Source of the DNA: Pseudomonas phage Max
Sequence record: PP661416.1
Strand: one strand, 5' to 3'
DNA: 61,753 nucleotides
Both the position numbers and the translations under genes were made by a program. Of the stretch, positions 1-61,753 are shown piece after piece (positions within the stretch are counted from its first letter, which is position 1; each line of letters begins with the position of its first letter). Under the pieces are notes generated by a model that made no database searches, had not been told where the DNA came from, and saw only the letters and a list, made by a program, of their open reading frames with translations.

Positions 1-111
1 ACGCCCAGTGTTGGCCTTCCTCCGGGAGGTAGATGGCCCGCCACATCATGGCGAACTCATCCCGAGCCGGTTGCTGCTGGAGGTTCGGGTGTTCGCTGGA
101 CAGTCGCCCGT
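1..111. repeat. terminal direct duplication: bases 1..111 are identical to 61643..61753 (circular or permuted genome, unit length about 61,642 bp)
   Basis: Exact 111-nt match between the two window ends, in frame with the DNA polymerase ORF. Confidence 0.95.
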
Positions 112-1210
112 AGGCAGCGCCCGCGGTCCCGTCGCTTTCGTCATCCTTCTGGCGGCGGAGCTGGTTGAACGTCCCGTGGAGGCGACCGTTCACCATGTGG
201 TCCCGGACGGAGCTGGCGAAGGTCGTGCGCAGCTTGTTCACCTTCCGGGCGCGTTCGAGGAGGTCCGCCACGGGGTGGTCGATTGATCCCAGCAGCTCCT
301 TGTCGATGTTGGGCTTGCCCTGGGAGGTCTTGTTCAGCTTGATGCCGATGTGTTCGAGGGCGGGGGCGATCACCTCCGGCTTCCAGACATCGCCCACGGC
401 GATCCGGTGGCCGGTGATCGACCGGACTTGGGCCAGGGCCTCCGTCTCCTTCTCCAGCGCCCAACGCTCAATCATGTCCAGGCGGTCGCAGTCGATTCTG
501 ACGCCCCGGCGGCGAAGGCCCGTGAGGATCGGGAGCAGCTTGGACTCCAGATTGTACACGCCCCAGAGGTCCTGCTCATCAATCTCCCGCTCCTGACGGC
601 GGAGGATGTTCAGAGGCAGGCGCGTGTCCTCCTCCGCGTACTTCCCGACAAACTTGGCCGGGAGCATCCACATGTCCTTCTTCGGGTCAATCCCATAATC
701 GACCGCGGCGGCGCGCAGCAGGGCTTCGTCCTTGCCGTGGAAGCCCCACCGCTCCGCGATAGCTTGCATGCTGTAGCTGTCGTGGAGTTCGCAGATCAGC
801 GGGTCAGCGATCTGGATGTCACGGAAGTAGCGGACCCGCTCGAACTCGATGCCGTCCCCGGCGAGGAAGTCCAGGTCATACGGGAGGTTGGCCCCCACGA
901 GGTCGCCGGTGAACACCTTTGCCTGGGCGCGGAGGTAGGCCAGCACGCCCTCCAGCGGGAGGTTGCCCCCGCCTTCGTGTCTGATGGGCAAGTACCCGCC
1001 CGGGCCGTCCTCGATTGCGAAGCTGATGCCGGTGATGTAGCTGTTCGGGCGACGGCCCGCCCCCGGCCCGAGTTTGCGCAGGTCCGGGTCCCGCGTCTCG
1101 CAGTCGATGGCGACCCGCTTGGCCCCCTCCCACGAGGGGAGGGTGCTGAGGTCCGGGGCCACCCAGTCGCTGGAGACGGTCGTGAACAGGGGTGGTTGGA
1201 GGTATGACAT
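1..1210 (-). CDS. DNA polymerase, family A (T7-like), N-terminal 3'-5' exonuclease plus palm start. It is the 5' part of a gene that wraps the circular junction and continues at 60858..61753
   Basis: ATG at 1208-1210 overlaps the upstream TGA. Translation MSYLQPPLF...VAIDCETRD (ExoI DxE)...YGRLSSEHPNLQQQPA reads in frame into the MMWRAIYLPEEGQHWA repeat shared with the window end. Confidence 0.9.
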   Translation of the reverse strand, partial: MSYLQPPLFTTVSSDWVAPDLSTLPSWEGAKRVAIDCETRDPDLRKLGPGAGRRPNSYITGISFAIEDGPGGYLPIRHEGGGNLPLEGVLAYLRAQAKVFTGDLVGANLPYDLDFLAGDGIEFERVRYFRDIQIADPLICELHDSYSMQAIAERWGFHGKDEALLRAAAVDYGIDPKKDMWMLPAKFVGKYAEEDTRLPLNILRRQEREIDEQDLWGVYNLESKLLPILTGLRRRGVRIDCDRLDMIERWALEKETEALAQVRSITGHRIAVGDVWKPEVIAPALEHIGIKLNKTSQGKPNIDKELLGSIDHPVADLLERARKVNKLRTTFASSVRDHMVNGRLHGTFNQLRRQKDDESDGTAGAAYGRLSSEHPNLQQQPARDEFAMMWRAIYLPEEGQHWA

Positions 1211-1596
1211 CAGGCTCCGACCTCCGCAATCATCTTGCGCAGGAGGTTCAGGGCCGCGGTCAGCTCCGGGTCGGACTCCCAGAAGGTGAGGATGCGGACC
1301 ACTTCGGCTTCGTCCTCCGTCAGCCCGTTCGCGGCGGCGAAGGCGTCCGGGGTAATGACCACGGGAGCGGAGCGGGGCAGCAGGACCCCGTTGCGGTACA
1401 GGTCCTGGACCTTCTCCACGTAGTGGATCGCCTTCTCAAGGTCCTGGCGCGGGTCCTCGTGCTTCTTGCGGTTGCGGGTCGCGTACTTGGTCGCGCAGCC
1501 TTCGGTGTAGCGGAGGCCGTTCAGCTCCACGTAGTCCCAGTGTTGGACGGGCGAGCGGTAGTGCTCACCGCCCACTTGCTTTTCGTTCACGCTCAT
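1210..1596 (-). CDS. DUF3310-family phage protein (GGEHY motif)
   Basis: KQVGGEHY motif, RBS AAGGAG 7 nt upstream, ATGA overlap with the polymerase start. Confidence 0.55.
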   Translation of the reverse strand: MSVNEKQVGGEHYRSPVQHWDYVELNGLRYTEGCATKYATRNRKKHEDPRQDLEKAIHYVEKVQDLYRNGVLLPRSAPVVITPDAFAAANGLTEDEAEVVRILTFWESDPELTAALNLLRKMIAEVGA

Positions 1597-1792
1597 CTTG
1601 TAACTCCTTCATCAGTTCCCGGAGCCGGAGTGTCTGCTGGCGGTACAAGTACCCAAAACACCCGTGCTCCCCGTTCATCATATCTGTATGGACCTTGCGG
1701 AGGTGCGCAGCGAGTTCTTCCACCGTGTCGAAGGCGTAGAACTTCAGCTGCGGGTCCTCCGCCCAATCACGTCGCAGCTTCTCCAAGTCCAT
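1565..1792 (-). CDS. hypothetical protein
   Basis: RBS GAGGAGG 9 nt upstream of the ATG. High GC3. 32-nt overlap with the next gene. Confidence 0.5.
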   Translation of the reverse strand: MDLEKLRRDWAEDPQLKFYAFDTVEELAAHLRKVHTDMMNGEHGCFGYLYRQQTLRLRELMKELQDERERKASGR

Positions 1793-2402
1793 CGCGCACC
1801 ACCTCCTCGAAGAAGTCCGAGAGACGGCGATGCGGCTGGTGCTTCGCTGCCACGTAGAAGGCGCGGACGGGTTCGGGCAGGCTACCCTCCAGGCCCCGCT
1901 TCTCCGTCACCGCCTCGCATGCCCTCCGCATGGCCGTGACCGCTTCGTTGCCCAGGGCTTCTTCCTCCCGGCACCACAGCCACAGTTCGAGGGTGTCCAC
2001 GGCCTTCAACCAGTCCTCCTCGTCAGGGAGAAGGCCCGGGAGCAGGCCCAGGGTCGCCAGCACGCGGCGTTCCGCCTCCTCATACACCTTCCCGAGTTCG
2101 GAGTGGGTCCACTTCGCCGGGGCCGGGATGTCGCCCAACCAACGCTCCGCGCAGTCGTGCCACTGGACCGCCTTGATCAGGTTCAGCGACGGGTGCGGGT
2201 GGAGCAGCAGCAGGAGGCTCACGGCCCCGTAGCTGTGCTGGGCGATGTTGTACTGACCGTGGTGCGGGACGATGTGGCACCGGCGGACCGTCCCGGCCTC
2301 CCGGGTCGCGGCGATCCGGGTCAGGAGCGGGCGGGCGGCGCGGCGGTTCAGCTCCTCCGCCTCGCGCTCCTCGTCATGAATCTTGCTCATCAGGCTTCCC
2401 AT
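1767..2402 (-). CDS. HD-domain 5'-deoxynucleotidase (YfbR-like)
   Basis: NIAQHSYGAVSLLLLLHP and QWHDCAERWLGDIPAP align with the YfbR motifs NVSEHSLQVAMVAHAL and MYHDASEVLTGDLPTP. RBS GAGGAG. Confidence 0.7.
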   Translation of the reverse strand: MGSLMSKIHDEEREAEELNRRAARPLLTRIAATREAGTVRRCHIVPHHGQYNIAQHSYGAVSLLLLLHPHPSLNLIKAVQWHDCAERWLGDIPAPAKWTHSELGKVYEEAERRVLATLGLLPGLLPDEEDWLKAVDTLELWLWCREEEALGNEAVTAMRRACEAVTEKRGLEGSLPEPVRAFYVAAKHQPHRRLSDFFEEVVRDGLGEAAT

Positions 2403-2414
2403 TGTTCCGTCTCC

Positions 2415-3470
2415 TCACTCATACGCCACGCCATCGTCCATCGCCCGGGCCTTGCGGGCCTCGAAGGCGGCGCGGCGGCGTTCGATCCATTCCACCCCGG
2501 CCAGCTTCCAGTCGGTGGCGGCGACGTTGTCCAGCTCCGCCAAGGCGGCGTCAAAGCGGGAGGGGTTGGAGGTCTGCTTGAAAGCCTTGTGGGCCTTCAA
2601 CATCGGGATCGCCACGCGACGGAAGAACGGGTCACGGAAGCCCACGGCGTCCGGCTCGCTCAGGAACATCATCAGCTCCTGGTTCCACTCCTCCGGGTCC
2701 GTGGACATCAGCGGGTAGGGCTCCGCGATCCCGGCGGCGTAGGGGTCGGGCGTCTCCTTCCCGGTCATCGGGTTGGCGGCGAGGTCCGCGAGCGGGGCGA
2801 CCTTGTTCAGCACCTCCTCATAGGCATGGAAGTTGGCGCTGACTTGGCGGTAGATGCCTTGTTCCACCCCGACACTCCGGGCGACGTACTCATGGAGGTA
2901 GCTGAAATGGACCGCGTTGGCCCCGTAGGCTCCCCAGATCAGGTCGTTGGAGCGGTTGGTCACGGTCATGTCCAGGCGACCGTCGCAGGCGATCTGGAAG
3001 ATGGCCTGAAGGTTGCACGGGAGGTCCTTGCCTTGGCGGCCCAGGTCCGCGTCCGCGTCCCACATCGACAGGACCTGGCGGCGGTCATCGTGGTTCGCCT
3101 TCAGGGCGGCGATGATCTTGGGCAGCTGGTCCTCGAAGAAGTGCTGGCGCCAGCGGAAGCCGTAGGCCCCGTGGAAGGTCAGGCCGTCATCCGAATAGCT
3201 GCGCATGCGATCCACGAAGCGGGCGACGTACTCCACGTCATTGCGTCCGCCCAGCATCCAGAGGCTTTCCATCAGGTGGAAGAAGGGGTTGGCGTCCCGT
3301 TCCGCCCAGAACAGCACGCGCTCCGCCGGGCGGAGGTACACGGTGGTGACGGGTTCCGGGAACATGAACACGGGGCCGTTGCGCGAGTCGCGGCGGACGC
3401 CCTCGAAGGACAGTTGATACAGGGCCTCCGGGAGGGCCTGTTGTACGTTGCGGGTCTTGATGACTTTCAT
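2415..3470 (-). CDS. thymidylate-synthase (ThyA) homologue, likely dUMP/dCMP 5-hydroxymethylase
   Basis: LPCNLQAIFQI (catalytic Cys in a PC context) and RSNDLIWGAYGANAVHF resemble ThyA LPPCH...RSxDxxLGxPFNIASYALL. Sits next to the modification genes. Confidence 0.75.
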   Translation of the reverse strand: MKVIKTRNVQQALPEALYQLSFEGVRRDSRNGPVFMFPEPVTTVYLRPAERVLFWAERDANPFFHLMESLWMLGGRNDVEYVARFVDRMRSYSDDGLTFHGAYGFRWRQHFFEDQLPKIIAALKANHDDRRQVLSMWDADADLGRQGKDLPCNLQAIFQIACDGRLDMTVTNRSNDLIWGAYGANAVHFSYLHEYVARSVGVEQGIYRQVSANFHAYEEVLNKVAPLADLAANPMTGKETPDPYAAGIAEPYPLMSTDPEEWNQELMMFLSEPDAVGFRDPFFRRVAIPMLKAHKAFKQTSNPSRFDAALAELDNVAATDWKLAGVEWIERRRAAFEARKARAMDDGVAYE

Positions 3471-3580
3471 TTCTTGTTAAACTCCACGAAGATGACGTTG
3501 CCGGTCCGGCGAAGGACACGGGGGCGAGGGAGCCAGACCAACCACCAGCTCCAGTACCACCAGAACGGCGAGAAGATCAC
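3467..3580 (-). CDS. possible 37-aa hydrophobic micro-protein (GTG start), translationally coupled to the ThyA-like gene
   Basis: AGGAGG 6 nt before the GTG. Trp-rich peptide (V)IFSPFWWYWSWWLVWLPRP... Its stop TGA overlaps the ATG of the next gene. Not in the ORF track (<60 aa). Confidence 0.25.
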   Translation of the reverse strand: MIFSPFWWYWSWWLVWLPRPRVLRRTGNVIFVEFNKK

Positions 3581-3592
3581 GGCCCCCTCCTG

Positions 3593-4153
3593 TTAAGCCG
3601 AAGCGGTCTGCGGCGGAAGGCCCAGGCGGGCGTTCAGGTCCTTGATCGGCAGCGCGATAGCCCGGGACGGCGATTCAACCGCGAAGGGGCGGGCGAACTG
3701 CTCCACCTCCGGCCAGACCTGAATCAGCTTGTTGACCGTGGTCACGCTTTCGAGGACGGCCCAGGCTCCGGTCTTGGCCTCCTCGCGCTCGCGCTTGAAC
3801 TGGGCGCGGTCCTTCAGGTAGGTGCGCAGCTTCTCGCCCAGCGGGTGGTCCGCCTTATAGACCTTGCCGGGGTTGTGGCTCCAGCAATCGGCCACGCGCT
3901 TCTTCTCCGGGAGGTCCAGCGAGTGGTAGGACTCCCCGACCACCTGGACGCGGATGCTGCTGCGGACTTCGAGGAAGCCGTTGGGCAGGGCGTACATGTG
4001 GGCGCGGATCGCCTCCGGGTACAGGTCGTTGTAGAACTCCAGCGCCAGCTCCTTCTCGCGGGCGTCCAGGGCCTTCTCGCGGTCGGAGAAGGAGTGGGCG
4101 AGGATCGCGTCACGGACCTGCTCGCGGATGTAATTGGACAGACGTACAGCCAT
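3593..4153 (-). CDS. hypothetical protein (track ORF trimmed to the internal ATG with RBS)
   Basis: GGAG 8 nt upstream of ATG-GCT-GTA (MAVRLSNY). The N-terminal 29 aa of the track ORF lack an RBS. Confidence 0.55.
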   Translation of the reverse strand: MAVRLSNYIREQVRDAILAHSFSDREKALDAREKELALEFYNDLYPEAIRAHMYALPNGFLEVRSSIRVQVVGESYHSLDLPEKKRVADCWSHNPGKVYKADHPLGEKLRTYLKDRAQFKREREEAKTGAWAVLESVTTVNKLIQVWPEVEQFARPFAVESPSRAIALPIKDLNARLGLPPQTASA

Positions 4154-4208
4154 GATGGTTTCTCCATTTCGTTGATGCCGCCGGAATGGTCCGGCGGCGA
4201 GGTTTCGA

Positions 4209-5180
4209 TCAGGCGAGGGTGGTTGCCTTGCGCCAGTCATACTTCGAGCGCATCTTGCCTTCGTTCAGGCGCACGCGCTCATACTTGTCGAACTCGCACA
4301 GCGTGTGTTCGATGTCCCGGGCCTCGAACCGCGGCCCCACGTGCGGGCTCCCGAGCTGCGGCGGTCCGAAGGTTTCGTTGAAGCCCCGGGCGTCCAGGGC
4401 GTTCAGCTCCTGCATCAGCTCGATCATTTCCGCGTTCGTCTGCTCCGGGCGGGGCTTCGCTGCGAGGTCGCGCCCGTACAGGCGGTTGAGCCCGCGGATC
4501 GCCCCGGGACCGGCGTTGGCCCAAGTCCAGATGTCCGGGGCGTTGCGCAGGTAGCGGGTGTGGCGGAGGTCGGTCACCACCTCATAGGCCATGAACGGTC
4601 CCCAGCCGATGTAGCGGGGCTGCTGGAACTTCTCCCAGACGGTTTCGAGCCGGTTGAAGGCCCGGAGGACGCCCGGAGTGGTTTCCAGCATCCGCTGCCA
4701 TTCCTCGCGGTCCTCCCAGAGACGGCCCAGGACAATCTCCGCGATGTAGCGGTGCTTGGTCCAGCTGTACCACTCCTTGGAGGGGTCTGACTCCGCGCGG
4801 ATCATGTAGGCTCCGGTGTACACCTTATCGCCGCGGACGGCGCGATGCTCCAGAGCGGTCGTGAGCCAGGAGGGCTCGAAGTCAGGGTTGTCGGGCCACT
4901 GCTTGGTCTGGATCAGCTCCGCGAGGGTATCCGGCCAATTGATGTAGCGGGCGATGGCGAGCATGAACCAAAGGTGGGGGTGGTCCGCGAAGGGCTGACG
5001 AATATGCTTGTCAACCCAGATCGTCACGGTGTCCAGCTCGCGGAAGATGTTACAGAACCGCCCGTCACGCAGAACCGGGTCCGCGGTCCAGGGGCCGGGC
5101 TTCCCGGCCTTGCGGTCCAAGTAGATGTCGTGCCGGGCCTTCATGAAGGCGGCGATGTCGTTGATGCGTGGGGTGGTCAT
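4209..5180 (-). CDS. aGPT-Pplase-like protein (alpha-glutamyl/putrescinyl-thymine pyrophosphorylase family), putative DNA base-modification transferase
   Basis: Real start MTTPRINDIA at 5180, set by the stop of the upstream kinase gene. The 167-aa R/G/P-rich N-terminal extension in the track is spurious. Trp-rich fold with GWGPFMAYEVVTDL, paralogous to 8162..9037. Confidence 0.55.
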   Translation of the reverse strand: MTTPRINDIAAFMKARHDIYLDRKAGKPGPWTADPVLRDGRFCNIFRELDTVTIWVDKHIRQPFADHPHLWFMLAIARYINWPDTLAELIQTKQWPDNPDFEPSWLTTALEHRAVRGDKVYTGAYMIRAESDPSKEWYSWTKHRYIAEIVLGRLWEDREEWQRMLETTPGVLRAFNRLETVWEKFQQPRYIGWGPFMAYEVVTDLRHTRYLRNAPDIWTWANAGPGAIRGLNRLYGRDLAAKPRPEQTNAEMIELMQELNALDARGFNETFGPPQLGSPHVGPRFEARDIEHTLCEFDKYERVRLNEGKMRSKYDWRKATTLA

Positions 5181-5191
5181 AGTCGGGGTCC

Positions 5192-5755
5192 TCAGCCCAA
5201 ATTCTCGATGACGGCCTTGATGTCCTTCAGGGCCGTCTCCCAGTGGATGTCGCGGACCGTCTCGCCGTCTGCCAGGGCCTTGTCGCGGACCCGGGCGATG
5301 GTGCGGTGCTTGTCGGCCACCTGGTCCTCCTTGATGGGCTTCCCGCCGTTGCGCTCCTGGATGCGCTTCAGGCAGACTTCGAGCGGCGTGTCCAGGAAGG
5401 CCCAGATCATTCCGCCGTTCGCCTTCGACCACTCCTGCCACGGACCGTAGATGGTACTGACCACCACGCCCTCGAACAGGACCGCCTTCACGTCCGGGTC
5501 CCGCCCAACCAGCTCCGCGACGGCCTTGGCGGCGGCTTGGGTCTTGATCCGGTCCAGACCGGCGGTGGTCGCTCCGGCGGCGGCGGGGGTGTAGTCCCCG
5601 ATGATGGCGATGCCGTCCGGGGCATACGTCACCGGGATCGGCTTGTGGTCCGGGACGATGACGTTGATGACGCGGCAAAGCGGATCGCGGGCCAGGCAGC
5701 GCAGCAGGGTGGTCTTGCCGGAGCCGTTACAGCCCCGCACGTTGATGTACTTCAT
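5192..5755 (-). CDS. P-loop kinase, candidate 5-hydroxymethyl-dU DNA kinase
   Basis: Walker A GCNGSGKTT at the N-terminus. GGAG RBS. Sits between the aGPT-Pplase-like and radical SAM genes. Confidence 0.6.
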   Translation of the reverse strand: MKYINVRGCNGSGKTTLLRCLARDPLCRVINVIVPDHKPIPVTYAPDGIAIIGDYTPAAAGATTAGLDRIKTQAAAKAVAELVGRDPDVKAVLFEGVVVSTIYGPWQEWSKANGGMIWAFLDTPLEVCLKRIQERNGGKPIKEDQVADKHRTIARVRDKALADGETVRDIHWETALKDIKAVIENLG

Positions 5756-5809
5756 CTTGGTTCTCCATTTCAGTTGAAAACGGCGGAGCCGGAGCCCCGC
5801 CCGGGTTGC

Positions 5810-7252
5810 TCAGTCAATCTGCGTGATCGGGATGATCTTGCGCTCGCCGCCGTCCTCCTCCGGCGGGGTCGGTTCCACGATCTTCTTGAAGTCGGGCGAG
5901 CGCAGAGCCTTCGCCGCCCCGAACAGTTCCGAACCGCAGCGGGGCTTGCCCTCGTTGTCGTCCGCGCAGTGGAGACAGCCGGTGGGGGCGCACTCCTTGA
6001 CCTCCTGGAAGGGCTGGCCCAGATCGGTCCGGGTGAACATCGGGACGCGCTGGCCGTGGCACTGGTCCGCGGTGATCATTTCACGGCCCATCGAAAGCCA
6101 GGCCGGTTCGCCGGTTCCGGGCTTCCCGCGGCGGTACTCATAGCACGTCGCGTAGGTCATGCCCAGCTCCGTCGCCCACTTCCGGTACAGCTGGTGGGCT
6201 TCGACCCGGTACGGCTCCGCGATGGTCTTTTGGGCTCCGGCCTGGTTCTCCGTGAACAGGTCCATGAAGGCTTTGGTGCGCTCCGGGCCGAACCGCTTGT
6301 GGAGACGTTCGATCATCGCCGGAGCCCAGCTGTAGCCCGCTTCCACAAACTTCACGATCACGTGGTTGTTGCCGACCGCGGCCAGGCGCTCGAACAGGTG
6401 GCGGATGTCGTCATGGGTGACGATCCCCGGGACCACCGGATTGACCTGAATGGACGTGTAGATGCCCTGACGGCGCAGCTCCGCGATTTCGTCAATGTGG
6501 TCCTGGAGGGAAATGGCCCCGGGGGACAACTTGTGCCAATCGCGGTCGTTGCCGGTGTTCAGCGACTTCTGGGCGTAGCTGTAGGGGTTCCGCTTCAGGA
6601 GGTCGATGGCCCAGGACGGGTAGCTGAGACGGCTCAGGAAGAAGATGGGCAGGCCCAACTCCACGAAGGCTTCCGCCCCCTGCTGGGTGTTGTGGTACAC
6701 GTCCTCAATCGGCAGGAAGGGGTCCGTGAAGCTGGAGAAGTAGCCCGCGGCGGAGGTCCGGGACTTCGAGAGCATGTTGCGGACCTGCTCGCCGTAGTTC
6801 ACCGGGACGCTGATGAGGCCGGTGCCGCGGTAGCCACGGAACCCGCTGTTGACGTAGCAGAAGGCGCAACCCACGGTGCAGTAGCCCCCATAAGGCTCCG
6901 TCAGGATCGCCTCGCTGAAGCAGGGGCGGGCGCGGGAGCCTCGCTTGTCGTTGTGCTTGTCCTGGTACCAGCCCTGAAGGGGCTTGGCGTTCGGGATGCG
7001 GATGTGCGGGAGGTAGGTGACGTCATTGAAGCCAAGATACACCTTGACCTCCTTCTTGTCTTCATCCTTCGCGTTGCGGACCATACCCACCTTGGCCATG
7101 CGGAACTTCGCGCGCATGCCGGTCAGCGGGTCATCCTCCTCCTCGATTGGGCCCAGGAACTCCCGTTGGTTCGGGTCCGGGCGCATGAAATACTTGTAAG
7201 CCTCCTGAGCGGCTTCGCCGGTTTCTTCATTCAGCCATGCTGCGTGGTCCAT
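5810..7252 (-). CDS. radical SAM enzyme
   Basis: CTVGCAFCY is a CxxxCxxC 4Fe-4S/SAM motif. 480 aa. Downstream of the promoter at about 7279..7306. Confidence 0.8.
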   Translation of the reverse strand: MDHAAWLNEETGEAAQEAYKYFMRPDPNQREFLGPIEEEDDPLTGMRAKFRMAKVGMVRNAKDEDKKEVKVYLGFNDVTYLPHIRIPNAKPLQGWYQDKHNDKRGSRARPCFSEAILTEPYGGYCTVGCAFCYVNSGFRGYRGTGLISVPVNYGEQVRNMLSKSRTSAAGYFSSFTDPFLPIEDVYHNTQQGAEAFVELGLPIFFLSRLSYPSWAIDLLKRNPYSYAQKSLNTGNDRDWHKLSPGAISLQDHIDEIAELRRQGIYTSIQVNPVVPGIVTHDDIRHLFERLAAVGNNHVIVKFVEAGYSWAPAMIERLHKRFGPERTKAFMDLFTENQAGAQKTIAEPYRVEAHQLYRKWATELGMTYATCYEYRRGKPGTGEPAWLSMGREMITADQCHGQRVPMFTRTDLGQPFQEVKECAPTGCLHCADDNEGKPRCGSELFGAAKALRSPDFKKIVEPTPPEEDGGERKIIPITQID

Positions 7253-7278
7253 AGTTCAACTCCTCATCTATTGCGAAA

Positions 7279-7306
7279 AAGTCTAGTGCCTTACCCGGAA
7301 GAAGTA
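7279..7306 (-). promoter_or_regulatory. sigma70-like promoter (minus strand: -35 TTTACT, 17-bp spacer, -10 TAGACT), member of the repeated promoter family
   Basis: Plus-strand gaagaagtaaag...agtcta. Intergenic between 7324 and 7252. Confidence 0.5.
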
Positions 7307-7323
7307 AAGCACTATGAATTGGG

Positions 7324-8160
7324 TCACTCCCCGATGTTCCAGAACACGATGGGGCGTGGATGGACGGAAGCCAGGTTGAGCGGGTCACTCAGCCACTTCC
7401 AAGCCTTCAGATCATAGAACGGGTTGCAGGGGAACGGGGCGGAGGCGTCCCGGGCCGCGTCCGCGTACCCGTAGCCCTCGTCAATGAACTTGATCCGGTC
7501 GCCCAAGGTCAGGCCCGCGGCCTTCTCGATGTACTCCCGGGTGGCGTCCTGGCTCCGCGAGTATCCCATGTGGAGGATGACGTTGTAGTTGCGGAGCAGG
7601 CCCGCCTCCTCGAAGCCCTTGAGCACCCCGGCGGCGACCGTCCCCGAGCTGATACTGATGACCAGGGTCCCGGAGTCCGGGAGGTGCGGGGCGGTGCGGA
7701 CGGCCTCCGCGGCGTTCTCCGGGATCGACTCCGGGAGCTTCAGGGCGTTCGGCATCAGGTAGCTGTCGTGGTAGTTCTCCCGCAGGTGCTTCTTGGCCGT
7801 ATGGTACAGGATCGCGGAGCGGCCCGCCGGGATGTCCACGAGGTCCGCCCCGAGCTGGCGAGCGTGCTGCTGTTGGACGCGCGGGGCGTCCGCGGCCCCG
7901 TCGCGCTTGAAGCGGGGCCAGTAGTCCACGGCCTGTTTCCCGAGCTGCTGGCAAACGTAGGCGACCGCCCAGCCCGCCTTCGAGTGGTACGTGTCCAGAC
8001 AGCCGATGGTGGTCTCAGGCCGGTTCTTGATATGGGCGACAACTCCGCGAATCTTGCTGAAGGACGGACCCGGGAGCGGGGCGCACAGGTCCTCCCGCTT
8101 CACGAGGATCGGGACCCCGTTGAGCTCATAGGTTTCGACCGGGGTGTTGTTGACGATCAT
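7324..8160 (-). CDS. PLP-dependent enzyme, fold type II (ACC deaminase / D-cysteine desulfhydrase-like)
   Basis: VKREDL...SFSKIRG lysine motif. Start reset to the ATG at 8160 (AAGGAG RBS, ATGA-type junction with the upstream stop at 8162). Confidence 0.6.
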   Translation of the reverse strand: MIVNNTPVETYELNGVPILVKREDLCAPLPGPSFSKIRGVVAHIKNRPETTIGCLDTYHSKAGWAVAYVCQQLGKQAVDYWPRFKRDGAADAPRVQQQHARQLGADLVDIPAGRSAILYHTAKKHLRENYHDSYLMPNALKLPESIPENAAEAVRTAPHLPDSGTLVISISSGTVAAGVLKGFEEAGLLRNYNVILHMGYSRSQDATREYIEKAAGLTLGDRIKFIDEGYGYADAARDASAPFPCNPFYDLKAWKWLSDPLNLASVHPRPIVFWNIGE

Positions 8161-8161
8161 C

Positions 8162-9046
<885 letters not shown>

Positions 9047-9310
9047 TCACAAGTATGCGTGACTGATTTTCCCGGACAGGTCCTTCAGGATGTCCCAATC
9101 AGAGAATTGGCGACTGAAGGAAGGCCCCATGCGGACTTCTTTGTTGACGTGAATACGGGAATGGACCGTCAGCCACTTGCTGTCGCCGTCCTCCGTGATC
9201 ACAATGTGAATCCACGGAGGTAGCTTGAAGGGCTCCATCCTGTATCCCCGCTCCGCCGGGTACTCCACCCGGCGGAGCAGGTAGTCATAGGTGCGCTCCG
9301 AGGCTCCCAT
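9047..9310 (-). CDS. hypothetical protein
   Basis: Internal ATG (MGASERTYDY) with a GAGG RBS, packed tightly between neighbouring genes. Confidence 0.4.
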   Translation of the reverse strand: MGASERTYDYLLRRVEYPAERGYRMEPFKLPPWIHIVITEDGDSKWLTVHSRIHVNKEVRMGPSFSRQFSDWDILKDLSGKISHAYL

Positions 9311-9320
9311 GACCCTTGCC

Positions 9321-10004
9321 TCAGTCGGCCAGGCGGGTCTGGCGGGCATCAGCCTTCGGGGCGGACTTCAGCGGCTTGTGGGCCGGGATCGCGTGGCCTT
9401 CCGGGACCACGATGTGGAACCGCTCAGTGCCGTCCGCGGCGAAGGCGGAGCGGACCCCGTAGCCCTTCAGCTTCATGTCCCAGCCGAAGCCGGAGCGCAC
9501 GGTGGCTTCGGTCCAGGGCTTGTTGCCGCCACTCAGGGCTTCGATCAGTTCAGCCATGGTCGCACCGTTCGGGCGGGACAGCATGTCCAGGAGCATGGCC
9601 TGCTTCGAGCCCTCGCGGCAGGGGATCGGGGCGTGGCCCGGGGCGGCCAGGTTGGTGCCGCGCGGGGCGCGGGCCTTCTTCTCCTCCGCGGACTTCGGAG
9701 CCTTCTGGGCCTTCGGAGCAGCGACGGGGGCGGGGGTTGCGGTTTCGTTCACGGTTTCGACCTTCTGGGGTTCGGCCTGCGCCTCAGCCTCAACTTCCGG
9801 GTGCGCTTCGGCATAACGCTGAAGCATCTTCCAGGTGCGGGCAATGGCGGTGGTCTTGTCGGCAAAGCGGCGGACGTTCGGGACGGACTCACCGTTGCGG
9901 AAGGTGCCGATGACTTCGTTGTACAGCTCGACCAGGGCCGGGCCGGACAGCTCGCTCAGGGAGGCTTCGGTGTAGGCGACGTTGTTGAAGTTGATGGCGT
10001 TCAT
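9321..10004 (-). CDS. hypothetical protein, possible winged-helix domain; first gene downstream of the promoter at about 10056..10084
   Basis: 227 aa. Ala/Pro/Lys-rich linker, then a C-terminal MLLDMLSRPNGATMAELIEAL segment. Confidence 0.5.
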   Translation of the reverse strand: MNAINFNNVAYTEASLSELSGPALVELYNEVIGTFRNGESVPNVRRFADKTTAIARTWKMLQRYAEAHPEVEAEAQAEPQKVETVNETATPAPVAAPKAQKAPKSAEEKKARAPRGTNLAAPGHAPIPCREGSKQAMLLDMLSRPNGATMAELIEALSGGNKPWTEATVRSGFGWDMKLKGYGVRSAFAADGTERFHIVVPEGHAIPAHKPLKSAPKADARQTRLAD

Positions 10005-10055
10005 GGTAGGCTCCTTTTCTGGGGTTGAGGTGCGATCTTGTTCGACCGTGAGAGA

Positions 10056-10084
10056 ATCTTAACCCCAGCCCCCGAAGAAGTAAA
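10056..10084 (-). promoter_or_regulatory. sigma70-like promoter (-35 TTTACT, 17 bp, -10 TAAGAT)
   Basis: Plus-strand ccccgaagaagtaaag motif. Intergenic. Confidence 0.45.
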
Positions 10085-10103
10085 GTGGTTTGACTAAACT
10101 TTT

Positions 10104-10610
10104 TCAGGTCCCCGTCCGAAGGCCAACAACCGTTGGACGGCGGAGGGCGAACCGTTGTACAACTTCTTCCCAGAAGGCCCGGGCGGCGTCCTCGTGCCCA
10201 GGCTTCCTGTACCAATGGTTGCGCCCCGAGGTGTGCGGAACCACAGCGACCTCGAAGCCCCAGCGATCATCCGCAAACCACTGGTGGAAGTCCAGGTGCT
10301 GGGCCGGATAGCCGAAAGCCTCCGCGACGTTCCGCCCAACGAGGATGACGTGCCGACCGCCCAACAAGGGCTTCATCGCGGCTGCGGCAATCCCCGCGTC
10401 CCGGGCGGGCCACTTGTCGTCCCGCTTCCAGCGCCCAGGGAAGGTGTGGAGCAGGTTGGTGCGGTCGAAGGTCTTGAGGTAGTCCTTGGGCGATAGGCCC
10501 GCCAGCTCCGCCAGACGCCCTCCCGCGGAGGACCGCGGGAGGGGAGCCAGGGGCCGGTCCGGGTCCGTGTTAGGTCCTGGTGCTTGGCCGATCAGCAGGG
10601 GCTTGTTCAT
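10104..10610 (-). CDS. uracil-DNA glycosylase superfamily-like protein
   Basis: LLIGQAPGPNT (GxxPG motif A) and VVPHTSGRN (HPS-like motif B). RBS GGAGG. Confidence 0.45.
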   Translation of the reverse strand: MNKPLLIGQAPGPNTDPDRPLAPLPRSSAGGRLAELAGLSPKDYLKTFDRTNLLHTFPGRWKRDDKWPARDAGIAAAAMKPLLGGRHVILVGRNVAEAFGYPAQHLDFHQWFADDRWGFEVAVVPHTSGRNHWYRKPGHEDAARAFWEEVVQRFALRRPTVVGLRTGT

Positions 10611-10755
10611 CTTCGGGTTCCTCCATTTCTTGGGTGACGTTCAGTTTGAGGGTCCGCTCCGGGACCGGGATGGCCCATTCAGCAAGGCGCATCCCGGTCA
10701 TGAGCAAGAACCCGGCGGCGATCAGCAAGACCGCCTTCAGGCTCAGTTCTTTCAC
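10570..10755 (-). CDS. possible 61-aa membrane micro-protein (GTG start overlapping the RNR stop, GTGA)
   Basis: GGAGGGAG 5 nt before the GTG. TM segment AVLLIAAGFLLMTGM. Confidence 0.3.
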   Translation of the reverse strand: MKELSLKAVLLIAAGFLLMTGMRLAEWAIPVPERTLKLNVTQEMEEPEDEQAPADRPSTRT

Positions 10756-12575
10756 TCGCACTCCCTCCGTCCCGTGGCCGGGTCGATGCGACACTGGCTT
10801 GCCGGCTCCTCCGCCGGGGCGTCCGCTTCGGGCTCGCCGCCGTCATCCTTCACCACGAGGATGCCCGACCGCTTCCCGCCCAGGCGGAAGGTCGTGCAGC
10901 CCTTCGCCCCGCCTTCCCAGGCGCTCACATACACGTTCTTGAAGTCCTCCCAGCTGATGTCGGAAGGCACGTTGCAGGTCTTGCTCACCGCGGAATCGAC
11001 CCGCTGGGCGGCGACGGTCAGGGCGGCGACGTGTTCCTGGACGGTGACGCGGGAGCAAGCCTTGCCGCGGACCCCGAACACGCGGGCACCGTAGTCCTCC
11101 ACCGTCTCCACCCGCGGGCCGCTGAACTCGATCACGGTGCGGTCGAAGCTGTAGGCGAACACCGGCTCAATCCCGGAGCTGACGTTGTCGGCGCACAGGC
11201 TGATGGTCCCGGTCGGGGCGATGGAAGTGAGGTGGGAGTTGCGGATGCCGTATTTGGCGATGGCGTCCCGCACGTCCTCGCGGAGGGTCTTGATGAACTG
11301 GCCCTGCAGGTACTTGTCCTTGTCGAACTTCGGGAAGGAGCCCTTGACCTTGGCGATGTGGGCGCTGGCCAGGTAGGACTCATCACGCAGCGTGTCCAGC
11401 ACCTCCGCCTCGAAGGCGAGGAAGGCGGGCGAACCGTACTCATGGCCCAGGGCTTCGGCAGCGTTGGCCAGGCCGGTGATCCCGAGGCCCATGCGGCGCT
11501 TGTCCTTGGCTTCCTGCTTCTGCTGCGGCAGCGGATAGATCGCGCGATCCACCACGTTGTCCATCGCGCGGACCACCTGCGGGATGTCCTCGCGGTACTG
11601 GTCCCAGTCGAAGGCGTAGCGGCCCGCCCCGTCCTTGAAGATGTACTTGACCAAGTTGAAGGAGCCCAACAAGCAGGCACCATAGGGCGGGAGCGGCTGC
11701 TCACCGCAGGGGTTGGTGGCGGCGATGGTCTCGCAGTACCAGAGGTTGTTCATGCGGTTGATCGCGTCGATAAACAGCACGCCCGGCTCCGCCCAGTCCC
11801 AGGTCCCGCGCATGATCGCGTCCCACAGCGCCCGGGCGTCCACTTCGCGGTAGGTCCGGCCCTCGAAGGTGAGGGGGAACGGCTCGCCGGAGGCGACGCA
11901 CTCCATGAACTTGTCGGTGATGGCGACGGAGACGTTGAAGCCGGTCAGCTTCAGGGTCTGCTGAAGGGACATGACCAACTGCTGCTTCTGGGCTCCTTCC
12001 GGGAGTTCGGCCACGAGGTCCCAGAGCGGCTGAACGTCCTTCCCGGGTTGCTTGGCGTGAATGAACTCCTCGATGTCGGGATGGTCCACGCGCATCACCC
12101 CCATCTGGGCTCCGCGGCGATGGCCGGAGGAGGCGACGCACTTGCAGATCGCGTCGAAGATGTGCATGAAGCTGATGGGGCCGGAGGAGTGGGACTGGAG
12201 CTTGCGGATCAGGTCGCCGCGAGGACGGAGGGTGCTGAAGTCATAGCCGATCCCGCCGCCCATCCGCATCGTGGCTGCGGCTTCCGCGGCCCGGACCATG
12301 ATGGAGCCTTCGCCGTCCACGAAGCTGTCGTTGATCGTCCCGGAGACATAGCAGTTGTAGGGTGTGACTTGGCGGGTGGAGCCCATCGCGGACTGGATGC
12401 GGCCCGCCGGGAGGAAGCGCATGCCCAGGAGGGCGTCCCGGAAGTCCGCGAAGTGCTGGTCATCGTCCTTCAGGGCCGCGGCGATCCGGTTCATGGCCTC
12501 GCGGAAGGACTCGCCGCTGCCGCGGTACTTCTGGGCGTGTAGTTCTTGTGAGTAGGGTACTTGAGGACCGTGCAT
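10752..12575 (-). CDS. nrdJ: ribonucleotide reductase, class II (adenosylcobalamin-dependent, NrdJ-like)
   Basis: About 607 aa. Start MHGPQVPYSQELHAQKYRG with AAGGAG 9 nt upstream. Class II RNR-like length and architecture. Confidence 0.8.
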   Translation of the reverse strand: MHGPQVPYSQELHAQKYRGSGESFREAMNRIAAALKDDDQHFADFRDALLGMRFLPAGRIQSAMGSTRQVTPYNCYVSGTINDSFVDGEGSIMVRAAEAAATMRMGGGIGYDFSTLRPRGDLIRKLQSHSSGPISFMHIFDAICKCVASSGHRRGAQMGVMRVDHPDIEEFIHAKQPGKDVQPLWDLVAELPEGAQKQQLVMSLQQTLKLTGFNVSVAITDKFMECVASGEPFPLTFEGRTYREVDARALWDAIMRGTWDWAEPGVLFIDAINRMNNLWYCETIAATNPCGEQPLPPYGACLLGSFNLVKYIFKDGAGRYAFDWDQYREDIPQVVRAMDNVVDRAIYPLPQQKQEAKDKRRMGLGITGLANAAEALGHEYGSPAFLAFEAEVLDTLRDESYLASAHIAKVKGSFPKFDKDKYLQGQFIKTLREDVRDAIAKYGIRNSHLTSIAPTGTISLCADNVSSGIEPVFAYSFDRTVIEFSGPRVETVEDYGARVFGVRGKACSRVTVQEHVAALTVAAQRVDSAVSKTCNVPSDISWEDFKNVYVSAWEGGAKGCTTFRLGGKRSGILVVKDDGGEPEADAPAEEPASQCRIDPATGRRECE

Positions 12576-12635
12576 TTTGCGAGTCTCCTTGAAGGGTTGA
12601 GGGCTTTCTATCATATCGTTGCTCCTGTTCTTGGG

Positions 12636-13829
12636 CTACATCATAACGAGGTCGATGCGTTCCGCGGCCCGGGTAATGGCGGTGTACAACCATTCCTTCC
12701 GGTCCTTCCCGTACCACTCGTCAAACAGCAGGACGTTGTTCCACTGGGAGCCCTGCGACTTGTGGACGGTGAGCGCATAGCCATAGTCGAACTCCTCCGC
12801 GTCCTTCCGCTCCCAATACTCCGGCTTGTTTCCGTGGAAGTAGTGGGGGTGGGCGCTGACTTCGACCTTCGCGCCGTCCTCGCCTTCGATGTCCATGATG
12901 ACATAGTCGCCGTCGAAGATCGTGTCACGGCGGACCTTCCAGAGCTGGCCGTTGAGCAGGCCCACCTCGTGGTTGTTGCGGAGGCACACCAGCTTGTCGC
13001 CTTCCTGGGGCAGGGCGTTCGTCCGCCCGAGGAGTTCCCGGGCACGTCCGTTGCTCGTGATTCTCGTGGCGTTCCTGCCAACGAGGAGCTGGTCAGTGGA
13101 CAGTACCATGTCCCGGAGTTCTTCGCGTGGCAGGCGGCCATAGGGAATCACGCGGCTGGCACCGTAGTCGCCGGGGCGGAGCACGCGGCCCTCGCGGACC
13201 TCCTTGGACATCCAGATGATCGGGTTGTCCTGGGCCTGGCGGTGAATCTCCGTGAGCAGGATGTCGGGCTTGTTCTTGAAGAAGGGGGTGCCGCCCACGG
13301 GCGGGAGCTGCCCCGGATCGCCCAGGGCGAGGATCGGGCAACCGAAGCTGAGCAAGTCCTCCCCCATCTGCTCGTCAATCATGGAATACTCATCCACCAC
13401 GAGCAGCGCGGCCTCGAACAGGGGCGACTCCGTGTTGAGCTGGAACATCGGGCGGGCGAGGTTGATCTGCTCCGCCTTGATCGCCGCATCGACCTTCTCC
13501 ACGAGGGTTTCCGGGACGGGCTTGTGAGTGAGGAGCCGCGCCCGCTCCGCTTGAAGTTCCTTCAGGCGCTGCTGCGACTTGTCCTTGGGCGTGTAGATGA
13601 GCTTGTGAATGGTGCTCACGTTGGTCGCCCCGGACTTCGTGAGGACGTGAGCGGCCTTGCCGGTGTAGGCGGCGAAGTACACGGGACCATTGACGGTCGC
13701 GGCGAGGTGTTTGGCCAGGGTGGTCTTGCCGGTTCCGGCGTACCCGGCGAGCTGGAACACGGGCTTGTCCCGGGTCTTGAGCCACCGCCCAACCCGGTCC
13801 AGCGCGGTCTGCTGTTGCGGACTCCACAT
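12636..13829 (-). CDS. SF1 DNA helicase (Dda/RecD-like)
   Basis: AGTGKTT, VVDEYSM, GDPGQLPPV, TVHKSQGSQW, AITRA motifs. Confidence 0.85.
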   Translation of the reverse strand: MWSPQQQTALDRVGRWLKTRDKPVFQLAGYAGTGKTTLAKHLAATVNGPVYFAAYTGKAAHVLTKSGATNVSTIHKLIYTPKDKSQQRLKELQAERARLLTHKPVPETLVEKVDAAIKAEQINLARPMFQLNTESPLFEAALLVVDEYSMIDEQMGEDLLSFGCPILALGDPGQLPPVGGTPFFKNKPDILLTEIHRQAQDNPIIWMSKEVREGRVLRPGDYGASRVIPYGRLPREELRDMVLSTDQLLVGRNATRITSNGRARELLGRTNALPQEGDKLVCLRNNHEVGLLNGQLWKVRRDTIFDGDYVIMDIEGEDGAKVEVSAHPHYFHGNKPEYWERKDAEEFDYGYALTVHKSQGSQWNNVLLFDEWYGKDRKEWLYTAITRAAERIDLVMM

Positions 13830-13850
13830 GATGATCGTTCTCCGTTTCTG

Positions 13851-13880
13851 ATGAAAAGAAGGGGGCCACGAAGGCCCCCT
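13851..13880 (-). terminator. putative intrinsic terminator (GGGGGCC-TTCGT-GGCCCCC + TTCTTTTCA on the minus strand) between the SSB-like and helicase genes
   Basis: Perfect 7-bp GC stem, 5-nt loop, T-rich tail read on the coding strand. Confidence 0.45.
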
Positions 13881-13930
13881 GAAGGTACGGCCAGAGGGGG
13901 CGGGCCGTCCGGGTCGGTCCTCCCGGTAGA

Positions 13931-14770
13931 TCAGAACACCGGCTTGCCGCCGCCTGCGCCCTGGGCTTCTTCGTCCGCGGAGCCCGGAGCCTGCGACTCA
14001 TAGGCGGCGCGGGCCTTGCCCTGCTCGATCATCGACTTGATGTTCACGGCGGACTGGAACAGCGGGTCATCCGGCAGCAGGCGGGCTTCCTGGGCGTTCG
14101 CGCCGTCGAAGGCGATGGCGTCCCAGTTGAAGAACTGGCCCTTGTTGTTCTTCTCGCTCACGGTCTTGAGGCGGTAGCGGTGGGCGAACAACGGAGCCGG
14201 GATGCGGCGACCGTCCGGCAGCGGAATCTGGATGGTCTTGGCCTTGGTCATCCAGCCCTTGTACTTCTTGATCTTGGTGGAGCTGAAGGCCAGGACCGCT
14301 TCCGAGGCGTTGCCGTCATCATCCAGCGCGATGCCGTACACATAGAAGGTTTCGATCAGCTCGTTGCCGTCCGGGGTGCTGTACTTGCCATACTCCGCGG
14401 ACGCGGCCTTGGCGTGGTTCACCAGATCGCTGTTGACTTCGTGGATGCCCACGAAACCGCCGCCCGCATCGCGGGGCTTCCACTCCACGTACACGTGCTG
14501 GGTGGTCGCCGGGACGAAGGCGATGCCCTTCTTGCCGTCCCAGACTTCGCCGGTCACGGTGTTCAGGATCATGCCCTGGCGCAGGCTGTCGTTCTCCTGG
14601 AGCTGCGGGCTGAGGGCCTGAAGAATCTGGAGGAACGGGATGCTGTAGTCATCGCTGGTCTGGTTCTCGAAACCCGCGCCCGCGTAGTCGGCATATGCGC
14701 CGTACTCCGCCATTGCGGTGTTCTGTTCCTTCACTGCGACATCGGTGGTCTTGCTATCGGTCTTGGCCAT
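13931..14770 (-). CDS. hypothetical protein, SSB-like (acidic C-terminal tail ending in Phe)
   Basis: Start MAKTDSK with AAGGAG 8 nt upstream. C-terminus ...SADEEAQGAGGGKPVF recalls T7 gp2.5 and SSB tails. Confidence 0.45.
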   Translation of the reverse strand: MAKTDSKTTDVAVKEQNTAMAEYGAYADYAGAGFENQTSDDYSIPFLQILQALSPQLQENDSLRQGMILNTVTGEVWDGKKGIAFVPATTQHVYVEWKPRDAGGGFVGIHEVNSDLVNHAKAASAEYGKYSTPDGNELIETFYVYGIALDDDGNASEAVLAFSSTKIKKYKGWMTKAKTIQIPLPDGRRIPAPLFAHRYRLKTVSEKNNKGQFFNWDAIAFDGANAQEARLLPDDPLFQSAVNIKSMIEQGKARAAYESQAPGSADEEAQGAGGGKPVF

Positions 14771-14912
14771 GGTGTGGCTCCTTCGGTTCAATGTGAGCGG
14801 GTCGATTGGGCCCCCGGTCGAATAGCCCTGCCGTCTCACCGGCTGTACCCGCTGTCACCCGCGGGGCGGTTCGGTTGGGAGGAAGGCCCGGGGCCGTCCT
14901 CCGGCATTCTGG

Positions 14913-15458
14913 TCACACTTCGATCTTGGACACGCGCTGACGATGGACCCCGAACAGGTCCAGGGGGACTTCCTCGCCTTCACGCAGCTTCTCGCGGACG
15001 AAAGCGGCAAGGGTCGAAGGATGGACACTGGCGTTGTCGTCCACCTCGAACTCGTCCGCGAGACGCTGGCGCAGTTCGTCAGCCTTCTCGTCCTCGCCCT
15101 TGCCGAAGGCGACGGCGACCACGCGCTTGATCATCGCGGCATGGCCGTTCTGCTTGAGCCAGGCGAAGGCGAGCGGGGCCTTGGCCTTCGGGATGCTGGC
15201 GCGGATCGTCTCGTCAATCTTGATCTTCAGGCCGGTGGTGGTCTTGAACTCACCAATGCCGATCTGGTCCATGAGTTCGGGCACCTGGCGCTCCGCGATG
15301 TCGCGGAGTTCTTCGCGGGCCTTGTTGAGCTGGGCTTCGAGGTCTGCGACCTTCGACTGGGCAGCGGCCTGTTGTTCGGCCAGCTGAGTGAGTTGGCTCA
15401 GTTCGCCACCGGCGGTCTGAGGTTGGACATAGTCCAGGTATGCGTTTTCACTTGACAT
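14913..15458 (-). CDS. hypothetical coiled-coil protein (Gp157-like?)
   Basis: Start MSSENAYLDYV with a GGAG RBS, first gene after the promoter at 15507..15535. Confidence 0.4.
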   Translation of the reverse strand: MSSENAYLDYVQPQTAGGELSQLTQLAEQQAAAQSKVADLEAQLNKAREELRDIAERQVPELMDQIGIGEFKTTTGLKIKIDETIRASIPKAKAPLAFAWLKQNGHAAMIKRVVAVAFGKGEDEKADELRQRLADEFEVDDNASVHPSTLAAFVREKLREGEEVPLDLFGVHRQRVSKIEV

Positions 15459-15506
15459 GTGGTTCTCCGTTTCTTCGGTGAGGGGGTATCCCAATCACGC
15501 TGAAGA

Positions 15507-15535
15507 AGTATAGCCGGTCAATCGGAAGAAGTAAA
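15507..15535 (-). promoter_or_regulatory. sigma70-like promoter (-35 TTTACT, 17 bp, -10 TATACT)
   Basis: Plus-strand gaagaagtatag...ggaagaagtaaag. Confidence 0.5.
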
Positions 15536-15871
15536 GAGGCCCGAGGCGTCCACCGCGATGTAGCGTTGGTCCTTGCCGCTCCACTGGAGCAGGGACACGT
15601 CCCCGTCATTGGCGTCCGCGGCGATGGCGACGGCGAACCCGATCAGGACCGGATTGCCCACGAGCAGGAGGTGGTCCCCCGGCCCGAAGTCGGCCAGCTT
15701 CTCCTTCAGCTCGTCAATGATGGGCTCCGGGCGGAACGGGGCCGCGGTCGGGCTGAGCAGGAACACCAGCTCACCGAACTCCTCCGCCGGGGCGAGGTTG
15801 AATTTGGGCTCGAACCGCTGCTTGTCGCGGTCCCAGCGGTGTTGGTTCTGTACAACAAATACACGGCTCAT
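15518..15871 (-). CDS. hypothetical protein
   Basis: 117 aa, high GC3, 8-nt gap to the SNF2 stop. Confidence 0.5.
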   Translation of the reverse strand: MSRVFVVQNQHRWDRDKQRFEPKFNLAPAEEFGELVFLLSPTAAPFRPEPIIDELKEKLADFGPGDHLLLVGNPVLIGFAVAIAADANDGDVSLLQWSGKDQRYIAVDASGLFTSSD

Positions 15872-15878
15872 AGTAGTC

Positions 15879-17573
15879 TCACAACCAGTCTTTGAGGCGG
15901 TCGCCGGTGATCTGGCTCGCCACGTTGAATTTGTTCCTCAACGCTTCCACCACCTTCTCATCCACGGAGTCCTCAGCCACGAGGTCGATGTACAGCACGC
16001 TGTTGGTCTGTCCGATCCGGTGGGCGCGGTCCTCCGACTGAAGGCGGTCGATCAGCTTGAAGCTGTTGGAATAATAAATGACAGTCTTGGCTGCCGTCAA
16101 GGTCAGACCCGTCGCCCCCGCCGCGGGATTGCCCACGAACACGCGGGCCTGTTCCTCCGGCGGGACGGCCTCGCGCCCAACCACCTGTCCGTTATGGTAC
16201 AGGGGGCGCTCGCCCTGGAACCGGGCCTTGGCGTCCGCCCGCTCATCATCGTTCACCAGCCCGTCATAACGGACCGCGCTGATGCCGCGCTCGCGGAGGG
16301 CGTCCATGATCAGCGTGATGTCCATCTGGAACCGGGCCCAGACGATCACCTTGTGCTGGGACTCCTCGATCAGCTCACAGAGCAGGTCCAGGCGACGGTT
16401 CGGCCCCGGGATTGTGTACACGGGTTCTGCTTCATCGTCGGTCGGGAGGTAGCCGCAGGTGATCTGCTGGAGGCGGAGGAGCCGGGTGATGGCGAGGGCG
16501 GCGATGACCGGGGTGGTGCCTTCAGCTCCGAGGTCCGGGGCGTCTCCGCAGTCCGGGCACGGGTAGATGAAGCCGTCAAACTCCACCTCACGTTTGCCCA
16601 AGCAGGTCGGGCAGGCGTCCGGCGACGGCTCCGCGGCGACCGCTTCCGCGTCCCGCTCAATCCCGCCCGTCTCCAGCCACACGATGTACTCGTCACGCAA
16701 CTGGCGATACAGCTTGCCCTGCTCCGGGGTCATCGGGAAGAACCGCTTGCTATACAGCTTCGGCGGGAGGTCCAGCACGTCATCCTTCGTCACGCGGGAG
16801 GAGACGGGCTGAAGGAGGCTGTTCAGGGCGTCCAGGCGGCGATAGCCCACCAGCACGTCATACTCGTTGCCATCGTTCTTCTTGGTCTTGGGGTTGAAGG
16901 CGGTCGGGTTCCAGCCCTTCTTCCAGATGCCGAAGTGCTGCTTGAACTCCGTGAAGGTCCCCAGCTGGTTCTTGTTCCAGTAGTCGTCAATCAAGAACTT
17001 GATCTGGCTGTAGGCGTCGAAGGGTCCCTGAGCAATCGGAGTCCCGGTCAGGACCCGCCTGAATGGCGCGTACTTCGCGGAGCGGAGGATGGACTTGGTG
17101 CGCTCCGCGGTCGGGGTCTTGATGTAGTGCGCCTCATCCAGGACGTACAGGAGGCGGCGCTTGTCGAAGAAGTCAATCAGCGCCCGCTTCCCGGAGGCGG
17201 TCATGAAGGCTTCATAGCTGATGGTGAGCCAGGCGAAGCCCTTGTGCTCAATGACGGCCTTGACCGCCTGCTTGTGCCACTTGGTGTCGGCCTTCGGGCT
17301 CTGGTAGTGGAAGGCCCGGACGTGCTTGATCACCTCATCGGGTACGTGGTCCGGGATTTCCTTCTCAACCCAGTTGCGGTGCACGCCGTTCGGGGCGACC
17401 ACCAGCACGCCGTCGATGAGCCCGCGGAGCCAGAGCCAGCAGGCGGTGTCGATGGTCAGCTTGGACTTGCCGGTGCCCTGTTCCCAGAAGATCGCGCGGG
17501 CTTCTTCTTCGCGGGAGCGCAACCACTCCTCACGCTGGTGGTTGAAGGGTTCGGTCTTGAAGGGGTATTCCAT
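15879..17573 (-). CDS. SNF2-family DNA helicase (DEAH box, inserted Cys4 zinc finger)
   Basis: GTGKS Walker A, LDEAHYIK, helicase-C motifs, CPTC...CPDC. Confidence 0.85.
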   Translation of the reverse strand: MEYPFKTEPFNHQREEWLRSREEEARAIFWEQGTGKSKLTIDTACWLWLRGLIDGVLVVAPNGVHRNWVEKEIPDHVPDEVIKHVRAFHYQSPKADTKWHKQAVKAVIEHKGFAWLTISYEAFMTASGKRALIDFFDKRRLLYVLDEAHYIKTPTAERTKSILRSAKYAPFRRVLTGTPIAQGPFDAYSQIKFLIDDYWNKNQLGTFTEFKQHFGIWKKGWNPTAFNPKTKKNDGNEYDVLVGYRRLDALNSLLQPVSSRVTKDDVLDLPPKLYSKRFFPMTPEQGKLYRQLRDEYIVWLETGGIERDAEAVAAEPSPDACPTCLGKREVEFDGFIYPCPDCGDAPDLGAEGTTPVIAALAITRLLRLQQITCGYLPTDDEAEPVYTIPGPNRRLDLLCELIEESQHKVIVWARFQMDITLIMDALRERGISAVRYDGLVNDDERADAKARFQGERPLYHNGQVVGREAVPPEEQARVFVGNPAAGATGLTLTAAKTVIYYSNSFKLIDRLQSEDRAHRIGQTNSVLYIDLVAEDSVDEKVVEALRNKFNVASQITGDRLKDWL

Positions 17574-17599
17574 AGGGTGGCTCCATTTCTCATAGTGAT

Positions 17600-17660
17600 G
17601 CCCGGAAGTATAGCCCAGCTGGGCGGCGAAGGCGAGCGGAGAATCATGTGCGCTTGGGAC
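17600..17660 (-). promoter_or_regulatory. promoter for the SNF2 operon: -10 TATACT with a poor -35 and an upstream CCCAAGCGCA box at about -50
   Basis: Plus-strand ggaagtatag at 17605-17614 and tgcgcttggg at 17649-17658. Confidence 0.35.
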
Positions 17661-17744
17661 GGGGGCCCAACGCTCGACTTCGTGCGCTGAAGAAGTATGA
17701 AGTGGAGTAGGCAGGGAAGCCCAGCGGGGCTGGGGGTTTATATA

Positions 17745-17763
17745 TTCTTCTTCTTCTTCTTCT
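17745..17763. repeat. (TTC)6 microsatellite
   Basis: ttcttcttcttcttcttc. Confidence 0.9.
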
Positions 17764-17797
17764 TAACTTACTTAACTTACTTACCTTAAACCCCTGG
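17760..17797. repeat. 38-bp block ttcttaacttacttaacttacttaccttaaAcccctgg (tandem CTTAACTTA units), region A copy; near-identical to 43874..43911
   Basis: 37/38 identity with the region B copy. Confidence 0.9.
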
Positions 17798-17854
17798 ACG
17801 GCCTCCGAACAGCAGGAACGGTCGCCGGTCGCCTCCCTGGGCAGGGGGTCCGGG

Positions 17855-17997
17855 CGATTTATCGGGCGAAGTAGAACTGAACTGGAGAAAGTGAAGTAAC
17901 CTAAGCGCAGGAGGGTCGGAGCTGTTACGGCGCTGGGCTTTCGATGGCGCTTGGGGTCTATACTTCTTCAGGTGTGAAGGTAAGTAGCCCAAGCGCA
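17855..17997. promoter_or_regulatory. region A regulatory module: CGATTTATCGGGCGAA, AAGTAACCTAAGCGCA, a plus-strand -10 TATACT (17959-17964) and CCCAAGCGCA (17988-17997). Collinear with region B
   Basis: Same element order and spacing as 43970..44118. Confidence 0.5.
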
Positions 17998-18000
17998 TCC

Positions 18001-18345
18001 TCACTTCTGGGCCCACTCCTTCAGCCCGAGGATTAGCAGGCTGGCGAGGCCCGAGAAGAAGATGCCCAGGAGGGCGAGGGTGCCCTTGCGCTTCAAGTCC
18101 TCCCCGGACTCGCGCCACTGGCGGAGGTGTTGGAAGTCCCTCTGCATAGCGAACGGGTCGGACGTGTCCACCCCGAGCTGCATCAACGTCTGCTTGACCG
18201 CTTCGGCCACTACGTCGTTCAGCTCCGAGTGAGACATGGCAACCGTCTCCGCGGCTCGTTTCGCCGCGTCCTCCACGGATAGTTTCGCCGCCCGGGTCGC
18301 AGCCGCAACGGCGATGTCTTCGACTTGCTCCGGGGTCAGGGGCAT
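18001..18345 (-). CDS. small protein with a C-terminal transmembrane helix (last gene of the late operon)
   Basis: Start MPLTPEQVEDIAV with a GAGGA RBS. TM segment TLALLGIFFSGLASLLILGL. Confidence 0.45.
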   Translation of the reverse strand: MPLTPEQVEDIAVAAATRAAKLSVEDAAKRAAETVAMSHSELNDVVAEAVKQTLMQLGVDTSDPFAMQRDFQHLRQWRESGEDLKRKGTLALLGIFFSGLASLLILGLKEWAQK

Positions 18346-18412
18346 ATCGGGGTCCTCGCACCAAGATGATCTTGGGCCGTATTCTACGGAACCCAAGACA
18401 ACTTGGCAAATT

Positions 18413-18898
18413 TTAGACAGCTGCGCCCGTCGCGTCCACCCAGGCGGAGCCCGTGGACCAGATCGGCTTGCCCAGGGTGGTGTCGAAGTATTGGCCCCCG
18501 ATCAGGGCGGCGCTCGCCGCCGGGCGGTTCGCGGTCGTGCCGTAGCCGCGGAGGAACTTCCACGCGCTGCCGTCATACCAGTAGGTGCTGTTGGTATCCT
18601 CCACGGAAATGGTCCACCCCTTCTTCGGCACGAAGAACTCCCAGGCCGTCGCCGCGCTCGAATAACGCGCGATCCGTTGGCCCTGACCCGACCAGTTCGT
18701 GCCGGTCGGGCTCGCCGGGAGCACATACAAGTCCCCGTCCGTGGGCGAAGCCGGTTGGGCGGTCGTGGTCGCGGACTTCGCGTGGCCCATGAGAAGGCCG
18801 TCCACCGCACGGAGGAAAGACATGAATTGGTTGTAGTGCTGGTCCCCCAGCGCGCCGTTCACCATGATGCCCAAGTTCGGGCCGTTACTGATAGCCAT
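18413..18898 (-). CDS. putative tail fibre / receptor-binding protein
   Basis: Start MAISNGPNLG, ATGA-coupled to the J-like gene. Position after the host specificity protein. The R/G-rich 106-aa extension in the track is spurious. Confidence 0.45.
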   Translation of the reverse strand: MAISNGPNLGIMVNGALGDQHYNQFMSFLRAVDGLLMGHAKSATTTAQPASPTDGDLYVLPASPTGTNWSGQGQRIARYSSAATAWEFFVPKKGWTISVEDTNSTYWYDGSAWKFLRGYGTTANRPAASAALIGGQYFDTTLGKPIWSTGSAWVDATGAAV

Positions 18899-21069
18899 CA
18901 CAAACCTCCAAGATAGTTTCCAAGATTGTTCCCGAGTCCGGCCCGATCCACATACCAATCCTGGGATTGGTAGCTGTCCAGGCCGTCGCGGACCGCCGTG
19001 ACCTTGATCCGGTTCCGGCCCGCGGTGTTCTCCGTCGCCTCGTTGGTCCAGGTCCAGCTGGTGCCGGTCAGGCCCGGCTCCGACTTCAGGAGCGTGCTGC
19101 CGTTGGCCGCGTAGATGTCCACGCGGTAGGTCACCCCCGGCTCCGGGCCGATGTTCGCCGCGGAGTGGTCGATAATCGGACGGACCACCTGCTGGGTCCG
19201 GTCGCGGTGCGCCCAAGATAGGCTCAGACCTCCGAGGATAGCCGAAGGATACTGGAGACTGTTCACCCGGAAGTTCCCGGGAGCGTAGGGGCGTGCGAAA
19301 CGGCCCACCAGCGCCTTCGAGTCCTCCGGCGCAACGGACAGGTCCAGAATGCCGACCCCGGACCGGCCCAGGCCCTTCGCGGCGATGGTCTCGCCGCTGT
19401 TATACTCAAGACGGTCGCGCACGCGGGCGTCCTCCGCGAACCAAAACCGCGCCCCGGCTGCGTGTTCCGCGCAGACGGTATCCAAGCACCCCCGACCCAC
19501 CGTCACGATCCCGTTCACCAGGTCGATAGTGTCCACGCGCACGATTTCGTTGTCAATCAGCGCATAGGTCCCCGTCCGCGCAAATTCGGTGCGGGAGGAC
19601 AGATTGGACAGCTGGATGGAGGTCTGTATGGGCGTGATCGCGTTCGTCAGCGTAGCGTGCGCCGCGGGGTCGCCGGTGGCCGCGTATGCGTAGGACCCGC
19701 CCGTGGGCTTCGTCCACAGTTCATAGTTCTGGAGGTACTGGGCGGGCTCGCCCATCAGGCCGATCAGGAAGGCGGAGGTGTTGTCCAGCGCCTGGAAGTC
19801 GCCCGAGGGCAGACCGTTCGCCAAGTCCCAATAGTTCGCCTCCTCCAGACGGCGGAGGGCGAACGGGTTGGGCGCTTGAACTGGGTCCACCCAGCCCGAG
19901 CCCTGGTTGCCCATGTAGGTGGAGGACGGAAGGCCGAACATGTCCTCAACCGCATCCACCACGATTTCGCCGCTGGTCAGCTCGCCGTAGTTCACCCCGA
20001 GGACGCGGAACACGATGTCCACGAGGCTGTGCTCATCCCAGGAGAAGCGGAACACGTCCCCCAGGGTCAGGTTCCATGCGTTCCGGTTCACCCGGATGCG
20101 GATGCGTGCGAAGGGGGTGGACTTCTGGCGGAGGTCGCGCATGGCCAGTTTCGCCGCGTTCGCCGCGGTGTCGATCCCGGGATAATTCACCGTCTGGCTC
20201 ACTACGCCCTGTTGGGCTTGAATCGCTGCGAGGTCCTGGACGGTCACGGAATCGTCCTCAGTGGAGCCTTGCGGACGGTAGGTCACCACGATCTCATTGA
20301 CAATTTCCGCGTAGCCCGGGCGCTCGAAGGACTCCAGCCGGGTCGTGTTGGACTCGTTGAACAGCGGCAGGTTCGCCACCACGTAGTCCTCACGGATCAG
20401 CTTCACCACGAATTGACCGTTGTCGGGTCGCGTGTACAACATTCCATTACAGTGGCCCAGCACCGTGTATATGAAGGACTCGATGGAGTCCTGCTTGGTC
20501 ATGATCATCGACACGCCCAAGCCTTCCGCGTGAAGGGTGTCCGCCGCAGCGCGAAAGGCGGCGTCATCCAGGGCGTTGATCGGGTATCCCATCCCCCAGT
20601 CCGGGTTCGTCAGCGTCTCATAGATGACGTGGGCAGGGTTCGCGGAGCCGTTGATGTCCGCCTTCGCCGGATACCAAGCCTTGCCCGGGAGGCGCTTCAC
20701 CTTCAGCGCCCAGGCCTTCGGATAGGGGGACATGGCGCACATGTACACCTTCCGAAGGACCAGGGACAGGACGCCCCGGAAAGCGGGTATGACCGTGCCG
20801 AGTTTGGATTGGAGGTAACTGTTGCGGCCCTGGTTCGATTCCCCCATCATGATGTCCACGTAGCCCTGGACACCCCCCTCCTTCTTCTCGCCGCCGAACA
20901 GCTCCGGGTTGTTGATGTAGATTTGCTGCGAGGCCGTCACGTCCCCGCTCCAGGCGGTTCGGTCGCCCACGACAATTTCCTGGACGGAATCGACCGGCCC
21001 GTGACAGATCACGAGGTGGGCGCCAAGATAATACTTGTACCCGATTGTTACACTAGATTTGCTGCCCAC
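18898..21069 (-). CDS. host specificity protein (lambda J-like central tail fibre)
   Basis: 723 aa. N-terminus MGSKSSVTIGYKYYLGAHLVICHGPVD resembles the lambda J N-terminus. Confidence 0.75.
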   Translation of the reverse strand: MGSKSSVTIGYKYYLGAHLVICHGPVDSVQEIVVGDRTAWSGDVTASQQIYINNPELFGGEKKEGGVQGYVDIMMGESNQGRNSYLQSKLGTVIPAFRGVLSLVLRKVYMCAMSPYPKAWALKVKRLPGKAWYPAKADINGSANPAHVIYETLTNPDWGMGYPINALDDAAFRAAADTLHAEGLGVSMIMTKQDSIESFIYTVLGHCNGMLYTRPDNGQFVVKLIREDYVVANLPLFNESNTTRLESFERPGYAEIVNEIVVTYRPQGSTEDDSVTVQDLAAIQAQQGVVSQTVNYPGIDTAANAAKLAMRDLRQKSTPFARIRIRVNRNAWNLTLGDVFRFSWDEHSLVDIVFRVLGVNYGELTSGEIVVDAVEDMFGLPSSTYMGNQGSGWVDPVQAPNPFALRRLEEANYWDLANGLPSGDFQALDNTSAFLIGLMGEPAQYLQNYELWTKPTGGSYAYAATGDPAAHATLTNAITPIQTSIQLSNLSSRTEFARTGTYALIDNEIVRVDTIDLVNGIVTVGRGCLDTVCAEHAAGARFWFAEDARVRDRLEYNSGETIAAKGLGRSGVGILDLSVAPEDSKALVGRFARPYAPGNFRVNSLQYPSAILGGLSLSWAHRDRTQQVVRPIIDHSAANIGPEPGVTYRVDIYAANGSTLLKSEPGLTGTSWTWTNEATENTAGRNRIKVTAVRDGLDSYQSQDWYVDRAGLGNNLGNYLGGL

Positions 21070-21256
21070 GGGCCTTCTCCACTACTTGTAGCGCCATGTG
21101 ATCGCCGGTCGCCTCCAGCTCCTCCGCCGGGATGCCCTCGTGGACGAAGCGGCCCCAATCCAGCCCGTGTCGGGCGGCGAAGGCGCGCATGCCGCGGGAG
21201 CAGTAGCCCAAGGCGCGGGCGTGTTCGACCCGGACCATCACTGGCTCGTTGTTCAT
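21053..21256 (-). CDS. hypothetical small tail-module protein
   Basis: Start MNNEPVMVRVEH, ATGA-coupled to the upstream ORF. Confidence 0.4.
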   Translation of the reverse strand: MNNEPVMVRVEHARALGYCSRGMRAFAARHGLDWGRFVHEGIPAEELEATGDHMALQVVEKARGQQI

Positions 21257-21489
21257 CACTTGCCGCCGTCCGTTTTGACGGGACTGCTGGCCAAGTCCCC
21301 GTACCATACCACGTTCGGGCTCTTCACGGTAACGGTCCCGAACACAACCGGGATCGGTCGCCCAGGCTCCGCGGTTGGAAATTGGAAGTCCTCCAACGAA
21401 GCGGGTTTGGGGGTGGCCTGCTTCGGGGCGAGGGCCACCGCCGCGTATGCCGCAACGATGAAGATGATCAGATACACAGCCCATTCCAT
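21256..21489 (-). CDS. small membrane-anchored tail-module protein
   Basis: N-terminal TM segment MEWAVYLIIFIVAAYAAVALA. Confidence 0.4.
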   Translation of the reverse strand: MEWAVYLIIFIVAAYAAVALAPKQATPKPASLEDFQFPTAEPGRPIPVVFGTVTVKSPNVVWYGDLASSPVKTDGGK

Positions 21490-21502
21490 GATGGGGTCCT
21501 CC

Positions 21503-22342
21503 TCAAAAGATCGGTGTGCCGTTCATCGGGTTCTTCTTCGGGTAGAACGGCTGACCCCCGTAGTTGTCCACGTTGTTGAACTTGTTGTGGCACGTATTCA
21601 GGGTGTGGTCGCACCCGGGATAGGCCCGGACCGTCGCATTGGCGGGTATCCCAGCCAACGGGAGGTTGAGTGTGATCGCCTGCCCCACGTGCGCGATGAT
21701 GAACCGCCGTTCCAGGACCCCAGCCACTTCCCAATCCACGTAGCCCCCGGCGAAGTAGCCGTCAGCGAAGGAGGAGAAGGCCGGTGACAGGAGGTCCCGC
21801 CCCGAAACGCCCGTGAGGGTCGCATCCACCCGGAAGTTCGCGGAGGACAGGCCGCATGCGGCCCCATACAGGACGTGCGGGCAAGTCGTCTGATACATCC
21901 GGCGGAGGGTCGGGCGGCGCAGCGACGTGAACACCGGCTCCAGCCGCACTTCGGCCTCGCGCTCCAGGAACTTCACATTGACCACTCGCCCAACCCACGG
22001 GACGGCGAGCTGGCCGTCACCCTCGTGGTAACGCTGGACGGTGAGCTGAACGATGTCCGTGGGCGGCGATCCGCGGAACTGGTCCAGAAAGTTGATATTC
22101 TTGTCCATCGTCAGCGTCAAGTTGCTTCGGGACATTTCCTGGTTCTGCTCGAAGGCTCCGCGCTTGATTTGGACAGAGGCGTAGGTCACGCCCTCCACCA
22201 CCTTGTCCTCGTCAGCGGAGGTGTAGCGCCAATATTGCGCGCCCCGGGCGAACAGGTACAGCTCGACCGGGTAGGCTTCAAACAGGCTTCGCTCGCGTGC
22301 GTCATACGTCATGGTTGAATCTCCATCATGCGGACCGTACAT
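21503..22342 (-). CDS. tail protein (possibly DUF2163/BR0599-like distal tail component)
   Basis: Position between the tail proteins and J. Cys-rich C-terminus. Confidence 0.4.
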   Translation of the reverse strand: MYGPHDGDSTMTYDARERSLFEAYPVELYLFARGAQYWRYTSADEDKVVEGVTYASVQIKRGAFEQNQEMSRSNLTLTMDKNINFLDQFRGSPPTDIVQLTVQRYHEGDGQLAVPWVGRVVNVKFLEREAEVRLEPVFTSLRRPTLRRMYQTTCPHVLYGAACGLSSANFRVDATLTGVSGRDLLSPAFSSFADGYFAGGYVDWEVAGVLERRFIIAHVGQAITLNLPLAGIPANATVRAYPGCDHTLNTCHNKFNNVDNYGGQPFYPKKNPMNGTPIF

Positions 22343-23979
22343 TCAAGGACCCTGTTGGAGTTCCACTGAAGTTCTACACGATCCGCGTCCAGGCGCTTCA
22401 GGCCCAAGAAGCTGATTTGGCGGATGCGGCTGGCGTTGATGTTGATCGGGGCATCCAGACCGATGACCGCCGTGTCCGTCCCGGAGGCCGTCGCCGCATT
22501 GATCGTCCGTAGCAGCCACGTTCCGTCATCCAGGAGGATGCCGATGTGGGTGCGCTCCGGCGCAAATTCGCGGTAGTCGTCAGCATACACCTCGATGCTC
22601 TGGGTCAGCTCCCCCGTTTGGGCGATCCGCATGTTGTTCTCGAAGGTCGGAACCCAGAACGGGCGCAAGCGTCCCGCACGCCGGTGAAGGAACTTGCGGA
22701 AGTTCCAGATGTCCTGGAGCCCCTGCAGCAAGAACTTGTAGGGGCGTCCAATCCGCGTGTAAGTCCAGGGCGAATAGAAGCTGGCCCCCGCCGCGGTCCC
22801 GTAGTCCACGACATCCACCCGAGCTTGAAGGCTGTCCGTCAGCGCCTCGCCGTTCTTCAGCGCCTCGTCAAAATACACGTCATACCCGAGGAACTGCGTG
22901 GGGGCCGCGGGCGGGTCCAGGTCGATGTTGTCGCTGAACTCATAGGTCATTTCCAGCGAACCGTTGTAGCCCGAGGTTGCCCGCGAGACGTTGCCGACAA
23001 TCCGCCCAAGGCGCACGGGCACGATCCACGGGTTGTTGAAGGTTTCAGCCAGTGGTCGGTTCAGCGTCAAAGTCCCGGCGGAAACGATACCCACGTCAGC
23101 GGTCGCGCTCTTGCGGTTGGACTCCCAGATCATGATCAGTGCGCCGTCCCGGTAGTCGGAGGCGGTCGTGTCGATGTTGATCACGGTCGTGCCCGCCAGC
23201 AGGGTTCCGACCTGTTGGGCCTCAGACCAAAGGGCGACGGCCCAACGGCGAGTCAACCAACCATACACCAGGTTCTCCGCCCGGGCCATTTCCCGGTACG
23301 GGATCGGATAGGTGACGTTGAAGGACTGGCGGGGCTTCTTGCGCAGTCGCACCCGCTGCTCCGACCCGTCATTGGTCGTGAGCACGTCCGTTTTCCACTC
23401 CAGGACCTCCTTGGCGGGGGCCTCGAAGATGTACGGCAGTGCGACGATACGCGAGCCCAGGACCGTCAAGTTGGCGTCATCCGCCGTCCCGTCCCAGTCG
23501 AAACGGAAGATGGCGTTGATGTCCGGCGGGCCGTCCGTGGTGACGGTCAGCTGATAGGTCTTGGTCTCCAGAGCCGCCCAGGTCGCGGGCGGGACGGCCC
23601 CCACAAGGGAAATGCCGCCGCCGTTCTGAACCTGGATGTTCTGGAGGTATCGGTTGTTGAAAAAGCCGTTCCACACCTCGATTGCGAACTGCTGCTCACT
23701 CACGAGGTTGCCCACGTTCACGTTCGAGGGGCGGATGTGGATGCGGTTGTAGTAGTCGTCCAGGAAGCTAATGCCCCGCCAGGACGGGAAGTTGTACTCA
23801 GGCTCACTGATGGGGAGGTTGTCGGTCAGCGGACCATAGACCGTCGCGGAGACTTCAGGAGTCACCAACGGAGGACTTTGGTCAGCCCAGACGAAGGAGT
23901 CCAGGCCGTTCGACCAGTCCACAGACGGCCCCCGCAGGGTGTCGATCCCCACGAGGGCGTGAGTGGTAATCACCGCCAT
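22309..23979 (-). CDS. tail protein (baseplate/hub-like)
   Basis: 556 aa, tail module. Confidence 0.5.
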   Translation of the reverse strand: MAVITTHALVGIDTLRGPSVDWSNGLDSFVWADQSPPLVTPEVSATVYGPLTDNLPISEPEYNFPSWRGISFLDDYYNRIHIRPSNVNVGNLVSEQQFAIEVWNGFFNNRYLQNIQVQNGGGISLVGAVPPATWAALETKTYQLTVTTDGPPDINAIFRFDWDGTADDANLTVLGSRIVALPYIFEAPAKEVLEWKTDVLTTNDGSEQRVRLRKKPRQSFNVTYPIPYREMARAENLVYGWLTRRWAVALWSEAQQVGTLLAGTTVINIDTTASDYRDGALIMIWESNRKSATADVGIVSAGTLTLNRPLAETFNNPWIVPVRLGRIVGNVSRATSGYNGSLEMTYEFSDNIDLDPPAAPTQFLGYDVYFDEALKNGEALTDSLQARVDVVDYGTAAGASFYSPWTYTRIGRPYKFLLQGLQDIWNFRKFLHRRAGRLRPFWVPTFENNMRIAQTGELTQSIEVYADDYREFAPERTHIGILLDDGTWLLRTINAATASGTDTAVIGLDAPININASRIRQISFLGLKRLDADRVELQWNSNRVLECTVRMMEIQP

Positions 23980-23980
23980 A

Positions 23981-24973
23981 TCAAGTCACCTTTTTGTACG
24001 CTATCCCACGTTGCCAGCTCCGTCCGCCTTTCTGGTACCATGGAAACACTTTCCACGTATCTGGTCCAAGGCTGAACTCCTCCCCCGGCTGGTACAGGGT
24101 CATGTCCATGTAGCGCATCCCCGGGACCACCCCGACCGGGCTCAGGAACTCGTTGTTGCGATTCACAGAGACAATATTGGGGAGGAGAAGCCCGACCCCG
24201 TTCAGGGGGTTGGGCGAATAGTCCCGCAATACTTTATCGTGAACCCCACCACCTTGGCAAGCCTGGAACATTTGGGTGTTCGCTGCGGACCGCGCCGAAC
24301 CACACCAATTGTCGAAGGACTCGAACTGAGCGCGCAAAAAGGAGCCGCTCATGTCGCTGGTCGTGGAGTAGTCTGCGGCCCTGAAGGGGACCTCCTCAAG
24401 TGAGCGGGTACCAGTGTCAATTTCGTTATTCAACCAGGCAGTGGACCCCGACACGGCCGGGTGGTTCCCGCCCGTAGCGTAGAAGAACCGCCCGCCGCCC
24501 GGAGCCGCCGGGTTGAACAAGTCCAACGAGCCGAAGCCCAGGCGCTGGAAGATGGTAGATGCCACCTCCAGCTCCAGGTAGATGGTCTTGCTGTCTGGCG
24601 CAAATAGGTGGTAGGACGGGAACGGCCCAAAGTAGATCGGCAGGGGCAGGTTAGCGTGTCCCTGGTCGCCGCCCGAGGAGGACGTGCGCAGAGGGTAGCC
24701 GGGCTGGCGATCCCAGGCGGAGCCCCCGGCGTAGCTGTCCGAGCCGTTGATGGCGATCCCGTACTTGCCGGATTGCGAGGAACCGTTAATGACAATGGTT
24801 TCATTCTGGTAGCTGCGCAGGTTGAAGTAGGCCGTACCCTTGCTAAGGCAAAGTTCTCGCCCGGAGCCAGCAGCCACGTCGCGGTTCACGGTCCAGCCTT
24901 GAGCCGCGGCGAAGTCCCGCAGCTTGATCAACATGTCGTTTGGTCCGGTCGCGGACCCGGTTTCATAAGCCAT
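23981..24973 (-). CDS. tail protein; its N-terminus is paralogous to 24987..26507
   Basis: MAYETGSATGPNDM vs MANEIGTATNFEDF. Confidence 0.5.
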   Translation of the reverse strand: MAYETGSATGPNDMLIKLRDFAAAQGWTVNRDVAAGSGRELCLSKGTAYFNLRSYQNETIVINGSSQSGKYGIAINGSDSYAGGSAWDRQPGYPLRTSSSGGDQGHANLPLPIYFGPFPSYHLFAPDSKTIYLELEVASTIFQRLGFGSLDLFNPAAPGGGRFFYATGGNHPAVSGSTAWLNNEIDTGTRSLEEVPFRAADYSTTSDMSGSFLRAQFESFDNWCGSARSAANTQMFQACQGGGVHDKVLRDYSPNPLNGVGLLLPNIVSVNRNNEFLSPVGVVPGMRYMDMTLYQPGEEFSLGPDTWKVFPWYQKGGRSWQRGIAYKKVT

Positions 24974-24986
24974 TGATCAGTTCTCC

Positions 24987-26507
24987 TCAATCCATCGACA
25001 AGGCCCAGAACTCGTGGACAGAGTTCCGGTATGCGTGTTGGAACACCACGTGCGTCTTGCCGTTGAAGGTTGTCGTGTTCTCCGCGCCGTTCTGATACCC
25101 GCTGATGCTGAAGGTTCCCTCCAGCTCCCCGAACACCTGAGCGAAGGGAGCCCGCTGGAGTAGGACGCAGGGCTGAAGGACGTACCCGCCGCCCAAGCAA
25201 TCGCGGTATGGGAGCTTGCCTTGGTTCCATTGGTCGTTCATGCAGTGGGGCCACACGCTGCGCCAGCCGCCGGACGGCGAGAAGGGGATGCTGTAGGATT
25301 GTGTCGGCCCATACAAGTCCTCCGGTTGTGGGTTCGAGTCGCCCCGGTTCCCGAAGTACGCCCACTCACCGTCCGGGTTGCGCAGGTACAGGGTCGCCCA
25401 ACGGCCTTCGCCCGCCGCATAACTGTCGTTGCCAGGTCCCGGATACACTCCGTGGCGCCAGTTCGCGTAGGAATAGCGCCACTCCGCAGAACGGAGGGTG
25501 TCCTGTGGGACCAAGGACCCCCCGACCGCCAGCGGGTAGGGGAACTGGTTGGGCGTAGCATACGGCAGGATGAAGCCCAAGTAACCCCCCTCATAGCTGG
25601 TCGATACCTTCACAGCGAACCGGAAGGAGCGGCCCGAGGCCACAAACCAATAGGGCATCGCGGCGTTCCACAGGGGGACCATCGGGACGGCGAGCGGGTA
25701 TTGAGCCCCGAACTGGTACAACGCGCCGGGCTGGTTGAACCAAGACATTTCACTGGCGTCATAGCCCGTGTACCCGTTCATGAACAGGTTGTACCAGCCT
25801 GCGGCGCTGTCATACTCTGACCTGATTCCAGTGTAGATTTCATCCAGACCGGAGTTGCCCAGGGCCTTCAGGATGACCTCCGAGCCGAAGTGGTTGGACA
25901 CGGTTCCGTCCGCCTCCAGCAGGAGGAGTTCGGACCAGGAAATGGCCGTTGTTCCGGTTTGGACGGCATCCCACAAAATACGCCAGTACAGATGAGCCCC
26001 GGGAGTTCCGGGAACCGCGAACAACCGCCGCTCCCCGAGGGAAAAGGCGGGTGCGTTCGTTACGGTCAAGGCGGTAGTCCAGGAAGTGCCGTTGTCCGAG
26101 TATTGGAGGCGGAAGGACCGCGGGGCATATCCGTTGTACGTGCTGTTCGTCGGATGTGACTTGATCAGCACGTTCTTGACTTCGCGGGCTGTCCTCATTT
26201 CCCACGAATTGAAGCTGACCCCCACGGATAGGTTCGTGGCGTAGAAAGCGGCCCCTGCGCCGCTATCGGCGGGGTTGTTCGTGTTCAGAGTTCGCGGGTC
26301 ATACCGAAACGTGTGGACCATCTTCCGCGAGGTGACGGCAGTAGGGTCCGTCAGGTTACTGGTATGGGTGGCGATGTTGTCCCGGCGGACACGCAGCGCC
26401 TGCCAAGCCTGACCTGCCGACACCAGTGCCGCGTTCGTGGTAAGAAAGGCGACGATCTTGCTGAAGAAGTCCTCAAAGTTCGTCGCGGTTCCGATTTCGT
26501 TTGCCAT
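24987..26507 (-). CDS. tail protein (distal tail / fibre-like)
   Basis: 506 aa, directly downstream of the tape-measure protein. Confidence 0.5.
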   Translation of the reverse strand: MANEIGTATNFEDFFSKIVAFLTTNAALVSAGQAWQALRVRRDNIATHTSNLTDPTAVTSRKMVHTFRYDPRTLNTNNPADSGAGAAFYATNLSVGVSFNSWEMRTAREVKNVLIKSHPTNSTYNGYAPRSFRLQYSDNGTSWTTALTVTNAPAFSLGERRLFAVPGTPGAHLYWRILWDAVQTGTTAISWSELLLLEADGTVSNHFGSEVILKALGNSGLDEIYTGIRSEYDSAAGWYNLFMNGYTGYDASEMSWFNQPGALYQFGAQYPLAVPMVPLWNAAMPYWFVASGRSFRFAVKVSTSYEGGYLGFILPYATPNQFPYPLAVGGSLVPQDTLRSAEWRYSYANWRHGVYPGPGNDSYAAGEGRWATLYLRNPDGEWAYFGNRGDSNPQPEDLYGPTQSYSIPFSPSGGWRSVWPHCMNDQWNQGKLPYRDCLGGGYVLQPCVLLQRAPFAQVFGELEGTFSISGYQNGAENTTTFNGKTHVVFQHAYRNSVHEFWALSMD

Positions 26508-26516
26508 GTTCTATCC

Positions 26517-29339
26517 TCAACTGTTCACAACCTGGCGGACCGCGCCAGCGTTGCGTTGGATCACGTTCAGCAGGACCCGCTCGCCCGAGGAGCTGGTCAG
26601 GTAGTCCTGCATCAGGTTCGGGTCGATCACGTTCACAACCCGGATCGCGGACCCACCGCCCTGCTGCCCCTCGCCACCGCCCTGACGCGCTTCGTCCCGC
26701 TCCTGGGTCGGAGTACGGACAGACACCTGTTCGCCAGGCGTAGCACGGAAGGCGACCAGTTGCGAGTCCGTCCCGCCCGTCCCGCCCACGGTGAAGTCGC
26801 CGCCGAAGGCAAAGCCCGGCGTTTGGGCGATGATCTGGGCGACGTTCGCAGCCGCCACCGCTCCGGTCGCCGCCGCGAGGGCGTAGTTGGCCGGGGGCGG
26901 AGCGGAGGCAAGGGCCTTCTGAACCGCCAGCACGCCGTCAATGGTCGCCGTGGTGATCGCCGCCGCCTTGCCGATTGCCGCCAGCTTCTTGTTCTCCGAC
27001 CGGGACAGCCCGGACAGGGTGGAGAAGAAGTTGCGCTGGGTGGACAGGTTCTGCTCAGTGATCTGGGCCTGGACCCGAGCCTTCAATTGCTGGGCGGTCT
27101 GCTCGCTGATGAGGTCGGCTTGCCGCATCTCATCAATCCGCGCGTACATCTGCTCATACTGCGACAACATCGCCTGCTGGGCTTCGACCGTACCCGCGAG
27201 AAGGTCCGCGTTGGACTCCACCAGGAACTGGTTTGCCTGGGCCTGCGTGATCGCCCCCGCGGCCAGCAGCTCGTTGATCGCCGTGAGCTGGGCGGTGAAC
27301 TCCTGCTGGGGTCCGAGGATCGCCTGAAGGACCTGGTTGCGGGTTTCCGCCGCCCGGGTTTCCGCCTGAATCAGGGTCAGCTTCTCGCGGAGCTGCTTCA
27401 GCTCCTGCTCCCCGAGCATCACGCCCTGATAGCGCAGGTCCTGCTCGATGTAGCGCAACTGCTGTTCGACCTCGCGCTGCTCCGAGGTGAGGCGCAGCAG
27501 ATCGCGCTCCTCCTCCAGCTGACGGTTGATCGCGCCCATCGGGTCCAGGGCGTCCTTCAGCTGCTCTTGGATCAGGGCGAGGACCTGAGCCTTGCGCTCC
27601 GAAGTGATCAGGCCCGCGCGCTCCGCCTTCTCCAGGAGGGAGAGGGCGTTGGCGTACTCCTGCTGAGCGGCCCAGACACGGTCATAGGACCCGACCAGTT
27701 GGTTGAGTTCGTCCTGGAGTTTCTTGAGGGCCTTGGCCGCCTCCTCATCGCCTTTCCCGGAGGTCCGGCGACCGCCCCCACCGCCGCCCAGGTCTGGCGT
27801 CTCGACTTGAGCCGCGGCGACCCGCTCCTTGGAAATGTCGCGGGCGCGTTCGATCCAGCTGTCCAGCATCGCCTCCAACCCACTTTCGGATTGGGCGAGG
27901 ACTTCTTGGCGGAAGCCTTCCTCAAAGTTCGTGCCGATGTTGGCGCCAACGGCCTTCCAGCCCTCGATGTTGCCGGTCACCGCGGCCTTCAGGCCGTCCA
28001 CGTCAAGGTCCACCGCCGCCTTCAGGGCGTTCCCGAGCTGGCGGAAGTTGTTCATCAGCGCGTCAATGACGGAGCCCACGACATTGAGGACCCCCCGCAT
28101 CACGCCCCGGATCGTCCCGCCGATCATGTCGAACACCTGGAGGACGGTGCGCACCAGCTTCAACCACCACGCTTCCTGGTTCTGGACGCTGGCCCCGGCC
28201 TGGTCGGTCATGTTCTCATAGGCCGTCGCCGCGGAGCCGGTCAGCCAGTTGAAGAACTCCCCGACCGTATTGGCGAGGCCGGTGATGATCGGGCCGATGT
28301 CCTCCCAGGCGGCGCGCATCAGATCGCCCAGAGTGGTCGTGTCGTCAATCCCCAGCTTGATTTCGTCCCGGAACAGGGTCAGGGCTGTGATCACGGAGGT
28401 GAGGACGATCAGGAATGCGCCCAAGGGGTTCGCGGCGATGGCGGCGTTGAGGGCGATAACGGCGGTGCGGACGGCGTTGAACGCTGCCGCGCCTCCGGCG
28501 ACGATAGCGAAGCCCGCACCCACCGACAGGAGGACCTTGGCGATGGTGTCCAGGTTGTTGCTGATGAACATGATCGCCTTGGACAGCAGTTCGCTCGCGC
28601 CGGTCGCCTCATCGAACTTACCAACCAGGTCCACCACGTTGTTCTGGAGGACTTGGAAGGACTGGCCGATGGTGGGGACGGACTTGGCAAACCGCTCCTC
28701 CAGCTCCGTCCGGGCGTTCTTGAAGGCGTCGAAGATGATGTCAGCGCTGATTTTGCCATCCTGGCCCATCTGACGGAGTTCGCCGCGGGTCACGTTCAGC
28801 TGCTTGGCGATCACGTCTGCGACGGTCGGCAGCTGTTCCAGGACGGAGTTCAGTTCATCGCCGCGGAGGACGCCCGAGGCGAGGCCCTGGGCCAGCTGGA
28901 TCATACCAGCTTGAGCCTCGCCCGCGCTCGCGCCGGACAGGGCGATGGCTTGGTTCAGCGACTTCGTGAAGTCGATCAGCTCCTGCTGCGACAGGCCCAG
29001 GTCCTTCGCGCTGTTGGCCAATCGGCTGTACGTCTCCACCGTACCCTCCAGGGACTGGCGGGTGGAGTTCGAGACGTCAAGCAGCGACCGATACACCGCC
29101 CCGAGGTTCTGGGCCTCAAGGCCCGTCGCCCGGAGTCGGTTCTGGAGGTTGGTGTAGGTGTCCAGCAGGCGCACGAGTTCGCGCGCAGACAGGTACGCGC
29201 CCAGGGAGGCCAGGGCGTTCTTGAGGAAGTCCACCCCGCCCGCGGCTCCGCGCCCGGACTTCCCGATGTCCTCCAGGTTTCGCTGAACGACACGCGAACC
29301 TCGTTCAGTGATGACTATGTCAATGCGTTCTTCGGCCAC
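26517..29339 (-). CDS. tape measure protein
   Basis: 940 aa, long coiled-coil, GTG start with GGGGAG 6 nt upstream, follows the G/GT chaperones. Confidence 0.85.
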   Translation of the reverse strand: MAEERIDIVITERGSRVVQRNLEDIGKSGRGAAGGVDFLKNALASLGAYLSARELVRLLDTYTNLQNRLRATGLEAQNLGAVYRSLLDVSNSTRQSLEGTVETYSRLANSAKDLGLSQQELIDFTKSLNQAIALSGASAGEAQAGMIQLAQGLASGVLRGDELNSVLEQLPTVADVIAKQLNVTRGELRQMGQDGKISADIIFDAFKNARTELEERFAKSVPTIGQSFQVLQNNVVDLVGKFDEATGASELLSKAIMFISNNLDTIAKVLLSVGAGFAIVAGGAAAFNAVRTAVIALNAAIAANPLGAFLIVLTSVITALTLFRDEIKLGIDDTTTLGDLMRAAWEDIGPIITGLANTVGEFFNWLTGSAATAYENMTDQAGASVQNQEAWWLKLVRTVLQVFDMIGGTIRGVMRGVLNVVGSVIDALMNNFRQLGNALKAAVDLDVDGLKAAVTGNIEGWKAVGANIGTNFEEGFRQEVLAQSESGLEAMLDSWIERARDISKERVAAAQVETPDLGGGGGGRRTSGKGDEEAAKALKKLQDELNQLVGSYDRVWAAQQEYANALSLLEKAERAGLITSERKAQVLALIQEQLKDALDPMGAINRQLEEERDLLRLTSEQREVEQQLRYIEQDLRYQGVMLGEQELKQLREKLTLIQAETRAAETRNQVLQAILGPQQEFTAQLTAINELLAAGAITQAQANQFLVESNADLLAGTVEAQQAMLSQYEQMYARIDEMRQADLISEQTAQQLKARVQAQITEQNLSTQRNFFSTLSGLSRSENKKLAAIGKAAAITTATIDGVLAVQKALASAPPPANYALAAATGAVAAANVAQIIAQTPGFAFGGDFTVGGTGGTDSQLVAFRATPGEQVSVRTPTQERDEARQGGGEGQQGGGSAIRVVNVIDPNLMQDYLTSSSGERVLLNVIQRNAGAVRQVVNS

Positions 29340-29341
29340 CG

Positions 29342-29788
29342 TCAGCTCCCCGGGTCCCCGTCAACAACCCTTCCGAACTGTACAACCTGGACGGCTTCGA
29401 GCACCGCCTGTTCCACGAAGTTCGCCGGGGCTTGGGCGGAATACCCGTCATTCAGTCGTTGGATGTACGGGAGGTTGTTGGTGATGTGAATCTCCTCCCC
29501 GTAATTGTACCCGCGAATGACCGATTCAGCTTGGTCGATTGCGGCCTGAGTGTTGGCGGCTTCAGTGCTGCCCGCCTCGCCGGGCGAGTAGGCATCAATC
29601 ACGGAGGAGGGGGCGGAGCCAATCGCGGCGATCCAGTTGGATCGGGCGCGGCCCGTGTCCACGGGCGTCCCAGACACCACGGCTTGATCCGCGGCGAGGG
29701 CGACCTTGCGAGTGAGCGCGTCAGCGCCCTCCGCGACCTTTCGGCCCCGGAGGGTAATGCGTCGGCTGAACTCACTTAGACTTGGCAC
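29342..29788 (-). CDS. hypothetical tail-module protein (start uncertain, GTG proposed)
   Basis: Frame is open between the GT stop and the TMP start. GGAGCG before the GTG. No ATG available. Confidence 0.35.
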   Translation of the reverse strand: MPSLSEFSRRITLRGRKVAEGADALTRKVALAADQAVVSGTPVDTGRARSNWIAAIGSAPSSVIDAYSPGEAGSTEAANTQAAIDQAESVIRGYNYGEEIHITNNLPYIQRLNDGYSAQAPANFVEQAVLEAVQVVQFGRVVDGDPGS

Positions 29789-30110
29789 GGGCTGCGCTCC
29801 ACTGTAGATACTTCTGGTCAAGTCGCTGGATGAACCAAACAAAGTCCTCCTGCTGCTCGCCCTCGATCCCGTTGATCATACAATACTCCAGTATGGCCAA
29901 CAATGGGATAGGTCCCAGGCCCGTGCCGATTTGCCTACATGACGTCAGGTCCAAAAATCCGATGTAGTACAGCTCAGAACCAAGGGTCAGCTCCGGGGCG
30001 TTCTGTATGCGGTCGGGCAAGGGCATCCCGAACCGCATACACTGCTCGATGATCTTCTGCTCTACTGGGCCTTGCTCGAAGCCGTAGCAGAGGACTTCCC
30101 AGAGTTTCCC
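29772..30110 (-). CDS. GT-type extension reached by a programmed -1 frameshift from 30062..30535 (the fusion product spans 29772..30535)
   Basis: The -1 frame stays open across the G C-terminus. Slippery heptamer G_GGA_AAC lies in the overlap. Confidence 0.55.
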   Translation of the reverse strand, partial: GKLWEVLCYGFEQGPVEQKIIEQCMRFGMPLPDRIQNAPELTLGSELYYIGFLDLTSCRQIGTGLGPIPLLAILEYCMINGIEGEQQEDFVWFIQRLDQKYLQWSAARAKSK

Positions 30111-30535
30111 AGGTCCGTCTCCCGTACCTCATCGCGGAACAGCGCCACGTTGGCGGACTGCTCGCGGAGGTCCACGAACAGGTCCGGCAGGTCCTCGAAC
30201 AGCTTCAGGACGTTCTCCTTGTTGAAGTCCATCGGCTGGCCGTCCGGGCCTTCCACGTTGATCCAATCCAGCACCACCGTCTCCGCGAACACTTCCTTGT
30301 ACAGGCGGTCCGCGGTCTTGTTGTCCAGCATCCCGGTCTGGATGGCCTTCTTGTACGGGCGGGTGGCCTTCTCCAGCGCCTTCGAGAAGGCGACGTTGTG
30401 GCCCCCGGCACGCGCGATCTTGATGCGGATCGGCTTGCCGTCCGCGGTCTGGCCGTACTCCAGCCAGATGCCGTCCGTTTCCAGGTTCTCGTTGGTCTTG
30501 AACAGTTTGTACAGGCTCATTCTCTGTTTCTCCAC
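30062..30535 (-). CDS. tail assembly chaperone (lambda gpG analogue)
   Basis: Directly upstream of the frameshift partner and the TMP. 157 aa. Confidence 0.65.
   Translation of the reverse strand: MEKQRMSLYKLFKTNENLETDGIWLEYGQTADGKPIRIKIARAGGHNVAFSKALEKATRPYKKAIQTGMLDNKTADRLYKEVFAETVVLDWINVEGPDGQPMDFNKENVLKLFEDLPDLFVDLREQSANVALFRDEVRETDLGNSGKSSATASSKAQ
30104..30110 (-). promoter_or_regulatory. slippery heptamer GGGAAAC (X_XXY_YYZ) for the -1 programmed ribosomal frameshift
   Basis: Minus-strand ctG_GGA_AAC in the G frame. The shift gives GKLWEVLCYGFEQGPVEQKIIEQCMRFGMPLPD... Confidence 0.55.
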
Positions 30536-30549
30536 GTAGGGTGAGGGAA

Positions 30550-30569
30550 GGGAGGGCCGGAGCCCTCCC
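30550..30569 (-). terminator. GC hairpin GGGAGGGC-N4-GCCCTCCC after the major tail gene
   Basis: Perfect 8-bp stem. Same motif at 48648..48667. Confidence 0.35.
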
Positions 30570-30582
30570 CAGGCTCCGTTGA

Positions 30583-32115
30583 TTATACGTCAGCCGCGTT
30601 CGGAAGGTAAGGGAATTCATTGAGCAGCAGGGTGTAACCCGCCGCGCTTTCCGCCGCGTCCACCGACAGGGGCAAGGTGATGGGCTGGTCCTGCTCCACG
30701 TTCAGGCGACCGTCGCCCAGGGCGAGCAGCGGGATGTCCCACACCAGACCGGCGTTGTTCTTCACCAAGGCGAAGTCCAGCGTCACGTCCGAGTTGTTGC
30801 GCACCGCCTGGACCGCCGCGATGTCCGCAAAGTAGGCCGTCACGTTGCCCGACACCTGGAAGGTGCCCGCGGAAACGTCGAAGGCCCCGAGGACAGCGAC
30901 CGCCTTGTTGGGCGAGACGTTGTTGTTGATCGTCAGCGTCAGCTCCGTGAGGAAGGCGAACAGGGCGGTGGGGTTCGAGTTGCCCGCGGTCAGCAGGTGC
31001 ATCTTGATCCGGCTGAAGTCCGAGGAGGTGTTGAAGGCCGGTGCGTCCACGAGGTCGGGACGGGAGCCGGTCTTGACGCCCGCCGTCCCGTCGCGCTGCT
31101 CGTTGTCGGTCGCCACGAAGCTCAGATCAACCGTGACCTTGTCGGCCTGGCGAATCTGGAGGCTCAGTTCATTCGGGACCGCGCCCACCAGGTACTCCGA
31201 CATGGTGCCGTTGGCGTCCTGGCCCAGGGTACGTTCGAGCTGGTACGTGCGGCGCTTGATCAGGTTCGCGTCCCGCTCGTTCTTGATCACGTTGCCGTAG
31301 AACAGCTGGATGGTCTTGCCGGTGCCCGTCTCCGCGGCCATGGTGCCGGCGGTCTTGTCGAACTCGATGTAAGTGGCAGCGACCGCGCGGACCCGGGCGA
31401 AGCCGTTGTTGCCTGCGGTGCTGAACTTCGTCGCTGCGGCGTCCCCGCCGATGAACACCCACTCGCCCACTACCAGGCCCAGGGTCGTCAGGTCCTTCGT
31501 ACCCGAACCGCGGACCAGGCGCGGATAGCTGCCGGACACGTCGATGTTCATTTCAGCGGAGCCGAACTGGAAACCGACCTTGATCAGCTTCGCGGTCGCC
31601 GGGGGCGTCTCGTCCACTGCGGTTTGAGTCACCACCACGGTCAAGGCGGTGGAGCTGGCGACGTTCTTCAGGCCGTTGTTCGAGGCCTGGCCGAAGCCCG
31701 AGGCGAGGACCAGATCACCGGCGAGGAACTGCGACCCCACGGTGCCGGAGCCCAGGGTGTAGGTCTTGCTGGTGCCCGTCACGCCGGAGAAGGGCACGGC
31801 GGTCCCGTTGGTCGGGATGTTGGTGGCCTTCTCGCGGATGTCCGCGAAGAAGAAGCCCTGAAGCAGGCGGGTCAGGTTGTTCTGGGTCAGGTCCTGACCG
31901 AAACCGCCCGAGGCGTCCAGGTCCGTGGTCACGCCCTTCTTGCGCTGGCGGGACGGGTTGATGGGGTTCCGGGCGACCGTGGTCAGCTGACCACCAAAGT
32001 CATTGTAGCCGTTGGGCTCCAGCGGATACCACACCGGCGACACGGGCAGGTTCTTGATCGTGTCCTCCTCCGCGTAGCGGAGGCCGGTGACGTTCGAGTC
32101 AATCTTGTTAGCCAT
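30583..32115 (-). CDS. major tail protein (tube)
   Basis: 510 aa, immediately upstream of G/GT, hairpin after the stop. Confidence 0.55.
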   Translation of the reverse strand: MANKIDSNVTGLRYAEEDTIKNLPVSPVWYPLEPNGYNDFGGQLTTVARNPINPSRQRKKGVTTDLDASGGFGQDLTQNNLTRLLQGFFFADIREKATNIPTNGTAVPFSGVTGTSKTYTLGSGTVGSQFLAGDLVLASGFGQASNNGLKNVASSTALTVVVTQTAVDETPPATAKLIKVGFQFGSAEMNIDVSGSYPRLVRGSGTKDLTTLGLVVGEWVFIGGDAAATKFSTAGNNGFARVRAVAATYIEFDKTAGTMAAETGTGKTIQLFYGNVIKNERDANLIKRRTYQLERTLGQDANGTMSEYLVGAVPNELSLQIRQADKVTVDLSFVATDNEQRDGTAGVKTGSRPDLVDAPAFNTSSDFSRIKMHLLTAGNSNPTALFAFLTELTLTINNNVSPNKAVAVLGAFDVSAGTFQVSGNVTAYFADIAAVQAVRNNSDVTLDFALVKNNAGLVWDIPLLALGDGRLNVEQDQPITLPLSVDAAESAAGYTLLLNEFPYLPNAADV

Positions 32116-32148
32116 GGTTGTAACTCCTCAATTCAAGTGGCAAGGGGT

Positions 32149-32601
32149 TCATCGCAGTTCGTCATACTCGAACTCCACCACCACGTTCATCTGGTACCAC
32201 GCGCCGTCCGGGCCAATCTCCTGGATGCGCGCGTTGCGGAACCAAATGCCGCTCGCGGTGCCTCGCCCCTCGAAGGCGTCCCGGGCGATTATCGCGCATT
32301 TTTCAGCAAGAGACAAGCCTTGTCCCCCTGACAGCGGCGTGAAAACTTGTACCGTGATCAGTCCGGGACGGGTAAAGCGGCGACCGCCGGTGGGTCCGAA
32401 GGTCGCCTGCCGCGAAGTCGTGTGGCGCAACGTGATTCGGGCATAGGGCTTGTCCGCGGGCGGAGGGTCGCCCGCGTCCACCCCGGGCCATTCCACGCGG
32501 ATCGGAGCCCCGCCGTTGAGGGCCGGGGTGTCCGCGGTCCACTTCGTGTTGAACAGCCCAAGGATTTCGTCGCGGGCGCTGTCGAAGGTCGGGAGGGTCA
32601 T
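32149..32601 (-). CDS. tail terminator / tail completion protein
   Basis: 150 aa, directly upstream of the major tail gene. Confidence 0.4.
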   Translation of the reverse strand: MTLPTFDSARDEILGLFNTKWTADTPALNGGAPIRVEWPGVDAGDPPPADKPYARITLRHTTSRQATFGPTGGRRFTRPGLITVQVFTPLSGGQGLSLAEKCAIIARDAFEGRGTASGIWFRNARIQEIGPDGAWYQMNVVVEFEYDELR

Positions 32602-32966
32602 TGGCGCACCTGCAATTCATACATGATCGCTTGCCCGTTCGGGTTCAGCGGTTTCACGGCGATGACCTTCCAGACCTCCAGGCCCCGCAGCACCAAGCCT
32701 TCGACCTCCGGCGGAGCCGTCAGGCCCTCCGCGGGCATGAACACGCGCTGGTCGCCCATGCGGATCGTCTGGCCGTCGATGTAGCGTTGCTCATAGTCCA
32801 GGAACACCGCCTCAATGGTCTGGTCCGCCGCGACGTTGCCGCCCGGCTTCCACGGCTTCGCCGGATCGGGAGCGGCCCCGGCGGTGAAGCCCCGGAGGGT
32901 CACGGCCTGGCCGTTCTTCTTGATCAGCTTCTTGGCCAGCGCAATAGCGGAGTCAAACCGTGCCAT
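32598..32966 (-). CDS. head-tail joining (head closure) protein
   Basis: 122 aa, ATGA-coupled. Confidence 0.4.
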   Translation of the reverse strand: MARFDSAIALAKKLIKKNGQAVTLRGFTAGAAPDPAKPWKPGGNVAADQTIEAVFLDYEQRYIDGQTIRMGDQRVFMPAEGLTAPPEVEGLVLRGLEVWKVIAVKPLNPNGQAIMYELQVRQ

Positions 32967-32969
32967 GGA

Positions 32970-33491
32970 TCACCCCCGCAGCAACGTGCCGCCGGAGCGG
33001 ACAAGGCCCGCGCGGACCAGCTTCTGGTCCGCCGCCGGGTATTTGGGCATCTGGAACACGGCCCCGCCCACGAAGGTGACGGACTCGCTGATGGGTCCGA
33101 CCGCTTCCGACTTCGACAGGACCGCCACGCCCGAGGCGTTCCGCTCCGGGTCCGGGTTCAGCTCCGCGGCGAGGGCGCGCAGGGCGTACTCCGCGCAGGC
33201 TTCCTTCACCTCCGGCGGGATGTCGTTGATGTAGTAGCGGTCACGGTCCCAGGCGTCCGTCCGGGGCCATTCCGTGGTCTGGTCACGGCCCAGCCGCTTC
33301 TTGCCCACGAAGTTGAACCGCTGGTCCAGGTAGTCGGTCGCGCGGATGACCGCGGCCTCAATCTGGGGGTCCGCGGAGCCCGCGAAGGAGTTGCCCCGGT
33401 CGGTGTGGTAGGTCTTGAACTCCTCCACGCTGATGTAGGCGTTCGCCCCGGCGACGGCTCCCGTGTTGTCTTGGACGATCAAGGCCATCAC
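32970..33491 (-). CDS. head-tail connector/adaptor protein (gp6-like)
   Basis: MMALIVQDNTGAVAGANAYISVEEFKTY...AAVIRATDYLD pattern typical of phage adaptors. Confidence 0.5.
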   Translation of the reverse strand: MMALIVQDNTGAVAGANAYISVEEFKTYHTDRGNSFAGSADPQIEAAVIRATDYLDQRFNFVGKKRLGRDQTTEWPRTDAWDRDRYYINDIPPEVKEACAEYALRALAAELNPDPERNASGVAVLSKSEAVGPISESVTFVGGAVFQMPKYPAADQKLVRAGLVRSGGTLLRG

Positions 33492-34213
33492 GTCCTCCAG
33501 AAGGCTTGATATTTGGCCCGGCGGATCGTCAGGACGTTCCGCACGTGGCTCCGGTTGATCTCATACCAGCTCCGGTTGCCGTAGCCCCGCTGCGGGACCT
33601 TCGACTTGAGGCTGGTGCGTTCTACGTGTCCAAACCAACGGGCCGGGTCGCATCCGTGGGTGTTCGAGCACAGGCGGCGATCCTGTAGGACGCCCGCCGC
33701 CCCGCCGTTGTAGCTGGACAGGACGAAGGCCCACTGGTCCGTGACCGTTGCGCCCGGGTTCGCGGCGATCCTCCGCCACAGGCTCCGGTTCATTTCCACG
33801 ATGGCCGTGAGCTGGAAGCCCGGGTCATAGCGGTTCTCCCAGGTCCAGTCGCGGAGGGAGTTGTGGGTGTTGCGCAGTTCGTTGAACACGTTCATGCGTT
33901 CGGAGCCGTCCGGGCGATAGGCGACCGTGACCTGACCGAAGCCGAAGCCGTATTCACGATGGGTGCGCAGCTCCGCCCGCGGGTTCCAGCAGCGGGAGTG
34001 CGTCAGGCTGATACAGCTTTCCTGCTCCACCAGACCGGCGAGGGTCCAGGGCTCCGGGGCTTGCGGCCAGACCGCCTCCTGCTTCTCGACCAGCACTGGC
34101 GCGTACACCTTCGCCCCCGAAGGGACGAAGGTGCGGGCGTCCTGGGCGAGGGCGACGGAGCCGAAGGCCCAGCAGAGGACCGCGAAGGCGAAGTGAATCA
34201 GGCTTTTGCCCAT
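33488..34213 (-). CDS. endolysin: lytic transglycosylase (SLT-like) with an N-terminal signal peptide
   Basis: Start MGKSLIHFAFAVLCWAFGSVALAQD. EQES...GFGFGQVT resembles the SLT catalytic region. Next to the holin and spanins. Confidence 0.5.
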   Translation of the reverse strand: MGKSLIHFAFAVLCWAFGSVALAQDARTFVPSGAKVYAPVLVEKQEAVWPQAPEPWTLAGLVEQESCISLTHSRCWNPRAELRTHREYGFGFGQVTVAYRPDGSERMNVFNELRNTHNSLRDWTWENRYDPGFQLTAIVEMNRSLWRRIAANPGATVTDQWAFVLSSYNGGAAGVLQDRRLCSNTHGCDPARWFGHVERTSLKSKVPQRGYGNRSWYEINRSHVRNVLTIRRAKYQAFWRT

Positions 34214-34533
34214 AGCACCAATCCCAAGAAGGTGAAGCAGATGGTCAGGGCGACGGCGAGGACCACGAGGCCCCCGGCCACGGAGCCCTCCCGGGCATGC
34301 GCGAGCCATTCCGACAGGTCCACCTGGGGTAGTACCACACGGGTGATCACAACGGTGATCCCTGCCAGCGCGAGGGCAAACGCTGTCCACTGCGCGAGGG
34401 TCACGACCATGGCCGGGTCGATCAGCAGCAACGGGGCGATGCTGGCGATGAGCAGGACCCAGGCCGTGAGGTCCAGGAAGGGGGCGAGGCGCTTGCGCAG
34501 TCGGGCGAGGAAGCGGGTGACGGCGATGTTCAT
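34198..34533 (-). CDS. holin (three predicted TM helices)
   Basis: MNIAVTRFLARL..., TMs LTAWVLLIASIAPLLLI, WTAFALALAGITVVI, AGGLVVLAVALTICFTFLGLVLW. GGAG RBS. Confidence 0.6.
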   Translation of the reverse strand: MNIAVTRFLARLRKRLAPFLDLTAWVLLIASIAPLLLIDPAMVVTLAQWTAFALALAGITVVITRVVLPQVDLSEWLAHAREGSVAGGLVVLAVALTICFTFLGLVLWAKA

Positions 34534-35099
34534 TGTTGGTTCTCCGGTTGCGGTAGGGTACACAGCTGGACGGCGGACCGCGCCCAAGCCTGAAGGGCGG
34601 TCAGTTTCCTGATGGCCCGGTCGCCGTCTGCGGCGATTCCCCAGAGAGCTGCCGAAGTCTCTGGCGCAAGTTCGGCTGTTCCGGCTCCATCAGCTCCGCC
34701 GGGGGCGGACTCAGCCGCACCGGATCGGGCCGCACCACAAGAGGAGACTTGGAGGCGCAGCCGCTGATTGCCAGACCGCAGATCAGCAATAGTGCGCTCA
34801 TCCCGCGCCCGGGCGTCCGCTTGCTGTTGGGCGAACTCCGCCCGGAGGTCTGCGACACGCTGTTCATGGGCTTTCTCCTGTTCACGGTTCTTGTCGTTGG
34901 CCTCAGCCAGGAGGCGTTCCTGCTCCCGTTCCCGGGCGCGGACCTCCTCCTTGTATTTGTCCAGGGCCTCCGCCGCCTCCGCGGTCGCGTCCGCCTTCCC
35001 GGAACCATAGCCGAAGCCGTAGCCCGCGAGGGCGATCAAGGCGACGGCGAGCAGGACGCCCGCCGCGGCCCAGACCTTGGAGGAGGGGAAGCCGAACAC
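34530..35099 (-). CDS. i-spanin (Rz-like)
   Basis: N-terminal TM, coiled coil, DLRSGNQRLRLQ, embedded lipoprotein ORF. Confidence 0.65.
   Translation of the reverse strand: MFGFPSSKVWAAAGVLLAVALIALAGYGFGYGSGKADATAEAAEALDKYKEEVRAREREQERLLAEANDKNREQEKAHEQRVADLRAEFAQQQADARARDERTIADLRSGNQRLRLQVSSCGAARSGAAESAPGGADGAGTAELAPETSAALWGIAADGDRAIRKLTALQAWARSAVQLCTLPQPENQQ
34601..34801 (-). CDS. o-spanin (Rz1-like lipoprotein) embedded in the +1 frame of the i-spanin gene
   Basis: MSALLLICGLAISGC lipobox, then a Pro-rich segment PLVVRPDPVRLSPPPAEL. Confidence 0.6.
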   Translation of the reverse strand: MSALLLICGLAISGCASKSPLVVRPDPVRLSPPPAELMEPEQPNLRQRLRQLSGESPQTATGPSGN

Positions 35100-35102
35100 G
35101 GG

Positions 35103-35273
35103 TCAGACCCCGCCCTTGTCCATGCCCTTGATCGGGGCGGTGGGGCCGGAAGGGGCCGGAGCGGACTTGCCGCCCATGACCACGTTCTTCGAGTTCTGGC
35201 CGTGACGCACGCCAGACTTCGAGGCATTGACCATCTTCGAGGCGGTTGCCTTGGTGGTGCCGGATTTCGCCAT
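35103..35273 (-). CDS. possible 56-aa basic protein (not in the track)
   Basis: AAGGAG 7 nt before the ATG. MAKSGTTKATASKMVNASKSG... High GC3. Confidence 0.35.
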   Translation of the reverse strand: MAKSGTTKATASKMVNASKSGVRHGQNSKNVVMGGKSAPAPSGPTAPIKGMDKGGV

Positions 35274-35300
35274 GATGCTTCTCCTTCGGAGTTGGTTGGG

Positions 35301-35906
35301 TTACTGAGCAGCCTTCGCCTTGTCGCGGGTATGGCCCGGGGCGACGGCTTCCACGTCAGCGCGGGTGATGCCGGCGGAGCCATACAGCTTCTCCACGGCG
35401 GTCATCGCGGGCTTTCCGTCCTTGGTCCAGTGGGTGTCGTCCGCCGGGTCCAGGCCCAGGACCGCCTTCTGGAGCTTGGTGTTCAGCTCCACGGTCGGCT
35501 CCTTCGCCGGATCGGTCAGGACCTCCGGTTGTCCGTCCCCATCGGATACACCCCCGGCTTGCCCGGCTTCGGCTTCGACACCTCCGCCGCTGACAGGTGC
35601 CGCGTCACCGGCTTCAGTCCCGCCCCCGTTGGGCTGAACGTCGCCGTGTACCGGCTGTTGGCCGTCCGGCTGGGAGCCTTCTTGAAGATCACGCTGGCCA
35701 TCGGGCACCTCCTTCAGTGCGGGGTGTCCTTCCGGGTAAGCCTGCCAGTTGCGTTCGAGGAAGCGGGCGTGCAGGGCGACCTCCTCCGCCGGAGCGGTGA
35801 TGGTCAAGCGGCCCTTCTCGAAGGCGTAGGGCTGACTGCCCAAGCGAATCGTGCGGCCCGCGAGGGCTCCGGTCAGGACAAAGGTTGTTTGGATGATGGT
35901 GGACAT
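35301..35906 (-). CDS. hypothetical head-module protein (C-terminal Mu-like N-domain-like motif)
   Basis: LGLDPADDTHWTKDGKPAMTAVEKLYGSAGITRADVEA. Confidence 0.45.
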   Translation of the reverse strand: MSTIIQTTFVLTGALAGRTIRLGSQPYAFEKGRLTITAPAEEVALHARFLERNWQAYPEGHPALKEVPDGQRDLQEGSQPDGQQPVHGDVQPNGGGTEAGDAAPVSGGGVEAEAGQAGGVSDGDGQPEVLTDPAKEPTVELNTKLQKAVLGLDPADDTHWTKDGKPAMTAVEKLYGSAGITRADVEAVAPGHTRDKAKAAQ

Positions 35907-35925
35907 TTGTACAGTTCTCCTGGGG

Positions 35926-36498
35926 TTATTCAGCCTGCTTCACCGCGGCGAGGACCCGCGGAACCACAGCAGCGTCGGCAGGCAGAACCACGCTGAGGGC
36001 GGCACCCGAGGCTCCGCCGTCCGTGATCGCGCCCACCAGGGCGTCGATGGGGGACTTGCCCCCGGGCGGCGTGATCCGCACCGCAACTTGCTGGTCGCCC
36101 AAGGCGTCCGCAGCTCCCGCGATGGTGAGGGTGTTCGTGACAGCGTCATAGGACGCGGCGTTGATCTGGGTTGCGTTCAGAGCAGTGACCAGGGCCGCGG
36201 CGATTTCGTCCACGGTGTTGTTGGTCGCGTCTCCGACCACGGTGACGCTGATGGGCGCTCCGTCCGGGCCTCCGCCCAAGACCACCACGTTGAAGGTCCA
36301 GCCGTCCCAGTCGGCTCCGGCGGTGATTTCGGTCACGGTCGAATCGTTGAGCCAGGCCAGGCCGTCGCCGTCGAACTTCGCGGCAGCAGTCTGCTTGGCG
36401 ATGGTGTCGGAAGCGGCGAACACCACCATGGCGTCCGCGCCGTGCGTAAGATTGTGGCCGGACTTGTTCCGGTCCAGGGTTACAAGGTAAGCGGGCAT
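35926..36498 (-). CDS. putative head decoration / accessory capsid protein
   Basis: 190 aa, Ala/Gly/Thr/Val-rich, just downstream of the MCP and its terminator. Confidence 0.4.
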   Translation of the reverse strand: MPAYLVTLDRNKSGHNLTHGADAMVVFAASDTIAKQTAAAKFDGDGLAWLNDSTVTEITAGADWDGWTFNVVVLGGGPDGAPISVTVVGDATNNTVDEIAAALVTALNATQINAASYDAVTNTLTIAGAADALGDQQVAVRITPPGGKSPIDALVGAITDGGASGAALSVVLPADAAVVPRVLAAVKQAE

Positions 36499-36519
36499 GA
36501 TGGGTTCTCCTGAATGCGT

Positions 36520-36593
36520 TCAAACAAAGGGCGGACCAGTCTCAGACCGGCCCGCCCTTCGGGTACTACGGGGCAGAGCCCTCCCCGGAGGGC
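36520..36593 (-). terminator. tandem GC hairpins after the major capsid gene (GCCCTCC-CC-GGAGGGC, and AAGGGCGG-N17-CCGCCCTT + TTTGTTTG)
   Basis: Inverted repeats read on the minus strand right after the MCP TAA. Confidence 0.4.
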
Positions 36594-36602
36594 GGGACTG
36601 CC

Positions 36603-37535
36603 TTAGTTGAGGATGCCGTCTGCGGCGGCAAGCCCCTTCTCGCTGAACAGAGCCAGGCCGCAGTACCACTTGACGCGCCAGATGTGCTCATCGGAGTCCT
36701 CCGACTCGCCCACGTCCACAACCTGGATGCCCGCGGCCTGAGTCGCGGTCAGACCGGCGATGCCGTGGGTGCGCGAACCGTCATCCAGCGTACCAGCGAA
36801 GATCGTGGTGGCGTTGGTGCCGGTGCCCTTGGTCTGGTTGGTCGGGATGTAGTCGTTGCGGAAGATCGGCGTGCCGGAGTAGGCCGGGACCTCCGCACCG
36901 CTGGGCAGCTCGACAACCTCGTTGATGGACGCACCGCCCAGGGCGCGGAGCAGCGCCTTGTAGCTGCGCAGGGTACGCGCGTGCATGGTCAGGTAGTCCA
37001 CCTGGCCGTCCTTGTCCACCACGAGGTCCATCAGCTCATCCAGGATGGCGAAGCTGATGTTGGAGCCGTTCGCGCCGGTGGTCGCTTTCTGACCGGAGGC
37101 GCACAGCTGGATCAGGCCCGCGAACTCGTTGCCCGCGCCGGTGCCGTTGATCAGCTGGTCCTGGTACTTGCGGCCAGCGGACTTCGCCTTGGAGGCGATC
37201 TGGACAGCGGTCTGGTCGTTGCCGTCGCCGGAGCGGGTGGCCTGGATCAGGCCGTTCACTTCGGCGTCACCCATGATGGTGGTGAGGTTGGAGTTGACCT
37301 TGGTGAAGGTCGCAGCGGCCTTACCAGCACCCGCGCCGGAGAAGGTCGTGCCGACACCGGCCATGATGACGTCGCCAAGGGCGTTCTCGCGGTTGTACGC
37401 GAGGCTGTTGCCTTCGATGGAGTCGAAGGGCAGCACGTCGAACATGCGGTTGACGGTGATGATGTTTTCGATCACGCCAGCAACCAGTTCGTCCTGGGCC
37501 AGCTTGGCGCTTTCGGCAAGGGTAACAGAAGCCAT
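36603..37535 (-). CDS. major capsid protein
   Basis: 310 aa, follows the scaffold gene, terminator hairpins after it. Confidence 0.75.
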   Translation of the reverse strand: MASVTLAESAKLAQDELVAGVIENIITVNRMFDVLPFDSIEGNSLAYNRENALGDVIMAGVGTTFSGAGAGKAAATFTKVNSNLTTIMGDAEVNGLIQATRSGDGNDQTAVQIASKAKSAGRKYQDQLINGTGAGNEFAGLIQLCASGQKATTGANGSNISFAILDELMDLVVDKDGQVDYLTMHARTLRSYKALLRALGGASINEVVELPSGAEVPAYSGTPIFRNDYIPTNQTKGTGTNATTIFAGTLDDGSRTHGIAGLTATQAAGIQVVDVGESEDSDEHIWRVKWYCGLALFSEKGLAAADGILN

Positions 37536-37730
37536 GATTGGCCCTCCTTCAGAAGTTGATGACTCAAGCGGTTTTCAGCCGTGCCGGATCACCCGGTGTT
37601 CCGTCGCGGCCCGCGGAATCACTCCTGTGGGCCTTCGCCTCTGGCTATACAACCAAAAGTGACGTCAGTATAGTACCAAGTTGCGAAAAAGGGAAGCCCC
37701 CTGGCCAAACTTGGGGGCCTCCCCGATCCG

Positions 37731-38513
37731 TCACGCCCGACCGCGGCCCGCCTTGAACTGACCCTTGGCGAGGCCCTGGGCGATCTTCTCGTTGGCGGTC
37801 AGGACCTTGCCCTGCTGGCGCGGAGGCGTCTGACCGCCACGCGGAGGCATGCCGCCGCCCGCCGGGGCTTCCGACTCGAACAGGCGGCCATACTTCTCGT
37901 TGGCCTTCATTTCGCTGACCAGCTCGCGGATGGTCATGGGCTGGCCGGTCACGCCCGAGTAACGCTGGTCACCCTGGGCATCGACCACGAACACCTTGAA
38001 TTCACCGTCCTGCTCGACAACCTTGACCTGGTTCTTGATGAACGGCAGCAGGAGTTCCGGGACGCCCTTCAGCTCCGCAACGGCGGCAGTGGCGGCGTTC
38101 TCGACCAGGAGCCCATACAGCTGGTTCTGGAGGGCTTCGGCGCGGGCTCCGGCCTTCTTCAGGTCCTTCGCGTGCGCATCGGCCAGCTCCTGGCGAACCT
38201 TGTCCAGATTCAGCTTGGCTTCGCCGCCCTTGGCCAGCTGGTCCTGGAACTCAGCCAGCTTCGCGCTGATGTTGGCCTTGATTTCCTCCGGCGTCGCACC
38301 GAAGTCAGCCAGCGGGGTCAGGTCCACGGAGGTCTTGGCCTTCGCCTCCGCACGAGCAGCCTTGAGGGAGCGGTTCAGGCCGGTCACGGCCTCCACGATC
38401 CCCTTGTGGGCTTCGTCCGGGACGTACTTGCCATCATCGCCCTGCTTGTAGATTCCCCGGAACTGTTCCGGGACCTTGTCGATGGAATCGACCGGAGTGA
38501 ATTCAAAGTCCAT
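37731..38513 (-). CDS. scaffolding protein
   Basis: 260 aa, Ala/Lys/Glu-rich coiled coil, between the Mu-F-like and MCP genes. Confidence 0.65.
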   Translation of the reverse strand: MDFEFTPVDSIDKVPEQFRGIYKQGDDGKYVPDEAHKGIVEAVTGLNRSLKAARAEAKAKTSVDLTPLADFGATPEEIKANISAKLAEFQDQLAKGGEAKLNLDKVRQELADAHAKDLKKAGARAEALQNQLYGLLVENAATAAVAELKGVPELLLPFIKNQVKVVEQDGEFKVFVVDAQGDQRYSGVTGQPMTIRELVSEMKANEKYGRLFESEAPAGGGMPPRGGQTPPRQQGKVLTANEKIAQGLAKGQFKAGRGRA

Positions 38514-38581
38514 AATTGTATCCTCATTGTCGGCGGATCACCCGCCAGTGTTGTGCCTCACGCACGGTTCATATTGTAGCC

Positions 38582-39790
38582 TCAGAACTTTTCAGGGTCA
38601 AGGCCAGCCTTGCGGAAGGCGTCCGGCTTGCGCTCCGCGAGTTGGGACAGGGTCAGCTCGTTGCCGGCCCGATCCACAAATTGATCCACGTTCAGCCCGC
38701 CCTCCCGGAACAGCTTGGCCTTGGTCTTGCCCAGGACCTCATCCTGGAAGCCCGCGGGCTGACGCTTCAAGAAGTCCTGATATGTGGTCGCCGCCGGAAC
38801 CCGGCCCACATTCTCCGCGGCCCAAGCCTTCCTGATGTCCTGGATCGGCTTGCCCTGCTCCTTCGCCATCCGGCGGAAGTCGATTTCACGCTTGGCCCGG
38901 GTCCGGGTGTCCGTCACGGTCGGGCGATTGCCCAGGAGGCCCACGCCGTCGATGTAGGCGACCATCACCGACCGGCAGTTGAAGTGGGCCGGGGGCTTCG
39001 CGTCCTTGGGCTGGAGCAGGGGGATGTCCGCGGGCAGGTCGTTGTCGCCCACGGGGGTCCCGTGACCGTCCCGGGCGCGGCATACAGCCGTGGTCCGACC
39101 GTCCAGCGTGCTCACCCAGACCTTCGCCGTGATGATGTCGCTGTTGGCGTCCCAGACGTAGCCCCGCGCGGTGTTGGACACGTGGTTCACCGCGGTGCGG
39201 ACGATCCCCTGGGCGTCCCGCCGGGTCATCGACAGGATGCCGTCCGCATAGGCGTTCTTGCGCGTCCCGACCACTCGCCGCACGATGTCGTCAATGGGCT
39301 CCCCGTTCGTCATCCCGAGCTGAAGGGCCGTGGTCAGCCGCTGCTGGTCCACCGCCTCCAGGGTGCTGAACCAGTCCCGGAGGAACCGGCCCTGGAACGG
39401 GCGGGAGGTGGCGATGGCCCGGAGCTGGTCCGCGTTCACCGCCATGAAGCCCACCTCAATCGTGATGGAGGACTGCAGCAGGTCGATTTCGGCCTGGCCT
39501 TCGAGGACGGCGAGCTGCCCGAGTTCGTCCCGCACCAAGGTCTTGTACTCCGCGAGGGCCGCGGCCCGGGCTCCGCGGATGTCCGTGAGCAGGGCCTTCC
39601 AGCGTTCGCCGGTGAAGTCCAGGTCACGGCCCTCGAAGCGGGCGAGCCGGGTGCGCAGGCGTTCGGTCAGGTCGCGGTCCGCCTCCTCCAGGAGCCGGGC
39701 GACCCGCTTGGTGACGCCCGCGGTGTAGCGGCGCAGGTCGATTTGGTGACGCAGCGCGGCGTCCCGGTACTCCTCATTGAATGTGGGCAT
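38582..39790 (-). CDS. head morphogenesis protein (Mu gpF / SPP1 gp7-like)
   Basis: 402 aa, TTAVCRARDGHG region. GAAATGGAGAAG RBS. Confidence 0.75.
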   Translation of the reverse strand: MPTFNEEYRDAALRHQIDLRRYTAGVTKRVARLLEEADRDLTERLRTRLARFEGRDLDFTGERWKALLTDIRGARAAALAEYKTLVRDELGQLAVLEGQAEIDLLQSSITIEVGFMAVNADQLRAIATSRPFQGRFLRDWFSTLEAVDQQRLTTALQLGMTNGEPIDDIVRRVVGTRKNAYADGILSMTRRDAQGIVRTAVNHVSNTARGYVWDANSDIITAKVWVSTLDGRTTAVCRARDGHGTPVGDNDLPADIPLLQPKDAKPPAHFNCRSVMVAYIDGVGLLGNRPTVTDTRTRAKREIDFRRMAKEQGKPIQDIRKAWAAENVGRVPAATTYQDFLKRQPAGFQDEVLGKTKAKLFREGGLNVDQFVDRAGNELTLSQLAERKPDAFRKAGLDPEKF

Positions 39791-39905
39791 CCCGCTTCTC
39801 CATTTCTTTGGGTCCGTTCATGCCGAAGTGGATACACGCCCCGATCAGCGGCCCGAGGACGATGCTCAGGAGGAGCCAAAGCCCCAAGAAGTGCCAGACG
39901 TTCAT
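39774..39905 (-). CDS. possible 43-aa membrane micro-protein coupled between the portal and head-morphogenesis genes
   Basis: GGAGGTGAG 2 nt before the ATG, which overlaps the portal stop (ATGA). MNVWHFLGLWLLLSIVLGPLIGACIHF. Confidence 0.3.
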   Translation of the reverse strand: MNVWHFLGLWLLLSIVLGPLIGACIHFGMNGPKEMEKRDAHIQ

Positions 39906-41434
39906 GACTCACCTCCAGGATTTCCACCACCTTCTCCGCCTTCGCCGCCCTCGCCTTCGCCTTCGCCCTCACCCTCCCCACCTTCGGGCGGGTTCTTCTG
40001 GGCCGGGTCCAGGTCCAAGCCAGCGCGGCCCATCGCCTCGCTGATTTCCTCCATCAGCTCCTCCCAGTCCTCATCCTCATCGAAGTCCTCCGGGAGGACC
40101 CCGCGCAGGCGGAGGCCGTTCAGGTAGGTCTTGCGGCTGATGTCGCGCTTCTCGCGTGCGACTTGGAGGGCCTGAAGGCCCGGGGCGTCCATTTCCTCCA
40201 GGTCATAGTCCTTCACCAGCTCCACGGTGCCGCCGTTCGGCCCAAGGCGGAGCCAGTCCGCGGTGATGTCCAGGGCCTGGGCCAGGGCGTCCTCGAACAG
40301 CCCAGTCATCGCGCTCAGGTCGCTGGTCGCCTCCGCGCTGTCCAGCGCCCGGGCGGTCGCCGTCTGTCCGCCGGTCTTGCGCTTCAGGAACTCTGCGCCA
40401 TAGCCCGCCATCTGCTCCTCAAGGTCCTTGAGGTCCGTGCGGCCCGCGGCGATGGCTTGGCCGGTGTGCTCCACGTAGTAGAACCGGCCCGCCGGGTCCG
40501 GGTTGTACAGCACCTTGTTCGGCCCGACCACCACCGGGTCCGAGTCCTCCCCGGACGCCCCCGAGCAGGCGAGGATCGGGAAGCGGGAGACGGTGAGGAT
40601 GTGGCGTTGGTCGGAGGCGGACTGCCAGTGCGCCACGTTGAGGTGAGCCAGGTCCAGGAGCGGGGGCTTGCCCATCATGAAGCCTTGGCGGTCCGCGTAG
40701 AAGGTGACCAGCGGGACGTAGTTCAGCCCCGTCGCCCACTCATCCGCCAGCGCCCACTCCTCCTTCTGGGCGTTGGACTTCTTCACCGGCTCCCAGAGCT
40801 GGACAAGGCCCGGCTCCAGGACGCGGATGCGGCGCTTGCAGACCTCCGCGAAGCCGTCCTGCTCCATGTAGTGTTCGATGATGCGGACGTGCTGGAGGAC
40901 TTCGACCCCGTTGATCACCTCCGACCGGGCGAACAGCAGGCACTCCGGCTTGATCATGACCCAGTACGGGCGCAGGCCCTCCCGGCGATCATCCGCCAAG
41001 GTCCGGGGTTGGCCGTCCTCCCGCGGGGCCGGGCGGGGCATGTCGATGAGGACGTGGCAGAGGGCCTTGGCCATGCCTTCGCGGAACCACTGACGGGCGA
41101 ACACGTCCAGGTTGTTCCCCTGGAGGTCCACGTCAGGCAGGATCGTCTCCTCAATCGCCTTGGGCACATCCTCGTTGAGCTTGATCGGCTCGCTGAAGGG
41201 CTTGCCGCTCAGGGTGTCCAGCGTCTGTTCGACCATGTTGAGGAGGACGGCGGACGCCAGGCGCTCCTGATAGCCCCTGTCCGTCTCCTCCTGGTGGCGG
41301 GGCAGGTACGTCTCGCCCGCCTCGCGCATTGCTTCGGTCCCGCCCAGCAGCGTCTCGATGACGTGCCAGCGCGGGAGCATCTGGTCATACGCCCCGCTGG
41401 TCGTGGCGGGGCTCTTTGGGTCTTTGTCGGCCAT
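39902..41434 (-). CDS. portal protein
   Basis: Start MADKDPKSP with AGGAG 9 nt upstream. 510 aa with a Gly/Glu-rich C-terminus. Follows TerL. Confidence 0.8.
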   Translation of the reverse strand: MADKDPKSPATTSGAYDQMLPRWHVIETLLGGTEAMREAGETYLPRHQEETDRGYQERLASAVLLNMVEQTLDTLSGKPFSEPIKLNEDVPKAIEETILPDVDLQGNNLDVFARQWFREGMAKALCHVLIDMPRPAPREDGQPRTLADDRREGLRPYWVMIKPECLLFARSEVINGVEVLQHVRIIEHYMEQDGFAEVCKRRIRVLEPGLVQLWEPVKKSNAQKEEWALADEWATGLNYVPLVTFYADRQGFMMGKPPLLDLAHLNVAHWQSASDQRHILTVSRFPILACSGASGEDSDPVVVGPNKVLYNPDPAGRFYYVEHTGQAIAAGRTDLKDLEEQMAGYGAEFLKRKTGGQTATARALDSAEATSDLSAMTGLFEDALAQALDITADWLRLGPNGGTVELVKDYDLEEMDAPGLQALQVAREKRDISRKTYLNGLRLRGVLPEDFDEDEDWEELMEEISEAMGRAGLDLDPAQKNPPEGGEGEGEGEGEGGEGGEGGGNPGGES

Positions 41435-41491
41435 GGTCGGTTCTCCTGGTTCGCGGATTCTCGCCCGAAGGCGAGGACCCGGCAAGTTGTA

Positions 41492-43039
41492 TTACATGTT
41501 GCCCTGCTTGACGCCACGCAGCTTCTTGCGCACGCGGTAGCGGATCGCGTCACCAATGTGGTCCTCCGCCTCCGTGTTCACGTCATCCAGGTCCTTGTCG
41601 TCGCGGGGCAGCACAGGGACCGTCTCGATGGTCTGCTGACACCAGTCGAAGATGAACAGCCCAGGGACCTCGCGCGGTCCCCCGCCCGCCGGAGGCAGCG
41701 CCCCCTTGAGCAGCTTGCGGATTTGCTCCCAGCCCTGCTTGCGCGAGCCTGGGCCCTTGTCCGCGGGCGTCCAGCGCACGCCCTTCTTCTCCATGTCCAC
41801 GGCGATGCTGTTGCCGTTCTCCACGTCGAAGATGGAGGAGTCAGCGGGGCCTGGCTTGACCCGACCTTCCAGCGCCCAGTCCTCCTCCCGGTCCTTCACC
41901 CCTTGGGCGACCTCCGAGGCGAGCATGCGGACGCCCTCGTTGCGGGTCCCGTTCCAGCCGTACCACTCCTGGATCAGGTACAGATCGCCCCGCACCTTGC
42001 CGTACACGCGGCCATTCCACTCGAACGGCTCACCATTCGACTCCGCCCACCACAGGACGGCGAAGGGCTTGGAGCTGCCCCAGTCGAAGCTGCGGTCAAT
42101 CTTCCACCGCTTCGGGATCACCGACAGCGGGACGGAGGGCACCACGTGTACGTCCCCGCGGTAGATGTCGTCAAACATCCCCCCGGCGATGATGTCCCAG
42201 GAGCCGTGGAGCCAGGCGGCGAGTTCGGAGGGGTTCCGGGCCGCGGCTCGAATCTTGCTGATGTACTCCGGGTCAGCGTGGAGCAGGATTTGGTTCTCAT
42301 AGATGGACCCGTGGATGGCGACCCGGGGCGGTTCGCGCTCGCCGTCTCGCATCGCGTCCAGGATCACCCGACCGCGCATGTGGGGGAGGCGGAAGCGGGC
42401 CTTGACCCAGTTGTGGCCGGGGCCGTAGGGGTTGGTGGTCGCCCGGTAGCAGCGGGGCATCCCCGGCTTCGTGGAGCGGCAGCAGGACATCATGACGGTG
42501 TAGCACTTGTCATCGGCCCAGTTGCAGAGTTCTTCCCAGCCAATCCACGGGTATGCGTGGCCGTGGTAGTTCCAATAATCCTCCGGCGACTTCATGTGGC
42601 GCAGCAGCAGCTCCTCGCCGTCCGGGAAGGTCCACTTGTGCTCCACCTTGTTGTACTTGGCCCCCGGGAAGATGCGCTTGAACCACTTATTGGTCTTGTT
42701 GATCACGTCCGACAGCTGGGGGTAGGTCTGACGGAACAAGATGCCCCGCCACTCCGACCCGTAGCCCTTCCCCACGTGCTGAAGGAAGTCCATCAGCAGG
42801 CAGTCGGTCTTGCCCGGGCCGCGCGTCCCCTCATACAGCACCTCGAAGATCGGATGCGCCATGAGGAAGGCGAGCTGCGACCCGTACTGCGGGCACCAGG
42901 TCGCCTCCGACTCCTTCCCCGTCTCCGGGTCCACGTAGTAGCCCCGCAGCTCGCCGGGCTCCGCCTCGCGCCACTCAATCGGGTAGTCCGGGCGGGCGGC
43001 GATGGCGACCGCCTTGCTCACTTCGGTCTGGGCGAACAT
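41492..43039 (-). CDS. terminase large subunit
   Basis: Walker A GTRGPGKTD. 515 aa. Coupled to TerS. Confidence 0.9.
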   Translation of the reverse strand: MFAQTEVSKAVAIAARPDYPIEWREAEPGELRGYYVDPETGKESEATWCPQYGSQLAFLMAHPIFEVLYEGTRGPGKTDCLLMDFLQHVGKGYGSEWRGILFRQTYPQLSDVINKTNKWFKRIFPGAKYNKVEHKWTFPDGEELLLRHMKSPEDYWNYHGHAYPWIGWEELCNWADDKCYTVMMSCCRSTKPGMPRCYRATTNPYGPGHNWVKARFRLPHMRGRVILDAMRDGEREPPRVAIHGSIYENQILLHADPEYISKIRAAARNPSELAAWLHGSWDIIAGGMFDDIYRGDVHVVPSVPLSVIPKRWKIDRSFDWGSSKPFAVLWWAESNGEPFEWNGRVYGKVRGDLYLIQEWYGWNGTRNEGVRMLASEVAQGVKDREEDWALEGRVKPGPADSSIFDVENGNSIAVDMEKKGVRWTPADKGPGSRKQGWEQIRKLLKGALPPAGGGPREVPGLFIFDWCQQTIETVPVLPRDDKDLDDVNTEAEDHIGDAIRYRVRKKLRGVKQGNM

Positions 43040-43566
43040 CAGCTGCCCTCCCCGGTCGGACGGCCCACGGTCCCGCGGGCGAGGTCCCCAAACTGGTTCT
43101 GCCAGTCGTTGATCGTGGCCGGAGCCCCCGGGACGATCAGCACCCCGCCGGTGCCCGAGGCGGTCATGCTGGCCGCGTCCTTCCCGTCCTTGAACTCCGC
43201 ACGATGGGCGCGGAGCATCATGGCCATCAGCGAATCGCTGTACACCCGCTCATAGGTGATGATCTCATCCTTGAACTTCCCGCCGATGATCGGGCGCTCC
43301 ACGCCGTCCCGCGCCCGCTTCAGGGCCGCGCTGAACAGGTGCTCGTCAATCCACGCTTGGCGGGCGTCCTCCAGAGCCTGGGCAAACTCCGGGTCATTCT
43401 TGACATGATAGTCGATGGTGGAGCCGGAGACGCCCACGGCCTCCGCGCACAGGTACTTCCGCCCACCCAGGTCGGGGTGCGTGCGGAACAACTCCAGGTA
43501 CTGCTCCTTGCGGTCCGAGGTGAATGGCACCATCGGCTTCGGCTTCAGTTTCTCAATCGGGTGCAT
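43039..43566 (-). CDS. terminase small subunit
   Basis: Start MHPIEKLKP with an RBS. HTH-like segment CAEAVGVSGSTIDYH. Immediately upstream of TerL. Confidence 0.65.
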   Translation of the reverse strand: MHPIEKLKPKPMVPFTSDRKEQYLELFRTHPDLGGRKYLCAEAVGVSGSTIDYHVKNDPEFAQALEDARQAWIDEHLFSAALKRARDGVERPIIGGKFKDEIITYERVYSDSLMAMMLRAHRAEFKDGKDAASMTASGTGGVLIVPGAPATINDWQNQFGDLARGTVGRPTGEGS

Positions 43567-43656
43567 CACGCTCCCCCTTCGGTGTGTACTGTTCGTCAAT
43601 CGCGCATCACGCGGCGATCCGTCCCCGGCCTCACGCCCAAGGACATCCTCGCGGCG

Positions 43657-43685
43657 AGTATAGCGTGAGCTTGTACATTAGCCAA
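43657..43685 (-). promoter_or_regulatory. candidate late promoter (-35 TTGGCT, 17 bp, -10 TATACT), about 100 nt upstream of TerS
   Basis: Plus-strand gagtatagcg...attagccaag. Confidence 0.4.
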
Positions 43686-43852
43686 GGGTGGGTCGCGCTC
43701 GCCCGCGGGGGAGACACGAGGAGCGTGTGGCAGCGGATTGCCCAAGCAGGCACGCAGCGTCCTCCGCTTAGGTTCGAGGGGTCGCGCTTCACTTCCACGT
43801 CCGAAAAAGTAAAAAGTCAAGCGGGCAAAAAGGCCATATAAAACAGCCCTTT

Positions 43853-43874
43853 ATAGATAGATAGATAGATAGAT
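43853..43874. repeat. (GATA)5 microsatellite
   Basis: atagatagatagatagatagat. Confidence 0.9.
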
Positions 43875-43911
43875 TCTTAACTTACTTAACTTACTTACCT
43901 TAACCCCCTGG
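43874..43911. repeat. 38-bp block ttcttaacttacttaacttacttaccttaaCcccctgg, region B copy of 17760..17797
   Basis: 37/38 identity. Confidence 0.9.
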
Positions 43912-43969
43912 GAGCCCTTCGGACACCAGAAAGCCTCAACAAGGATTCTCTTGGGCCGGTCCGCCGGGT

Positions 43970-44118
43970 CGATTTGTCGGGCGAATTTATTTCAGGTAAG
44001 AATCCCAAGTAACCTAAGCGCAAGGTGCGGGAACCCCAGACGGGCTTGACTTCCCGCCACGCCTTGCTTCATACTTTTTCGGAGCCGAACCCAAGCGCAC
44101 TCCCGTAACCCAAGCGCA
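43970..44118. promoter_or_regulatory. region B regulatory module: CGATTTGTCGGGCGAA, AAGTAACCTAAGCGCA, a plus-strand promoter TTGACT-18-CATACT (44046..44075) and two CCCAAGCGCA boxes (44090, 44109)
   Basis: Collinear with region A. The plus-strand promoter points into the 3' end of the early operon. Confidence 0.5.
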
Positions 44119-44233
44119 CCCGGTCGAAGTGGAGAAGGAGGAGGGAGCCCCGCCGGTTTTCCCGCAGCCTTCGGCCTCCTGTAGTGAAGTCGGCACCATT
44201 GCCGCCCGGCGGGGCATTGATCGTGAGGGCTGG

Positions 44234-44452
44234 TCAGGCCCGCTTCCCTCGTTGAAGGAACCAGTCCAAGGCGGCGCAGATCGCGGGGTTGTCCCACCAC
44301 TCGTCAATCATGCGGCGTGCCGCCCGGTCGCGGAAGAAGGTTGGCCCGCAGTAGTTGTGCCACTCCATGAACACGCAGGAGCCGTCCGCGAGGCGGAGCC
44401 GGAAGAAGGGCGACAGGCAGACGATGCCGCCCGGGATGCGCACGTAGGTCAT
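44234..44452 (-). CDS. hypothetical protein
   Basis: Start MTYVRIPGG, ATGA-coupled. Confidence 0.4.
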   Translation of the reverse strand: MTYVRIPGGIVCLSPFFRLRLADGSCVFMEWHNYCGPTFFRDRAARRMIDEWWDNPAICAALDWFLQRGKRA

Positions 44453-44703
44453 CGCCGGTCCTCCATGTAGTCGAACACGGCCTGGTCGATGCGTTCGCGC
44501 TCCGCCTCCGTCATCTTGCGCTCCAGCCAGGGCGCGGGGCGTCCGCGGCGGTCGCGGACTTCCCATTCACCGCATCCGCCTTCCGCCGGGTAGCAGTATT
44601 CAGGCGGGCCGCTGATTTGGGCGGGCACGTAGGGCTCCCAGTAGGTGACCACGATGAGGCAGGGGATGCCCGCCACGCGGTCCTCGAACTCAGCCAGTGA
44701 CAT
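44449..44703 (-). CDS. hypothetical protein
   Basis: 84 aa. Confidence 0.4.
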   Translation of the reverse strand: MSLAEFEDRVAGIPCLIVVTYWEPYVPAQISGPPEYCYPAEGGCGEWEVRDRRGRPAPWLERKMTEAERERIDQAVFDYMEDRR

Positions 44704-44706
44704 AGT

Positions 44707-44895
44707 TCACCTCCCCGGGATCGCCGGGAGCCGGACCCAGTGATCAGTCCCGGCTTCGTTGTCGCAGAGTCGCCACAGCGTGCCGTCCTCGCACTCGACA
44801 ACCACTTGGCGGACCAGGTAGCCGTCGCGGGTCGTGCCCACGGAGGAGGTCATGGACCGCACGCGGCGGTCGGGCGGGGTGTTGGGCGTGTTCAT
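44707..44895 (-). CDS. hypothetical protein
   Basis: 62 aa. Confidence 0.35.
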   Translation of the reverse strand: MNTPNTPPDRRVRSMTSSVGTTRDGYLVRQVVVECEDGTLWRLCDNEAGTDHWVRLPAIPGR

Positions 44896-45278
44896 GCGTC
44901 CTCCTCCTCCGGCGGGTTCCCGCCTTCCGTCCCGTCGCAGAAGGTACAGCGGTCAGGACCCAGCGTGCTTTGTTGAAAGCCGGTCGCCTCGCAGGTCGGG
45001 CAGGTCCGGTTCTCCTCGAAGTCCTCCGCCGGGAAGGCGTGCCAGCCGTAGCCCAGGGCGTCCGCGGGCGGTTCGGGCAACGGCTCCTGCTGTTCGGTCG
45101 GGAAGCGGGCGTGCGGCTCATACTCCAGCACGGTCCGCGTCCGCGGGATCGGGTCGCCGCTCCGGGTCAGGCTCCAGTCATCGAACTGCGCCACGACATG
45201 GCCGTGGGTCGCCTCGCGCAGCAGCGCGGTCTTGCCGATCAGGTGCGGGATCGGGCCGCGGTAGATTCCCCGCTTCAT
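44892..45278 (-). CDS. zinc-ribbon protein
   Basis: Start MKRGIYRGP with AAGGAGG. CPTCEATGF...CTFCDG. Confidence 0.45.
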   Translation of the reverse strand: MKRGIYRGPIPHLIGKTALLREATHGHVVAQFDDWSLTRSGDPIPRTRTVLEYEPHARFPTEQQEPLPEPPADALGYGWHAFPAEDFEENRTCPTCEATGFQQSTLGPDRCTFCDGTEGGNPPEEEDA

Positions 45279-45673
45279 GCTCCGCCCTCCTTCGCCCAAG
45301 GGCAGTTCGGGGCCGTGTGGCCTTCCCCTCCGCACAGGGCGCAAGCCTTCAGGGCCGCGCGGACTTCGCCCGGGACCTCGTTGAGCAGCTGGATCGCGTT
45401 GGCGTCCAGGGCGCTCGCGCCCCAGTTGAACTTGGGCAGGGCCTCCTCGAACAGGCGAGCGGCCCGGGCGAGGGTCGCCTGGGCGTCCGCCGGTCCGGGA
45501 ATCTCCAGGAAGTGACGGAAGATGTCCGCGGCGAGGCGGGCCGCTCCTTCCCGAGTCACTTGGACATAGCCTTGGTCACTCGTGATCTGGAGGCAGTAGC
45601 CCCGGGCGTCTCCGCCATAGAACCCGGTCAGCTGGTAGCCTTCCCGGCGGCGGTGGATCAGTTCGGTGCTCAT
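45275..45673 (-). CDS. hypothetical protein
   Basis: 132 aa, ATGA-coupled. Confidence 0.45.
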   Translation of the reverse strand: MSTELIHRRREGYQLTGFYGGDARGYCLQITSDQGYVQVTREGAARLAADIFRHFLEIPGPADAQATLARAARLFEEALPKFNWGASALDANAIQLLNEVPGEVRAALKACALCGGEGHTAPNCPWAKEGGA

Positions 45674-45975
45674 TTCGCGGCCTCCGAGTCGAAGAAGCGG
45701 GGCAGGAAGCAGCGGGTGAGCTTCCCGGTGGTGCGGTCGATGTGACGCGCGATCCCGCCCACGTCATGGGCGAAGTTGAGGTCATCCGCCTCCAGGAGGT
45801 CCTTCAGGCGGAGCGGGCAACCGTTCAGGTGAGTCGCCGTCAGGTCCATGGAGGCGCTGAGGCGGTCGAAGGGCCGGGCCGGGAACAGGCGCTGAAACAG
45901 GGCCTCGTGGCGGTCCACGATCTGTTCGATCAGGGCCGCGTCCTCCGGGGTCGCGTCGAAGTTGATGAGGGTCAT
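45670..45975 (-). CDS. hypothetical protein
   Basis: 101 aa. Confidence 0.45.
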   Translation of the reverse strand: MTLINFDATPEDAALIEQIVDRHEALFQRLFPARPFDRLSASMDLTATHLNGCPLRLKDLLEADDLNFAHDVGGIARHIDRTTGKLTRCFLPRFFDSEAAK

Positions 45976-45997
45976 GGCGGGCTCCTTTTCTACAAGG

Positions 45998-46327
45998 TTA
46001 CAGGATGATCTGCTTGACCATCGTCAGCAGGCGGTCGAAGTCGCGGGTGAAGTGGGTGATCTTCAGGCCAGACTTGTTCGGGTGGTAGCACAGGCCCTCC
46101 GGGGTCGCCATTTCAGCGTAGTGGATGGAGTGGACCTGGTTCCAGCTCAGGGTCGCCGGGTTCCAGACTTCCGCCCGGGCGAAGGACTGGAACTTGTAGC
46201 TGTCGGACTTGATCGTGAGGCGCACCTTGAAGTCGCCCAGGGACAGGACGCGGCGGGCGGTCACGTCCTGGCGACCTTGGTTGATGGTCTCCTCCAGGAG
46301 GTTGGTCTTGGGGGCGGTCTTGCTCAT
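45998..46327 (-). CDS. hypothetical protein
   Basis: 109 aa, AAGGAG RBS after the hairpin. Confidence 0.45.
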   Translation of the reverse strand: MSKTAPKTNLLEETINQGRQDVTARRVLSLGDFKVRLTIKSDSYKFQSFARAEVWNPATLSWNQVHSIHYAEMATPEGLCYHPNKSGLKITHFTRDFDRLLTMVKQIIL

Positions 46328-46354
46328 GGTTTTGCTCCTTTTCTGGGAAGTTCG

Positions 46355-46375
46355 GGGCGGATCGGTTCCGCCCCG
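46355..46375 (-). terminator. GC hairpin GGGGCGGA-TCGGT-TCCGCCCC after the ArdB gene
   Basis: Perfect 8-bp stem, intergenic. Confidence 0.35.
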
Positions 46376-46384
46376 ATGGGTTGG

Positions 46385-46795
46385 TCAGTCGATGGCGGCG
46401 ATGATTTCCTCAGCCTCCGGGTGGTCGAAGGCGAAGTCACGCAGCTTGTAGAACAGGTCCACGTAGTCCTGGCGCTGCGGGTACTTCCAGCAGAGGGCGT
46501 TGAACACGAACAGGCAGGTGATCAGGCCCGCGGCGTCTCCGCTGACCTCGCCCGAGTAGCCGTTGGTGTCCACGGTCAGTCGCAGCTTTCGGTTCTCAAT
46601 CGCCGGGGCCAGGTACATCGCGCCGTTGGACAGCTTGTACATGTACCAGTACGCGCCGTTGTACTCCTCGCACATCTTCTGGAGGTGGCTGTACATGGCC
46701 ATTTCGACCCGGAGGAAGTCCGCCCCGAAGTGGGCCGGGAGGACCTGGAGGCGCTGGTCATCGTTGTCGATGCGGGTGGCTGTGATCTTGCTCAT
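46385..46795 (-). CDS. antirestriction protein, ArdB/KlcA family
   Basis: LPAHFGADFL...CEEYNGAYWYMYKLSNGAMYLAP...GEVSGDAAGLITCLF...DHPEAEEIIAAID aligns along its length with E. coli KlcA. First gene after the promoter at 46829..46857. Confidence 0.75.
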   Translation of the reverse strand: MSKITATRIDNDDQRLQVLPAHFGADFLRVEMAMYSHLQKMCEEYNGAYWYMYKLSNGAMYLAPAIENRKLRLTVDTNGYSGEVSGDAAGLITCLFVFNALCWKYPQRQDYVDLFYKLRDFAFDHPEAEEIIAAID

Positions 46796-46828
46796 GTTGA
46801 GTTCTCCATTTCTGATTGAGGTGAAGAA

Positions 46829-46857
46829 AGTATAGTGTGGGCTCCCGAAGAAGTAAA
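46829..46857 (-). promoter_or_regulatory. sigma70-like promoter (-35 TTTACT, 17 bp, -10 TATACT) + conserved RBS cassette
   Basis: gtgaagaaagtatagtg...cgaagaagtaaag. Confidence 0.5.
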
Positions 46858-46871
46858 GCCCCGCCGGGTGT

Positions 46872-47342
46872 TCAAGGAACCCACGGCGGTCGGAGCCCTC
46901 GCGCGGCCCGGTGGCCGGACTTCTCCCGCTCCGCTTTGTCGTGTCGCAGGTCGCGGTCCGCCTCCGCCATGTCCGATCCGGTCCCGAAGCTGAAACCCGG
47001 GACTGAGCCGCGCAGGAGAAGGAGCCGTTGGGTGAGCTGTTCAGCGTCTCCGTCCATGACGGCGAACTCATCGCCCGACACGCGGAACACCCAGTCAGCT
47101 CCGAAGGATCGCACGAGGGCGTCCGCCAGGACCTGGAGGGCTTGATCACCGGCGCGGTGGCCCCAGTTGTCGTTGATCCACTTCAGCGAGTCCAGATCAA
47201 CGAGGGCGACGGCCCGGGCCTCCCCGAGGGCTCCGGTGAAGGCCCTGCGGTTGAGGACCCCGGTGAGGGGGTCCTGGTACAGGGCGGCGTACAACTCTGC
47301 CTCCGACATGCTGCGGAGGGCTTCGAGGAGGTTTGGGCGCAT
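46872..47342 (-). CDS. stand-alone GGDEF-domain protein (motif SGDEF), putative nucleotide cyclase
   Basis: LTGVLNRRAF...VDLDSLKWINDNWGHRAGDQALQ...FRVSGDEFAV. Start MRPNLLEAL with GGAGGA. Confidence 0.65.
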   Translation of the reverse strand: MRPNLLEALRSMSEAELYAALYQDPLTGVLNRRAFTGALGEARAVALVDLDSLKWINDNWGHRAGDQALQVLADALVRSFGADWVFRVSGDEFAVMDGDAEQLTQRLLLLRGSVPGFSFGTGSDMAEADRDLRHDKAEREKSGHRAARGLRPPWVP

Positions 47343-47346
47343 CCGG

Positions 47347-48231
47347 TCAGTCCTCCAGCACCGCGATCCGCTGGACAACGGTTTGGGCCTGGCCGCGGTA
47401 CTCCGCGTGCTCCTTCACGGGGGCCTTGATCTTCAGCTCCTCGCCTTCCTCCGCGTAGAAGGCCCCGGACTTCGACACGAGGCAGGCCCCGGTCGCGCGG
47501 TCGATCATCGTGATGATGTGGACCGTCTCGATGCCATAGCCGTTCCAGGCGTCCCGGGCGAAGGTGTAGCGGCGCACCACGGTCACGTCGAAGGTCATGC
47601 GCTTCTTCGGCTCGCCCACGTACAGGTCGGGCTTCGGCTTCGGCAGGGCGAGGTGCGGGACCCGGCGGGCGACCTCCTGGGCGGTCAGGCGCATCAGGCC
47701 TCCTTCCTCGAAGTCCGGCAGGGTGTCGATCAACCAGCTGATGTAGCCCCGCGGGGCCTCGTGGAACTCCTTGCCCGCGTAGGGTCCGAAGGCGAACTTG
47801 CCGCCCAGGATGGTCTGGCGCTTCTCCTCCTCCTCCGCGGCCCGTTCCGCGGCCCAGCGGTCCTCGCGCTCCTTCCGCTCACGCTCCCGGCGCTCCAGCT
47901 CCGCGGCGTTGGCGCGGTGAATCGCGTTCATTTCCTCCCGGAGGGAGTCGCGGGAGGTCGTGAGCTTCAGGCCCATGCGCTCAGAGGCTTCCTGGGCCTT
48001 CTCGAAGGCTTCATCAGGGTCCTGGCTCAGGTTCTTCACATGGTAGCTGCGGACCTCGAAGGAGCCCTGATACACGCCATTCACCACGGCGTTGCCCATG
48101 GGGCCAGGACCCGGGACGGCCTTCAGCTCCGTTTCGCGGAGGGTGAAGAAGCAGCCCAGCTCCCCGACTCCGATGAACAGGGTGGGGACGAAGGTGGAGG
48201 GGTTCAGGGTGCGGTTGTGGATGTTGTACAT
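47347..48231 (-). CDS. hypothetical protein with a DUF3820-like C-terminal region
   Basis: Start MYNIHNRT with AAGGAG. FGPYAGKEFHEAPRGYISWLID. Confidence 0.45.
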   Translation of the reverse strand: MYNIHNRTLNPSTFVPTLFIGVGELGCFFTLRETELKAVPGPGPMGNAVVNGVYQGSFEVRSYHVKNLSQDPDEAFEKAQEASERMGLKLTTSRDSLREEMNAIHRANAAELERRERERKEREDRWAAERAAEEEEKRQTILGGKFAFGPYAGKEFHEAPRGYISWLIDTLPDFEEGGLMRLTAQEVARRVPHLALPKPKPDLYVGEPKKRMTFDVTVVRRYTFARDAWNGYGIETVHIITMIDRATGACLVSKSGAFYAEEGEELKIKAPVKEHAEYRGQAQTVVQRIAVLED

Positions 48232-48255
48232 GATCAGGCTCCTTTTCTTGGGTGG

Positions 48256-48275
48256 GGGAGGGCCTGAGCCCTCCC
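48256..48275 (-). terminator. GC hairpin GGGAGGGC-CTGA-GCCCTCCC
   Basis: Intergenic, perfect 8-bp stem. Confidence 0.3.
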
Positions 48276-48281
48276 GGTCGA

Positions 48282-48545
48282 TCACAGCTGGCCGAACTTC
48301 CAGAGGGTCTGGCGACCTCCGCGAGGTCCGAAGCCGATCAGCTCCAGGGAGCCGTCCGCGCGGAGGACCAGCATGTTGATCCGGCGGATCGCGCGGTCAC
48401 CGGCGAAGGTCCGGGCGGCGCTGGCCTTCGCTTCGCGCAAGGTCGGCAATTTCATGCGGTTCTCGACTTCGCCCAGGGAGGCGAGCAGGCCCATGTCGAT
48501 CAGTTCGCGGGCAGCGTGGGTCTGGGGCGGGAGGATCAGGCTCAT
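48282..48545 (-). CDS. hypothetical protein (first gene after the promoter at 48585..48614)
   Basis: GAAATGGAGAACTGAA-ATG. Confidence 0.45.
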   Translation of the reverse strand: MSLILPPQTHAARELIDMGLLASLGEVENRMKLPTLREAKASAARTFAGDRAIRRINMLVLRADGSLELIGFGPRGGRQTLWKFGQL

Positions 48546-48584
48546 TTCAGTTCTCCATTTCTACAAGTTGTTCAACGTGAAGAA

Positions 48585-48614
48585 AGTATAGTGCCATTCA
48601 CCCGAAGAAGTAAA
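48585..48614 (-). promoter_or_regulatory. sigma70-like promoter (-35 TTTACT, 17 bp, -10 TATACT)
   Basis: gtgaagaaagtatagtg...cgaagaagtaaag. Confidence 0.5.
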
Positions 48615-48647
48615 GCCCCAGAACAAACTTTTTTCGACCCGCGAGGA

Positions 48648-48667
48648 GGGAGGGCCGGAGCCCTCCC
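48648..48667 (-). terminator. GC hairpin GGGAGGGC-CGGA-GCCCTCCC between a gene end and the next promoter
   Basis: Identical 20-mer at 30550..30569. Confidence 0.35.
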
Positions 48668-48675
48668 GCTTCGTC

Positions 48676-49284
48676 TCACTTGCCTTCGGCTTCCCGGGCC
48701 TTCGCCTCCGCGGCGGCGATGATGATAGACAGCGGGGTCAGGGTGCCGTTCAGGTAGTAGAAGGCCCGGAGGAAGGTGGTGCCGTGCTGGTTGGTCACGT
48801 AGTGGACGTTGGCGTGGACCGGGAGCCCGCCGAAGATGTCGTGGAGGCGGAGGGCGTTGTTGTACTGCTCCTGGCGCAGCTCCATCAGGTCGCGGATGGA
48901 CTTGGTCACGGCTTCGATCTTGGCGGTGTCGCTGGCGCGTTCGATCTTCACCACCGGAGCGGCCTTGACAGCGGCGCGGAACTCCACCAGGGCTTCGATC
49001 TGGGCGACGGTCGCGGCGGTCTGCGGGAACACGCGAAGGGCGAGGGCGGAGTGCTTGGCCTTCCAGTTGTGCGGGTAGTCGGCCAGGTTCCAGTACACGT
49101 CATCATGATCCGCGGTGCGGGCGTCCCGGTCGATGTCCAGGACCAGGCCGGTGATGTCGCGCTTCAGCAGCTCGAAGGCGCTGTTGAGGTCGCGGAGGGC
49201 TTCTTGTTGAGCGGCCTTGGAGGTGAAACCGGCCTCGAAGCGGGCGGTGGCGCGGTCGGTGTAGAAGGCGGCGGTGCGGGTCAT
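48676..49284 (-). CDS. hypothetical protein (first gene after the promoter at 49331..49359)
   Basis: Start at the second ATG (MTRTAAFY), 6 nt after GGAGAAC. Confidence 0.5.
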   Translation of the reverse strand: MTRTAAFYTDRATARFEAGFTSKAAQQEALRDLNSAFELLKRDITGLVLDIDRDARTADHDDVYWNLADYPHNWKAKHSALALRVFPQTAATVAQIEALVEFRAAVKAAPVVKIERASDTAKIEAVTKSIRDLMELRQEQYNNALRLHDIFGGLPVHANVHYVTNQHGTTFLRAFYYLNGTLTPLSIIIAAAEAKAREAEGK

Positions 49285-49330
49285 GATGTTCTCCATTTCT
49301 GTGGTTGCCGTTCTTGTTGAACGTGAAGAA

Positions 49331-49359
49331 AGTATAGTGGGGGCTCCCGAAGAAGTAAA
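49331..49359 (-). promoter_or_regulatory. sigma70-like promoter (-35 TTTACT, 17 bp, -10 TATACT)
   Basis: gtgaagaaagtatagtg...cgaagaagtaaag. Confidence 0.5.
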
Positions 49360-49384
49360 GCCCCCTCATACAACTTTCTTCGAT

Positions 49385-49576
49385 TCACGGCAACTTGTGG
49401 CGGTCCCGACAGGGCGCACAGACTCCTCCCACCAGCCTCCCGCTCCATTCGCCACACAGGTCGCAGTCGCCCGGCTCCCCGGGCGGTATCTTCGCCGCGG
49501 CCTCCGCGATCCGGGCCACTTCGCGGTCCGTGTCGTGGAGGATGCGGTCATTGCTCAAGTCGATTTCGTCAGCCAA
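49385..49576 (-). CDS. TraR/DksA-type C4 zinc-finger protein
   Basis: CDLCGEWSGRLVGGVCAPC. Confidence 0.5.
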   Translation of the reverse strand: MADEIDLSNDRILHDTDREVARIAEAAAKIPPGEPGDCDLCGEWSGRLVGGVCAPCRDRHKLP

Positions 49577-50141
49577 TCTTGGGTTCTCCTTCAGGGTTGC
49601 CCCGGAGGACGTTCAGGGCGCTCATGAGGCAGATGATCTGGCGGCGGCAGTCCTCCAGGCTGGTGTGAACGGCTTGCGTCCCCTCCGGCTTCGACCAGCC
49701 CCGCTCCTTCGCCAGGTCATACACGGTGCGGGTGTCCCGGGCCATGGAGTATCCCCAGGGAATCGGGACGCCCGCCCGGCGATAGTAACCCTCAAGAATG
49801 GCGACGTCAAAGGACGGCCCCTGGGCCCAGACCCGCTTCAGGTCCGGGTACTTGCCCAACCAGCGGGCGAGGTCGGTCAGCGCGGAGCGCATCGCCTTCG
49901 GCGGGCGCTTGGGCTGGAGTCCGCCCTGGTCCCGCCAGAACTGGACCGTGGAGGCATCGACCTCGCCGCCCAGCATCAGGGCGCTGTGGAGGTCCACGTC
50001 CACCTCGAACAGGTCCGGCTTCACCAATCCGGTTCGGCTGTTGAACGGGATCGCCCCGACCTGAATGACCCCGGCGTTGGGGCCGGTCGCCATCGTCTCC
50101 AGGTCGATCATCACGCTGTCCATCGTGTTGTCGTCACTCAC
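49569..50141 (-). CDS. DnaQ-like 3'-5' exonuclease (DEDDh)
   Basis: VMIDLETM (Exo I), HTSLEDC. GTG start with AAGGAG 7 nt upstream. Confidence 0.65.
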   Translation of the reverse strand: MSDDNTMDSVMIDLETMATGPNAGVIQVGAIPFNSRTGLVKPDLFEVDVDLHSALMLGGEVDASTVQFWRDQGGLQPKRPPKAMRSALTDLARWLGKYPDLKRVWAQGPSFDVAILEGYYRRAGVPIPWGYSMARDTRTVYDLAKERGWSKPEGTQAVHTSLEDCRRQIICLMSALNVLRGNPEGEPKIG

Positions 50142-50142
50142 G

Positions 50143-50424
50143 TCACTTCTCCTTCTTCAGTTTGATCTCATTGAATCGTACAAACTCTTGCCACACGGGG
50201 CATTCCTGGACCGACTCGCCGCCCTCCACCACTTCGCAGTAGGGCACGGCCTCCGTCCGGTTGAGGCAGTTACAGTGGCGGCAGTCGCCGGTCCCATAGT
50301 GCGACTCCCACTGCTCCACGGCGATGAAGTAGCCCGAGCAGCGACCGCCTCCGAAGCGGTGCGGGAACCGATAGGCCCCGCAGGTGCAGACGTACTCCCC
50401 GCGGCGGGGTTTCCGGCGGGCCAT
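50143..50424 (-). CDS. Cys-rich zinc-binding protein
   Basis: CTCG...C...CRHCNC...C. Confidence 0.4.
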   Translation of the reverse strand: MARRKPRRGEYVCTCGAYRFPHRFGGGRCSGYFIAVEQWESHYGTGDCRHCNCLNRTEAVPYCEVVEGGESVQECPVWQEFVRFNEIKLKKEK

Positions 50425-51107
50425 CAGCGGAATTGATAGGGGTCGCGGTGGGGTTCGCCCAGGTCAAGGCGCGGTCCGCGGCGATCCGGTCCGCTGATGT
50501 AGCTGACCCCGACCTGTCCGACCCGCTCATGGACCTCGTTGCGCACTCCCGGCAGCGGCGGTTCGCCTTCCGTCACGCGGTCGATGTACCCTTGGGCACG
50601 GGCCAGGTTCAGCTCCGACCGGCGGCGGGCGTCCCGCTCCGCCTCCAGCTCCTTGCGGAACACCTCCCGCTCCTTGTCCAGCGACCGGCGGGCCTCGTTG
50701 CGCTCGCCTTCGAGGCGTCCGGCGATCCCCTCCAGCTCCGCGATCCGGGCCGCGGCCTTGTCCAGAGCGGCTTGGAGGTTCGAGGCGACGATGTCCCGGG
50801 CCTTGAGCTGGTGATCCAGCCATTCGCGGAAGGTCGCCCCGAGGACGGAGGGCTGACCGTCCGTTCCGTCGCCGCGGTTGTACAGCATCATGGCGAAGTT
50901 GCCGATGTCCACGGGGTCGCCCTTCTCCAGGTGATCCAGCAGCATCACCGCGAGGGTGTCCAGTTGACACTGGTCGGGGTCGTGCCAACCGCCCCGGCCC
51001 TCCGCCCGCTTTTTCTCCAGCTTGCGGCGCATCGCGTCCGCGAAGTCAGCCACGCCTTGGTTGTCGATGAACTCAGCAGCGGCGTCCGTCATGTCGATAT
51101 GTTCCAT
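50424..51107 (-). CDS. hypothetical coiled-coil protein
   Basis: Start MEHIDMTD with GAAACGGAGAAC. Confidence 0.45.
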   Translation of the reverse strand: MEHIDMTDAAAEFIDNQGVADFADAMRRKLEKKRAEGRGGWHDPDQCQLDTLAVMLLDHLEKGDPVDIGNFAMMLYNRGDGTDGQPSVLGATFREWLDHQLKARDIVASNLQAALDKAAARIAELEGIAGRLEGERNEARRSLDKEREVFRKELEAERDARRRSELNLARAQGYIDRVTEGEPPLPGVRNEVHERVGQVGVSYISGPDRRGPRLDLGEPHRDPYQFR

Positions 51108-51133
51108 GTTTGTTCTCCGTTTCTGTCGGGTTG

Positions 51134-51751
51134 TCAATCTTCGTCAGGCAGTCGCCATTCGTCCTTCTTCACCTTCTTCATCTTCGCCTTGCCCAACCAG
51201 TTCGAGGAGGCGAGGTGGAGGGCGTAGTCATGACACACCACCTGCCCGTCGATCAGGCCGAAGTTCTCCGGCTTCAGGTCGGTGAAGAAGTCGGGCAGCT
51301 CCTTCGGCAGTTCGCCATGGGGCAGGGGTCGCGTCCGCTCCTGGATCAGGACGATACCACAGGGGCTGATGCGGCGACACGGGGCGAACCAGCGCGCCCA
51401 GGGGGTGAATTGGACCTCGTGCCACATCTGCCATTCCGCGACATTCTGGAAGGACTGCGCGGTGGTTTCGACCTTAGCCACGAGGGCGGTTTGTCCGTGG
51501 AGGGCATACACCTGGCGGGCGACTCCGAACCCCAGGCGGTCGCCCAAGAAGGTCCTGATGAAGTCGTTTTTCACCACGCTGCCCCACTGTTCGTGATCAA
51601 GTTCCAAGGGGTGTTTCTCCGGTAGGGGTTGTTGGTCGAAGCCCGGGGCCATCATCCCGGGCCAGGTGATCGGTCCCGACTCCGGCGGCGGGGCGGCGGG
51701 CGTCCGCCTGAACAGGCTCCGCAGCCAGCTCAGAACTCGCTCATGATCCAT
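51134..51751 (-). CDS. minimal eukaryotic-like protein kinase fold protein
   Basis: GFGVARQVYAL...VAKV (Gly loop, VAxK), FTDLKPENFGLIDGQVVCHDYA (catalytic loop, DFG-like). Start MDHERVLS with AAGGAG. Confidence 0.45.
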   Translation of the reverse strand: MDHERVLSWLRSLFRRTPAAPPPESGPITWPGMMAPGFDQQPLPEKHPLELDHEQWGSVVKNDFIRTFLGDRLGFGVARQVYALHGQTALVAKVETTAQSFQNVAEWQMWHEVQFTPWARWFAPCRRISPCGIVLIQERTRPLPHGELPKELPDFFTDLKPENFGLIDGQVVCHDYALHLASSNWLGKAKMKKVKKDEWRLPDED

Positions 51752-51890
51752 ATTCTCACTCCTTCGGTCTTGCGCATCTTGAATCGGAGGTTCTTGGCCT
51801 CCTGACAGGCGCGGGCGTAGCCCGTCACCTTCTTGGTTTGAAGGGAACCTCCCGGGACGATCCAGCACAGCTCCCAGCTCCGGTCCTCCT

Positions 51891-52160
51891 TCAAGTTCCG
51901 GCCCTCATCCTGTCCACCGTCTCCTTGCCCAGGACCCGCTCCAGCTCCTCCCAGGAGGTCGCCCGCGAGCCGTCGCCGGTCGGGATGCCTTGGGCCGTCT
52001 CGCGCTGGTCCACGATAGCCTCCACGATAGCCTGGCGGAACAGGGCGAAGGCGAGAAGGCGGAGGCCCCCGTGGATCGCCGCGTCAAGGTTCACCGGCGG
52101 CAACCGCTCCGCCTTGGGCTTGTACGTCCCGTTGGGGCGCTTGTTCGGGTCTTGGTTCAT
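51891..52160 (-). CDS. hypothetical protein
   Basis: 89 aa, GAAGGAGG upstream. Confidence 0.35.
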   Translation of the reverse strand: MNQDPNKRPNGTYKPKAERLPPVNLDAAIHGGLRLLAFALFRQAIVEAIVDQRETAQGIPTGDGSRATSWEELERVLGKETVDRMRAGT

Positions 52161-52164
52161 GGCG

Positions 52165-52452
52165 TCAGCCCTCCTTCACGCAGAGGTCGATGATCAGCAG
52201 GTTGAAGCGGTCCGGGTCGCGCTCCTCGCGGATCGCCTCCCAGTGCCCGCCTTCGATCCGGCGCAGCTCCAGGTGGTAGTTCCCGGGCTCGCCCAGGAAG
52301 GCGAGCTGGTACGCTTCCCCGGTCCAGGCGGCGCGCTCCGGGTAGGTGAGCTGGGTGGGCGAGTCCTTCACGATGTTCCCGCCCAGGCCCCGTCCGTGGA
52401 GTTCGCTCAGGAAGTCGCCCACGTAGGCTTCGACTTGGTCAAATGGTATCAT
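52165..52452 (-). CDS. hypothetical protein
   Basis: Start MIPFDQVEAY, ATGA-coupled. Confidence 0.4.
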   Translation of the reverse strand: MIPFDQVEAYVGDFLSELHGRGLGGNIVKDSPTQLTYPERAAWTGEAYQLAFLGEPGNYHLELRRIEGGHWEAIREERDPDRFNLLIIDLCVKEG

Positions 52453-52454
52453 GG

Positions 52455-52754
52455 TCAGTCCTCGAAGGCCCCGCGGGCGGTTTGGCGTTGAATCTCTGCG
52501 AAGTGGCGCACGAGGCGAGCCCGGCGGAACTCCACCTGGCGGGCGACCGGGGTGCCGTTCAGAACTTCGTCCGCGGTGTGGCGCCCAAACACGCTGTCCA
52601 GGTAGTTGCGGACCTCCTCCGGCTTCGCGGAGGGGATCGCTGCGGCAATCGCCTCGAAGGCCACGGCCCAAGCCTTGCGCGCGGCCTCCTCGCCCTTCTT
52701 CAGGGCGTAGGTTCCGAAGAAGCCATGGCCCGGGTTGTTCGTCTCGATCATCAA
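52455..52754 (-). CDS. hypothetical protein
   Basis: 99 aa. Confidence 0.45.
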   Translation of the reverse strand: MMIETNNPGHGFFGTYALKKGEEAARKAWAVAFEAIAAAIPSAKPEEVRNYLDSVFGRHTADEVLNGTPVARQVEFRRARLVRHFAEIQRQTARGAFED

Positions 52755-52769
52755 TTGTCTCCGTGTTGA

Positions 52770-53099
52770 TCAGGGTTTGTCGTCATCCGGCTTCGGGAGG
52801 AGGGCGAGCAGCGCCCGGCGTCTCCACCACGGGAGTTCCTTCAGCTGGAGCGGTCGCGGTCCGGGAATCGCCAGGGCGGGCGATCCGAAACGATGCGCCA
52901 GCGTGTCAAAATGGCGGCGCAGATCGGCTTCCAGGTAGTCCTCCACAAAATACTCCCGGCGCTGGACGCGGCACCGGACCCGCTCCGAGGCAAGGACGCC
53001 CCGGGCGATGACCAGGAACTCCTCCCAGTCCGCGACCGGAAGGCGTTGCCGGTACTCCTCGAACAGAACGGCCAGGGCCGCTTCGTCCAGGTCTTTCAC
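52770..53099 (-). CDS. hypothetical protein (GTG start overlapping the upstream stop, GTGA)
   Basis: GGAGG 6 nt before the GTG. VKDLDEAALAVLFEEY... The N-terminal extension in the track is spurious. Confidence 0.4.
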   Translation of the reverse strand: MKDLDEAALAVLFEEYRQRLPVADWEEFLVIARGVLASERVRCRVQRREYFVEDYLEADLRRHFDTLAHRFGSPALAIPGPRPLQLKELPWWRRRALLALLPKPDDDKP

Positions 53100-53572
53100 A
53101 GCTGACCTCCGTGTAGTTCCCCGAGGCGCTGATTCAGCCACGCGACCTCCTTGGGCAGGAGCTGTTCCTGGTGGTCCACGAGGTAGCGCAGGCGGCGCAA
53201 CTGTTCCTGGTTCTCGTTGGACAGCTTCGCCACGTTGCTTTCGAGGCGCTTCAGCTTCGCGGGTACGTCCTTGGCGAGTTCCGCCATCAGCCGGCACTCC
53301 TCCCCGAAGGCGCGGAGGGCGTCCCGGGACGCGGCCACGGGGTCGATGTTGTCCCCGTAGTTGTTGCCCAGGTACTCCGCGCAAGCGGCTCCCGCCGTCC
53401 CGATCAGCTGGAGGAGGTGCTGCTGGCTCGCGCATTGGCCCGGGTCGATGTCCGTGGAGGACTTCAAGCCGGGGCGCTTCTGGCTGTACACGAGGACCGT
53501 CACTTGGTACTTGCGGGGGTCCTCCGGGTTGCGCCCGAGGCGGGCCTGGACGCCCTGGATGGTAGTGGTCAT
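53096..53572 (-). CDS. hypothetical coiled-coil protein
   Basis: Start MTTTIQGVQ, ATGA-coupled to MazG. Confidence 0.45.
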   Translation of the reverse strand: MTTTIQGVQARLGRNPEDPRKYQVTVLVYSQKRPGLKSSTDIDPGQCASQQHLLQLIGTAGAACAEYLGNNYGDNIDPVAASRDALRAFGEECRLMAELAKDVPAKLKRLESNVAKLSNENQEQLRRLRYLVDHQEQLLPKEVAWLNQRLGELHGGQL

Positions 53573-54174
53573 GCCGGTTCTCCTTCGCACAGGGGGTTGG
53601 CTTTCCAGAAGGCGCGCAGCTCGCGGCCCAGGTAGATGTTCACGCCGTCCTGGCCCTCGAAGAAGCCCCCGGCCCGGAAGGTCGGCACCACGGCGTCCTG
53701 CGCCCCGGCGGCGATCCCGTCCGCGGATTGAGCCCAGTTCAGGGCTTGATCGGCGGAGTCGAAACCCTGCGCCGTGAAGAAGCTGCCGGAGTCGCTGATG
53801 ATGTAGAACTTGTCCAACTCCATTTCCAGACCGCTTCCGGGGTCCAGGAAGGTTTCCACGTGCTGCATCTTCCCGGTCGGGCTCCGTCCCCAGGAGCGGT
53901 TGCGGTTCACGCTCATCTTGTAGTCCACCACGGTCTGGAGGTCCACGTTCAGCTTCTCCGCGACCTGGGCGAGCATGATGAACACGTCCGCGCACTCCTT
54001 CTGGAGTTCCTGGACCAACTCCTGGTCCATGTCCGCGACCGGGACGGCGGCGACGGTAGCGAGGCCCGCGACCAGCTCCGCCACCTCCACGTTCATCCGC
54101 GCGGCGACTTCCGCGGGGTGCTTCGGGCCGAAGGTGTCGTCAGCCCAGCGGGTGATTGATTCTTGGGTTTCCAT
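53569..54174 (-). CDS. MazG-like nucleoside triphosphate pyrophosphohydrolase
   Basis: TRWADDTFG...EVAELVA...ELQKECADVFIMLAQVAEKLNVDL. Confidence 0.7.
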   Translation of the reverse strand: METQESITRWADDTFGPKHPAEVAARMNVEVAELVAGLATVAAVPVADMDQELVQELQKECADVFIMLAQVAEKLNVDLQTVVDYKMSVNRNRSWGRSPTGKMQHVETFLDPGSGLEMELDKFYIISDSGSFFTAQGFDSADQALNWAQSADGIAAGAQDAVVPTFRAGGFFEGQDGVNIYLGRELRAFWKANPLCEGEPA

Positions 54175-54176
54175 AT

Positions 54177-54446
54177 TCAGTTGGTTCTCCGAGGTTCACA
54201 AACAATAGTCTTGCCCAGGGGCCGCGACGGATCGCGGCGGCACTCCAGGCGCTCAAACCGGGACGGGTCCGGCTTTCCTGCCTCCGCCGGTACGGTGACG
54301 CGGACCGGCGGGGCGAGACGGGGCGAGAAGCTGCCGACCTGCGCCCGGCGGACCGTCTCCTGGGCAGAGTACAGGGGGCGATCCTCCGCTTGCGCCTGCG
54401 TGGCGAGCGGCAGCAGGACGGCCAGGGCGAGGGTCATCAGTCTCAT
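54177..54446 (-). CDS. small secreted protein (signal peptide), first gene after the promoter at 54481..54509
   Basis: MRLMTLALAVLLPLATQAQA. AAGGAG RBS. Confidence 0.45.
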   Translation of the reverse strand: MRLMTLALAVLLPLATQAQAEDRPLYSAQETVRRAQVGSFSPRLAPPVRVTVPAEAGKPDPSRFERLECRRDPSRPLGKTIVCEPRRTN

Positions 54447-54480
54447 GATCGGGCTCCTTCGGTTCGGGGTCAGTGAAGAA

Positions 54481-54509
54481 AGTATAGTCACGGACCCCGA
54501 AGAAGTAAA
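54481..54509 (-). promoter_or_regulatory. sigma70-like promoter (-35 TTTACT, 17 bp, -10 TATACT)
   Basis: gtgaagaaagtatagtc...cgaagaagtaaag. Confidence 0.5.
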
Positions 54510-54513
54510 GTGG

Positions 54514-54855
54514 TCAGTGCTTCGAGGCCGTCATGGACTGGAGGAGGTCGCCCAAGGAGGGGCGGGCGTCCTCCGCCTCGCGCTTGCTCAGGAAGGCGCA
54601 GCCGTGGTCATCCAGATAGCTCGCGTCCAGTTCCCACTCGCCCAACTCCTCCATCGGGAGGTCCGCGGCGTTCATGAGCACCGGCCAGGCCCGGCTCATC
54701 TGCTCCTGGGCGTCCCGCCCGAGTTCGTTCAGTCGCTCCTGAAACTCGCGTTCCAGCTCCGCCTTCTGGGCGTGGGCTTGTTGGTGGATGCCGTGGACGG
54801 CCCGGGCGGCGGTCAGGGCGTCTCCGGTGAGACGGATGGTGGTCTTGCGGCTCAT
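54514..54855 (-). CDS. hypothetical protein
   Basis: 113 aa. Confidence 0.45.
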   Translation of the reverse strand: MSRKTTIRLTGDALTAARAVHGIHQQAHAQKAELEREFQERLNELGRDAQEQMSRAWPVLMNAADLPMEELGEWELDASYLDDHGCAFLSKREAEDARPSLGDLLQSMTASKH

Positions 54856-56030
54856 AGCGGTTCTCCGGTGATCTGTTCGCCCAAGGACACGATGGTGTCC
54901 ACCAGGAAGTTCTGCATGGTGCGGGTTTCATCGTACAGCTGGTGACGGAGGTGGATGAACTCCTCAATCAGCGTCCCGGCCAGCATCTTGGTCCCCATCA
55001 TCAAGGTGCGCTTGCTGACGTAGATTTTGCCCTCATGCGCCCGGCCCATGACTTCCTCGCCCAGGAACTCGCTGACAATGATCGGGTACTCCTGGACGGC
55101 GAAGCCCAGCCGCTCGCAGAAGCCCGCGGCCTTCTCCAGCCGGGTCCGTTCCAGCTCGCTCAGGCGCATCGGGGTCGCCTCCTCGTGGAGCTGGTCCATG
55201 ATCCAGACCTGCGAAGCCTTCAGCGCGGAGCGGGACAGCGAGGAGTCGAAGCTGCGGGCGAGTTCGGAGACGGTCGCCAGGAAGGGCTTGGACGGCTCCA
55301 CGCCCTCGAACTCCAGCGCATGCTCGAAGGTCGCCTTGGGCGCGGTGACGGCCTTCTTGATCAGGGGAGCCTGTTGCGACTCGCAGAGCCCGCGGCGGAC
55401 GGCGGCGCTGATGTCCCAGGACCACTTGATGGTCCGATCCTCCGTCAGGTCCACCTTCTTCTGGATGTTGTAGGTGAACTGCGAGGGGTTGTCCAGCCGG
55501 TAGGCTCGCACGCCCCGGTAGTACACGAAGTGAGACGGGCCGGGATGGATGTGGACGGCCTCGTGGCGCTCCAGCGGTTCGGAGGACAGGATGATGTCGG
55601 AGCGGGAGGCCCAGACATCCAGGAACTTCTCGCCCCGGACCACAATCACGGTTTCGTCCGCGGCGACTTCCGGGACCTCGCTGGCCTCGAACACTTCGCC
55701 CCGTTCGTCCATCGTGTTGCAGTACAGCTCGCGGAAGGCTTGCCACACTTCCCAGGTCTTGCCGACCTCCGTGGTGAAGCCCAGACGGCGGTTGTTCATC
55801 GTGACCACGTTGAAGTCATCGACCCGGACGCGATCCCGCTTGATGCCGAACTCCAGCTTGCGTTTCCCGGCGTGAATGGTGATGTCGCAGCCCTCGCGGA
55901 GGAGGATGGCGATGGCGTACTTGAGGCCGGTCCCGAAGAAGCCGATGGCCCCGGGGTTCTCCTTCGAGCTGACCCCGAAGGTGGTGATGGACTTGGGGTC
56001 AATGACGCCCTTGTTGCGGAAGATGATCAC
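54852..56030 (-). CDS. hypothetical protein, 392 aa (GTG start), with an N-terminal Gly-rich IGFFGTGLKYAIA segment
   Basis: AAGGAG 7 nt before GTG-ATC-ATC. No confident family assignment. Confidence 0.45.
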   Translation of the reverse strand: MIIFRNKGVIDPKSITTFGVSSKENPGAIGFFGTGLKYAIAILLREGCDITIHAGKRKLEFGIKRDRVRVDDFNVVTMNNRRLGFTTEVGKTWEVWQAFRELYCNTMDERGEVFEASEVPEVAADETVIVVRGEKFLDVWASRSDIILSSEPLERHEAVHIHPGPSHFVYYRGVRAYRLDNPSQFTYNIQKKVDLTEDRTIKWSWDISAAVRRGLCESQQAPLIKKAVTAPKATFEHALEFEGVEPSKPFLATVSELARSFDSSLSRSALKASQVWIMDQLHEEATPMRLSELERTRLEKAAGFCERLGFAVQEYPIIVSEFLGEEVMGRAHEGKIYVSKRTLMMGTKMLAGTLIEEFIHLRHQLYDETRTMQNFLVDTIVSLGEQITGEPL

Positions 56031-56068
56031 GTTGTGACTCCTTTTCTCAGGGTTGTTGAAACAGAATC

Positions 56069-56434
56069 TTACTCCACCCACACTCGCTCATAGCGGTCCG
56101 GGAGGGCTCCACACGATCCGGGGGAGCCGTCCGCGTTCACCACGCGCACGCACTCCCGGGTCAGGTAGCTGATATGAACCTCCGGGCGGTCCAGATAGTC
56201 CGCAAAGACCCCCGCCAGGCCCCAGAGCAGCAGGACGGCGAAGGCGAGCGGAGCAGCCCAGCGGGCGTGGTCACACAACCTCGTCAGCGTCCCACGCATA
56301 GCCCCGAAGGCGATTGACTTCAAACTCGAATCGCAACGGGCTTCGCGCAGCAAGTCCTCGTGCGACTTCTTGCGGTTTTGCGCCGCGCGGGATTGGGTGC
56401 CCGTGTATGCGGCGGAAGGCTTCTTGTAGTTCAT
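56069..56434 (-). CDS. membrane protein, first gene after the promoter at 56512..56540
   Basis: TM segment AAPLAFAVLLLWGLAGVFA. Confidence 0.45.
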   Translation of the reverse strand: MNYKKPSAAYTGTQSRAAQNRKKSHEDLLREARCDSSLKSIAFGAMRGTLTRLCDHARWAAPLAFAVLLLWGLAGVFADYLDRPEVHISYLTRECVRVVNADGSPGSCGALPDRYERVWVE

Positions 56435-56511
56435 GATGGGTCAGCTCCTTTCCAATCTCGAATCGCGGCGTCAGTATCGGGGGTTGGTTCATTTCTCAAC
56501 TCGTGTGAAGA

Positions 56512-56540
56512 AGTATAGTGGGTCAATCCGAAGAAGTAAA
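56512..56540 (-). promoter_or_regulatory. sigma70-like promoter (-35 TTTACT, 17 bp, -10 TATACT)
   Basis: gtgaagaagtatagtg...cgaagaagtaaag. Confidence 0.5.
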
Positions 56541-56545
56541 GCGGT

Positions 56546-56761
56546 TCAGGTCAATTCCAGCGCACGGCGGATTTCCCGCCGGACCTGAAGGCGGGCGTTG
56601 AGGGCCGCGCGGTGGTCGGAGGAAGTCCGCGAGCACGTCACCATCAGGGGCTTCCCCCTCACGGTGAAGCGGACCTTGTAGTGTCTCCGGCCCAGCTCCA
56701 CCGTGTAGGCGATCCCCGCCCCCTCCAGCTCCCGCTTCGTTGCTTCCAGCGTCTCGCTCAT
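56546..56761 (-). CDS. hypothetical protein
   Basis: 71 aa. Confidence 0.4.
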   Translation of the reverse strand: MSETLEATKRELEGAGIAYTVELGRRHYKVRFTVRGKPLMVTCSRTSSDHRAALNARLQVRREIRRALELT

Positions 56762-56771
56762 GGGGGCGTCC

Positions 56772-59183
56772 TCAGAATGGCGGCTTGTCCGACTTCGGGC
56801 CGTCCTTCAGAGGCTCCTGGGTCGGTTCGACCTTGGGCCACTCGAACGGGCCGCCAAAGTTCTTGTCCCAGTGCGCCCGGACCTGCTCCAGCGGCGGGAG
56901 GTGGTACATGTACACGCGCTTCTTGATCATCACCTCGAAGCCGTGTTCATTGGTCCATGGAATCTCCGCCATTTCCTGCTTCGACTGCGGCCAGCCGTCC
57001 GGGAAGGCCCGGGCAAGCCACTTGCCGAAGCCGGTGCGGCTCATGCGGAAGTTCCGGCCCTGGTCGCGGAGGTCGTTCACGTAGTCGTCATACAAGCTGT
57101 CCTTCACCACCTTGTTCCGCCAGTCCTGGTCGGTCTTGAGCAACCGGCCCTCCCACAGCTTCTCATACATCCACTGGGTTTCCGGCGACATGCTCATGAT
57201 CTTCTGGTCCTGCAGCGCCCGGGTCTGGGGGACCTGGCGAACCTCGAAGGCGCTCAGGTCATAGGTCAGGAGGAAGTGGAGCAGGTGCTCAAGTCCTCCG
57301 TTGTCCAGATCGTCCTTGATGCGCTTGAAATAGGCGTGGTCCTGCTTGTGTCCCTCGCCCACCTCCATGACGAAGAACCGGCGTTCATCCAGACCCGCGG
57401 GCACCACCCAATCTTCGTTCGAGGCGAGGACCAGGTGGACATAGTTCGGGGCCGCTTCCGCGTCCACGCCCTTGCCCTCGATCACCAGGTGTTCTTCGGT
57501 CACGAGGGTCTTGAGCACGCTTTCGTGCTTCTTGTCCCCGGCGAAGAAAGCCTCATCACCGAACAGCAGGACGGTATCGCGGAGGTGGGCGTTGAAGGAG
57601 CCCACCAGGTGCTTCGAGTCGCTGACTTGGAGGTAGTGACGCCCGAACATCGCGCCCAGGACCTTGGCGAAGAAGGACTTGCCGGTGCCGCGGCGACCGC
57701 GGAGGACCACGGCCACTTCGCCCGGGCCGTCCGGGTGCTGGACCATCCGCGCCATCCACCCGACCAGGTAGTGGTAGTGCTCCGGGTTCCCTGAGCAGAC
57801 GTTGTCGCGGATGTGGTTCAGGAAGGGCATATGCTTCTCGCCCGGGAGGGAGTCGCACGCGAACCCGCGCCAGAGGTTGTAGGCTTCTTCGACCTCCTGG
57901 CCGGGGGCAAACACGATGGTCTCATATTGGCGGCGCTGGGGGTGATCAATCCAGAAGGCTCCCGCGGCCTTCTCGATGGGCTTGCCCTCCTCCGAGTGCC
58001 CAACCACTACCTTGATGTGGCGGTAGCGGTTGCGGAAGTCCTCGAAGGACTGCTTGCTGATTTTGGTCCGCTTCATCGCCGGGTCCCAGACCTCGCTGAT
58101 GATGCGGCACTTCCCGCCGATGTCCGCGATGACGGCGTGCTTCTCGTTGAGCTTGCGCAGCCAAGGGTCCACCGCCTCCTCGTGGGCGCGTTCGATCTGC
58201 CGCAGGGCGTAGCCTTCCCAGTTCGGCTTGTCTCTGACGCTCGCGGCGATTTCGTTGGAGCCGGTGATCACCGCGAAGATCATTTCATCAGGGACCTCCG
58301 CCCGCACGAGGTCGCAGCAGACCTTGAACAGGGCTTCCGACCGGGAGGGGTACTTGGTCGGGTCCAGCGGGTCCTGCCCAGTAGCAATCAGCGCCAGTAC
58401 GTGGTCGCTGATAGCCTTCCCGTGCTCATGGGCCCACTCCCGCAGCTCCTCCGTCCCGATGTCCGGGACGTTGCCCGTGATCTTCACCTTCGGACGGCCC
58501 CCGGCCAGGCCCTGCTCCGCCATCTGGACTCGAACCGCGGGGGTGAATTGCTCGATGGGGTAGCTGGCCTCATTCCACTCCACGAGACGGGCGAGGGTCG
58601 GCTGGCGACCCTTCTTGACCTTCTTCGCGGTGGGCATGTTGATCGTGCCCGGGAGGCGCATGATGCGGTCCACGTTGTGGCAGTGGTCCGCCTGAAACAC
58701 CTTCTCCAGCTGGATGTTGTACGCTTCCAGCTCCTGAGCCTTCGCCACCGATCCGGCGATGTCCAGCTTGTCGGACGGGTTCAGACGCCAAAAGCCCTGA
58801 TAGCCCCCGCCCGAGTCGATGATGACCGTGGGCTTGGGCGTGTAGGACTGGAGCAGCTTCAGAGCCCGCGCCCGCTCCTCCTCGAAGTCCTCCCCGGCTC
58901 GCGGGTCGATGTCCACGTGAAGCCAGGCGAGGCGGGCCATGTCCTCCTTCGAGGCTTTCACGTCCATCGCCCGGCGGACCGGGTTCACGTGGAAGTACAG
59001 GTTGCGCTTGCCCTGGTGCCCTTCGATCCACTCCGCGGCCTTCTGCCAGCGGTCGGGCATGAATGTGACCGTCTCCGTTTTCCCGTCCGGGATGATGGCC
59101 GTCAGGACCCACGGCCCTTCCGGGCACCACTTCTTCAAGAAGTCGATTGCGTCCTTGGTCTTGTGTTTCGGCAGTTCCGCCAT
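56772..59183 (-). CDS. bifunctional primase-polymerase / SF3 helicase (prim-pol N-domain + D5/P4-type helicase)
   Basis: 803 aa. Walker A GRRGTGKS in the C-terminal half. N-terminal prim-pol-like region with DIDP/acidic motifs. Confidence 0.8.
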   Translation of the reverse strand: MAELPKHKTKDAIDFLKKWCPEGPWVLTAIIPDGKTETVTFMPDRWQKAAEWIEGHQGKRNLYFHVNPVRRAMDVKASKEDMARLAWLHVDIDPRAGEDFEEERARALKLLQSYTPKPTVIIDSGGGYQGFWRLNPSDKLDIAGSVAKAQELEAYNIQLEKVFQADHCHNVDRIMRLPGTINMPTAKKVKKGRQPTLARLVEWNEASYPIEQFTPAVRVQMAEQGLAGGRPKVKITGNVPDIGTEELREWAHEHGKAISDHVLALIATGQDPLDPTKYPSRSEALFKVCCDLVRAEVPDEMIFAVITGSNEIAASVRDKPNWEGYALRQIERAHEEAVDPWLRKLNEKHAVIADIGGKCRIISEVWDPAMKRTKISKQSFEDFRNRYRHIKVVVGHSEEGKPIEKAAGAFWIDHPQRRQYETIVFAPGQEVEEAYNLWRGFACDSLPGEKHMPFLNHIRDNVCSGNPEHYHYLVGWMARMVQHPDGPGEVAVVLRGRRGTGKSFFAKVLGAMFGRHYLQVSDSKHLVGSFNAHLRDTVLLFGDEAFFAGDKKHESVLKTLVTEEHLVIEGKGVDAEAAPNYVHLVLASNEDWVVPAGLDERRFFVMEVGEGHKQDHAYFKRIKDDLDNGGLEHLLHFLLTYDLSAFEVRQVPQTRALQDQKIMSMSPETQWMYEKLWEGRLLKTDQDWRNKVVKDSLYDDYVNDLRDQGRNFRMSRTGFGKWLARAFPDGWPQSKQEMAEIPWTNEHGFEVMIKKRVYMYHLPPLEQVRAHWDKNFGGPFEWPKVEPTQEPLKDGPKSDKPPF

Positions 59184-59195
59184 TTCCGATCCCCC

Positions 59196-59522
59196 TCAAA
59201 AGCCCCAATATTCACGAAGGCGCTCAACCGGCGCTTTCCCGTCCTCCATCTGGATGACCCAGAGGCGAGTGCAGCCCAGAGCGGCGGCGATTTCGCGCTG
59301 GGTCTTACCCGAGCGGCGGCGGAATAGCAAGCAGACCTCGTGGGGCTTCAGTTGTCCGAGGTGCTGGCGCGGTTGATCGTCCAGGCGGCGGTCCGCTTCC
59401 CATTCACGGTAGCGGTCCGGGTGCACCCCGTACTCCTTCGCGGCCTCAATTTGGTTGAGGCCCTTGCGGCGGCGGTGTAGCAGTAGGCTTTCGCCTTTGG
59501 TTGGTGTCACTGTAGCAGACAT
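59196..59522 (-). CDS. HTH DNA-binding protein (putative transcriptional regulator)
   Basis: Start MSATVTPTK with AAGGAG. KGLNQIEAAKEYGV and TQREIAAALGCTRLWVIQMEDG helix-turn-helix-like segments. Confidence 0.5.
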   Translation of the reverse strand: MSATVTPTKGESLLLHRRRKGLNQIEAAKEYGVHPDRYREWEADRRLDDQPRQHLGQLKPHEVCLLFRRRSGKTQREIAAALGCTRLWVIQMEDGKAPVERLREYWGF

Positions 59523-59905
59523 GTACAAATCTCCTTGGTTCTTGGAAGGCGTGTCCAACGTGCGACACAGACCTCATACAGACGTTCTCGCGGAACCCGG
59601 CCCAGCATAGCAGCGGCCACCGCTCCATCGAATAGCAACCACTCAGTCTCCCCGACCTTCAGCAGGAGGAAGGCCCGGCCCCCGGCCCTGCGGCGACGGG
59701 TCAGCCAGGTCCTCTGCTGGCGGGTGAAGTGGTCCACTCGAAGCGGTCCGCCCCTGGGCGGCCAGCGTTCAGCGAACTTCAATTCAATCCAGCCCTGGTT
59801 GTAGTTCACATCCGGGGTCCCGGGCACAATGGGGTTCTCCACGCGCACCGGGTCCAGCGACCGGATGACGGGGCGGAGGGAGTCCCACATTGCGGCTTCA
59901 GACAT
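59507..59905 (-). CDS. VRR-NUC domain nuclease (PD-(D/E)xK)
   Basis: GTPDVNYNQGWIELKF...QQRTWLTRRRRAGGRAFLL matches the VRR-NUC pattern G.PD...G...ELK...S..Q..W. Confidence 0.55.
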   Translation of the reverse strand: MSEAAMWDSLRPVIRSLDPVRVENPIVPGTPDVNYNQGWIELKFAERWPPRGGPLRVDHFTRQQRTWLTRRRRAGGRAFLLLKVGETEWLLFDGAVAAAMLGRVPRERLYEVCVARWTRLPRTKEICTCLLQ

Positions 59906-60359
59906 CTACCCACCTCACTTCGATGTTGTAACGGCGGGCGACTTCCAAAGCCTCATCAATGCGTTGATTCCACTCAGCAACCCACCCCGGATCGCGGCCC
60001 GAGTAGTCGATGCCCGGGAAGGCGACCCGCTTCACGCCCGCCTTCCCCGCGGCCTCCATACAGTTCGGACAGCAGGGGAAAGAAGTATAGAGCGTGAAGC
60101 CAGTCGCAGGCGAGCCCAGAAAGTTGAGTGCGTTGACCTCTGCGTGAACAACGTGCTGGTATTTGTACCCGCGGTCAGCGTACAACTCCGGCGAGTCATC
60201 GTGCCCGGGCGGGAAGCCGTTGAACCCGGTCGAAGCCACGCTGTTGTTGGGCCGAACCAGGACGGCTCCGACCTTCGTGGAAGGGTCCTTGCTCCAGCCC
60301 GCGACGTGTTGGGCCAGCCCAACATAGCGGCGGTCCCAGCGGTCTTGACGTTCGCTCAT
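59898..60359 (-). CDS. dCMP deaminase
   Basis: HAEVNAL...PCCPNCM zinc-binding motifs. Confidence 0.85.
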   Translation of the reverse strand: MSERQDRWDRRYVGLAQHVAGWSKDPSTKVGAVLVRPNNSVASTGFNGFPPGHDDSPELYADRGYKYQHVVHAEVNALNFLGSPATGFTLYTSFPCCPNCMEAAGKAGVKRVAFPGIDYSGRDPGWVAEWNQRIDEALEVARRYNIEVRWVDV

Positions 60360-60550
60360 TTCACCTCCCCCTTCAGCAAAACCTTCTGGGCGACGTTCCC
60401 GAGGAAGTAACCGCCCAGCAGGAGCCAGGTCAAGGACTCGAAGGCGTCCACCGGCAACTTGCCCATGTACAGGAGCCAGACCAGGACCGCCTCCCAGATC
60501 ATCGCCGCCCAGAACTTCCGGGAGGTCCAGCGCACGGCGATGTCGTTCAT
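60356..60550 (-). CDS. small two-TM membrane protein
   Basis: Start MNDIAVRW. TM segments AAMIWEAVLVWLLYM and WLLLGGYFLGNV. Confidence 0.4.
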   Translation of the reverse strand: MNDIAVRWTSRKFWAAMIWEAVLVWLLYMGKLPVDAFESLTWLLLGGYFLGNVAQKVLLKGEVK

Positions 60551-60861
60551 ATCAGCCCCTTCTCGTTGGCGATCCATTCGGTGACCGTCAGGGTCGCTGT
60601 GCGGCCCTTCTTCTCGACCGCGCGGACCTGTGACTTGGGCATCCAGACTTCCTCCTCACCGCCGTGGTCGATGAGGTATGCCTTGTCTGTCTCGCGCTTG
60701 ATGACCACTTCGAGGTCCACGGTGTTGTCGTTGCTGCGGCGCATATCGTTCTCCAGGGGTTCGCCCCGGACTTCCTCCGGGGTCAGGCGGGTACACTTTG
60801 CGCAGCGTGCGTCCGCAAACAAGTAAGTGACCTGCGCGTCACATTGATAGCAGAACTTCAT
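60547..60861 (-). CDS. zinc-ribbon protein
   Basis: Start MKFCYQCDAQ...CAKC, ATGA-coupled to the DNA polymerase stop. Confidence 0.4.
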   Translation of the reverse strand: MKFCYQCDAQVTYLFADARCAKCTRLTPEEVRGEPLENDMRRSNDNTVDLEVVIKRETDKAYLIDHGGEEEVWMPKSQVRAVEKKGRTATLTVTEWIANEKGLI

Positions 60862-61753
60862 GATGGTGGGTTCCCGTCCCAGCCCATGGAATGACCCCAG
60901 CTCTGCCCAATCTCCACGTCCACCTTTGACGGGAGTTCGAGCGGCGTGCACGTCCTCATGATGTGGGCGGCTTCCGCGGCCTCCTTCATGTCGTGTACGC
61001 TGAAGGCGATCTCATCGTGGACCTGGATGATGATGTCCAGTCCGGCTTCCGCGCAGGCCACCATCGCCATCTTGGTCTGGTCCGCGGAGGAGCCCTGAAT
61101 CAGCCGGTTCAGTCCCTTGTGGGTCCAGTCATAGTTCCCGTCCTTGTCCTTCGGGAAGCGGCAACGGCGACCGCTCAGGGTCGTGATGTAGCCCACGGCC
61201 TTCGCCCGGGCTTCGCAAGCCTTCGCCAGCTTCTTGATGAACGGCACCTTGTGGTCGAAGGTGTCCAGGAGGGCCTGACCCTCCGGCCCCGCGGCCTCGA
61301 ACCTCCGCGCCCCTTCCGCGACCAGGCGCTGACCCTCCGGGCTGTTCACGTCGAACAGCTGGAAGCGGGGGCCACGCACGGCCATCATAGTCGGGAGCCC
61401 GAGCTTGCGGCACATCTTCGCCCCGCCCATCCCGTAGGACAGGCCCAGGTAGATTTCCTTGGCGTCCTTGCGCTTGATCCCCGCCATGTCCGCCATCATC
61501 TGGTGGTTGTCGGTGTTCGGGTCGTTGCGGTACTTGTCCCGGGCTTCGATTGCGGACAGCCAGGCTTGGTGCCCAATCAGGTCCTTCGCCAAGCAGGCAT
61601 AGTGGACCGCCATGCGCGGCTCCTGCTGGCTGTAGTCGTTGGACGCCCAGTGTTGGCCTTCCTCCGGGAGGTAGATGGCCCGCCACATCATGGCGAACTC
61701 ATCCCGAGCCGGTTGCTGCTGGAGGTTCGGGTGTTCGCTGGACAGTCGCCCGT
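60858..61753 (-). CDS. DNA polymerase family A, C-terminal part (fingers/palm motifs). Same gene as 1..1210 across the 111-bp terminal duplication
   Basis: Track ORF 60858..61691 contains RRxxKxxxYGxxYG-like and QVHDE (motif C) signatures. Bases 61643..61753 equal 1..111. Confidence 0.9.
   Translation of the reverse strand, partial: GRLSSEHPNLQQQPARDEFAMMWRAIYLPEEGQHWASNDYSQQEPRMAVHYACLAKDLIGHQAWLSAIEARDKYRNDPNTDNHQMMADMAGIKRKDAKEIYLGLSYGMGGAKMCRKLGLPTMMAVRGPRFQLFDVNSPEGQRLVAEGARRFEAAGPEGQALLDTFDHKVPFIKKLAKACEARAKAVGYITTLSGRRCRFPKDKDGNYDWTHKGLNRLIQGSSADQTKMAMVACAEAGLDIIIQVHDEIAFSVHDMKEAAEAAHIMRTCTPLELPSKVDVEIGQSWGHSMGWDGNPPS
61643..61753. repeat. second copy of the 111-bp terminal duplication
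   Basis: Identical to 1..111. Confidence 0.95.

Follow-up and report, generated by a model that had tools for sequence, protein, structure and literature searches.

Gene content of the cluster

The window, that is, the whole 61,753-nt stretch of DNA that was analysed, is the complete, circularly permuted genome of Max, an M6-like Yuavirus of Pseudomonas aeruginosa. Positions 1767–10610 (Table 1) align to Pseudomonas phage M6 as one piece across the full 8844 bases at 98.4% DNA identity, and to phages Pa-L and Pa-S over all 8844 bases at 99.4%. Because the span aligns in one piece (coverage of at least 80%) to 51 phage genomes, its genes are not chance open reading frames. The encoded proteins are 96.8–100% identical to M6 gp48–gp59, and gene-for-gene synteny with M6 runs from gp46 to gp62 and is also seen with phage AN14. 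This likeness upholds the original prediction, which had recognized a toolkit for 5-hmdU hypermodification with M6 as the model phage.

Table 1. Genes of the thymidine hypermodification cluster and associated nucleotide genes in Max
Gene product	Coordinates	Strand	M6 homologue (identity)	Basis
DUF3310 protein (weak assignment)	1210..1596	-	gp61	phrog matches
HD-domain YfbR-like 5'-deoxynucleotidase	1767..2402	-	gp59 (99.5%)	PF12917
Thymidylate-synthase-family (ThyA-like) enzyme	2415..3470	-	gp58 (98.9%)	PF00303
Small ORF, 37 aa	3467..3580	-	gp57 (97%)	annotated in M6 and AN14
Nmad5 protein	3593..4153	-	gp56 (98.9%)	PF18757, E 1.4e-33
HMUDK_hel / aGPT-Pplase clade 1 protein	4209..5180	-	gp55 (98.5%)	PF18723
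5-hmdU DNA kinase	5192..5755	-	gp54 (100%)	PF18748
Radical SAM N-alpha-glycinylthymine isomerase	5810..7252	-	gp53 (99.6%)	Cys motifs
Fold-type II PLP-dependent decarboxylase	7324..8160	-	gp52 (96.8%)	PF00291
Glycine:DNA transferase (AADT / aGPT-Pplase clade 2)	8162..9037	-	gp51 (99.0%)	PF18724
DUF7300 protein	9047..9310	-	gp50 (96.6%)	PF23974, E 5e-25
DUF3489-containing protein	9321..10004	-	gp49 (98.2%)	PF11994, E 2.2e-9
UDG-superfamily protein	10104..10610	-	gp48 (100%)	AF2 model + Foldseek
Class II (adenosylcobalamin-dependent) ribonucleotide reductase	10752..12614	-	gp46 (99.5%)	TIGR02504
Candidate MazG-like all-alpha NTP pyrophosphohydrolase (weak assignment)	53569..54174	-		phrog and PDB matches
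dCMP deaminase	59898..60359	-	gp65	PF00383, E 1.8e-16; mapped from SN1_010

The minus-strand positions and family assignments originally given for the cluster genes agree with an open reading frame check, profile HMMs and, for the UDG-like protein, a structure match. The ThyA-like, kinase, PLP and HD proteins and both Pplase-like proteins fall in the expected Pfam families; the radical SAM and UDG-like proteins lie below their Pfam cutoffs, and their assignments are borne out by a Cys motif and by AF2/Foldseek, respectively.

Several genes would serve the supply of precursors. The ThyA-like protein matches Thymidylat_synt (E 7e-18) and contains the catalytic P-C152-N and R-S-N-D motifs. Its best solved relative is the hydroxymethylase MilA (1e-17), before thymidylate synthases (4e-10 or weaker), and from the M6 chemistry we infer for it, and equally for M6 gp58, a role as a dUMP hydroxymethylase and not a methylase. 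The HD protein (33.6 bits, cutoff 25.9; H..HD motif at 43–83) may act in the pre-replicative branch as a dTMP/dNMP phosphatase, and 44 of 80 related viral loci have its gene next to that for the ThyA-like protein. Three further genes had been expected elsewhere in the genome. This holds for the dCMP deaminase, but the ribonucleotide reductase (NrdJ_Z, 518.4 bits, above the equivalog cutoff of 399.95) directly abuts the span, and the evidence for MazG is weak. The MazG-like protein, which has no Pfam match, resembles phrog_3301 (pyrophosphatase, 7.6e-6) and, partially, MazZ (PDB 7ody, 1.3e-6, residues 59–107, ~50 residues), and related records label it MazG/pyrophosphatase; it is possibly a dTTPase/dUTPase. 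The DUF3310 protein matches phrog_236 ('nucleotide kinase', 2.8e-10) and phrog_11324 (6.4e-7) and reaches 21.9 bits for Pfam DUF3310, under the cutoff of 24; it is a weak candidate for a nucleotide (dNMP) kinase, with 5-hmdUMP as a possible substrate.

The gp55, Nmad5, UDG-like, DUF7300 and DUF3489 genes travel with the cluster as conserved passengers. The genes for the Nmad5, DUF7300 and DUF3489 proteins were absent from the original prediction. In 13 of 80 related loci the first is flanked by the gp55-like and ThyA-like genes, the second is given here with the M6 start codon, and the product of the third is annotated in AN14 as a helix-turn-helix protein. The small ORF has a GTG start in Max and no Pfam match. 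For the UDG-like protein, Pfam UDG is under cutoff (E 0.002) and PF03167 is carried by its homologues. Its AF2 model (pLDDT 93) matches UdgX, family 4 UDG and MUG/TDG with a Foldseek probability of 1.0 (UdgX, 3.5e-5; TM 0.52–0.64 over the matches). The UDG superfamily is marked by an alpha/beta fold, a motif A of GxxPG and an HPS-like motif B; the Max protein carries G-Q-A-P-G and H-T-S-G-R-N, which are conserved in 67 relatives. The model thus places it in the uracil-DNA glycosylase superfamily, as a predicted glycosylase.

Enzymes predicted to act on DNA after replication

The pathway reconstituted for M6 comprises a presumed hydroxymethylase, a 5-hmdU DNA kinase, a transferase and radical SAM plus PLP tailoring (PMC8989533). 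In vitro reconstitution covered the reactions of gp54, gp51, gp53 and gp52 (Lee et al., 2018, 2021), and together these proteins yield 5-(2-aminoethyl)-dU (5-NedU). The first of them, gp54, phosphorylates 5-hmdU in DNA to 5-PmdU (PMC8989533). The Max kinase scores 65.1 bits against its Pfam family (cutoff 27, E 7.7e-18) and has the Walker A motif GCNGSGKT at G8–T15.

M6 gp51 converts 5-PmdU and glycine to N-alpha-GlyT, and amino acid transfer in M6 is carried out only by this clade 2 protein (PMC8989533). The Max transferase matches Pfam ADDT, formerly aGPT-Pplase2 (E 1.3e-46, 159.6 bits), and, among solved structures, 25qc (5.8e-200) and, over its full length, PaMx11 gp46 (8z2m, 2.2e-91). Residues Asp24, Trp155, Lys159, Glu243, Thr244 and Cys247 are identical to those in the active site of the latter enzyme (PUGT), were also aligned to the YuA AADT structure and are invariant in 59 relatives. 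In a clade-2 transferase, Cys is the nucleophile, Glu/Thr bind metal and Trp/Lys/Asp bind glycine. The name pyrophosphorylase, used in the original prediction, is no longer apt: current Pfam drops it, the intermediate, 5-PmdU, is a monophosphate, and the protein works as an amino acid:DNA transferase.

The radical SAM gene sits between the transferase and kinase genes, as in M6, whose gp53 converts N-alpha-GlyT to C-alpha-GlyT (PMC8989533). Its product contains the CxxxCxxC motif as C125-x3-C129-x2-C132 and C-terminal Cys residues 398, 421, 426, 429 and 439 for a second Fe-S cluster. The Pfam Radical_SAM score (PF04055, 22.3 bits) is under the cutoff of 29.5, as expected for the divergent SPL-like branch, and SPL-like rSAM families also match weakly. 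The PLP enzyme scores 38 bits for PALP, above the cutoff of 35, and its Lys36, within S-F-S-K-I-R-G, corresponds to the proposed Schiff-base lysine of M6 gp52, which converts C-alpha-GlyT to 5-NedU with loss of CO2 (PMC8989533).

The few substitutions that separate Max from M6 in the cluster fall mostly at the C-terminus of this PLP enzyme, the least conserved of the enzymes; eight of the nine positions at which it differs lie in residues 259–269, and the radical SAM enzyme carries M330T and G412D. These changes could in principle alter the end product, for example by halting the pathway at C-alpha-GlyT, but neither Lys36 nor the PALP core is altered, and no Cys ligand is missing. The region is moreover 98–99.4% identical to those of dozens of viable M6-like phages from independent isolations, so that the patch, whose variant region recurs in other such phages, is common standing variation. 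We therefore regard a product different from that of M6 as extremely improbable.

Between the PLP and radical SAM genes, a gap of 71 nt contains a perfect 13-bp hairpin and, after it, a U-rich tract (7284–7314, minus strand); the element is possibly an internal terminator, an attenuator or a processing site. Across the region, terminator-like sites do not outnumber those in shuffled sequence.

The gp55-family protein

The presence of a second, clade 1 Pplase-like protein had raised the suggestion of two chemically distinct modifications, in which this protein would be a second group transferase that puts another appendage on 5-PmdU. It matches HMUDK_hel, formerly aGPT-Pplase1 (E 1.6e-55), has an HhH-GPD glycosylase-like fold and contains an invariant Cys295. 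The predicted fold of the family is nearest to PUGT, a Cys-dependent glycine:DNA transferase; the absolutely conserved Cys, adjoined by conserved Glu, Asp and Lys, belongs to an I-E-x-x-L-C motif, which is co-linear with the glycine transferase's catalytic E243..C247, and F196 and E/Q200 take the place of Trp and Lys at the glycine-binding positions. These features would suit a transferase for another donor, yet 5-NedU is the sole non-canonical nucleoside reported in M6 virion DNA (PMC5889632), and gp55 is dispensable for N-alpha-GlyT formation in vitro, with gp55-containing lysates giving no added product (PMC8989533). In all 15 of the kinase-less gp55-family loci examined, a glycosyltransferase neighbour replaces the kinase, and 5-PmdU would therefore be lacking there. 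A second modification is thus very unlikely. The known pathway is linear and has one product; the alternative suggestion of a two-step appendage was closer to the truth, in that isomerization by the radical SAM enzyme and decarboxylation by the PLP enzyme act in turn on the same glycine adduct.

Of 80 viral loci, 70 show the gp55 family linked to the ThyA-like hydroxymethylase, and the family has a far wider distribution than the kinase/transferase pair. It is possible, if rather doubtful, that its members are enzymes or readers in their own right on 5-hmdU-containing DNA and not helper domains of the kinase. In M6 virion DNA, 5-NedU is found at ~30% of T (PMC5889632); the remaining ~70% of such positions in M6-type DNA are plain T, and how the unchosen residues revert to thymine was described in 2018 as unknown. 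The gp55 protein may convert unchosen 5-hmdU (or 5-PmdU) back to thymine via an exocyclic-methylene intermediate, as in the transferase, or it may select positions for modification. Either role, if true, could explain the restoration of plain thymine or the choice of target sites in partly modified phages, and this uncharacterized protein is the one thread in the cluster worth pursuing.

Proposed pathway and relation to other phages

Taken together, region 1767–10610 is very likely a thymidine hypermodification cluster that makes 5-NedU on roughly a third of T, as in M6. Its gene content, order and orientation equal those of the M6 5-NedU cluster (gp51–gp59; Lee et al., 2018, PNAS; Lee et al., 2021, NAR), every catalytic residue checked is the same, all catalytic motifs checked are intact, and no sequence feature among the motifs, identities and synteny of the cluster contradicts this explanation. 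Before replication, dCMP deaminase would supply dUMP, the gp58 homologue would convert it to 5-hmdUMP, the HD nucleotidase and the MazG-like pyrophosphatase would probably deplete dT nucleotides, and the phage family A polymerase would incorporate 5-hmdUTP into DNA. The subsequent steps have been demonstrated for M6 proteins 97–100% identical to those of Max. The gp54 kinase would turn 5-hmdU in DNA into 5-phosphomethyl-dU; Cys247 of the gp51 transferase would attack C6, expelling phosphate to give an exocyclic methylene, to which the alpha-amine of free glycine would be added (N-alpha-GlyT); the gp53 isomerase would rearrange the N linkage to one through C-alpha (C-alpha-GlyT); and gp52 would strip CO2 to yield 5-NedU. 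The outcome would be a single modification on roughly a third of T, one that protects DNA against about half of the type II restriction enzymes tested.

Related pathways diverge in the later steps or in the amino donor. The PaMx11 and PAO1_Ab18 clusters share the route as far as N-alpha-GlyT, with its kinase and glycine:DNA transferase steps, but PaMx11 has an FAD-dependent lyase and an acetyltransferase in place of the radical SAM and PLP genes, and the products are 5-NmdU and 5-AcNmdU; Max encodes both the radical SAM and the PLP enzyme and so should make the M6 product. Salmonella phage ViI (5-NeOmdU), PhiW-14 (putrescinyl-T) and SP10 (glutamyl-T) likewise proceed from a dUMP hydroxymethylase through 5-hmdU in DNA to a 5-HMUDK kinase and a clade-2 transferase, but these unrelated phages use serine, putrescine and glutamate as donors, and their genes are scattered and not tightly clustered. 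ViI also employs a PLP decarboxylase but lacks the radical SAM isomerase step.

M6 and its close relatives modify thymine to escape restriction enzymes; 5-NedU DNA blocks 48% of the type II enzymes tested, in a TG/TC context, and M6 DNA resists FspI and SacI. By analogy, 5-NedU should be present in Max DNA, which would withstand around half of the common type II restriction enzymes and show shifted nanopore signals at T, an expectation of practical value for sequencing, cloning and phage therapy with M6-like phages. Judged by its sequence, the gene set would be the already characterized M6-type system, adding one isolate to a well-studied group and nothing new. That isolate is separate from M6 and nearer to Pa-L and Pa-S; outside the cluster, its genome differs from those of its relatives by small cassettes that are present or absent.

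Gene content of the hypermodification cluster

Genes are numbered here after their homologues in Pseudomonas phage M6. The genes of the cluster lie exactly at the coordinates originally predicted, all on the minus strand, and a profile-HMM check placed each named cluster protein in the family proposed for it (see table); the original prediction did not mention the Nmad5 gene. Because the Pfam match of the UDG-like protein is weak, its placement in the UDG superfamily draws in addition on the presence of PF03167 in its relatives and on an AF2 model (pLDDT 93) that matches UdgX, family 4 UDG, and MUG/TDG with a Foldseek probability of 1.0. When single sequences were searched against the PDB, no match emerged for the kinase, the radical SAM and PLP enzymes, gp55, or the UDG-like protein. 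In NCBIfam, the ribonucleotide reductase (RNR) alone scored above cutoff, and no other cluster protein matched a family at that level.

Genes and other features of the cluster and of the remainder of the window
Feature	Position	Strand	M6 homologue	Identity to M6	Evidence or description
DUF3310-like protein	1210-1596	-	gp61		DUF3310 just below Pfam cutoff; PHROG families labelled 'nucleotide kinase', 2.8e-10
YfbR-like HD 5'-deoxynucleotidase	1767-2402	-	gp59	99.5%	Pfam 33.6 bits, above cutoff
Thymidylate synthase family (ThyA-like)	2415-3470	-	gp58	98.9%	Pfam E 7e-18
Nmad5	3593-4153	-	gp56	98.9%	Pfam E 1.4e-33
HMUDK_hel (formerly aGPT-Pplase1)	4209-5180	-	gp55	98.5%	PF18723, E 1.6e-55
5-hmdU DNA kinase	5192-5755	-	gp54	100%	PF18748, 65 bits
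Radical SAM enzyme	5810-7252	-	gp53	99.6%	Weak Pfam score; CxxxCxxC at residues 125-132
Hairpin	7284-7314	-			Perfect 13-bp stem, 5-nt loop, then U-rich tract
PALP, fold-type II PLP enzyme	7324-8160	-	gp52	96.8%	Pfam, above cutoff
Amino acid:DNA transferase (formerly aGPT-Pplase2)	8162-9037	-	gp51	99.0%	PF18724, E 1.3e-46
DUF7300	9047-9310	-			Pfam profile search
DUF3489	9321-10004	-			Pfam profile search
UDG-superfamily protein	10104-10610	-	gp48	100%	Weak Pfam match, E 0.002; relatives and AF2 model
RNR, class II	10752-12614				NrdJ_Z equivalog, 518 bits (cutoff 400)
Possible MazG-like pyrophosphatase	53569-54174				
Segment missing from phage SN1	54608-55939				1.3 kb
409-aa ORF	54852-56081	-			phrog_8203 (unknown function)
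dCMP deaminase	59898-60359				

A scan of positions 1-14000 for promoters and terminators gave results at chance level, and no tRNA genes were found. The hairpin, which lies in the 71 nt that separate the PLP enzyme gene from the radical SAM gene, could be an internal terminator or a site of RNA processing; a wider region of 86 nt around it folds no better than shuffled sequences (z -0.97).

A predicted 5-NedU pathway shared with phage M6

M6 proteins have been used to reconstitute the post-replicative pathway (PMC8989533). The kinase gp54 uses ATP to place one phosphate on the hydroxymethyl group of 5-hmdU residues in DNA, yielding 5-phosphomethyl-dU (PMC8989533). Acting alone, gp54 reaches a conversion of only ∼23%. 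Together, gp51 and gp54 are necessary and sufficient to join free glycine through its alpha-amine, forming N-alpha-GlyT, in a gp51 mechanism that involves essential Cys and Glu residues and an exocyclic methylene intermediate (PMC8989533). The radical SAM enzyme gp53 then isomerises this adduct to C-alpha-GlyT, which the PLP enzyme gp52 decarboxylates, only after isomerisation, to 5-(2-aminoethyl)-dU (5-NedU) (PMC8989533).

Every checkable residue is kept in the window proteins. The kinase retains its Walker A motif and the PLP enzyme Lys36, and the radical SAM cysteines and a C-terminal Cys cluster in the gp53 homologue agree with the report of two Fe-S clusters. Residues D24, W155, K159, E243, T244, and C247 are kept in the transferase, and these six match glycine-binding, metal-binding, and nucleophilic positions in the crystal structure of PaMx11 gp46 (PMC11472151). 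The observation of a hypermodification gene set is confirmed and its interpretation supported. The system itself is not new, its biochemistry having been worked out in a phage with 98% identity.

The whole cluster (1767-10610) aligns with M6 in a single piece at 98.4% identity and with Pa-L and Pa-S at 99.4% over all 8844 bases; 51 phage records match it with a coverage of 80% or more. Its genes follow the same order as M6 gp46-gp62 and as AN14. A novel variant of the cluster was rejected on the basis of the one-piece alignment to M6, in which genes are neither gained nor lost. Nine differences separate the gp52 homologue from M6 gp52, and eight of them fall within residues 259-269 at the C-terminus (window 7324-7420), which suggests recombination or an indel-compensated variable segment and not scattered drift.

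The presence of two Pplase-like proteins together with two tailoring enzymes had been taken to allow two chemically distinct modifications. This proposal is not supported: the pathway is linear with a single product and amino acid transfer is carried out by clade 2 (gp51) only; M6 gp55, the clade 1 protein, can be omitted from the in vitro reconstitution (PMC8989533). BLASTP detects no significant similarity between the two proteins, and profile-profile alignment of the clade 1 and clade 2 families with hhalign gives a probability of 2.5%.

In M6 virions, 5-NedU accounts for ∼30% of T (PMC5889632), and M6 DNA resists 48% of >200 type II enzymes, with TG and TC enriched at resistant sites (PMC6449724). 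FspI and SacI fail to digest M6 DNA. The 5-NedU nucleoside has a mass of 271 Da (m/z 272.1). Across both strands of the whole window, 72% of all T is followed by G or C, far more than the fraction modified in M6; a TG/TC preference alone is therefore insufficient to define the modified sites.

Nucleotide supply genes and genome layout

By analogy with PhiW-14 and SP10, we infer a pre-replicative half that would comprise the dCMP deaminase, the ThyA-like hydroxymethylase, and the HD nucleotidase; a MazG-like pyrophosphatase and a DUF3310 nucleotide kinase may also belong to it. The nearest solved relatives of the ThyA homologue are hydroxymethylases (MilA) and not thymidylate synthases, which fits its predicted role. 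The gp61 homologue is, from its family matches, a candidate dNMP kinase for 5-hmdUMP. DUF3310 genes also occur near a ThyA-like gene in two kinase-less viral loci.

Three further supply genes had been expected outside the cluster. The dCMP deaminase was located there. The RNR is of class II as proposed, judging by its NrdJ_Z score and by the lack of any beta-subunit gene in the annotation of phage SN1, but its gene directly abuts the cluster. A gene corresponding to the proposed MazG does lie elsewhere, but the assignment is partially and weakly supported, and Pfam returned no MazG match for it. In the SN1 record, the homologous RNR is annotated as 'class Ib alpha subunit'; class II is preferred instead.

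Positions 1-111 and 61643-61753 are identical, so the window represents a circularised or permuted complete genome of 61,642 unique bases; its first base falls within the gene for DNA polymerase, a homologue of M6 gp62. The window is colinear with SN1 save for a few cassettes. The segment missing from SN1 carries the 409-aa ORF, which has no Pfam match and is rich in G-x-G near its N-terminus (FGTGLKYAI). An 'ATP-binding protein' is listed at some point in the matched 13.5-kb region of a related record. The SN1 GIY-YIG nuclease (SN1_007), SN1_061, and SN1_064 are absent from the window.

The gp55 family

Any novel reading is confined to the accessory gp55-family protein. A literature search found no function for clade 1/HMUDK_hel or Nmad5 in such a context. 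The family is very large, with 3435 representatives at 50% identity. Two residues, C295 and K299, do not vary across 110 diverse members, and four others (E296, D298, F196, and D204) are almost invariant. The I-E-x-x-L-C and G-x-G-x-F motifs line up with the catalytic and glycine-binding motifs in clade 2. No fused kinase domains were recognised in longer gp55 relatives. As a guess, gp55 could restore thymine from unmodified 5-hmdU, a step called unknown by Lee et al. 2018, or select target sites.

Of 80 IMG/VR loci encoding a gp55 relative, 70 have a ThyA-like gene at a distance of 1-2.5 kb. The kinase was found in 41/80 and the clade 2 transferase in 32/80, and among the 31 loci flanked by 6 kb or more in each direction, 18 have a ThyA-like gene with neither; these searches used M6-like seeds and one round of profile building, so a very divergent kinase or transferase may have escaped detection, except in the 15 loci that were also examined with Pfam. 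In those 15 non-redundant kinase-less loci, the gp55 relative adjoins a TET-associated glycosyltransferase (14/15) or a GT1 enzyme (1/15). None has a Pfam match to the kinase family (0/15), and neither kinase nor clade 2 transferase was found in them. This cassette also encodes a ThyA-like protein (15/15), a PD-(D/E)XK nuclease (13/15), and often a 2OG-Fe(II) oxygenase, a dCTP deaminase/dUTPase, and an HD nucleotidase. It looks like a separate modification system, probably producing glycosyl-5-hmdU.

Taken together, the kinase loci and the kinase-less glycosyltransferase loci indicate that the gp55 family accompanies the predicted hydroxymethylase across two chemistries, phosphorylation with amino acid transfer or glycosylation, and the current Pfam name 'kinase helical domain' fits this distribution poorly. 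Part of this pairing had been described before for pelagiphages (PMC9599517). The 15 loci with the glycosyltransferase cassette lie on low-GC, marine-type viral contigs; they are L048, L052, L056, L070 (for example, L070:10001-12680), and 11 others from IMG/VR.

Follow-up and report, generated by a model that had tools for sequence, protein, structure and literature searches.

Among the relatives of the phage studied here, Pseudomonas phage YuA is the only one with 5'-end data, which come from ONT-cappable-seq (Putzeys et al. 2024, PMC10914365; supplement bioRxiv 10.1101/2023.10.13.562163) and can be read along with the annotation of its sequence record AM749441 (Ceyssens et al. 2008); the phage read depth of that experiment is low, and RNAs shorter than about 80 nt are missed. 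Four antisense transcription units were reported for YuA, which start only from P002, P004, and P011 (PMC10914365). Nine sites in YuA carry the Yuavirus phage-type motif, GCTTTACTTCTTCGG-N9-CACTATACTT(T)CTTCA, and because the phage-type promoters were inactive in uninfected cells, Putzeys et al. inferred a phage factor (PMC10914365). For phage LUZ19 and its Phikmvvirus homologues the same authors suggested that an antisense promoter at the boundary, P001, stops run-on into the neighbouring genes (PMC10914365).

The window analysed here is the whole 61,753-nucleotide stretch of Pseudomonas phage Max (PP661416.1), a Yuavirus of the Pseudomonas phage M6/YuA group, in which the minus strand holds all of the genes. 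The region under study, 43567-44233, is the gap separating the small terminase gene from the last small early gene, and the PHROG matches of the two flanking genes (Table 1) support what the initial annotation had called an early/late boundary, that is, a junction at which the small early genes give way to the gene for the small terminase subunit, the first of the late (packaging and structural) block. The depositors of Churro, M6, and LKO4 also annotated the terminase homologue as small terminase, and the homologue of the last early gene is annotated in the records of Churro and M6. The region is the non-coding control region 5' of the terminase/late operon of Yuavirus and represents an ordinary promoter-region case; its anatomy, paralogy, conservation pattern, and non-coding status were all seen directly in the region itself.

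Table 1. Coordinates of the features in and around the junction at 43567-44233 (positions of the window)
Feature	Position	Strand	Basis or remark
Small terminase subunit gene	43039..43566	-	phrog_4044, E 1.3e-61; ATG at 43566-43564
Terminase operon promoter TTGGCT-17-TATACT	43657..43685	-	Scan; expected start about 43649
Left inverted box copy, CTCCGCTTAGGTT on the plus strand	43762..43774	-	Inverted repeat I10
Left core arm, CGCTTGACTTTTTACTTTTTCGGA on the minus strand	43800..43823	-	Inverted repeat I3 with 44060-44083
TTTATA plus (GATA)6 microsatellite	43850..43876		Sequence, alignments
Near-invariant 24-mer TTAACTTACTTAACTTACTTACCT	43877..43900; second copy 17763-17786	+	Alignments
Conserved block GGGTCGATTTGTCGGGCGAATTT	43966..43988		Paralogue form GGGCGATTTATCGGGCGAAG; 91-100% identity within Yuavirus
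Sigma70-type promoter TTAGGT-17-TGAAAT	43989..44017	-	-35 overlaps the box at 44011-44023
Box variant AACCTAAGCGCAA	44011..44023	+	Direct-repeat family D1; conserved in Yuavirus
Imperfect hairpin around TTGACT, then UUCAUACUUUUUC	44020..44067	+	Allele-specific
TTGACT-18-CATACT	44046..44075	+	9/12 sigma70-like match, partly inside the right inverted-repeat arm (44060-44083)
Two identical 13-mers AACCCAAGCGCAC, 19 bp apart	44088..44119 (starts 44088, 44107)	+	Iteron-/operator-like repeat
10-mer CCCAAGCGCA within both 13-mers	44090-44099, 44109-44118	+	Sequence
GC-rich hairpin, stem GCCCCGCCGG / CCGGCGGGGC	44147..44215	-	Inverted repeat I11, 100%
Last small early/middle gene, 72 aa	44234..44452	-	phrog_7990, E 1.6e-41, full length

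The results showed that the region is built around an AT-rich core of about 285 bp, which is bounded by imperfect inverted repeats, is duplicated at 17.6-18.0 kb of the window, and is common to Bordetella phages. The second junction element covers 17574-18000 and lies 5' of the helicase gene, its arm-to-arm span being 284 bp in comparison to 285 bp at the terminase side; both junctions carry the 24-mer, a CGATTT(A/G)TCGGGCGAA block, an AAGTAACCTAAGCGCA box, TACTT(C/T)TTC arms, and the 10-mer of the boxes. Throughout Yuavirus and the Bordetella Vojvodinavirus phages both paralogues have the same 24-mer, except for single substitutions in Churro and L037, and the overlapping 25-mer AACTTACTTAACTTACTTACCTTAA (43879-43903 and 17765-17789) occurs twice where 0 copies are expected. 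Together with the microsatellite, in place of which relatives have (TTC)n or (ATT)n stretches of about the same length, the 24-mer makes up the 50-mer with the highest AT content in the genome (76%). The left arm shows 100% identity in nearly all Yuavirus relatives and is preceded by a weak hairpin (-10.7 kcal/mol, z -0.67); the depositors of LKO4 annotated terminators at its position. The GC-rich hairpin stands 19 nt past the stop codon of the gene that precedes it and folds on the minus strand with an MFE of -39.5 kcal/mol (z -2.19); its loop is 49 nt in Max in comparison to 8 nt in YuA, its stem is retained in relatives without covariation, it has no U-run, and the YuA data report no TTS there.

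The same architecture is found at both junctions of Bordetella phage MW2, and a distant contig (IMGVR_UViG_3300043400_000014) has three copies of the element, which lies 5' of the helicase and terminase genes there; the two copies with a readable downstream gene stand about 200 nt 5' of the first gene of an operon. Wider searches with the 24-mer in metagenome and genome contigs led for the most part back to this group of phages, and otherwise hit (CTTA)n microsatellites that are unrelated. The matches filed under MAGs of an Anaerolinea and of a Microbacteriaceae have Yuavirus-like and Bordetella-phage-like flanks, and probably stem from phage contigs that were binned with these MAGs. An invertible promoter segment, formed by the core between its inverted repeats of about 24 bp, was also considered, as the orientation of the 24-mer is reversed in the distant contig, and rejected, since about 35 classified Yuavirus and Vojvodinavirus copies share one orientation relative to the flanking gene and, to our knowledge, no invertase is known in these phages.

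Both minus-strand promoters of Table 1 have counterparts in YuA. The terminase operon promoter, which is 93-100% identical across Yuavirus and whose -10 is retained in the Bordetella phages too, is the homologue of P014 (TSS 33417, plus strand, by ONT-cappable-seq; PMC10914365). For the sigma70-type promoter in the core, record AM749441 annotates a promoter-trap fragment at 33014-33160 (-35 at 33048, -10 at 33071) with "medium activity (1000 MU)", corresponding to about 43905-44050 of the window, and an equivalent trap annotation is given in the YuA paralogue at 489-568, both on the coding strand and with the -35 TTAGGT in the box; no YuA TSS is listed by ONT-cappable-seq at the TTAGGT-17-TGAAAT homologue (PMC10914365). 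The YuA paralogue also carries P002 and P003, and P002 is an antisense TSS at position 612, just 3' of the 24-mer, from which RNAs of 201 and 552 nt were reported (PMC10914365). What others have demonstrated in YuA is thus a minus-strand TSS, activity in the promoter trap, and an antisense RNA from the paralogue. An antisense promoter after the 24-mer was considered as a general feature and rejected, since its likely -10, TAAACT, is found only in the helicase-side copy of YuA.

The two boxes that had been noted between the plus-strand promoter and 44120 are present as described (the 10-mers of Table 1). Exact copies of the box, counted as 10-mers, number four in the window against 0.20 expected, a count reached by none of 100 shuffles, and all four fall within the terminase-side region or its paralogue (17.6-18.0 kb). 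Both 13-mers are unchanged in eight aligned sequences, in which the short spacer alone varies, while the box segment retains 81-93% identity in other relatives, some of which have TATCCCAAGCGCAC as the second box. The copy number is two or three (three in L007) and the 19-bp period is constant, and in Bordetella phage MW2 the equivalent place is taken by two GAACCTAAGTAGC repeats. The box at 43762-43774 pairs in inverted orientation with that at 44011-44023, 236 nt away (I10, 100% over 10 nt), and the paralogue repeats this arrangement (I13, 241 nt apart). Identical repeats, fixed spacing, over-representation, and restriction to control regions are what an iteron or operator array is expected to show, and all of them were found here; the annotations of relatives place DNA-binding proteins elsewhere in the genome. 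In YuA the inverted box pair of the paralogue forms a hairpin at RNA 3' ends on both strands, suggesting that at least some of the boxes may act in RNA and not in DNA.

The initial annotation had centered on TTGACT-18-CATACT, which it described as a strong promoter and as the best sigma70 match on the non-coding strand. Hexamers, spacer, coordinates, and strand are as it gave them, and the -10 has its A at position 2 and its T at position 6. The strength does not hold up, as only 9 of 12 positions match, the length of the spacer (18 nt) is suboptimal, and the -10 does not begin with a T. Neither is the site uniquely the best one, because three further plus-strand sites (1204, 37646, and 38488) tie with it at 9/12 in the promoter scan of the window. 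Genome-wide, 4 plus-strand sigma70-like sites were observed in comparison to 3.07 +/- 1.9 expected from 60 dinucleotide shuffles, so that the match is no better than chance; the same scan found 14 sites on the minus strand. A scan of the 61.7 kb for TTTACT(<=1)-N16-18-TATACT(<=1), the skeleton of the promoter class that is the phage's own, returned the site as its only plus-strand match, where by our estimate about 0.45 matches per strand are expected by chance.

The site is also the least conserved stretch within the region, with 54-61% identity to YuA/M6-type relatives in comparison to 93-100% for the flanking arms, the 24-mer, and the boxes. Its CATACTTTTTCGGAG portion is homologous to TATACTTCTTCAGG of the paralogue. 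A stretch of 58 nt around the site is shared exactly, as one haplotype, by about 32 closely related GenBank isolates, some of which show only 91-94% identity over the whole region, and this could reflect constraint instead of shared descent. LKO4, PAE1, and PaTs-2 are among the carriers of the allele. Every more diverged version of the allele has one hexamer broken: PSA20, Lydia, and others have CTTACT in place of CATACT, by which the A of the -10 is lost, and EKU1 and ERS-1 have CCAACT or ACAACT in place of TTGACT, by which the -35 is lost. YuA, M6, and about one third of the genus carry another allele of equal length without the -10 (GCTTGACTTCTTTACTTCTTCGAGCATG in YuA), and the Bordetella relatives have no sequence that can be aligned to the segment; a plus-strand TTGAC(A/T) recurs close to 44046 in all lineages, the Bordetella phages included. 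The initial annotation had let its promoter stand or fall with conservation in related phages, and there the hexamers proved to be broken or absent. Judged from these alignments, TTGACT-18-CATACT is not a conserved functional promoter.

The plus-strand RNA that had been expected to start near 44082 fared less clearly. None of the four antisense units of YuA lies in the counterpart of the region (PMC10914365), which speaks against such an RNA; YuA carries the other allele, its read depth is low, and short RNAs are missed, so that the missing TSS is weak evidence for Max, in which a plus-strand RNA may yet be made. The folding and covariance analyses that had been proposed as a check went against it: stability of 44080-44230 was below that of shuffled sequences (z = +2.5 and +0.68 on the two strands), a third candidate transcript folded with z = +1.16, and no covariation was seen in the region. 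The alifold consensus fold was weak for the region (-6.4 kcal/mol), none was common to both paralogues (-0.37 kcal/mol), Rfam gave no match in the region, whether the gathering score or E<=1 was applied, and the search for tRNA and tmRNA found nothing. A structured RNA was rejected, for 44080-44230 as well as for the span of the core, on the positive or near-zero z scores and the weak alifold energies. The plus-strand ORF at 44129..44470 does lack an RBS, as had been pointed out (GTG start, no Shine-Dalgarno sequence upstream), and the genes to which it runs antisense do match PHROG families over their full length (phrog_7990, E 1.6e-41; phrog_6858, E 1e-48). The ORF itself matches no PHROG family, and M6/LKO4-type relatives have a 43-nt frameshifting insertion near its start; with the RBS lacking, no family match, and the frame broken in relatives, a protein-coding reading was rejected.

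The site might nevertheless act as an outward promoter in the carriers of the allele, through host sigma70 or through phage-type recognition, making an RNA of about 135 nt that ends at the GC-rich hairpin, or a longer one antisense to the last early genes, and thereby damping early expression or blocking read-through. This we regard as doubtful. The 9/12 match with the A and T of its -10, the phage-type skeleton that no other plus-strand site shares, the identity in about 32 isolates, the antisense RNAs from P002 at the paralogous junction of YuA, and the comparable boundary role proposed for LUZ19 (PMC10914365) speak for it; they are to be set against plus-strand matches at chance level genome-wide, the broken hexamers of diverged carriers, the lack of the site in YuA/M6-type and Bordetella phages, a predicted RNA that is less stable than shuffles, and a better homologous -10 in the YuA paralogue, TCTATACTTCTTCAGG, which has no mapped TSS.

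With moderate confidence we favor the explanation that the region is a forward control region belonging to a paralogous pair, that TTGACT-18-CATACT is no dedicated antisense promoter, and that the boxes are putative protein sites. On the minus strand, the GC-rich hairpin after the last early gene is followed by the two 13-bp boxes with their 19-bp tandem repeat, then by the core, and finally by the terminase promoter, and the core contributes a host-type promoter whose -35 lies over the third box together with the most AT-rich DNA of the genome and its 24-mer. TTGACT-18-CATACT would be the version that one haplotype has of the right inverted-repeat arm, which evolves fast, and at most a weak promoter of some lineages only; the two boxes are predicted sites for a phage-encoded DNA-binding protein that may act on the promoters of both junctions.

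A bolder version, which we think quite unlikely, is that the junctions are orientation-flexible switch modules of many phages, in which a conserved phage factor would bind the 24-mer between face-to-face promoters, with sites for the box protein flanking it; acting together, these parts would set the moment of the early-to-late change or would trigger replication. The right arm in this allele would be an extra outward promoter silencing the last early genes. The sense promoter at 44017-43989 would then face an antisense start at about 43915, as placed by homology to P002, and the two transcripts would overlap by about 70 nt.

It is improbable that the junction cores are replication origins, in which the microsatellite and the 24-mer would unwind, the boxes would be iterons for a phage initiator, and transcripts near the core, possibly including one from the plus-strand site, would activate or prime replication. 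Other phages offer precedents for duplicated origins and for 19-bp iterons (SPP1 oriL/oriR, lambda ori), and there is some resemblance, as the two cores hold the two most AT-rich 50-mers of a genome with 64% GC, the identical direct repeats have a 19-bp period and variable copy number, promoters lie inside the core, and one copy stands directly 5' of the helicase gene. On the other side, no DnaA boxes or IHF sites (nor sigma54 promoters) were found in either junction and there is no clear GC-skew switch, and two of the three copies in the distant contig lie about 200 nt 5' of the first gene of an operon, which fits transcription control better than origins.

We give little credence to a further reading, in which 44020-44083 is a terminator-like RNA 3' end (the hairpin with UUCAUACUUUUUC) of a plus-strand RNA whose start would lie past the 24-mer, at about 43915. 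In YuA an antisense RNA of 201 nt, from P002 to T003, is confined to the paralogous intergenic region (PMC10914365) and ends 5-6 nt beyond a hairpin; the hairpin of Max (MFE -24.8 kcal/mol) runs into a U-rich stretch, and the left arm mirrors this layout on the opposite strand. The YuA data report no antisense TSS after the 24-mer in the copy of the terminase-side region, however, and in place of the likely P002 -10 of the YuA paralogue the window has TAAACC and TTAACC. The z score of the hairpin is marginal (-1.55, with 13 of 200 shuffles equally good), the variants disrupt it without compensatory changes, and a simple terminator scan did not report it. Very improbable is a pac site at which the small terminase would bind inverted and direct boxes around a bendable AT-rich core to start headful packaging, since the place directly 5' of the small terminase gene, the circular permutation and headful packaging reported for the group, the comparable box and AT-rich layout of SPP1 pac, and the PAE1 and NEU2024 GenBank records ending inside the region are outweighed by a near-identical element 26 kb away 5' of the helicase gene, by three copies in a distant phage contig, and by the likelihood that the record ends are arbitrary linearisation points.

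Were the plus-strand site active, a group of phages that are therapeutic candidates would gain an antisense RNA at the place where early and late genes meet; as a conserved feature such an RNA is unlikely. The duplicated junction element is more interesting than the plus-strand site, as it offers a defined target for finding the factor behind the Yuavirus transcription programme, and it may also mark a replication origin.

Three known systems can be compared with the control region that we favor. The phage-type promoters of Yuavirus, of which seven sites lie on the minus strand of the window, share a skeleton with the plus-strand site (one mismatch per hexamer), and the site is similar to the TATACTTTCTTCA block in its 3' part (CATACTTTTTCGG). 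The site differs in having a spacer of 18 nt in comparison to 17 nt, in lacking the TCTTCGG extension after the -35, and in being poorly conserved and on the non-coding strand, so that of the class features sought, which included a place on the coding strand, a 17-nt spacer, and the downstream block CTATACTT(T)CTTCA, the hexamer skeleton alone matches. With LUZ19 P001 the candidate shares its strand, the non-coding one, and its place at the border of the early region; P001 is a promoter of the phage RNA polymerase, with near-perfect conservation in 15 species and a mapped TSS, none of which hold here. The boxes can be compared with the iterons of lambda ori and the p4 sites of phi29, from which they differ in that two boxes of the paralogue stand in inverted orientation and give an RNA hairpin where 3' ends have been mapped. 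In phi29 the p4 sites sit between early and late promoters. As in those arrays, the boxes are short identical direct repeats with a period of about 19 bp, here confined to control regions, and they adjoin AT-rich DNA and several promoters, with one copy overlapping a -35.

A 2-kb query around the interval 43567-44233 matched 61 phage records, with identities of 98.3-98.5% for PaTs-2, PaSt-2 and Churro and 90% for M6, and the relatives' records place the window in Mesyanzhinovviridae, Rabinowitzvirinae, Yuavirus. All annotated genes of the relatives, as well as all long window ORFs with family matches, lie on the minus strand. The initial annotation labelled the interval an early/late boundary, correctly so, because it separates the phrog_7990 gene from the small terminase gene. 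The conserved, functional content of this gap is a minus-strand terminase promoter, a core with a near-invariant 24-mer, and box repeats.

The sequence proposed as an antisense promoter in the initial annotation, TTGACT-18-CATACT, is present at 44046-44075(+), but as a promoter match it is at chance level. In a whole-window scan it scored 9/12, tied with three other plus-strand sites, and the minus strand carries three sigma70-like sites at 10/12; sites of the same quality number 4 on the plus strand versus 3.07 +/- 1.9 in dinucleotide shuffles, and 14 on the minus strand. The match is thus real, yet not above chance expectation.

An alignment of 18 distinct GenBank and IMG/VR copies of the region, made to compare the site across relatives, showed two alleles of equal length, the window form and GTATGGCTTAGACCACAGCTTGACTTCTTTACTTCTTCGAGCATG, the latter carried without a -10 by YuA, M6 and five metagenomic relatives. 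The window's 58 nt around the site (44030-44087) are a common haplotype, identical in about 32 GenBank isolates. The initial annotation gave lack of conservation in related phages as a refutation, and this applies, because the more diverged carriers of the window allele each have a broken hexamer (CTTACT in PSA20 and Lydia; CCAACT or ACAACT in EKU1 and ERS-1), the YuA/M6 allele has no -10, and the segment shows 54-61% identity to YuA/M6-type relatives, as against 93-100% in those sequences for the arms, the 24-mer and the box segment. The two box 13-mers were unchanged in 8/8 sequences compared for variants of the site. The CATACT of the proposed promoter is homologous to TATACT in the arm of the helicase-side paralogue (TCTATACTTCTTCAGG), where no TSS was mapped in YuA. 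Most likely, TTGACT-18-CATACT is the spelling that the variable right arm takes in this haplotype, and it is unlikely to be an active antisense promoter in phage Max; the YuA transcript data concern the other allele and so are no direct test of the window's. In two relatives (L031 and L037) the small terminase is 98% identical to that of the window but the allele at the site is of YuA/M6 type, yet LKO4, with a terminase 74% identical, has the window's allele, and this discordance places recombination breakpoints inside the region. The ERS-1 copy (L042), which is Yuavirus-like, comes from a 175-kb 'Escherichia phage ERS-1' record (PP337211) flagged UNVERIFIED_ORG, which is probably a mixed assembly.

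The primary 5' and 3' ends of YuA were mapped by Putzeys et al. (PMC10914365). The start site P014 (33417, +) is listed there as sigma70 (Table S3), and the sequence preceding it is homologous to TTGGCT-17-TATACT on the window's minus strand. P002 (612, -) is classed as 'phage promoter' in the same table, and the 50 nt preceding it consist of the (TTC)n and 24-mer of the helicase-side paralogue. The antisense transcription units reported start from P002 (201 and 552 nt), P004 and P011 alone, none of these antisense units lies in the YuA copy of the region, and the TTS listing has none between 31609 and 33511 (PMC10914365). Inside both cores, the YuA GenBank record also annotates coding-strand promoter-trap fragments of 'medium activity', which correspond to TTAGGT-17-TGAAAT on the window's minus strand, with its -35 inside the box at 44011-44023. 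The Yuavirus phage-type promoter motif is inactive in uninfected cells (PMC10914365), and all seven window sites are on the minus strand; in several, a GC stem (e.g. GGGGGCT...AGCCCCC, 49359) holds the -35 block, with its CUUCGG, in its loop. The -60 to +40 sequence of the YuA TTS T013 includes the phage-type promoter P012.

The RNA product suggested for 44080-44230(+) is not borne out by folding, being worse than shuffles (z = +2.5; opposite strand z = +0.68), and candidate core transcripts gave z = +1.16 and +0.09. RNAalifold on the relatives gave -6.4 kcal/mol for the region, it found no structure common to region and paralogue (-0.37 kcal/mol), and Rfam returned no match even at E<=1. The hairpin directly after the upstream gene has a stem conserved in relatives and a loop altered by a 41-nt indel (49 nt in the window and M6/LKO4, 8 nt in YuA-type relatives), and in minus-strand RNA it is followed by a pyrimidine run, CUCCCUCCUCCUUCUCC, rather than a U-run. 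The allele-specific hairpin with its following UUCAUACUUUUUC could end a plus-strand RNA, although its changes in variants are without compensation. The doubt already raised over ORF 44129-44470(+) was justified, and it was rejected as a protein-coding gene, having no RBS and no PHROG match, and a frame broken by a 43-nt insertion in M6/LKO4-type relatives.

Coordinates and sequences of features in the region, the paralogue and the rest of the window
Feature	Position	Strand	Description
72-aa gene	44234-44452	minus	phrog_7990
Small terminase subunit gene	43039-43566	minus	phrog_4044
Terminase promoter	43685-43657	minus	TTGGCT-17-TATACT
Trap-fragment promoter	44017-43989	minus	TTAGGT-17-TGAAAT
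Core, region	43800-44083		284 bp
Core, paralogue	17687-17971		285 bp
Microsatellite	43850-43876; 17740-17762		(GATA)6 in region, (TTC)n in paralogue
24-mer	43877-43900(+); 17763-17786		TTAACTTACTTAACTTACTTACCT, both elements
Block			CGATTT(A/G)TCGGGCGAA, both elements
Further shared sequence			AAGTAACCTAAGCGCA, both elements
Arm			CATACTTTTTCGGAG in region, TATACTTCTTCAGG in paralogue
Box			CCCAAGCGCA, both elements
Paralogue	17574-18000		(TTC)n, 24-mer, CGATTTATCGGGCGAA block; boxes 17649(-), 17900(+), 17946(-), 17988(+)
Hairpin after upstream gene	44147-44215	minus	GCCCCGCCGG/CCGGCGGGGC, z -2.19
Allele-specific hairpin	44020-44067		then UUCAUACUUUUUC, z -1.55
Phage-type promoters (first bases)	56540, 54509, 49359, 48614, 46857, 15535, 7308	minus	GCTTTACTTCTTCGG-N9-CACTATACTT(T)CTTCA

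The decamer boxes of the initial annotation were recovered at 44090 and 44109, inside identical 13-mers (AACCCAAGCGCAC) 19 bp apart, with a weaker third copy, AACCTAAGCGCAA, at 44011. Exact copies number 4 in the window versus 0.20 expected, all in the region or at 17649/17988. Since they are identical direct repeats of fixed period, are confined to two control regions and in one case overlap a -35, we read them as putative protein-binding sites. The paralogue precedes the helicase gene and matches the region in its parts and in their order and orientation; one element occupies the late-to-early junction, the other the early-to-late one. The inverted box pair of the paralogue may have a role at the RNA level; its hairpin (17946-17997) is strong (z -3.1 and -4.2) and falls between the mapped YuA 3' ends T003 (411, -) and T004 (471, +).

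In both elements imperfect inverted arms, TACTT(C/T)TTC(A/G)G, enclose the core, and a 25-mer overlapping the 24-mer occurs twice versus 0 expected. The microsatellite before the 24-mer varies by copy and phage, as (GATA)6, (TTC)6-7 or (ATT)5-6, and because both its length and the TTTATA before it are retained, sequence seems less important than spacing or AT-richness. Although 98% identical overall, Churro differs at one base of the region's otherwise invariant 24-mer (AACCTACTT; L001, 3875-3900). At 76% AT, the 50-mers richest in AT anywhere in the genome lie in the two cores; that the cores are replication origins is improbable in our estimation, and that the region is a pac site is very improbable indeed. 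The PAE1 (KT734862) and NEU2024 (PQ144889) records are linearised inside the region, at window positions of about 43701 and 43732, close to the palindrome CTCGCCCGCGGGGGAG (43698-43713); these ends may be arbitrary or packaging-related.

Metagenome and genome searches for the 24-mer returned mostly the same phage group, along with unrelated microsatellites. The 53-kb IMG/VR contig IMGVR_UViG_3300043400_000014 (L010, L014, L035), from a distant, lower-GC phage, has three identical copies. Two have a readable downstream gene at a distance of about 200 nt, an SNF2 helicase gene in one case and a small terminase gene in the other; both copies are in sense orientation, with TATATT after them and inverted boxes particular to that phage, CGTCTTAACTTAGC / GCTAAGTTAAGACG, on either side. 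The genomic positions of the 24-mer are thus conserved, while its orientation to the genes is opposite between this contig and Yuavirus. TAAACT, the likely -10 of P002, was found in YuA only, with TAAACC or TTAACC in other Yuaviruses, including both window copies, and a P002-type antisense RNA may not be general. In Bordetella phage MW2 (Vojvodinavirus) both junction elements are present in the layout of the window, with two GAACCTAAGTAGC repeats where the window has its two boxes.

Follow-up and report, generated by a model that had tools for sequence, protein, structure and literature searches.

The genome of Pseudomonas phage Max contains eight full copies of a short repeat which, judged by comparison of its sequence with a closely related phage, very probably act as promoters. 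The motif is real but already described: it is the ordinary conserved promoter family of the YuA phage group. We consider it likely that the repeats are explained as YuA-type phage promoters, with sigma70-like geometry, dependence on infection and, at some copies, an associated terminator. The additions made here are modest, and consist of a direct-repeat structure, a footprint in Bordetella phage MW2, a probable overlap between promoter and terminator, and two polymorphic copies.

Background

The window, by which we mean the whole stretch of 61,753 nucleotides that was analysed (PP661416.1), is a complete Yuavirus genome. Whole-window BLAST gave 92-98% identity to phage YuA (AM749441), with which Max is collinear apart from a few indels, but reverse-complemented and circularly permuted. 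Given this orientation, the genes of Max lie on the minus strand, and the packaging, structural and lysis block of YuA corresponds to window positions 18413-44138. Identity at this level also permits transcription starts in Max to be inferred from the YuA orthologues. The 6-kb stretch around the copy at 46829 is matched by about 70 siphoviruses of Pseudomonas aeruginosa belonging to the genus Yuavirus (94-98% identity; Churro, 185, PaTs-2 and AN14 are among them) and, more distantly, by Bordetella phages.

Promoter repeats are on record for YuA. The YuA entry AM749441 (Ceyssens et al. 2008, J Bacteriol) lists five 28-bp repeat_region features, at 7722, 10500, 22639, 29058 and 31098, annotated as 'putative sigma70 promoter requiring phage-encoded cofactor'. 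The transcription starts of YuA were mapped by ONT-cappable-seq (Putzeys et al. 2024, microLife, PMC10914365); that paper reports one motif shared by nine YuA promoters in the series P002-P016, termed 'phage promoters' (MEME E = 2.7e-26), and the legend to its Figure 3 says of the motif that it does 'not resemble bacterial promoters'. Our literature search found no temporal RNA-seq of YuA.

Promoter copies and their transcription starts

On the minus strand, positions 46820-46862 read GGCTTTACTTCTTCGGGAGCCCACACTATACTTTCTTCAC, followed by AGAAATGGAGAAC-N5-ATG. A search of the window for TTTACT-N17-TATACT with at most one mismatch returned six matches, none of them on the plus strand, while 100 shuffles yielded none (0.00). 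With the spacer widened to 18 nt and a position-weight scan included, the count of full copies came to eight; they share the form CTTTACTTCTTC-N11/12-CTATACTT(T)CTTC, lie on the coding (minus) strand, and none would be expected by chance. The position-weight scan scored the -35 block at 24-27 bits in all eight copies (maximum 26.6 bits) and the -10 block at 21-31 bits in six (maximum 32.2 bits), a copy with TAGACT reaching 24 bits. All eight occupy short intergenic gaps with a start codon 20-70 nt downstream, and the only overlap with an ORF is that of the 15507 copy, which extends over the last codons and the stop codon of the ORF upstream.

A first-pass annotation of this DNA had listed eight copy positions, every one of which is matched exactly by the pattern and position-weight scans. 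It had also counted at least nine near-identical copies, where we find eight full copies plus variants, and its consensus with a single 'N' between the blocks has no literal match in the window, the variable segment of the spacer being 8-9 nt long. The concern it raised that the motif might be a repeated coding or IS fragment can be laid aside, since the copies are intergenic save for the few terminal codons at 15507 and an Rfam search of the window gave no match to any family.

Of the full copies, five have a YuA orthologue with a mapped transcription start site (TSS), as do the three variants (Putzeys et al. 2024, Table S3 of the preprint, PMC10914365). The YuA strings P006, P010, P012 and P013 are identical or near-identical to the copies at 15507, 56512, 49331 and 46829, respectively, and P008 corresponds to 10056 by position. 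When the start coordinates reported in Table S3 are placed on the YuA sequence, the gap from TATACT to the TSS is 6-7 nt, so that +1 is the seventh or eighth base; the first-pass annotation had made starts 6-8 nt past TATACT the condition for genuine promoters, and the YuA orthologues have them there. The TSS-equivalents given below are transferred from YuA.

All copies described here are on the minus strand. The 56512 copy (56504-56541; -35 TTTACT at 56540-56535, -10 TATACT at 56517-56512) is the orthologue of P010 and stands before a gp28-like gene, with its TSS-equivalent at 56504 (YuA TSS 22676). The 49331 copy (49324-49360; -35 at 49359-49354, -10 at 49336-49331) is the orthologue of P012, lies before a gp42-like gene and has its TSS-equivalent at 49324 (YuA TSS 29094), and the 46829 copy (46822-46858; -35 at 46857-46852, -10 at 46834-46829), orthologous to P013, precedes the antirestriction gene at 46385-46795, with a TSS-equivalent at 46822 (YuA TSS 31134). 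The 15507 copy (15499-15536; -35 to -10 at 15507-15535), whose spacer contains the stop codon of the preceding ORF, is the orthologue of P006 and precedes a gp04-like gene (TSS-equivalent 15499; YuA TSS 2914). At the position orthologous to P008, before a gp08-like gene, the 10056 copy (10049-10085; -35 to -10 at 10056-10084) combines a full -35 block with a weak -10, TAAGAT, and its TSS is a prediction only. The 7280 copy (7272-7309; -35 to -10 at 7280-7308) has TAGACT as its -10, precedes a gp12-like radical-SAM/'photolyase' gene and is the orthologue of the YuA repeat at 10500-10527, a repeat with no reported TSS.

Six of the eight copies are thus positional orthologues standing before the same genes as in YuA, and two are extra. 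One of these, the 54481 copy (54474-54510; -35 at 54509-54504, -10 at 54486-54481), is absent from YuA and M6 and lies in a 44-bp indel at 54467-54510; a start at 54474 is predicted, solely by analogy. The other, the 48585 copy (48578-48615; -35 to -10 at 48585-48614), has an 18-nt spacer and precedes an 87-aa ORF at 48282-48545; by analogy, its TSS is predicted at 48578.

Architecture of the element

The hexamers TTTACT and TATACT are separated by 17 bp, and once by 18. The block at the -35 position is CTTTACTTCTTC(G/C)G and that at the -10 position (C)ACTATACTT(T)CTTC, and the copies in Max conform to the family definition CTTTACTTCTTC(G/C)G-N8/9-CACTATAC(T), which was tested with reference to the 28-bp repeats of AM749441. 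Each hexamer is embedded in a 12-bp direct repeat, CT(T/A)TACTTCTTC, whose two occurrences are 23-24 bp apart; the 12-mer takes the form CTTTACTTCTTC at -35 and CTATACTT(T)CTTC at -10, and a weight matrix built from either block also matches the other.

In a scan for the sigma70 consensus that required at least 4/6 in each hexamer and a spacer of 16-18 bp, six of the eight copies scored 9/12 with a spacer of 17-18 nt, the 7280 (TAGACT) and 10056 (TAAGAT) copies falling below the threshold. Some copies contain GGCAC-N5-TT, which we also considered as a possible sigma54 element and rejected: 48585 alone comes within one mismatch, and it has no GC at -12. The sigma54 pattern GG-N10-GC (TGGCAC-N5-TTGC) is not enriched in the window (16 matches, 23 expected). 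A few copies do carry (T/A)GGCAC-N5-TTT before the -10 (48581-48596 and 7283-7300, minus strand), which would need one more matching base to make a sigma54 -24/-12 element; the resemblance is probably coincidental.

In about 30% of the instances across relatives, the -35 hexamer is preceded, at a distance of 13-21 nt, by a conserved tract GAAAAAAGTT(G/T). Within Max it stands upstream of the 48585, 49331 and 10056 copies (for example at 48625-48640 and 49368-49385). It may represent an UP element, or else an A-tract belonging to a bidirectional terminator.

Variant promoters and the structural block

The -10-only variant GGGCTATACT (17599-17616, minus strand), which has no -35 block, is the orthologue of YuA P003 and precedes the helicase gene, with its TSS-equivalent at 17599. 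The first-pass annotation had described a degenerate copy at about 17600-17660, of which the -10 block, TATACT at 17607-17612, is present by itself and a copy with both blocks is not. Its TTGGCT-17-TATACT variant at 43657-43685 was recovered by the sequence scan. This promoter (43650-43685, minus strand; TSS-equivalent 43650) is the orthologue of YuA P014 and lies before the small terminase gene; it has none of the conserved flanks and is outside the repeat family proper. P014 was classed as sigma70 in YuA and called consistent with a 2008 promoter trap (Putzeys et al. 2024, PMC10914365); yet the fragment annotated for that trap in the YuA record is 33014-33160, and the P014 TSS, at 33417, falls about 250 nt downstream of it.

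The third variant is a diverged family member, GGGGGCTTCCCTTTTTCGC-N-ACTATACT (37660-37697, minus strand), whose -35 to -10 portion, CTTCCCTTTTTCG-N-ACTATACT, occupies 37667-37695. Orthologous to YuA P016 (TSS-equivalent 37660), which Putzeys et al. 2024 (PMC10914365) class with the same motif family as the other YuA phage promoters, it is situated inside the structural block, with the major head gene 124 nt further downstream. The assertion that no copy lies in the structural block is accordingly true of full copies and breaks down at this variant. The differently regulated late block that had been proposed with it is in line with the YuA record, which lists three -24/-12 (sigma54) promoters of high activity in the structural region from promoter-trap assays (AM749441); the sequence of the window by itself, in which the sigma54 consensus is not enriched, does not confirm these promoters.

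The long intergenic regions that flank the structural module (17600-18000 and 43700-44230) have collinear repeats in common on the plus (antisense) strand. They include a 38-nt element, TTCTTAACTTACTTAACTTACTTACCTTAA(A/C)CCCCTGG, at 17760-17797 and 43874-43911 (97% identical), in which the YuA antisense TSS P002 falls, together with AAGTAACCTAAGCGCA, CGATTT(A/G)TCGGGCGAA, several CCCAAGCGCAC boxes and a (TCTA)n microsatellite near 43850-43875. The regions might conceivably act as an origin, in packaging or as a regulatory hub.

The ribosome-binding motif

The conserved initiation region that had been noted downstream of the promoters is borne out. The motif AGAAATGGAGAAC, a GGAG Shine-Dalgarno sequence with A-rich flanks, has ten matches in the window at up to two mismatches, where 0.81 would be expected. 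Every match lies on the minus strand and is followed after 3-7 nt by the ATG of an ORF that encodes at least 87 aa. The matches at 48550-48562 and 49288-49300 are exact, and that at 46801-46813 stands 5 nt before its ATG. Single mismatches are found at 15462-15474, 13837-13849, 5760-5772, 51112-51124 (with no promoter copy upstream) and 39795-39807 (inside the structural block), and two mismatches at 10618-10630 and 4159-4171. At 34540, where a further site had been indicated, the match is partial, CGGAGAAC.

Conservation among relatives

In Bordetella phage MW2 (Vojvodinavirus), the element occurs at six intergenic sites within the first 40 kb. Over the six equivalent sites, Max and MW2 are 96% identical in the -35 block and 83% in the -10 block, as against 45% in the spacer, 52% in the 30 nt upstream and 33% in the 20 nt downstream; TAGACT before the gp12-like gene, a peculiarity of that copy, is common to both phages. 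At the level of sequence, the 12-bp repeat is a phylogenetic footprint across two phage genera.

Metagenomic relatives with 70-99% overall identity supplied 53 distinct instances with the same blocks, the spacer being 17 nt long in 42 of them and 18 nt in 11. The underlying pattern scan of IMG/VR also returned many single chance matches in unrelated AT-rich contigs, and only 34 high-GC loci related to the window were kept. As these loci were chosen by the motif, the conservation of their -35 block is partly circular, and the comparison with MW2 is the unbiased one.

Host polymerase and the role of infection

The 50 non-structural ORFs that were compared with Pfam, PHROGs and NCBIfam include no RNA polymerase, sigma factor or MotA/AsiA-like protein. 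With hexamers at 9/12 and no phage polymerase or sigma factor among these ORFs, recognition by the host polymerase is the sensible reading. The YuA promoters P008, P010, P012 and P013 are marked 'no activity detected' in uninfected P. aeruginosa in a table note of Putzeys et al. 2024 (PMC10914365) and in a GenBank note, and an extra phage-encoded factor is invoked in that paper and in the YuA GenBank record. The 'no activity' result, which is second-hand, could reflect the assay rather than the biology. Taken together, the four inactive orthologues and the conserved 12-bp repeat suggest a factor supplied by infection, and on the basis of these negative reporter data and of the conserved bases outside the hexamers, we lean somewhat towards promoters that need something which infection provides. 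The earlier description of these sites as host-RNAP-driven early promoters therefore stands as regards promoters with sigma70-like geometry, but host polymerase acting alone is not supported, given the four YuA orthologues reported inactive in uninfected cells. Nor is an early/middle class assignable, because the published YuA starts pooled time points (Putzeys et al. 2024, PMC10914365) and early cannot be told from middle in such data.

The alternative that survives best is that these are plain autonomous sigma70 promoters of the host type, firing from injection, and that their extra conserved bases merely record the duplication of one good promoter. The hexamers at 9/12, the optimal 17-bp spacer, the start-site geometry in YuA, which is typical of sigma70, and the AT-rich discriminator would all be expected of such promoters, as would the upstream A-tracts in a subset of copies; good hexamers, and an A-tract at the UP position in about 30% of instances, leave room for autonomous activity. 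We nevertheless consider this reading unlikely. It has to explain away the four YuA orthologues without detectable activity in uninfected P. aeruginosa, as well as the retention of the flanking TCTTC and the preceding C across two genera in which the spacer was not retained, a pattern that points to selection beyond the hexamers rather than to recent duplication. Moreover, the promoter of YuA that has been classed as sigma70, TTGGCT-17-TATACT, does without those flanks (Putzeys et al. 2024, PMC10914365).

If the promoters depend on infection, as we prefer, one form that the dependence might take is a composite site, in which the tandem 12-bp repeat CT(T/A)TACTTCTTC, embedding both hexamers, would be read by a phage factor or through a state of the DNA specific to infection, and this would license the host polymerase; we put this forward tentatively, as a less likely possibility. 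Yuaviruses such as M6 carry hypermodified thymidine, and as the motif is T-rich, the state of the DNA is one candidate.

Two ORFs were considered as sources of a cofactor; both are weak leads, and neither is evidence of one. The first (49385-49576, minus strand), directly upstream of the terminator-promoter cassette at 49331, encodes 63 aa with a CxxC-N14-CxxC arrangement and a weak DksA/TraR-like zinc-finger match (phrog_54, E = 1.6e-7); its NCBIfam score was 14 bits, the cut-off being 105, and it had no match in Pfam or the PDB. It is annotated as 'RNA polymerase-binding protein' in PaTs-2, Epa38 and MW2, and the corresponding YuA stretch, 28849-29058, is without an annotated gene. The second (59196-59558, minus strand) encodes 120 aa with HTH_3 at residues 29-58 and HTH_31 at 79-111, and is annotated as 'putative repressor' in YuA (gp25) and MW2. 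A gp25-type double-HTH 'putative repressor' is thus carried by a phage that is described as virulent.

This double-HTH protein is the candidate in a further alternative, according to which the 12-bp repeats are operators and a phage protein shuts the promoters off as a timing switch. The placement of two near-identical 12-mers, 23-24 bp apart, over the -35 and the -10 would suit such a role, and the phage does encode a protein that has been called a repressor. A repressor absent from uninfected cells, however, cannot explain inactivity there; binding is putative, and since almost everything is conserved, this gene included, its co-occurrence with the motif is uninformative. We regard the operator reading as improbable.

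Gain and loss of copies

Relatives differ in whether they carry two of the copies. One is the 54481 copy, contained in a precise 44-bp indel (54467-54510) on whose flanks the direct repeat CACTGACC occurs; Max, PaTs-2 and one metagenomic contig have the cassette, whereas YuA and M6-type genomes do not. Such a structure is compatible with insertion and target duplication, or with deletion between short repeats. The second indel, in the stretch 48157-48615, takes in the 48585 promoter and the 87-aa ORF (48282-48545, phrog_15793), which are absent from YuA and present in MW2; at the deletion junction in YuA, GGGGCT from the -35 block is directly continued by a CTTCTTC that belongs to the following gene (microhomology GGGGCT..CTTCTTC).

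The exact boundaries of the 44-bp polymorphism and the breakpoint of the second indel within the -35 block might be taken to mean that the cassette, besides being a promoter, acts as a small module, mobile or recombinogenic, by which promoters and gene cassettes are spread from one phage genome to another. This is quite doubtful: there are two events only, the CAC of the flanking repeat belongs to the motif, mobility machinery such as a transposase or terminal inverted repeats is absent, and deletion between short repeats explains the same data.

Probable overlap with terminators

RNA folding places a hairpin at 49339-49365 (minus strand; GGGGGCT-loop-AGCCCCC, a 7-bp GC stem, -16.2 kcal/mol), of which the -35 element forms the loop and which is followed by the T-rich -10/discriminator; it is likely the intrinsic terminator of the upstream unit, overlapping the promoter. 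The YuA termination site T013 (29082) lies 4-5 nt past the orthologous hairpin and 12 nt before the P012 TSS, inside the P012 promoter, and is the source of the mapped 3' end, which comes from YuA only. A second hairpin, at 7284-7314 (minus strand), has 13 pairs, covers the -35 block and the spacer and reaches into the -10 hexamer, is followed by TTTTT and was flagged as terminator-like. Folding is weaker at 46829, and no hairpin was found at 56512 and 15507. Among copies and relatives the stem arms vary in sequence and keep their pairing (GGGGGCT/AGCCCCC, GCGGGGC/GTCCCGC, GTGCTTTAC/GTAAGGCAC, CCAAC/GTTGG).

Some copies probably double as terminators, and we treat this as an add-on which does not define the family, since several copies have no hairpin and termination is therefore not a family-wide function. 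That the repeat might be primarily an RNA or terminator element (hairpin and U-rich tail), its likeness to a promoter being secondary, is very improbable, for the strong hairpins at some copies, their varying but paired arms and the mapped 3' end in YuA are outweighed by the conservation of loop and tail and not of stem, by the copies with no hairpin at all and by the transcription starts mapped at the orthologues (Putzeys et al. 2024, PMC10914365).

Proposed mechanism

We propose that in infected cells the host multisubunit RNA polymerase would start 7-8 nt past TATACT, as it does at the YuA orthologues and presumably in Max, the geometry being that of a sigma70-type holoenzyme. The promoters would probably not be autonomous; infection may supply a phage-encoded cofactor or some other infection-specific condition. 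The resulting mRNA leader would be 20-70 nt long and end in a strong conserved ribosome-binding site. Where a GC-rich hairpin holds the -35 in its loop (49331, 7280 and, more weakly, 46829), it would end the upstream unit, giving a compact terminator-promoter-RBS cassette between gene modules.

Relation to known systems

The closest counterparts are the promoter repeats of YuA, which have the same sequence, stand before the same genes as six of the eight Max copies and likewise combine sigma70-like boxes with a suspected phage cofactor; Max differs in its extra copies, 54481 and 48585, and in the weakened -10 at 10056. Canonical sigma70 (RpoD) promoters are similar in their hexamers and 17-18-bp spacer, in having the TSS 7-8 nt downstream, and possibly in an UP-like A-tract. 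They differ from the YuA-type repeats in that the latter are reported to be inactive without infection (Putzeys et al. 2024, PMC10914365) and that their conserved bases extend past each hexamer by 5-6 nt on the 3' side.

Phage-directed use of host polymerase has parallels elsewhere. T4 middle promoters consist of a MotA box and a sigma70 -10, and are served by sigma appropriation through AsiA and MotA. The concept of a host sigma70 holoenzyme redirected by phage factors is the same, and several Max copies contain GCTTTA. A T4-type MotA/AsiA promoter was rejected as an identification, the Max block being at a true -35 with a 17-bp spacer and not at -30, and the ORFs scanned including nothing MotA/AsiA-like. 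T4-type phages are also said to carry regulatory cassettes termed PeSL (promoter-early stem-loop), reportedly described by Arbiol et al. in 2010. These resemble the Max elements in being short, repeated promoter and stem-loop cassettes between small variable-region genes, with indel breakpoints at the cassettes. There is, however, no sequence relationship; Max offers two indel events only, and its stem-loop is upstream of and overlaps the -35, whereas that of PeSL follows the promoter.

Conclusions

The discovery value of the repeats in Max is small, as the motif, its promoter function and the apparent need for a cofactor are on record for YuA, which is about 95% identical. The direct-repeat structure, the conservation in Vojvodinavirus and the probable overlap with terminators do not appear in the YuA GenBank annotation or in the parts of Putzeys et al. 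2024 (PMC10914365) drawn on here. The practical uses are several. In any genome of Yuavirus or Vojvodinavirus, transcription units can be annotated by means of the motif, and the element offers Pseudomonas phage engineering a promoter-RBS cassette that is compact and probably infection-dependent and may include a terminator. The analysis further defines which bases to mutate, those of the 12-bp direct repeat as against those of the hexamers. Should the composite-site reading prove true, the element would represent a mechanism kept from Pseudomonas to Bordetella phages, unlike T4 MotA/AsiA or Mu Mor/C.
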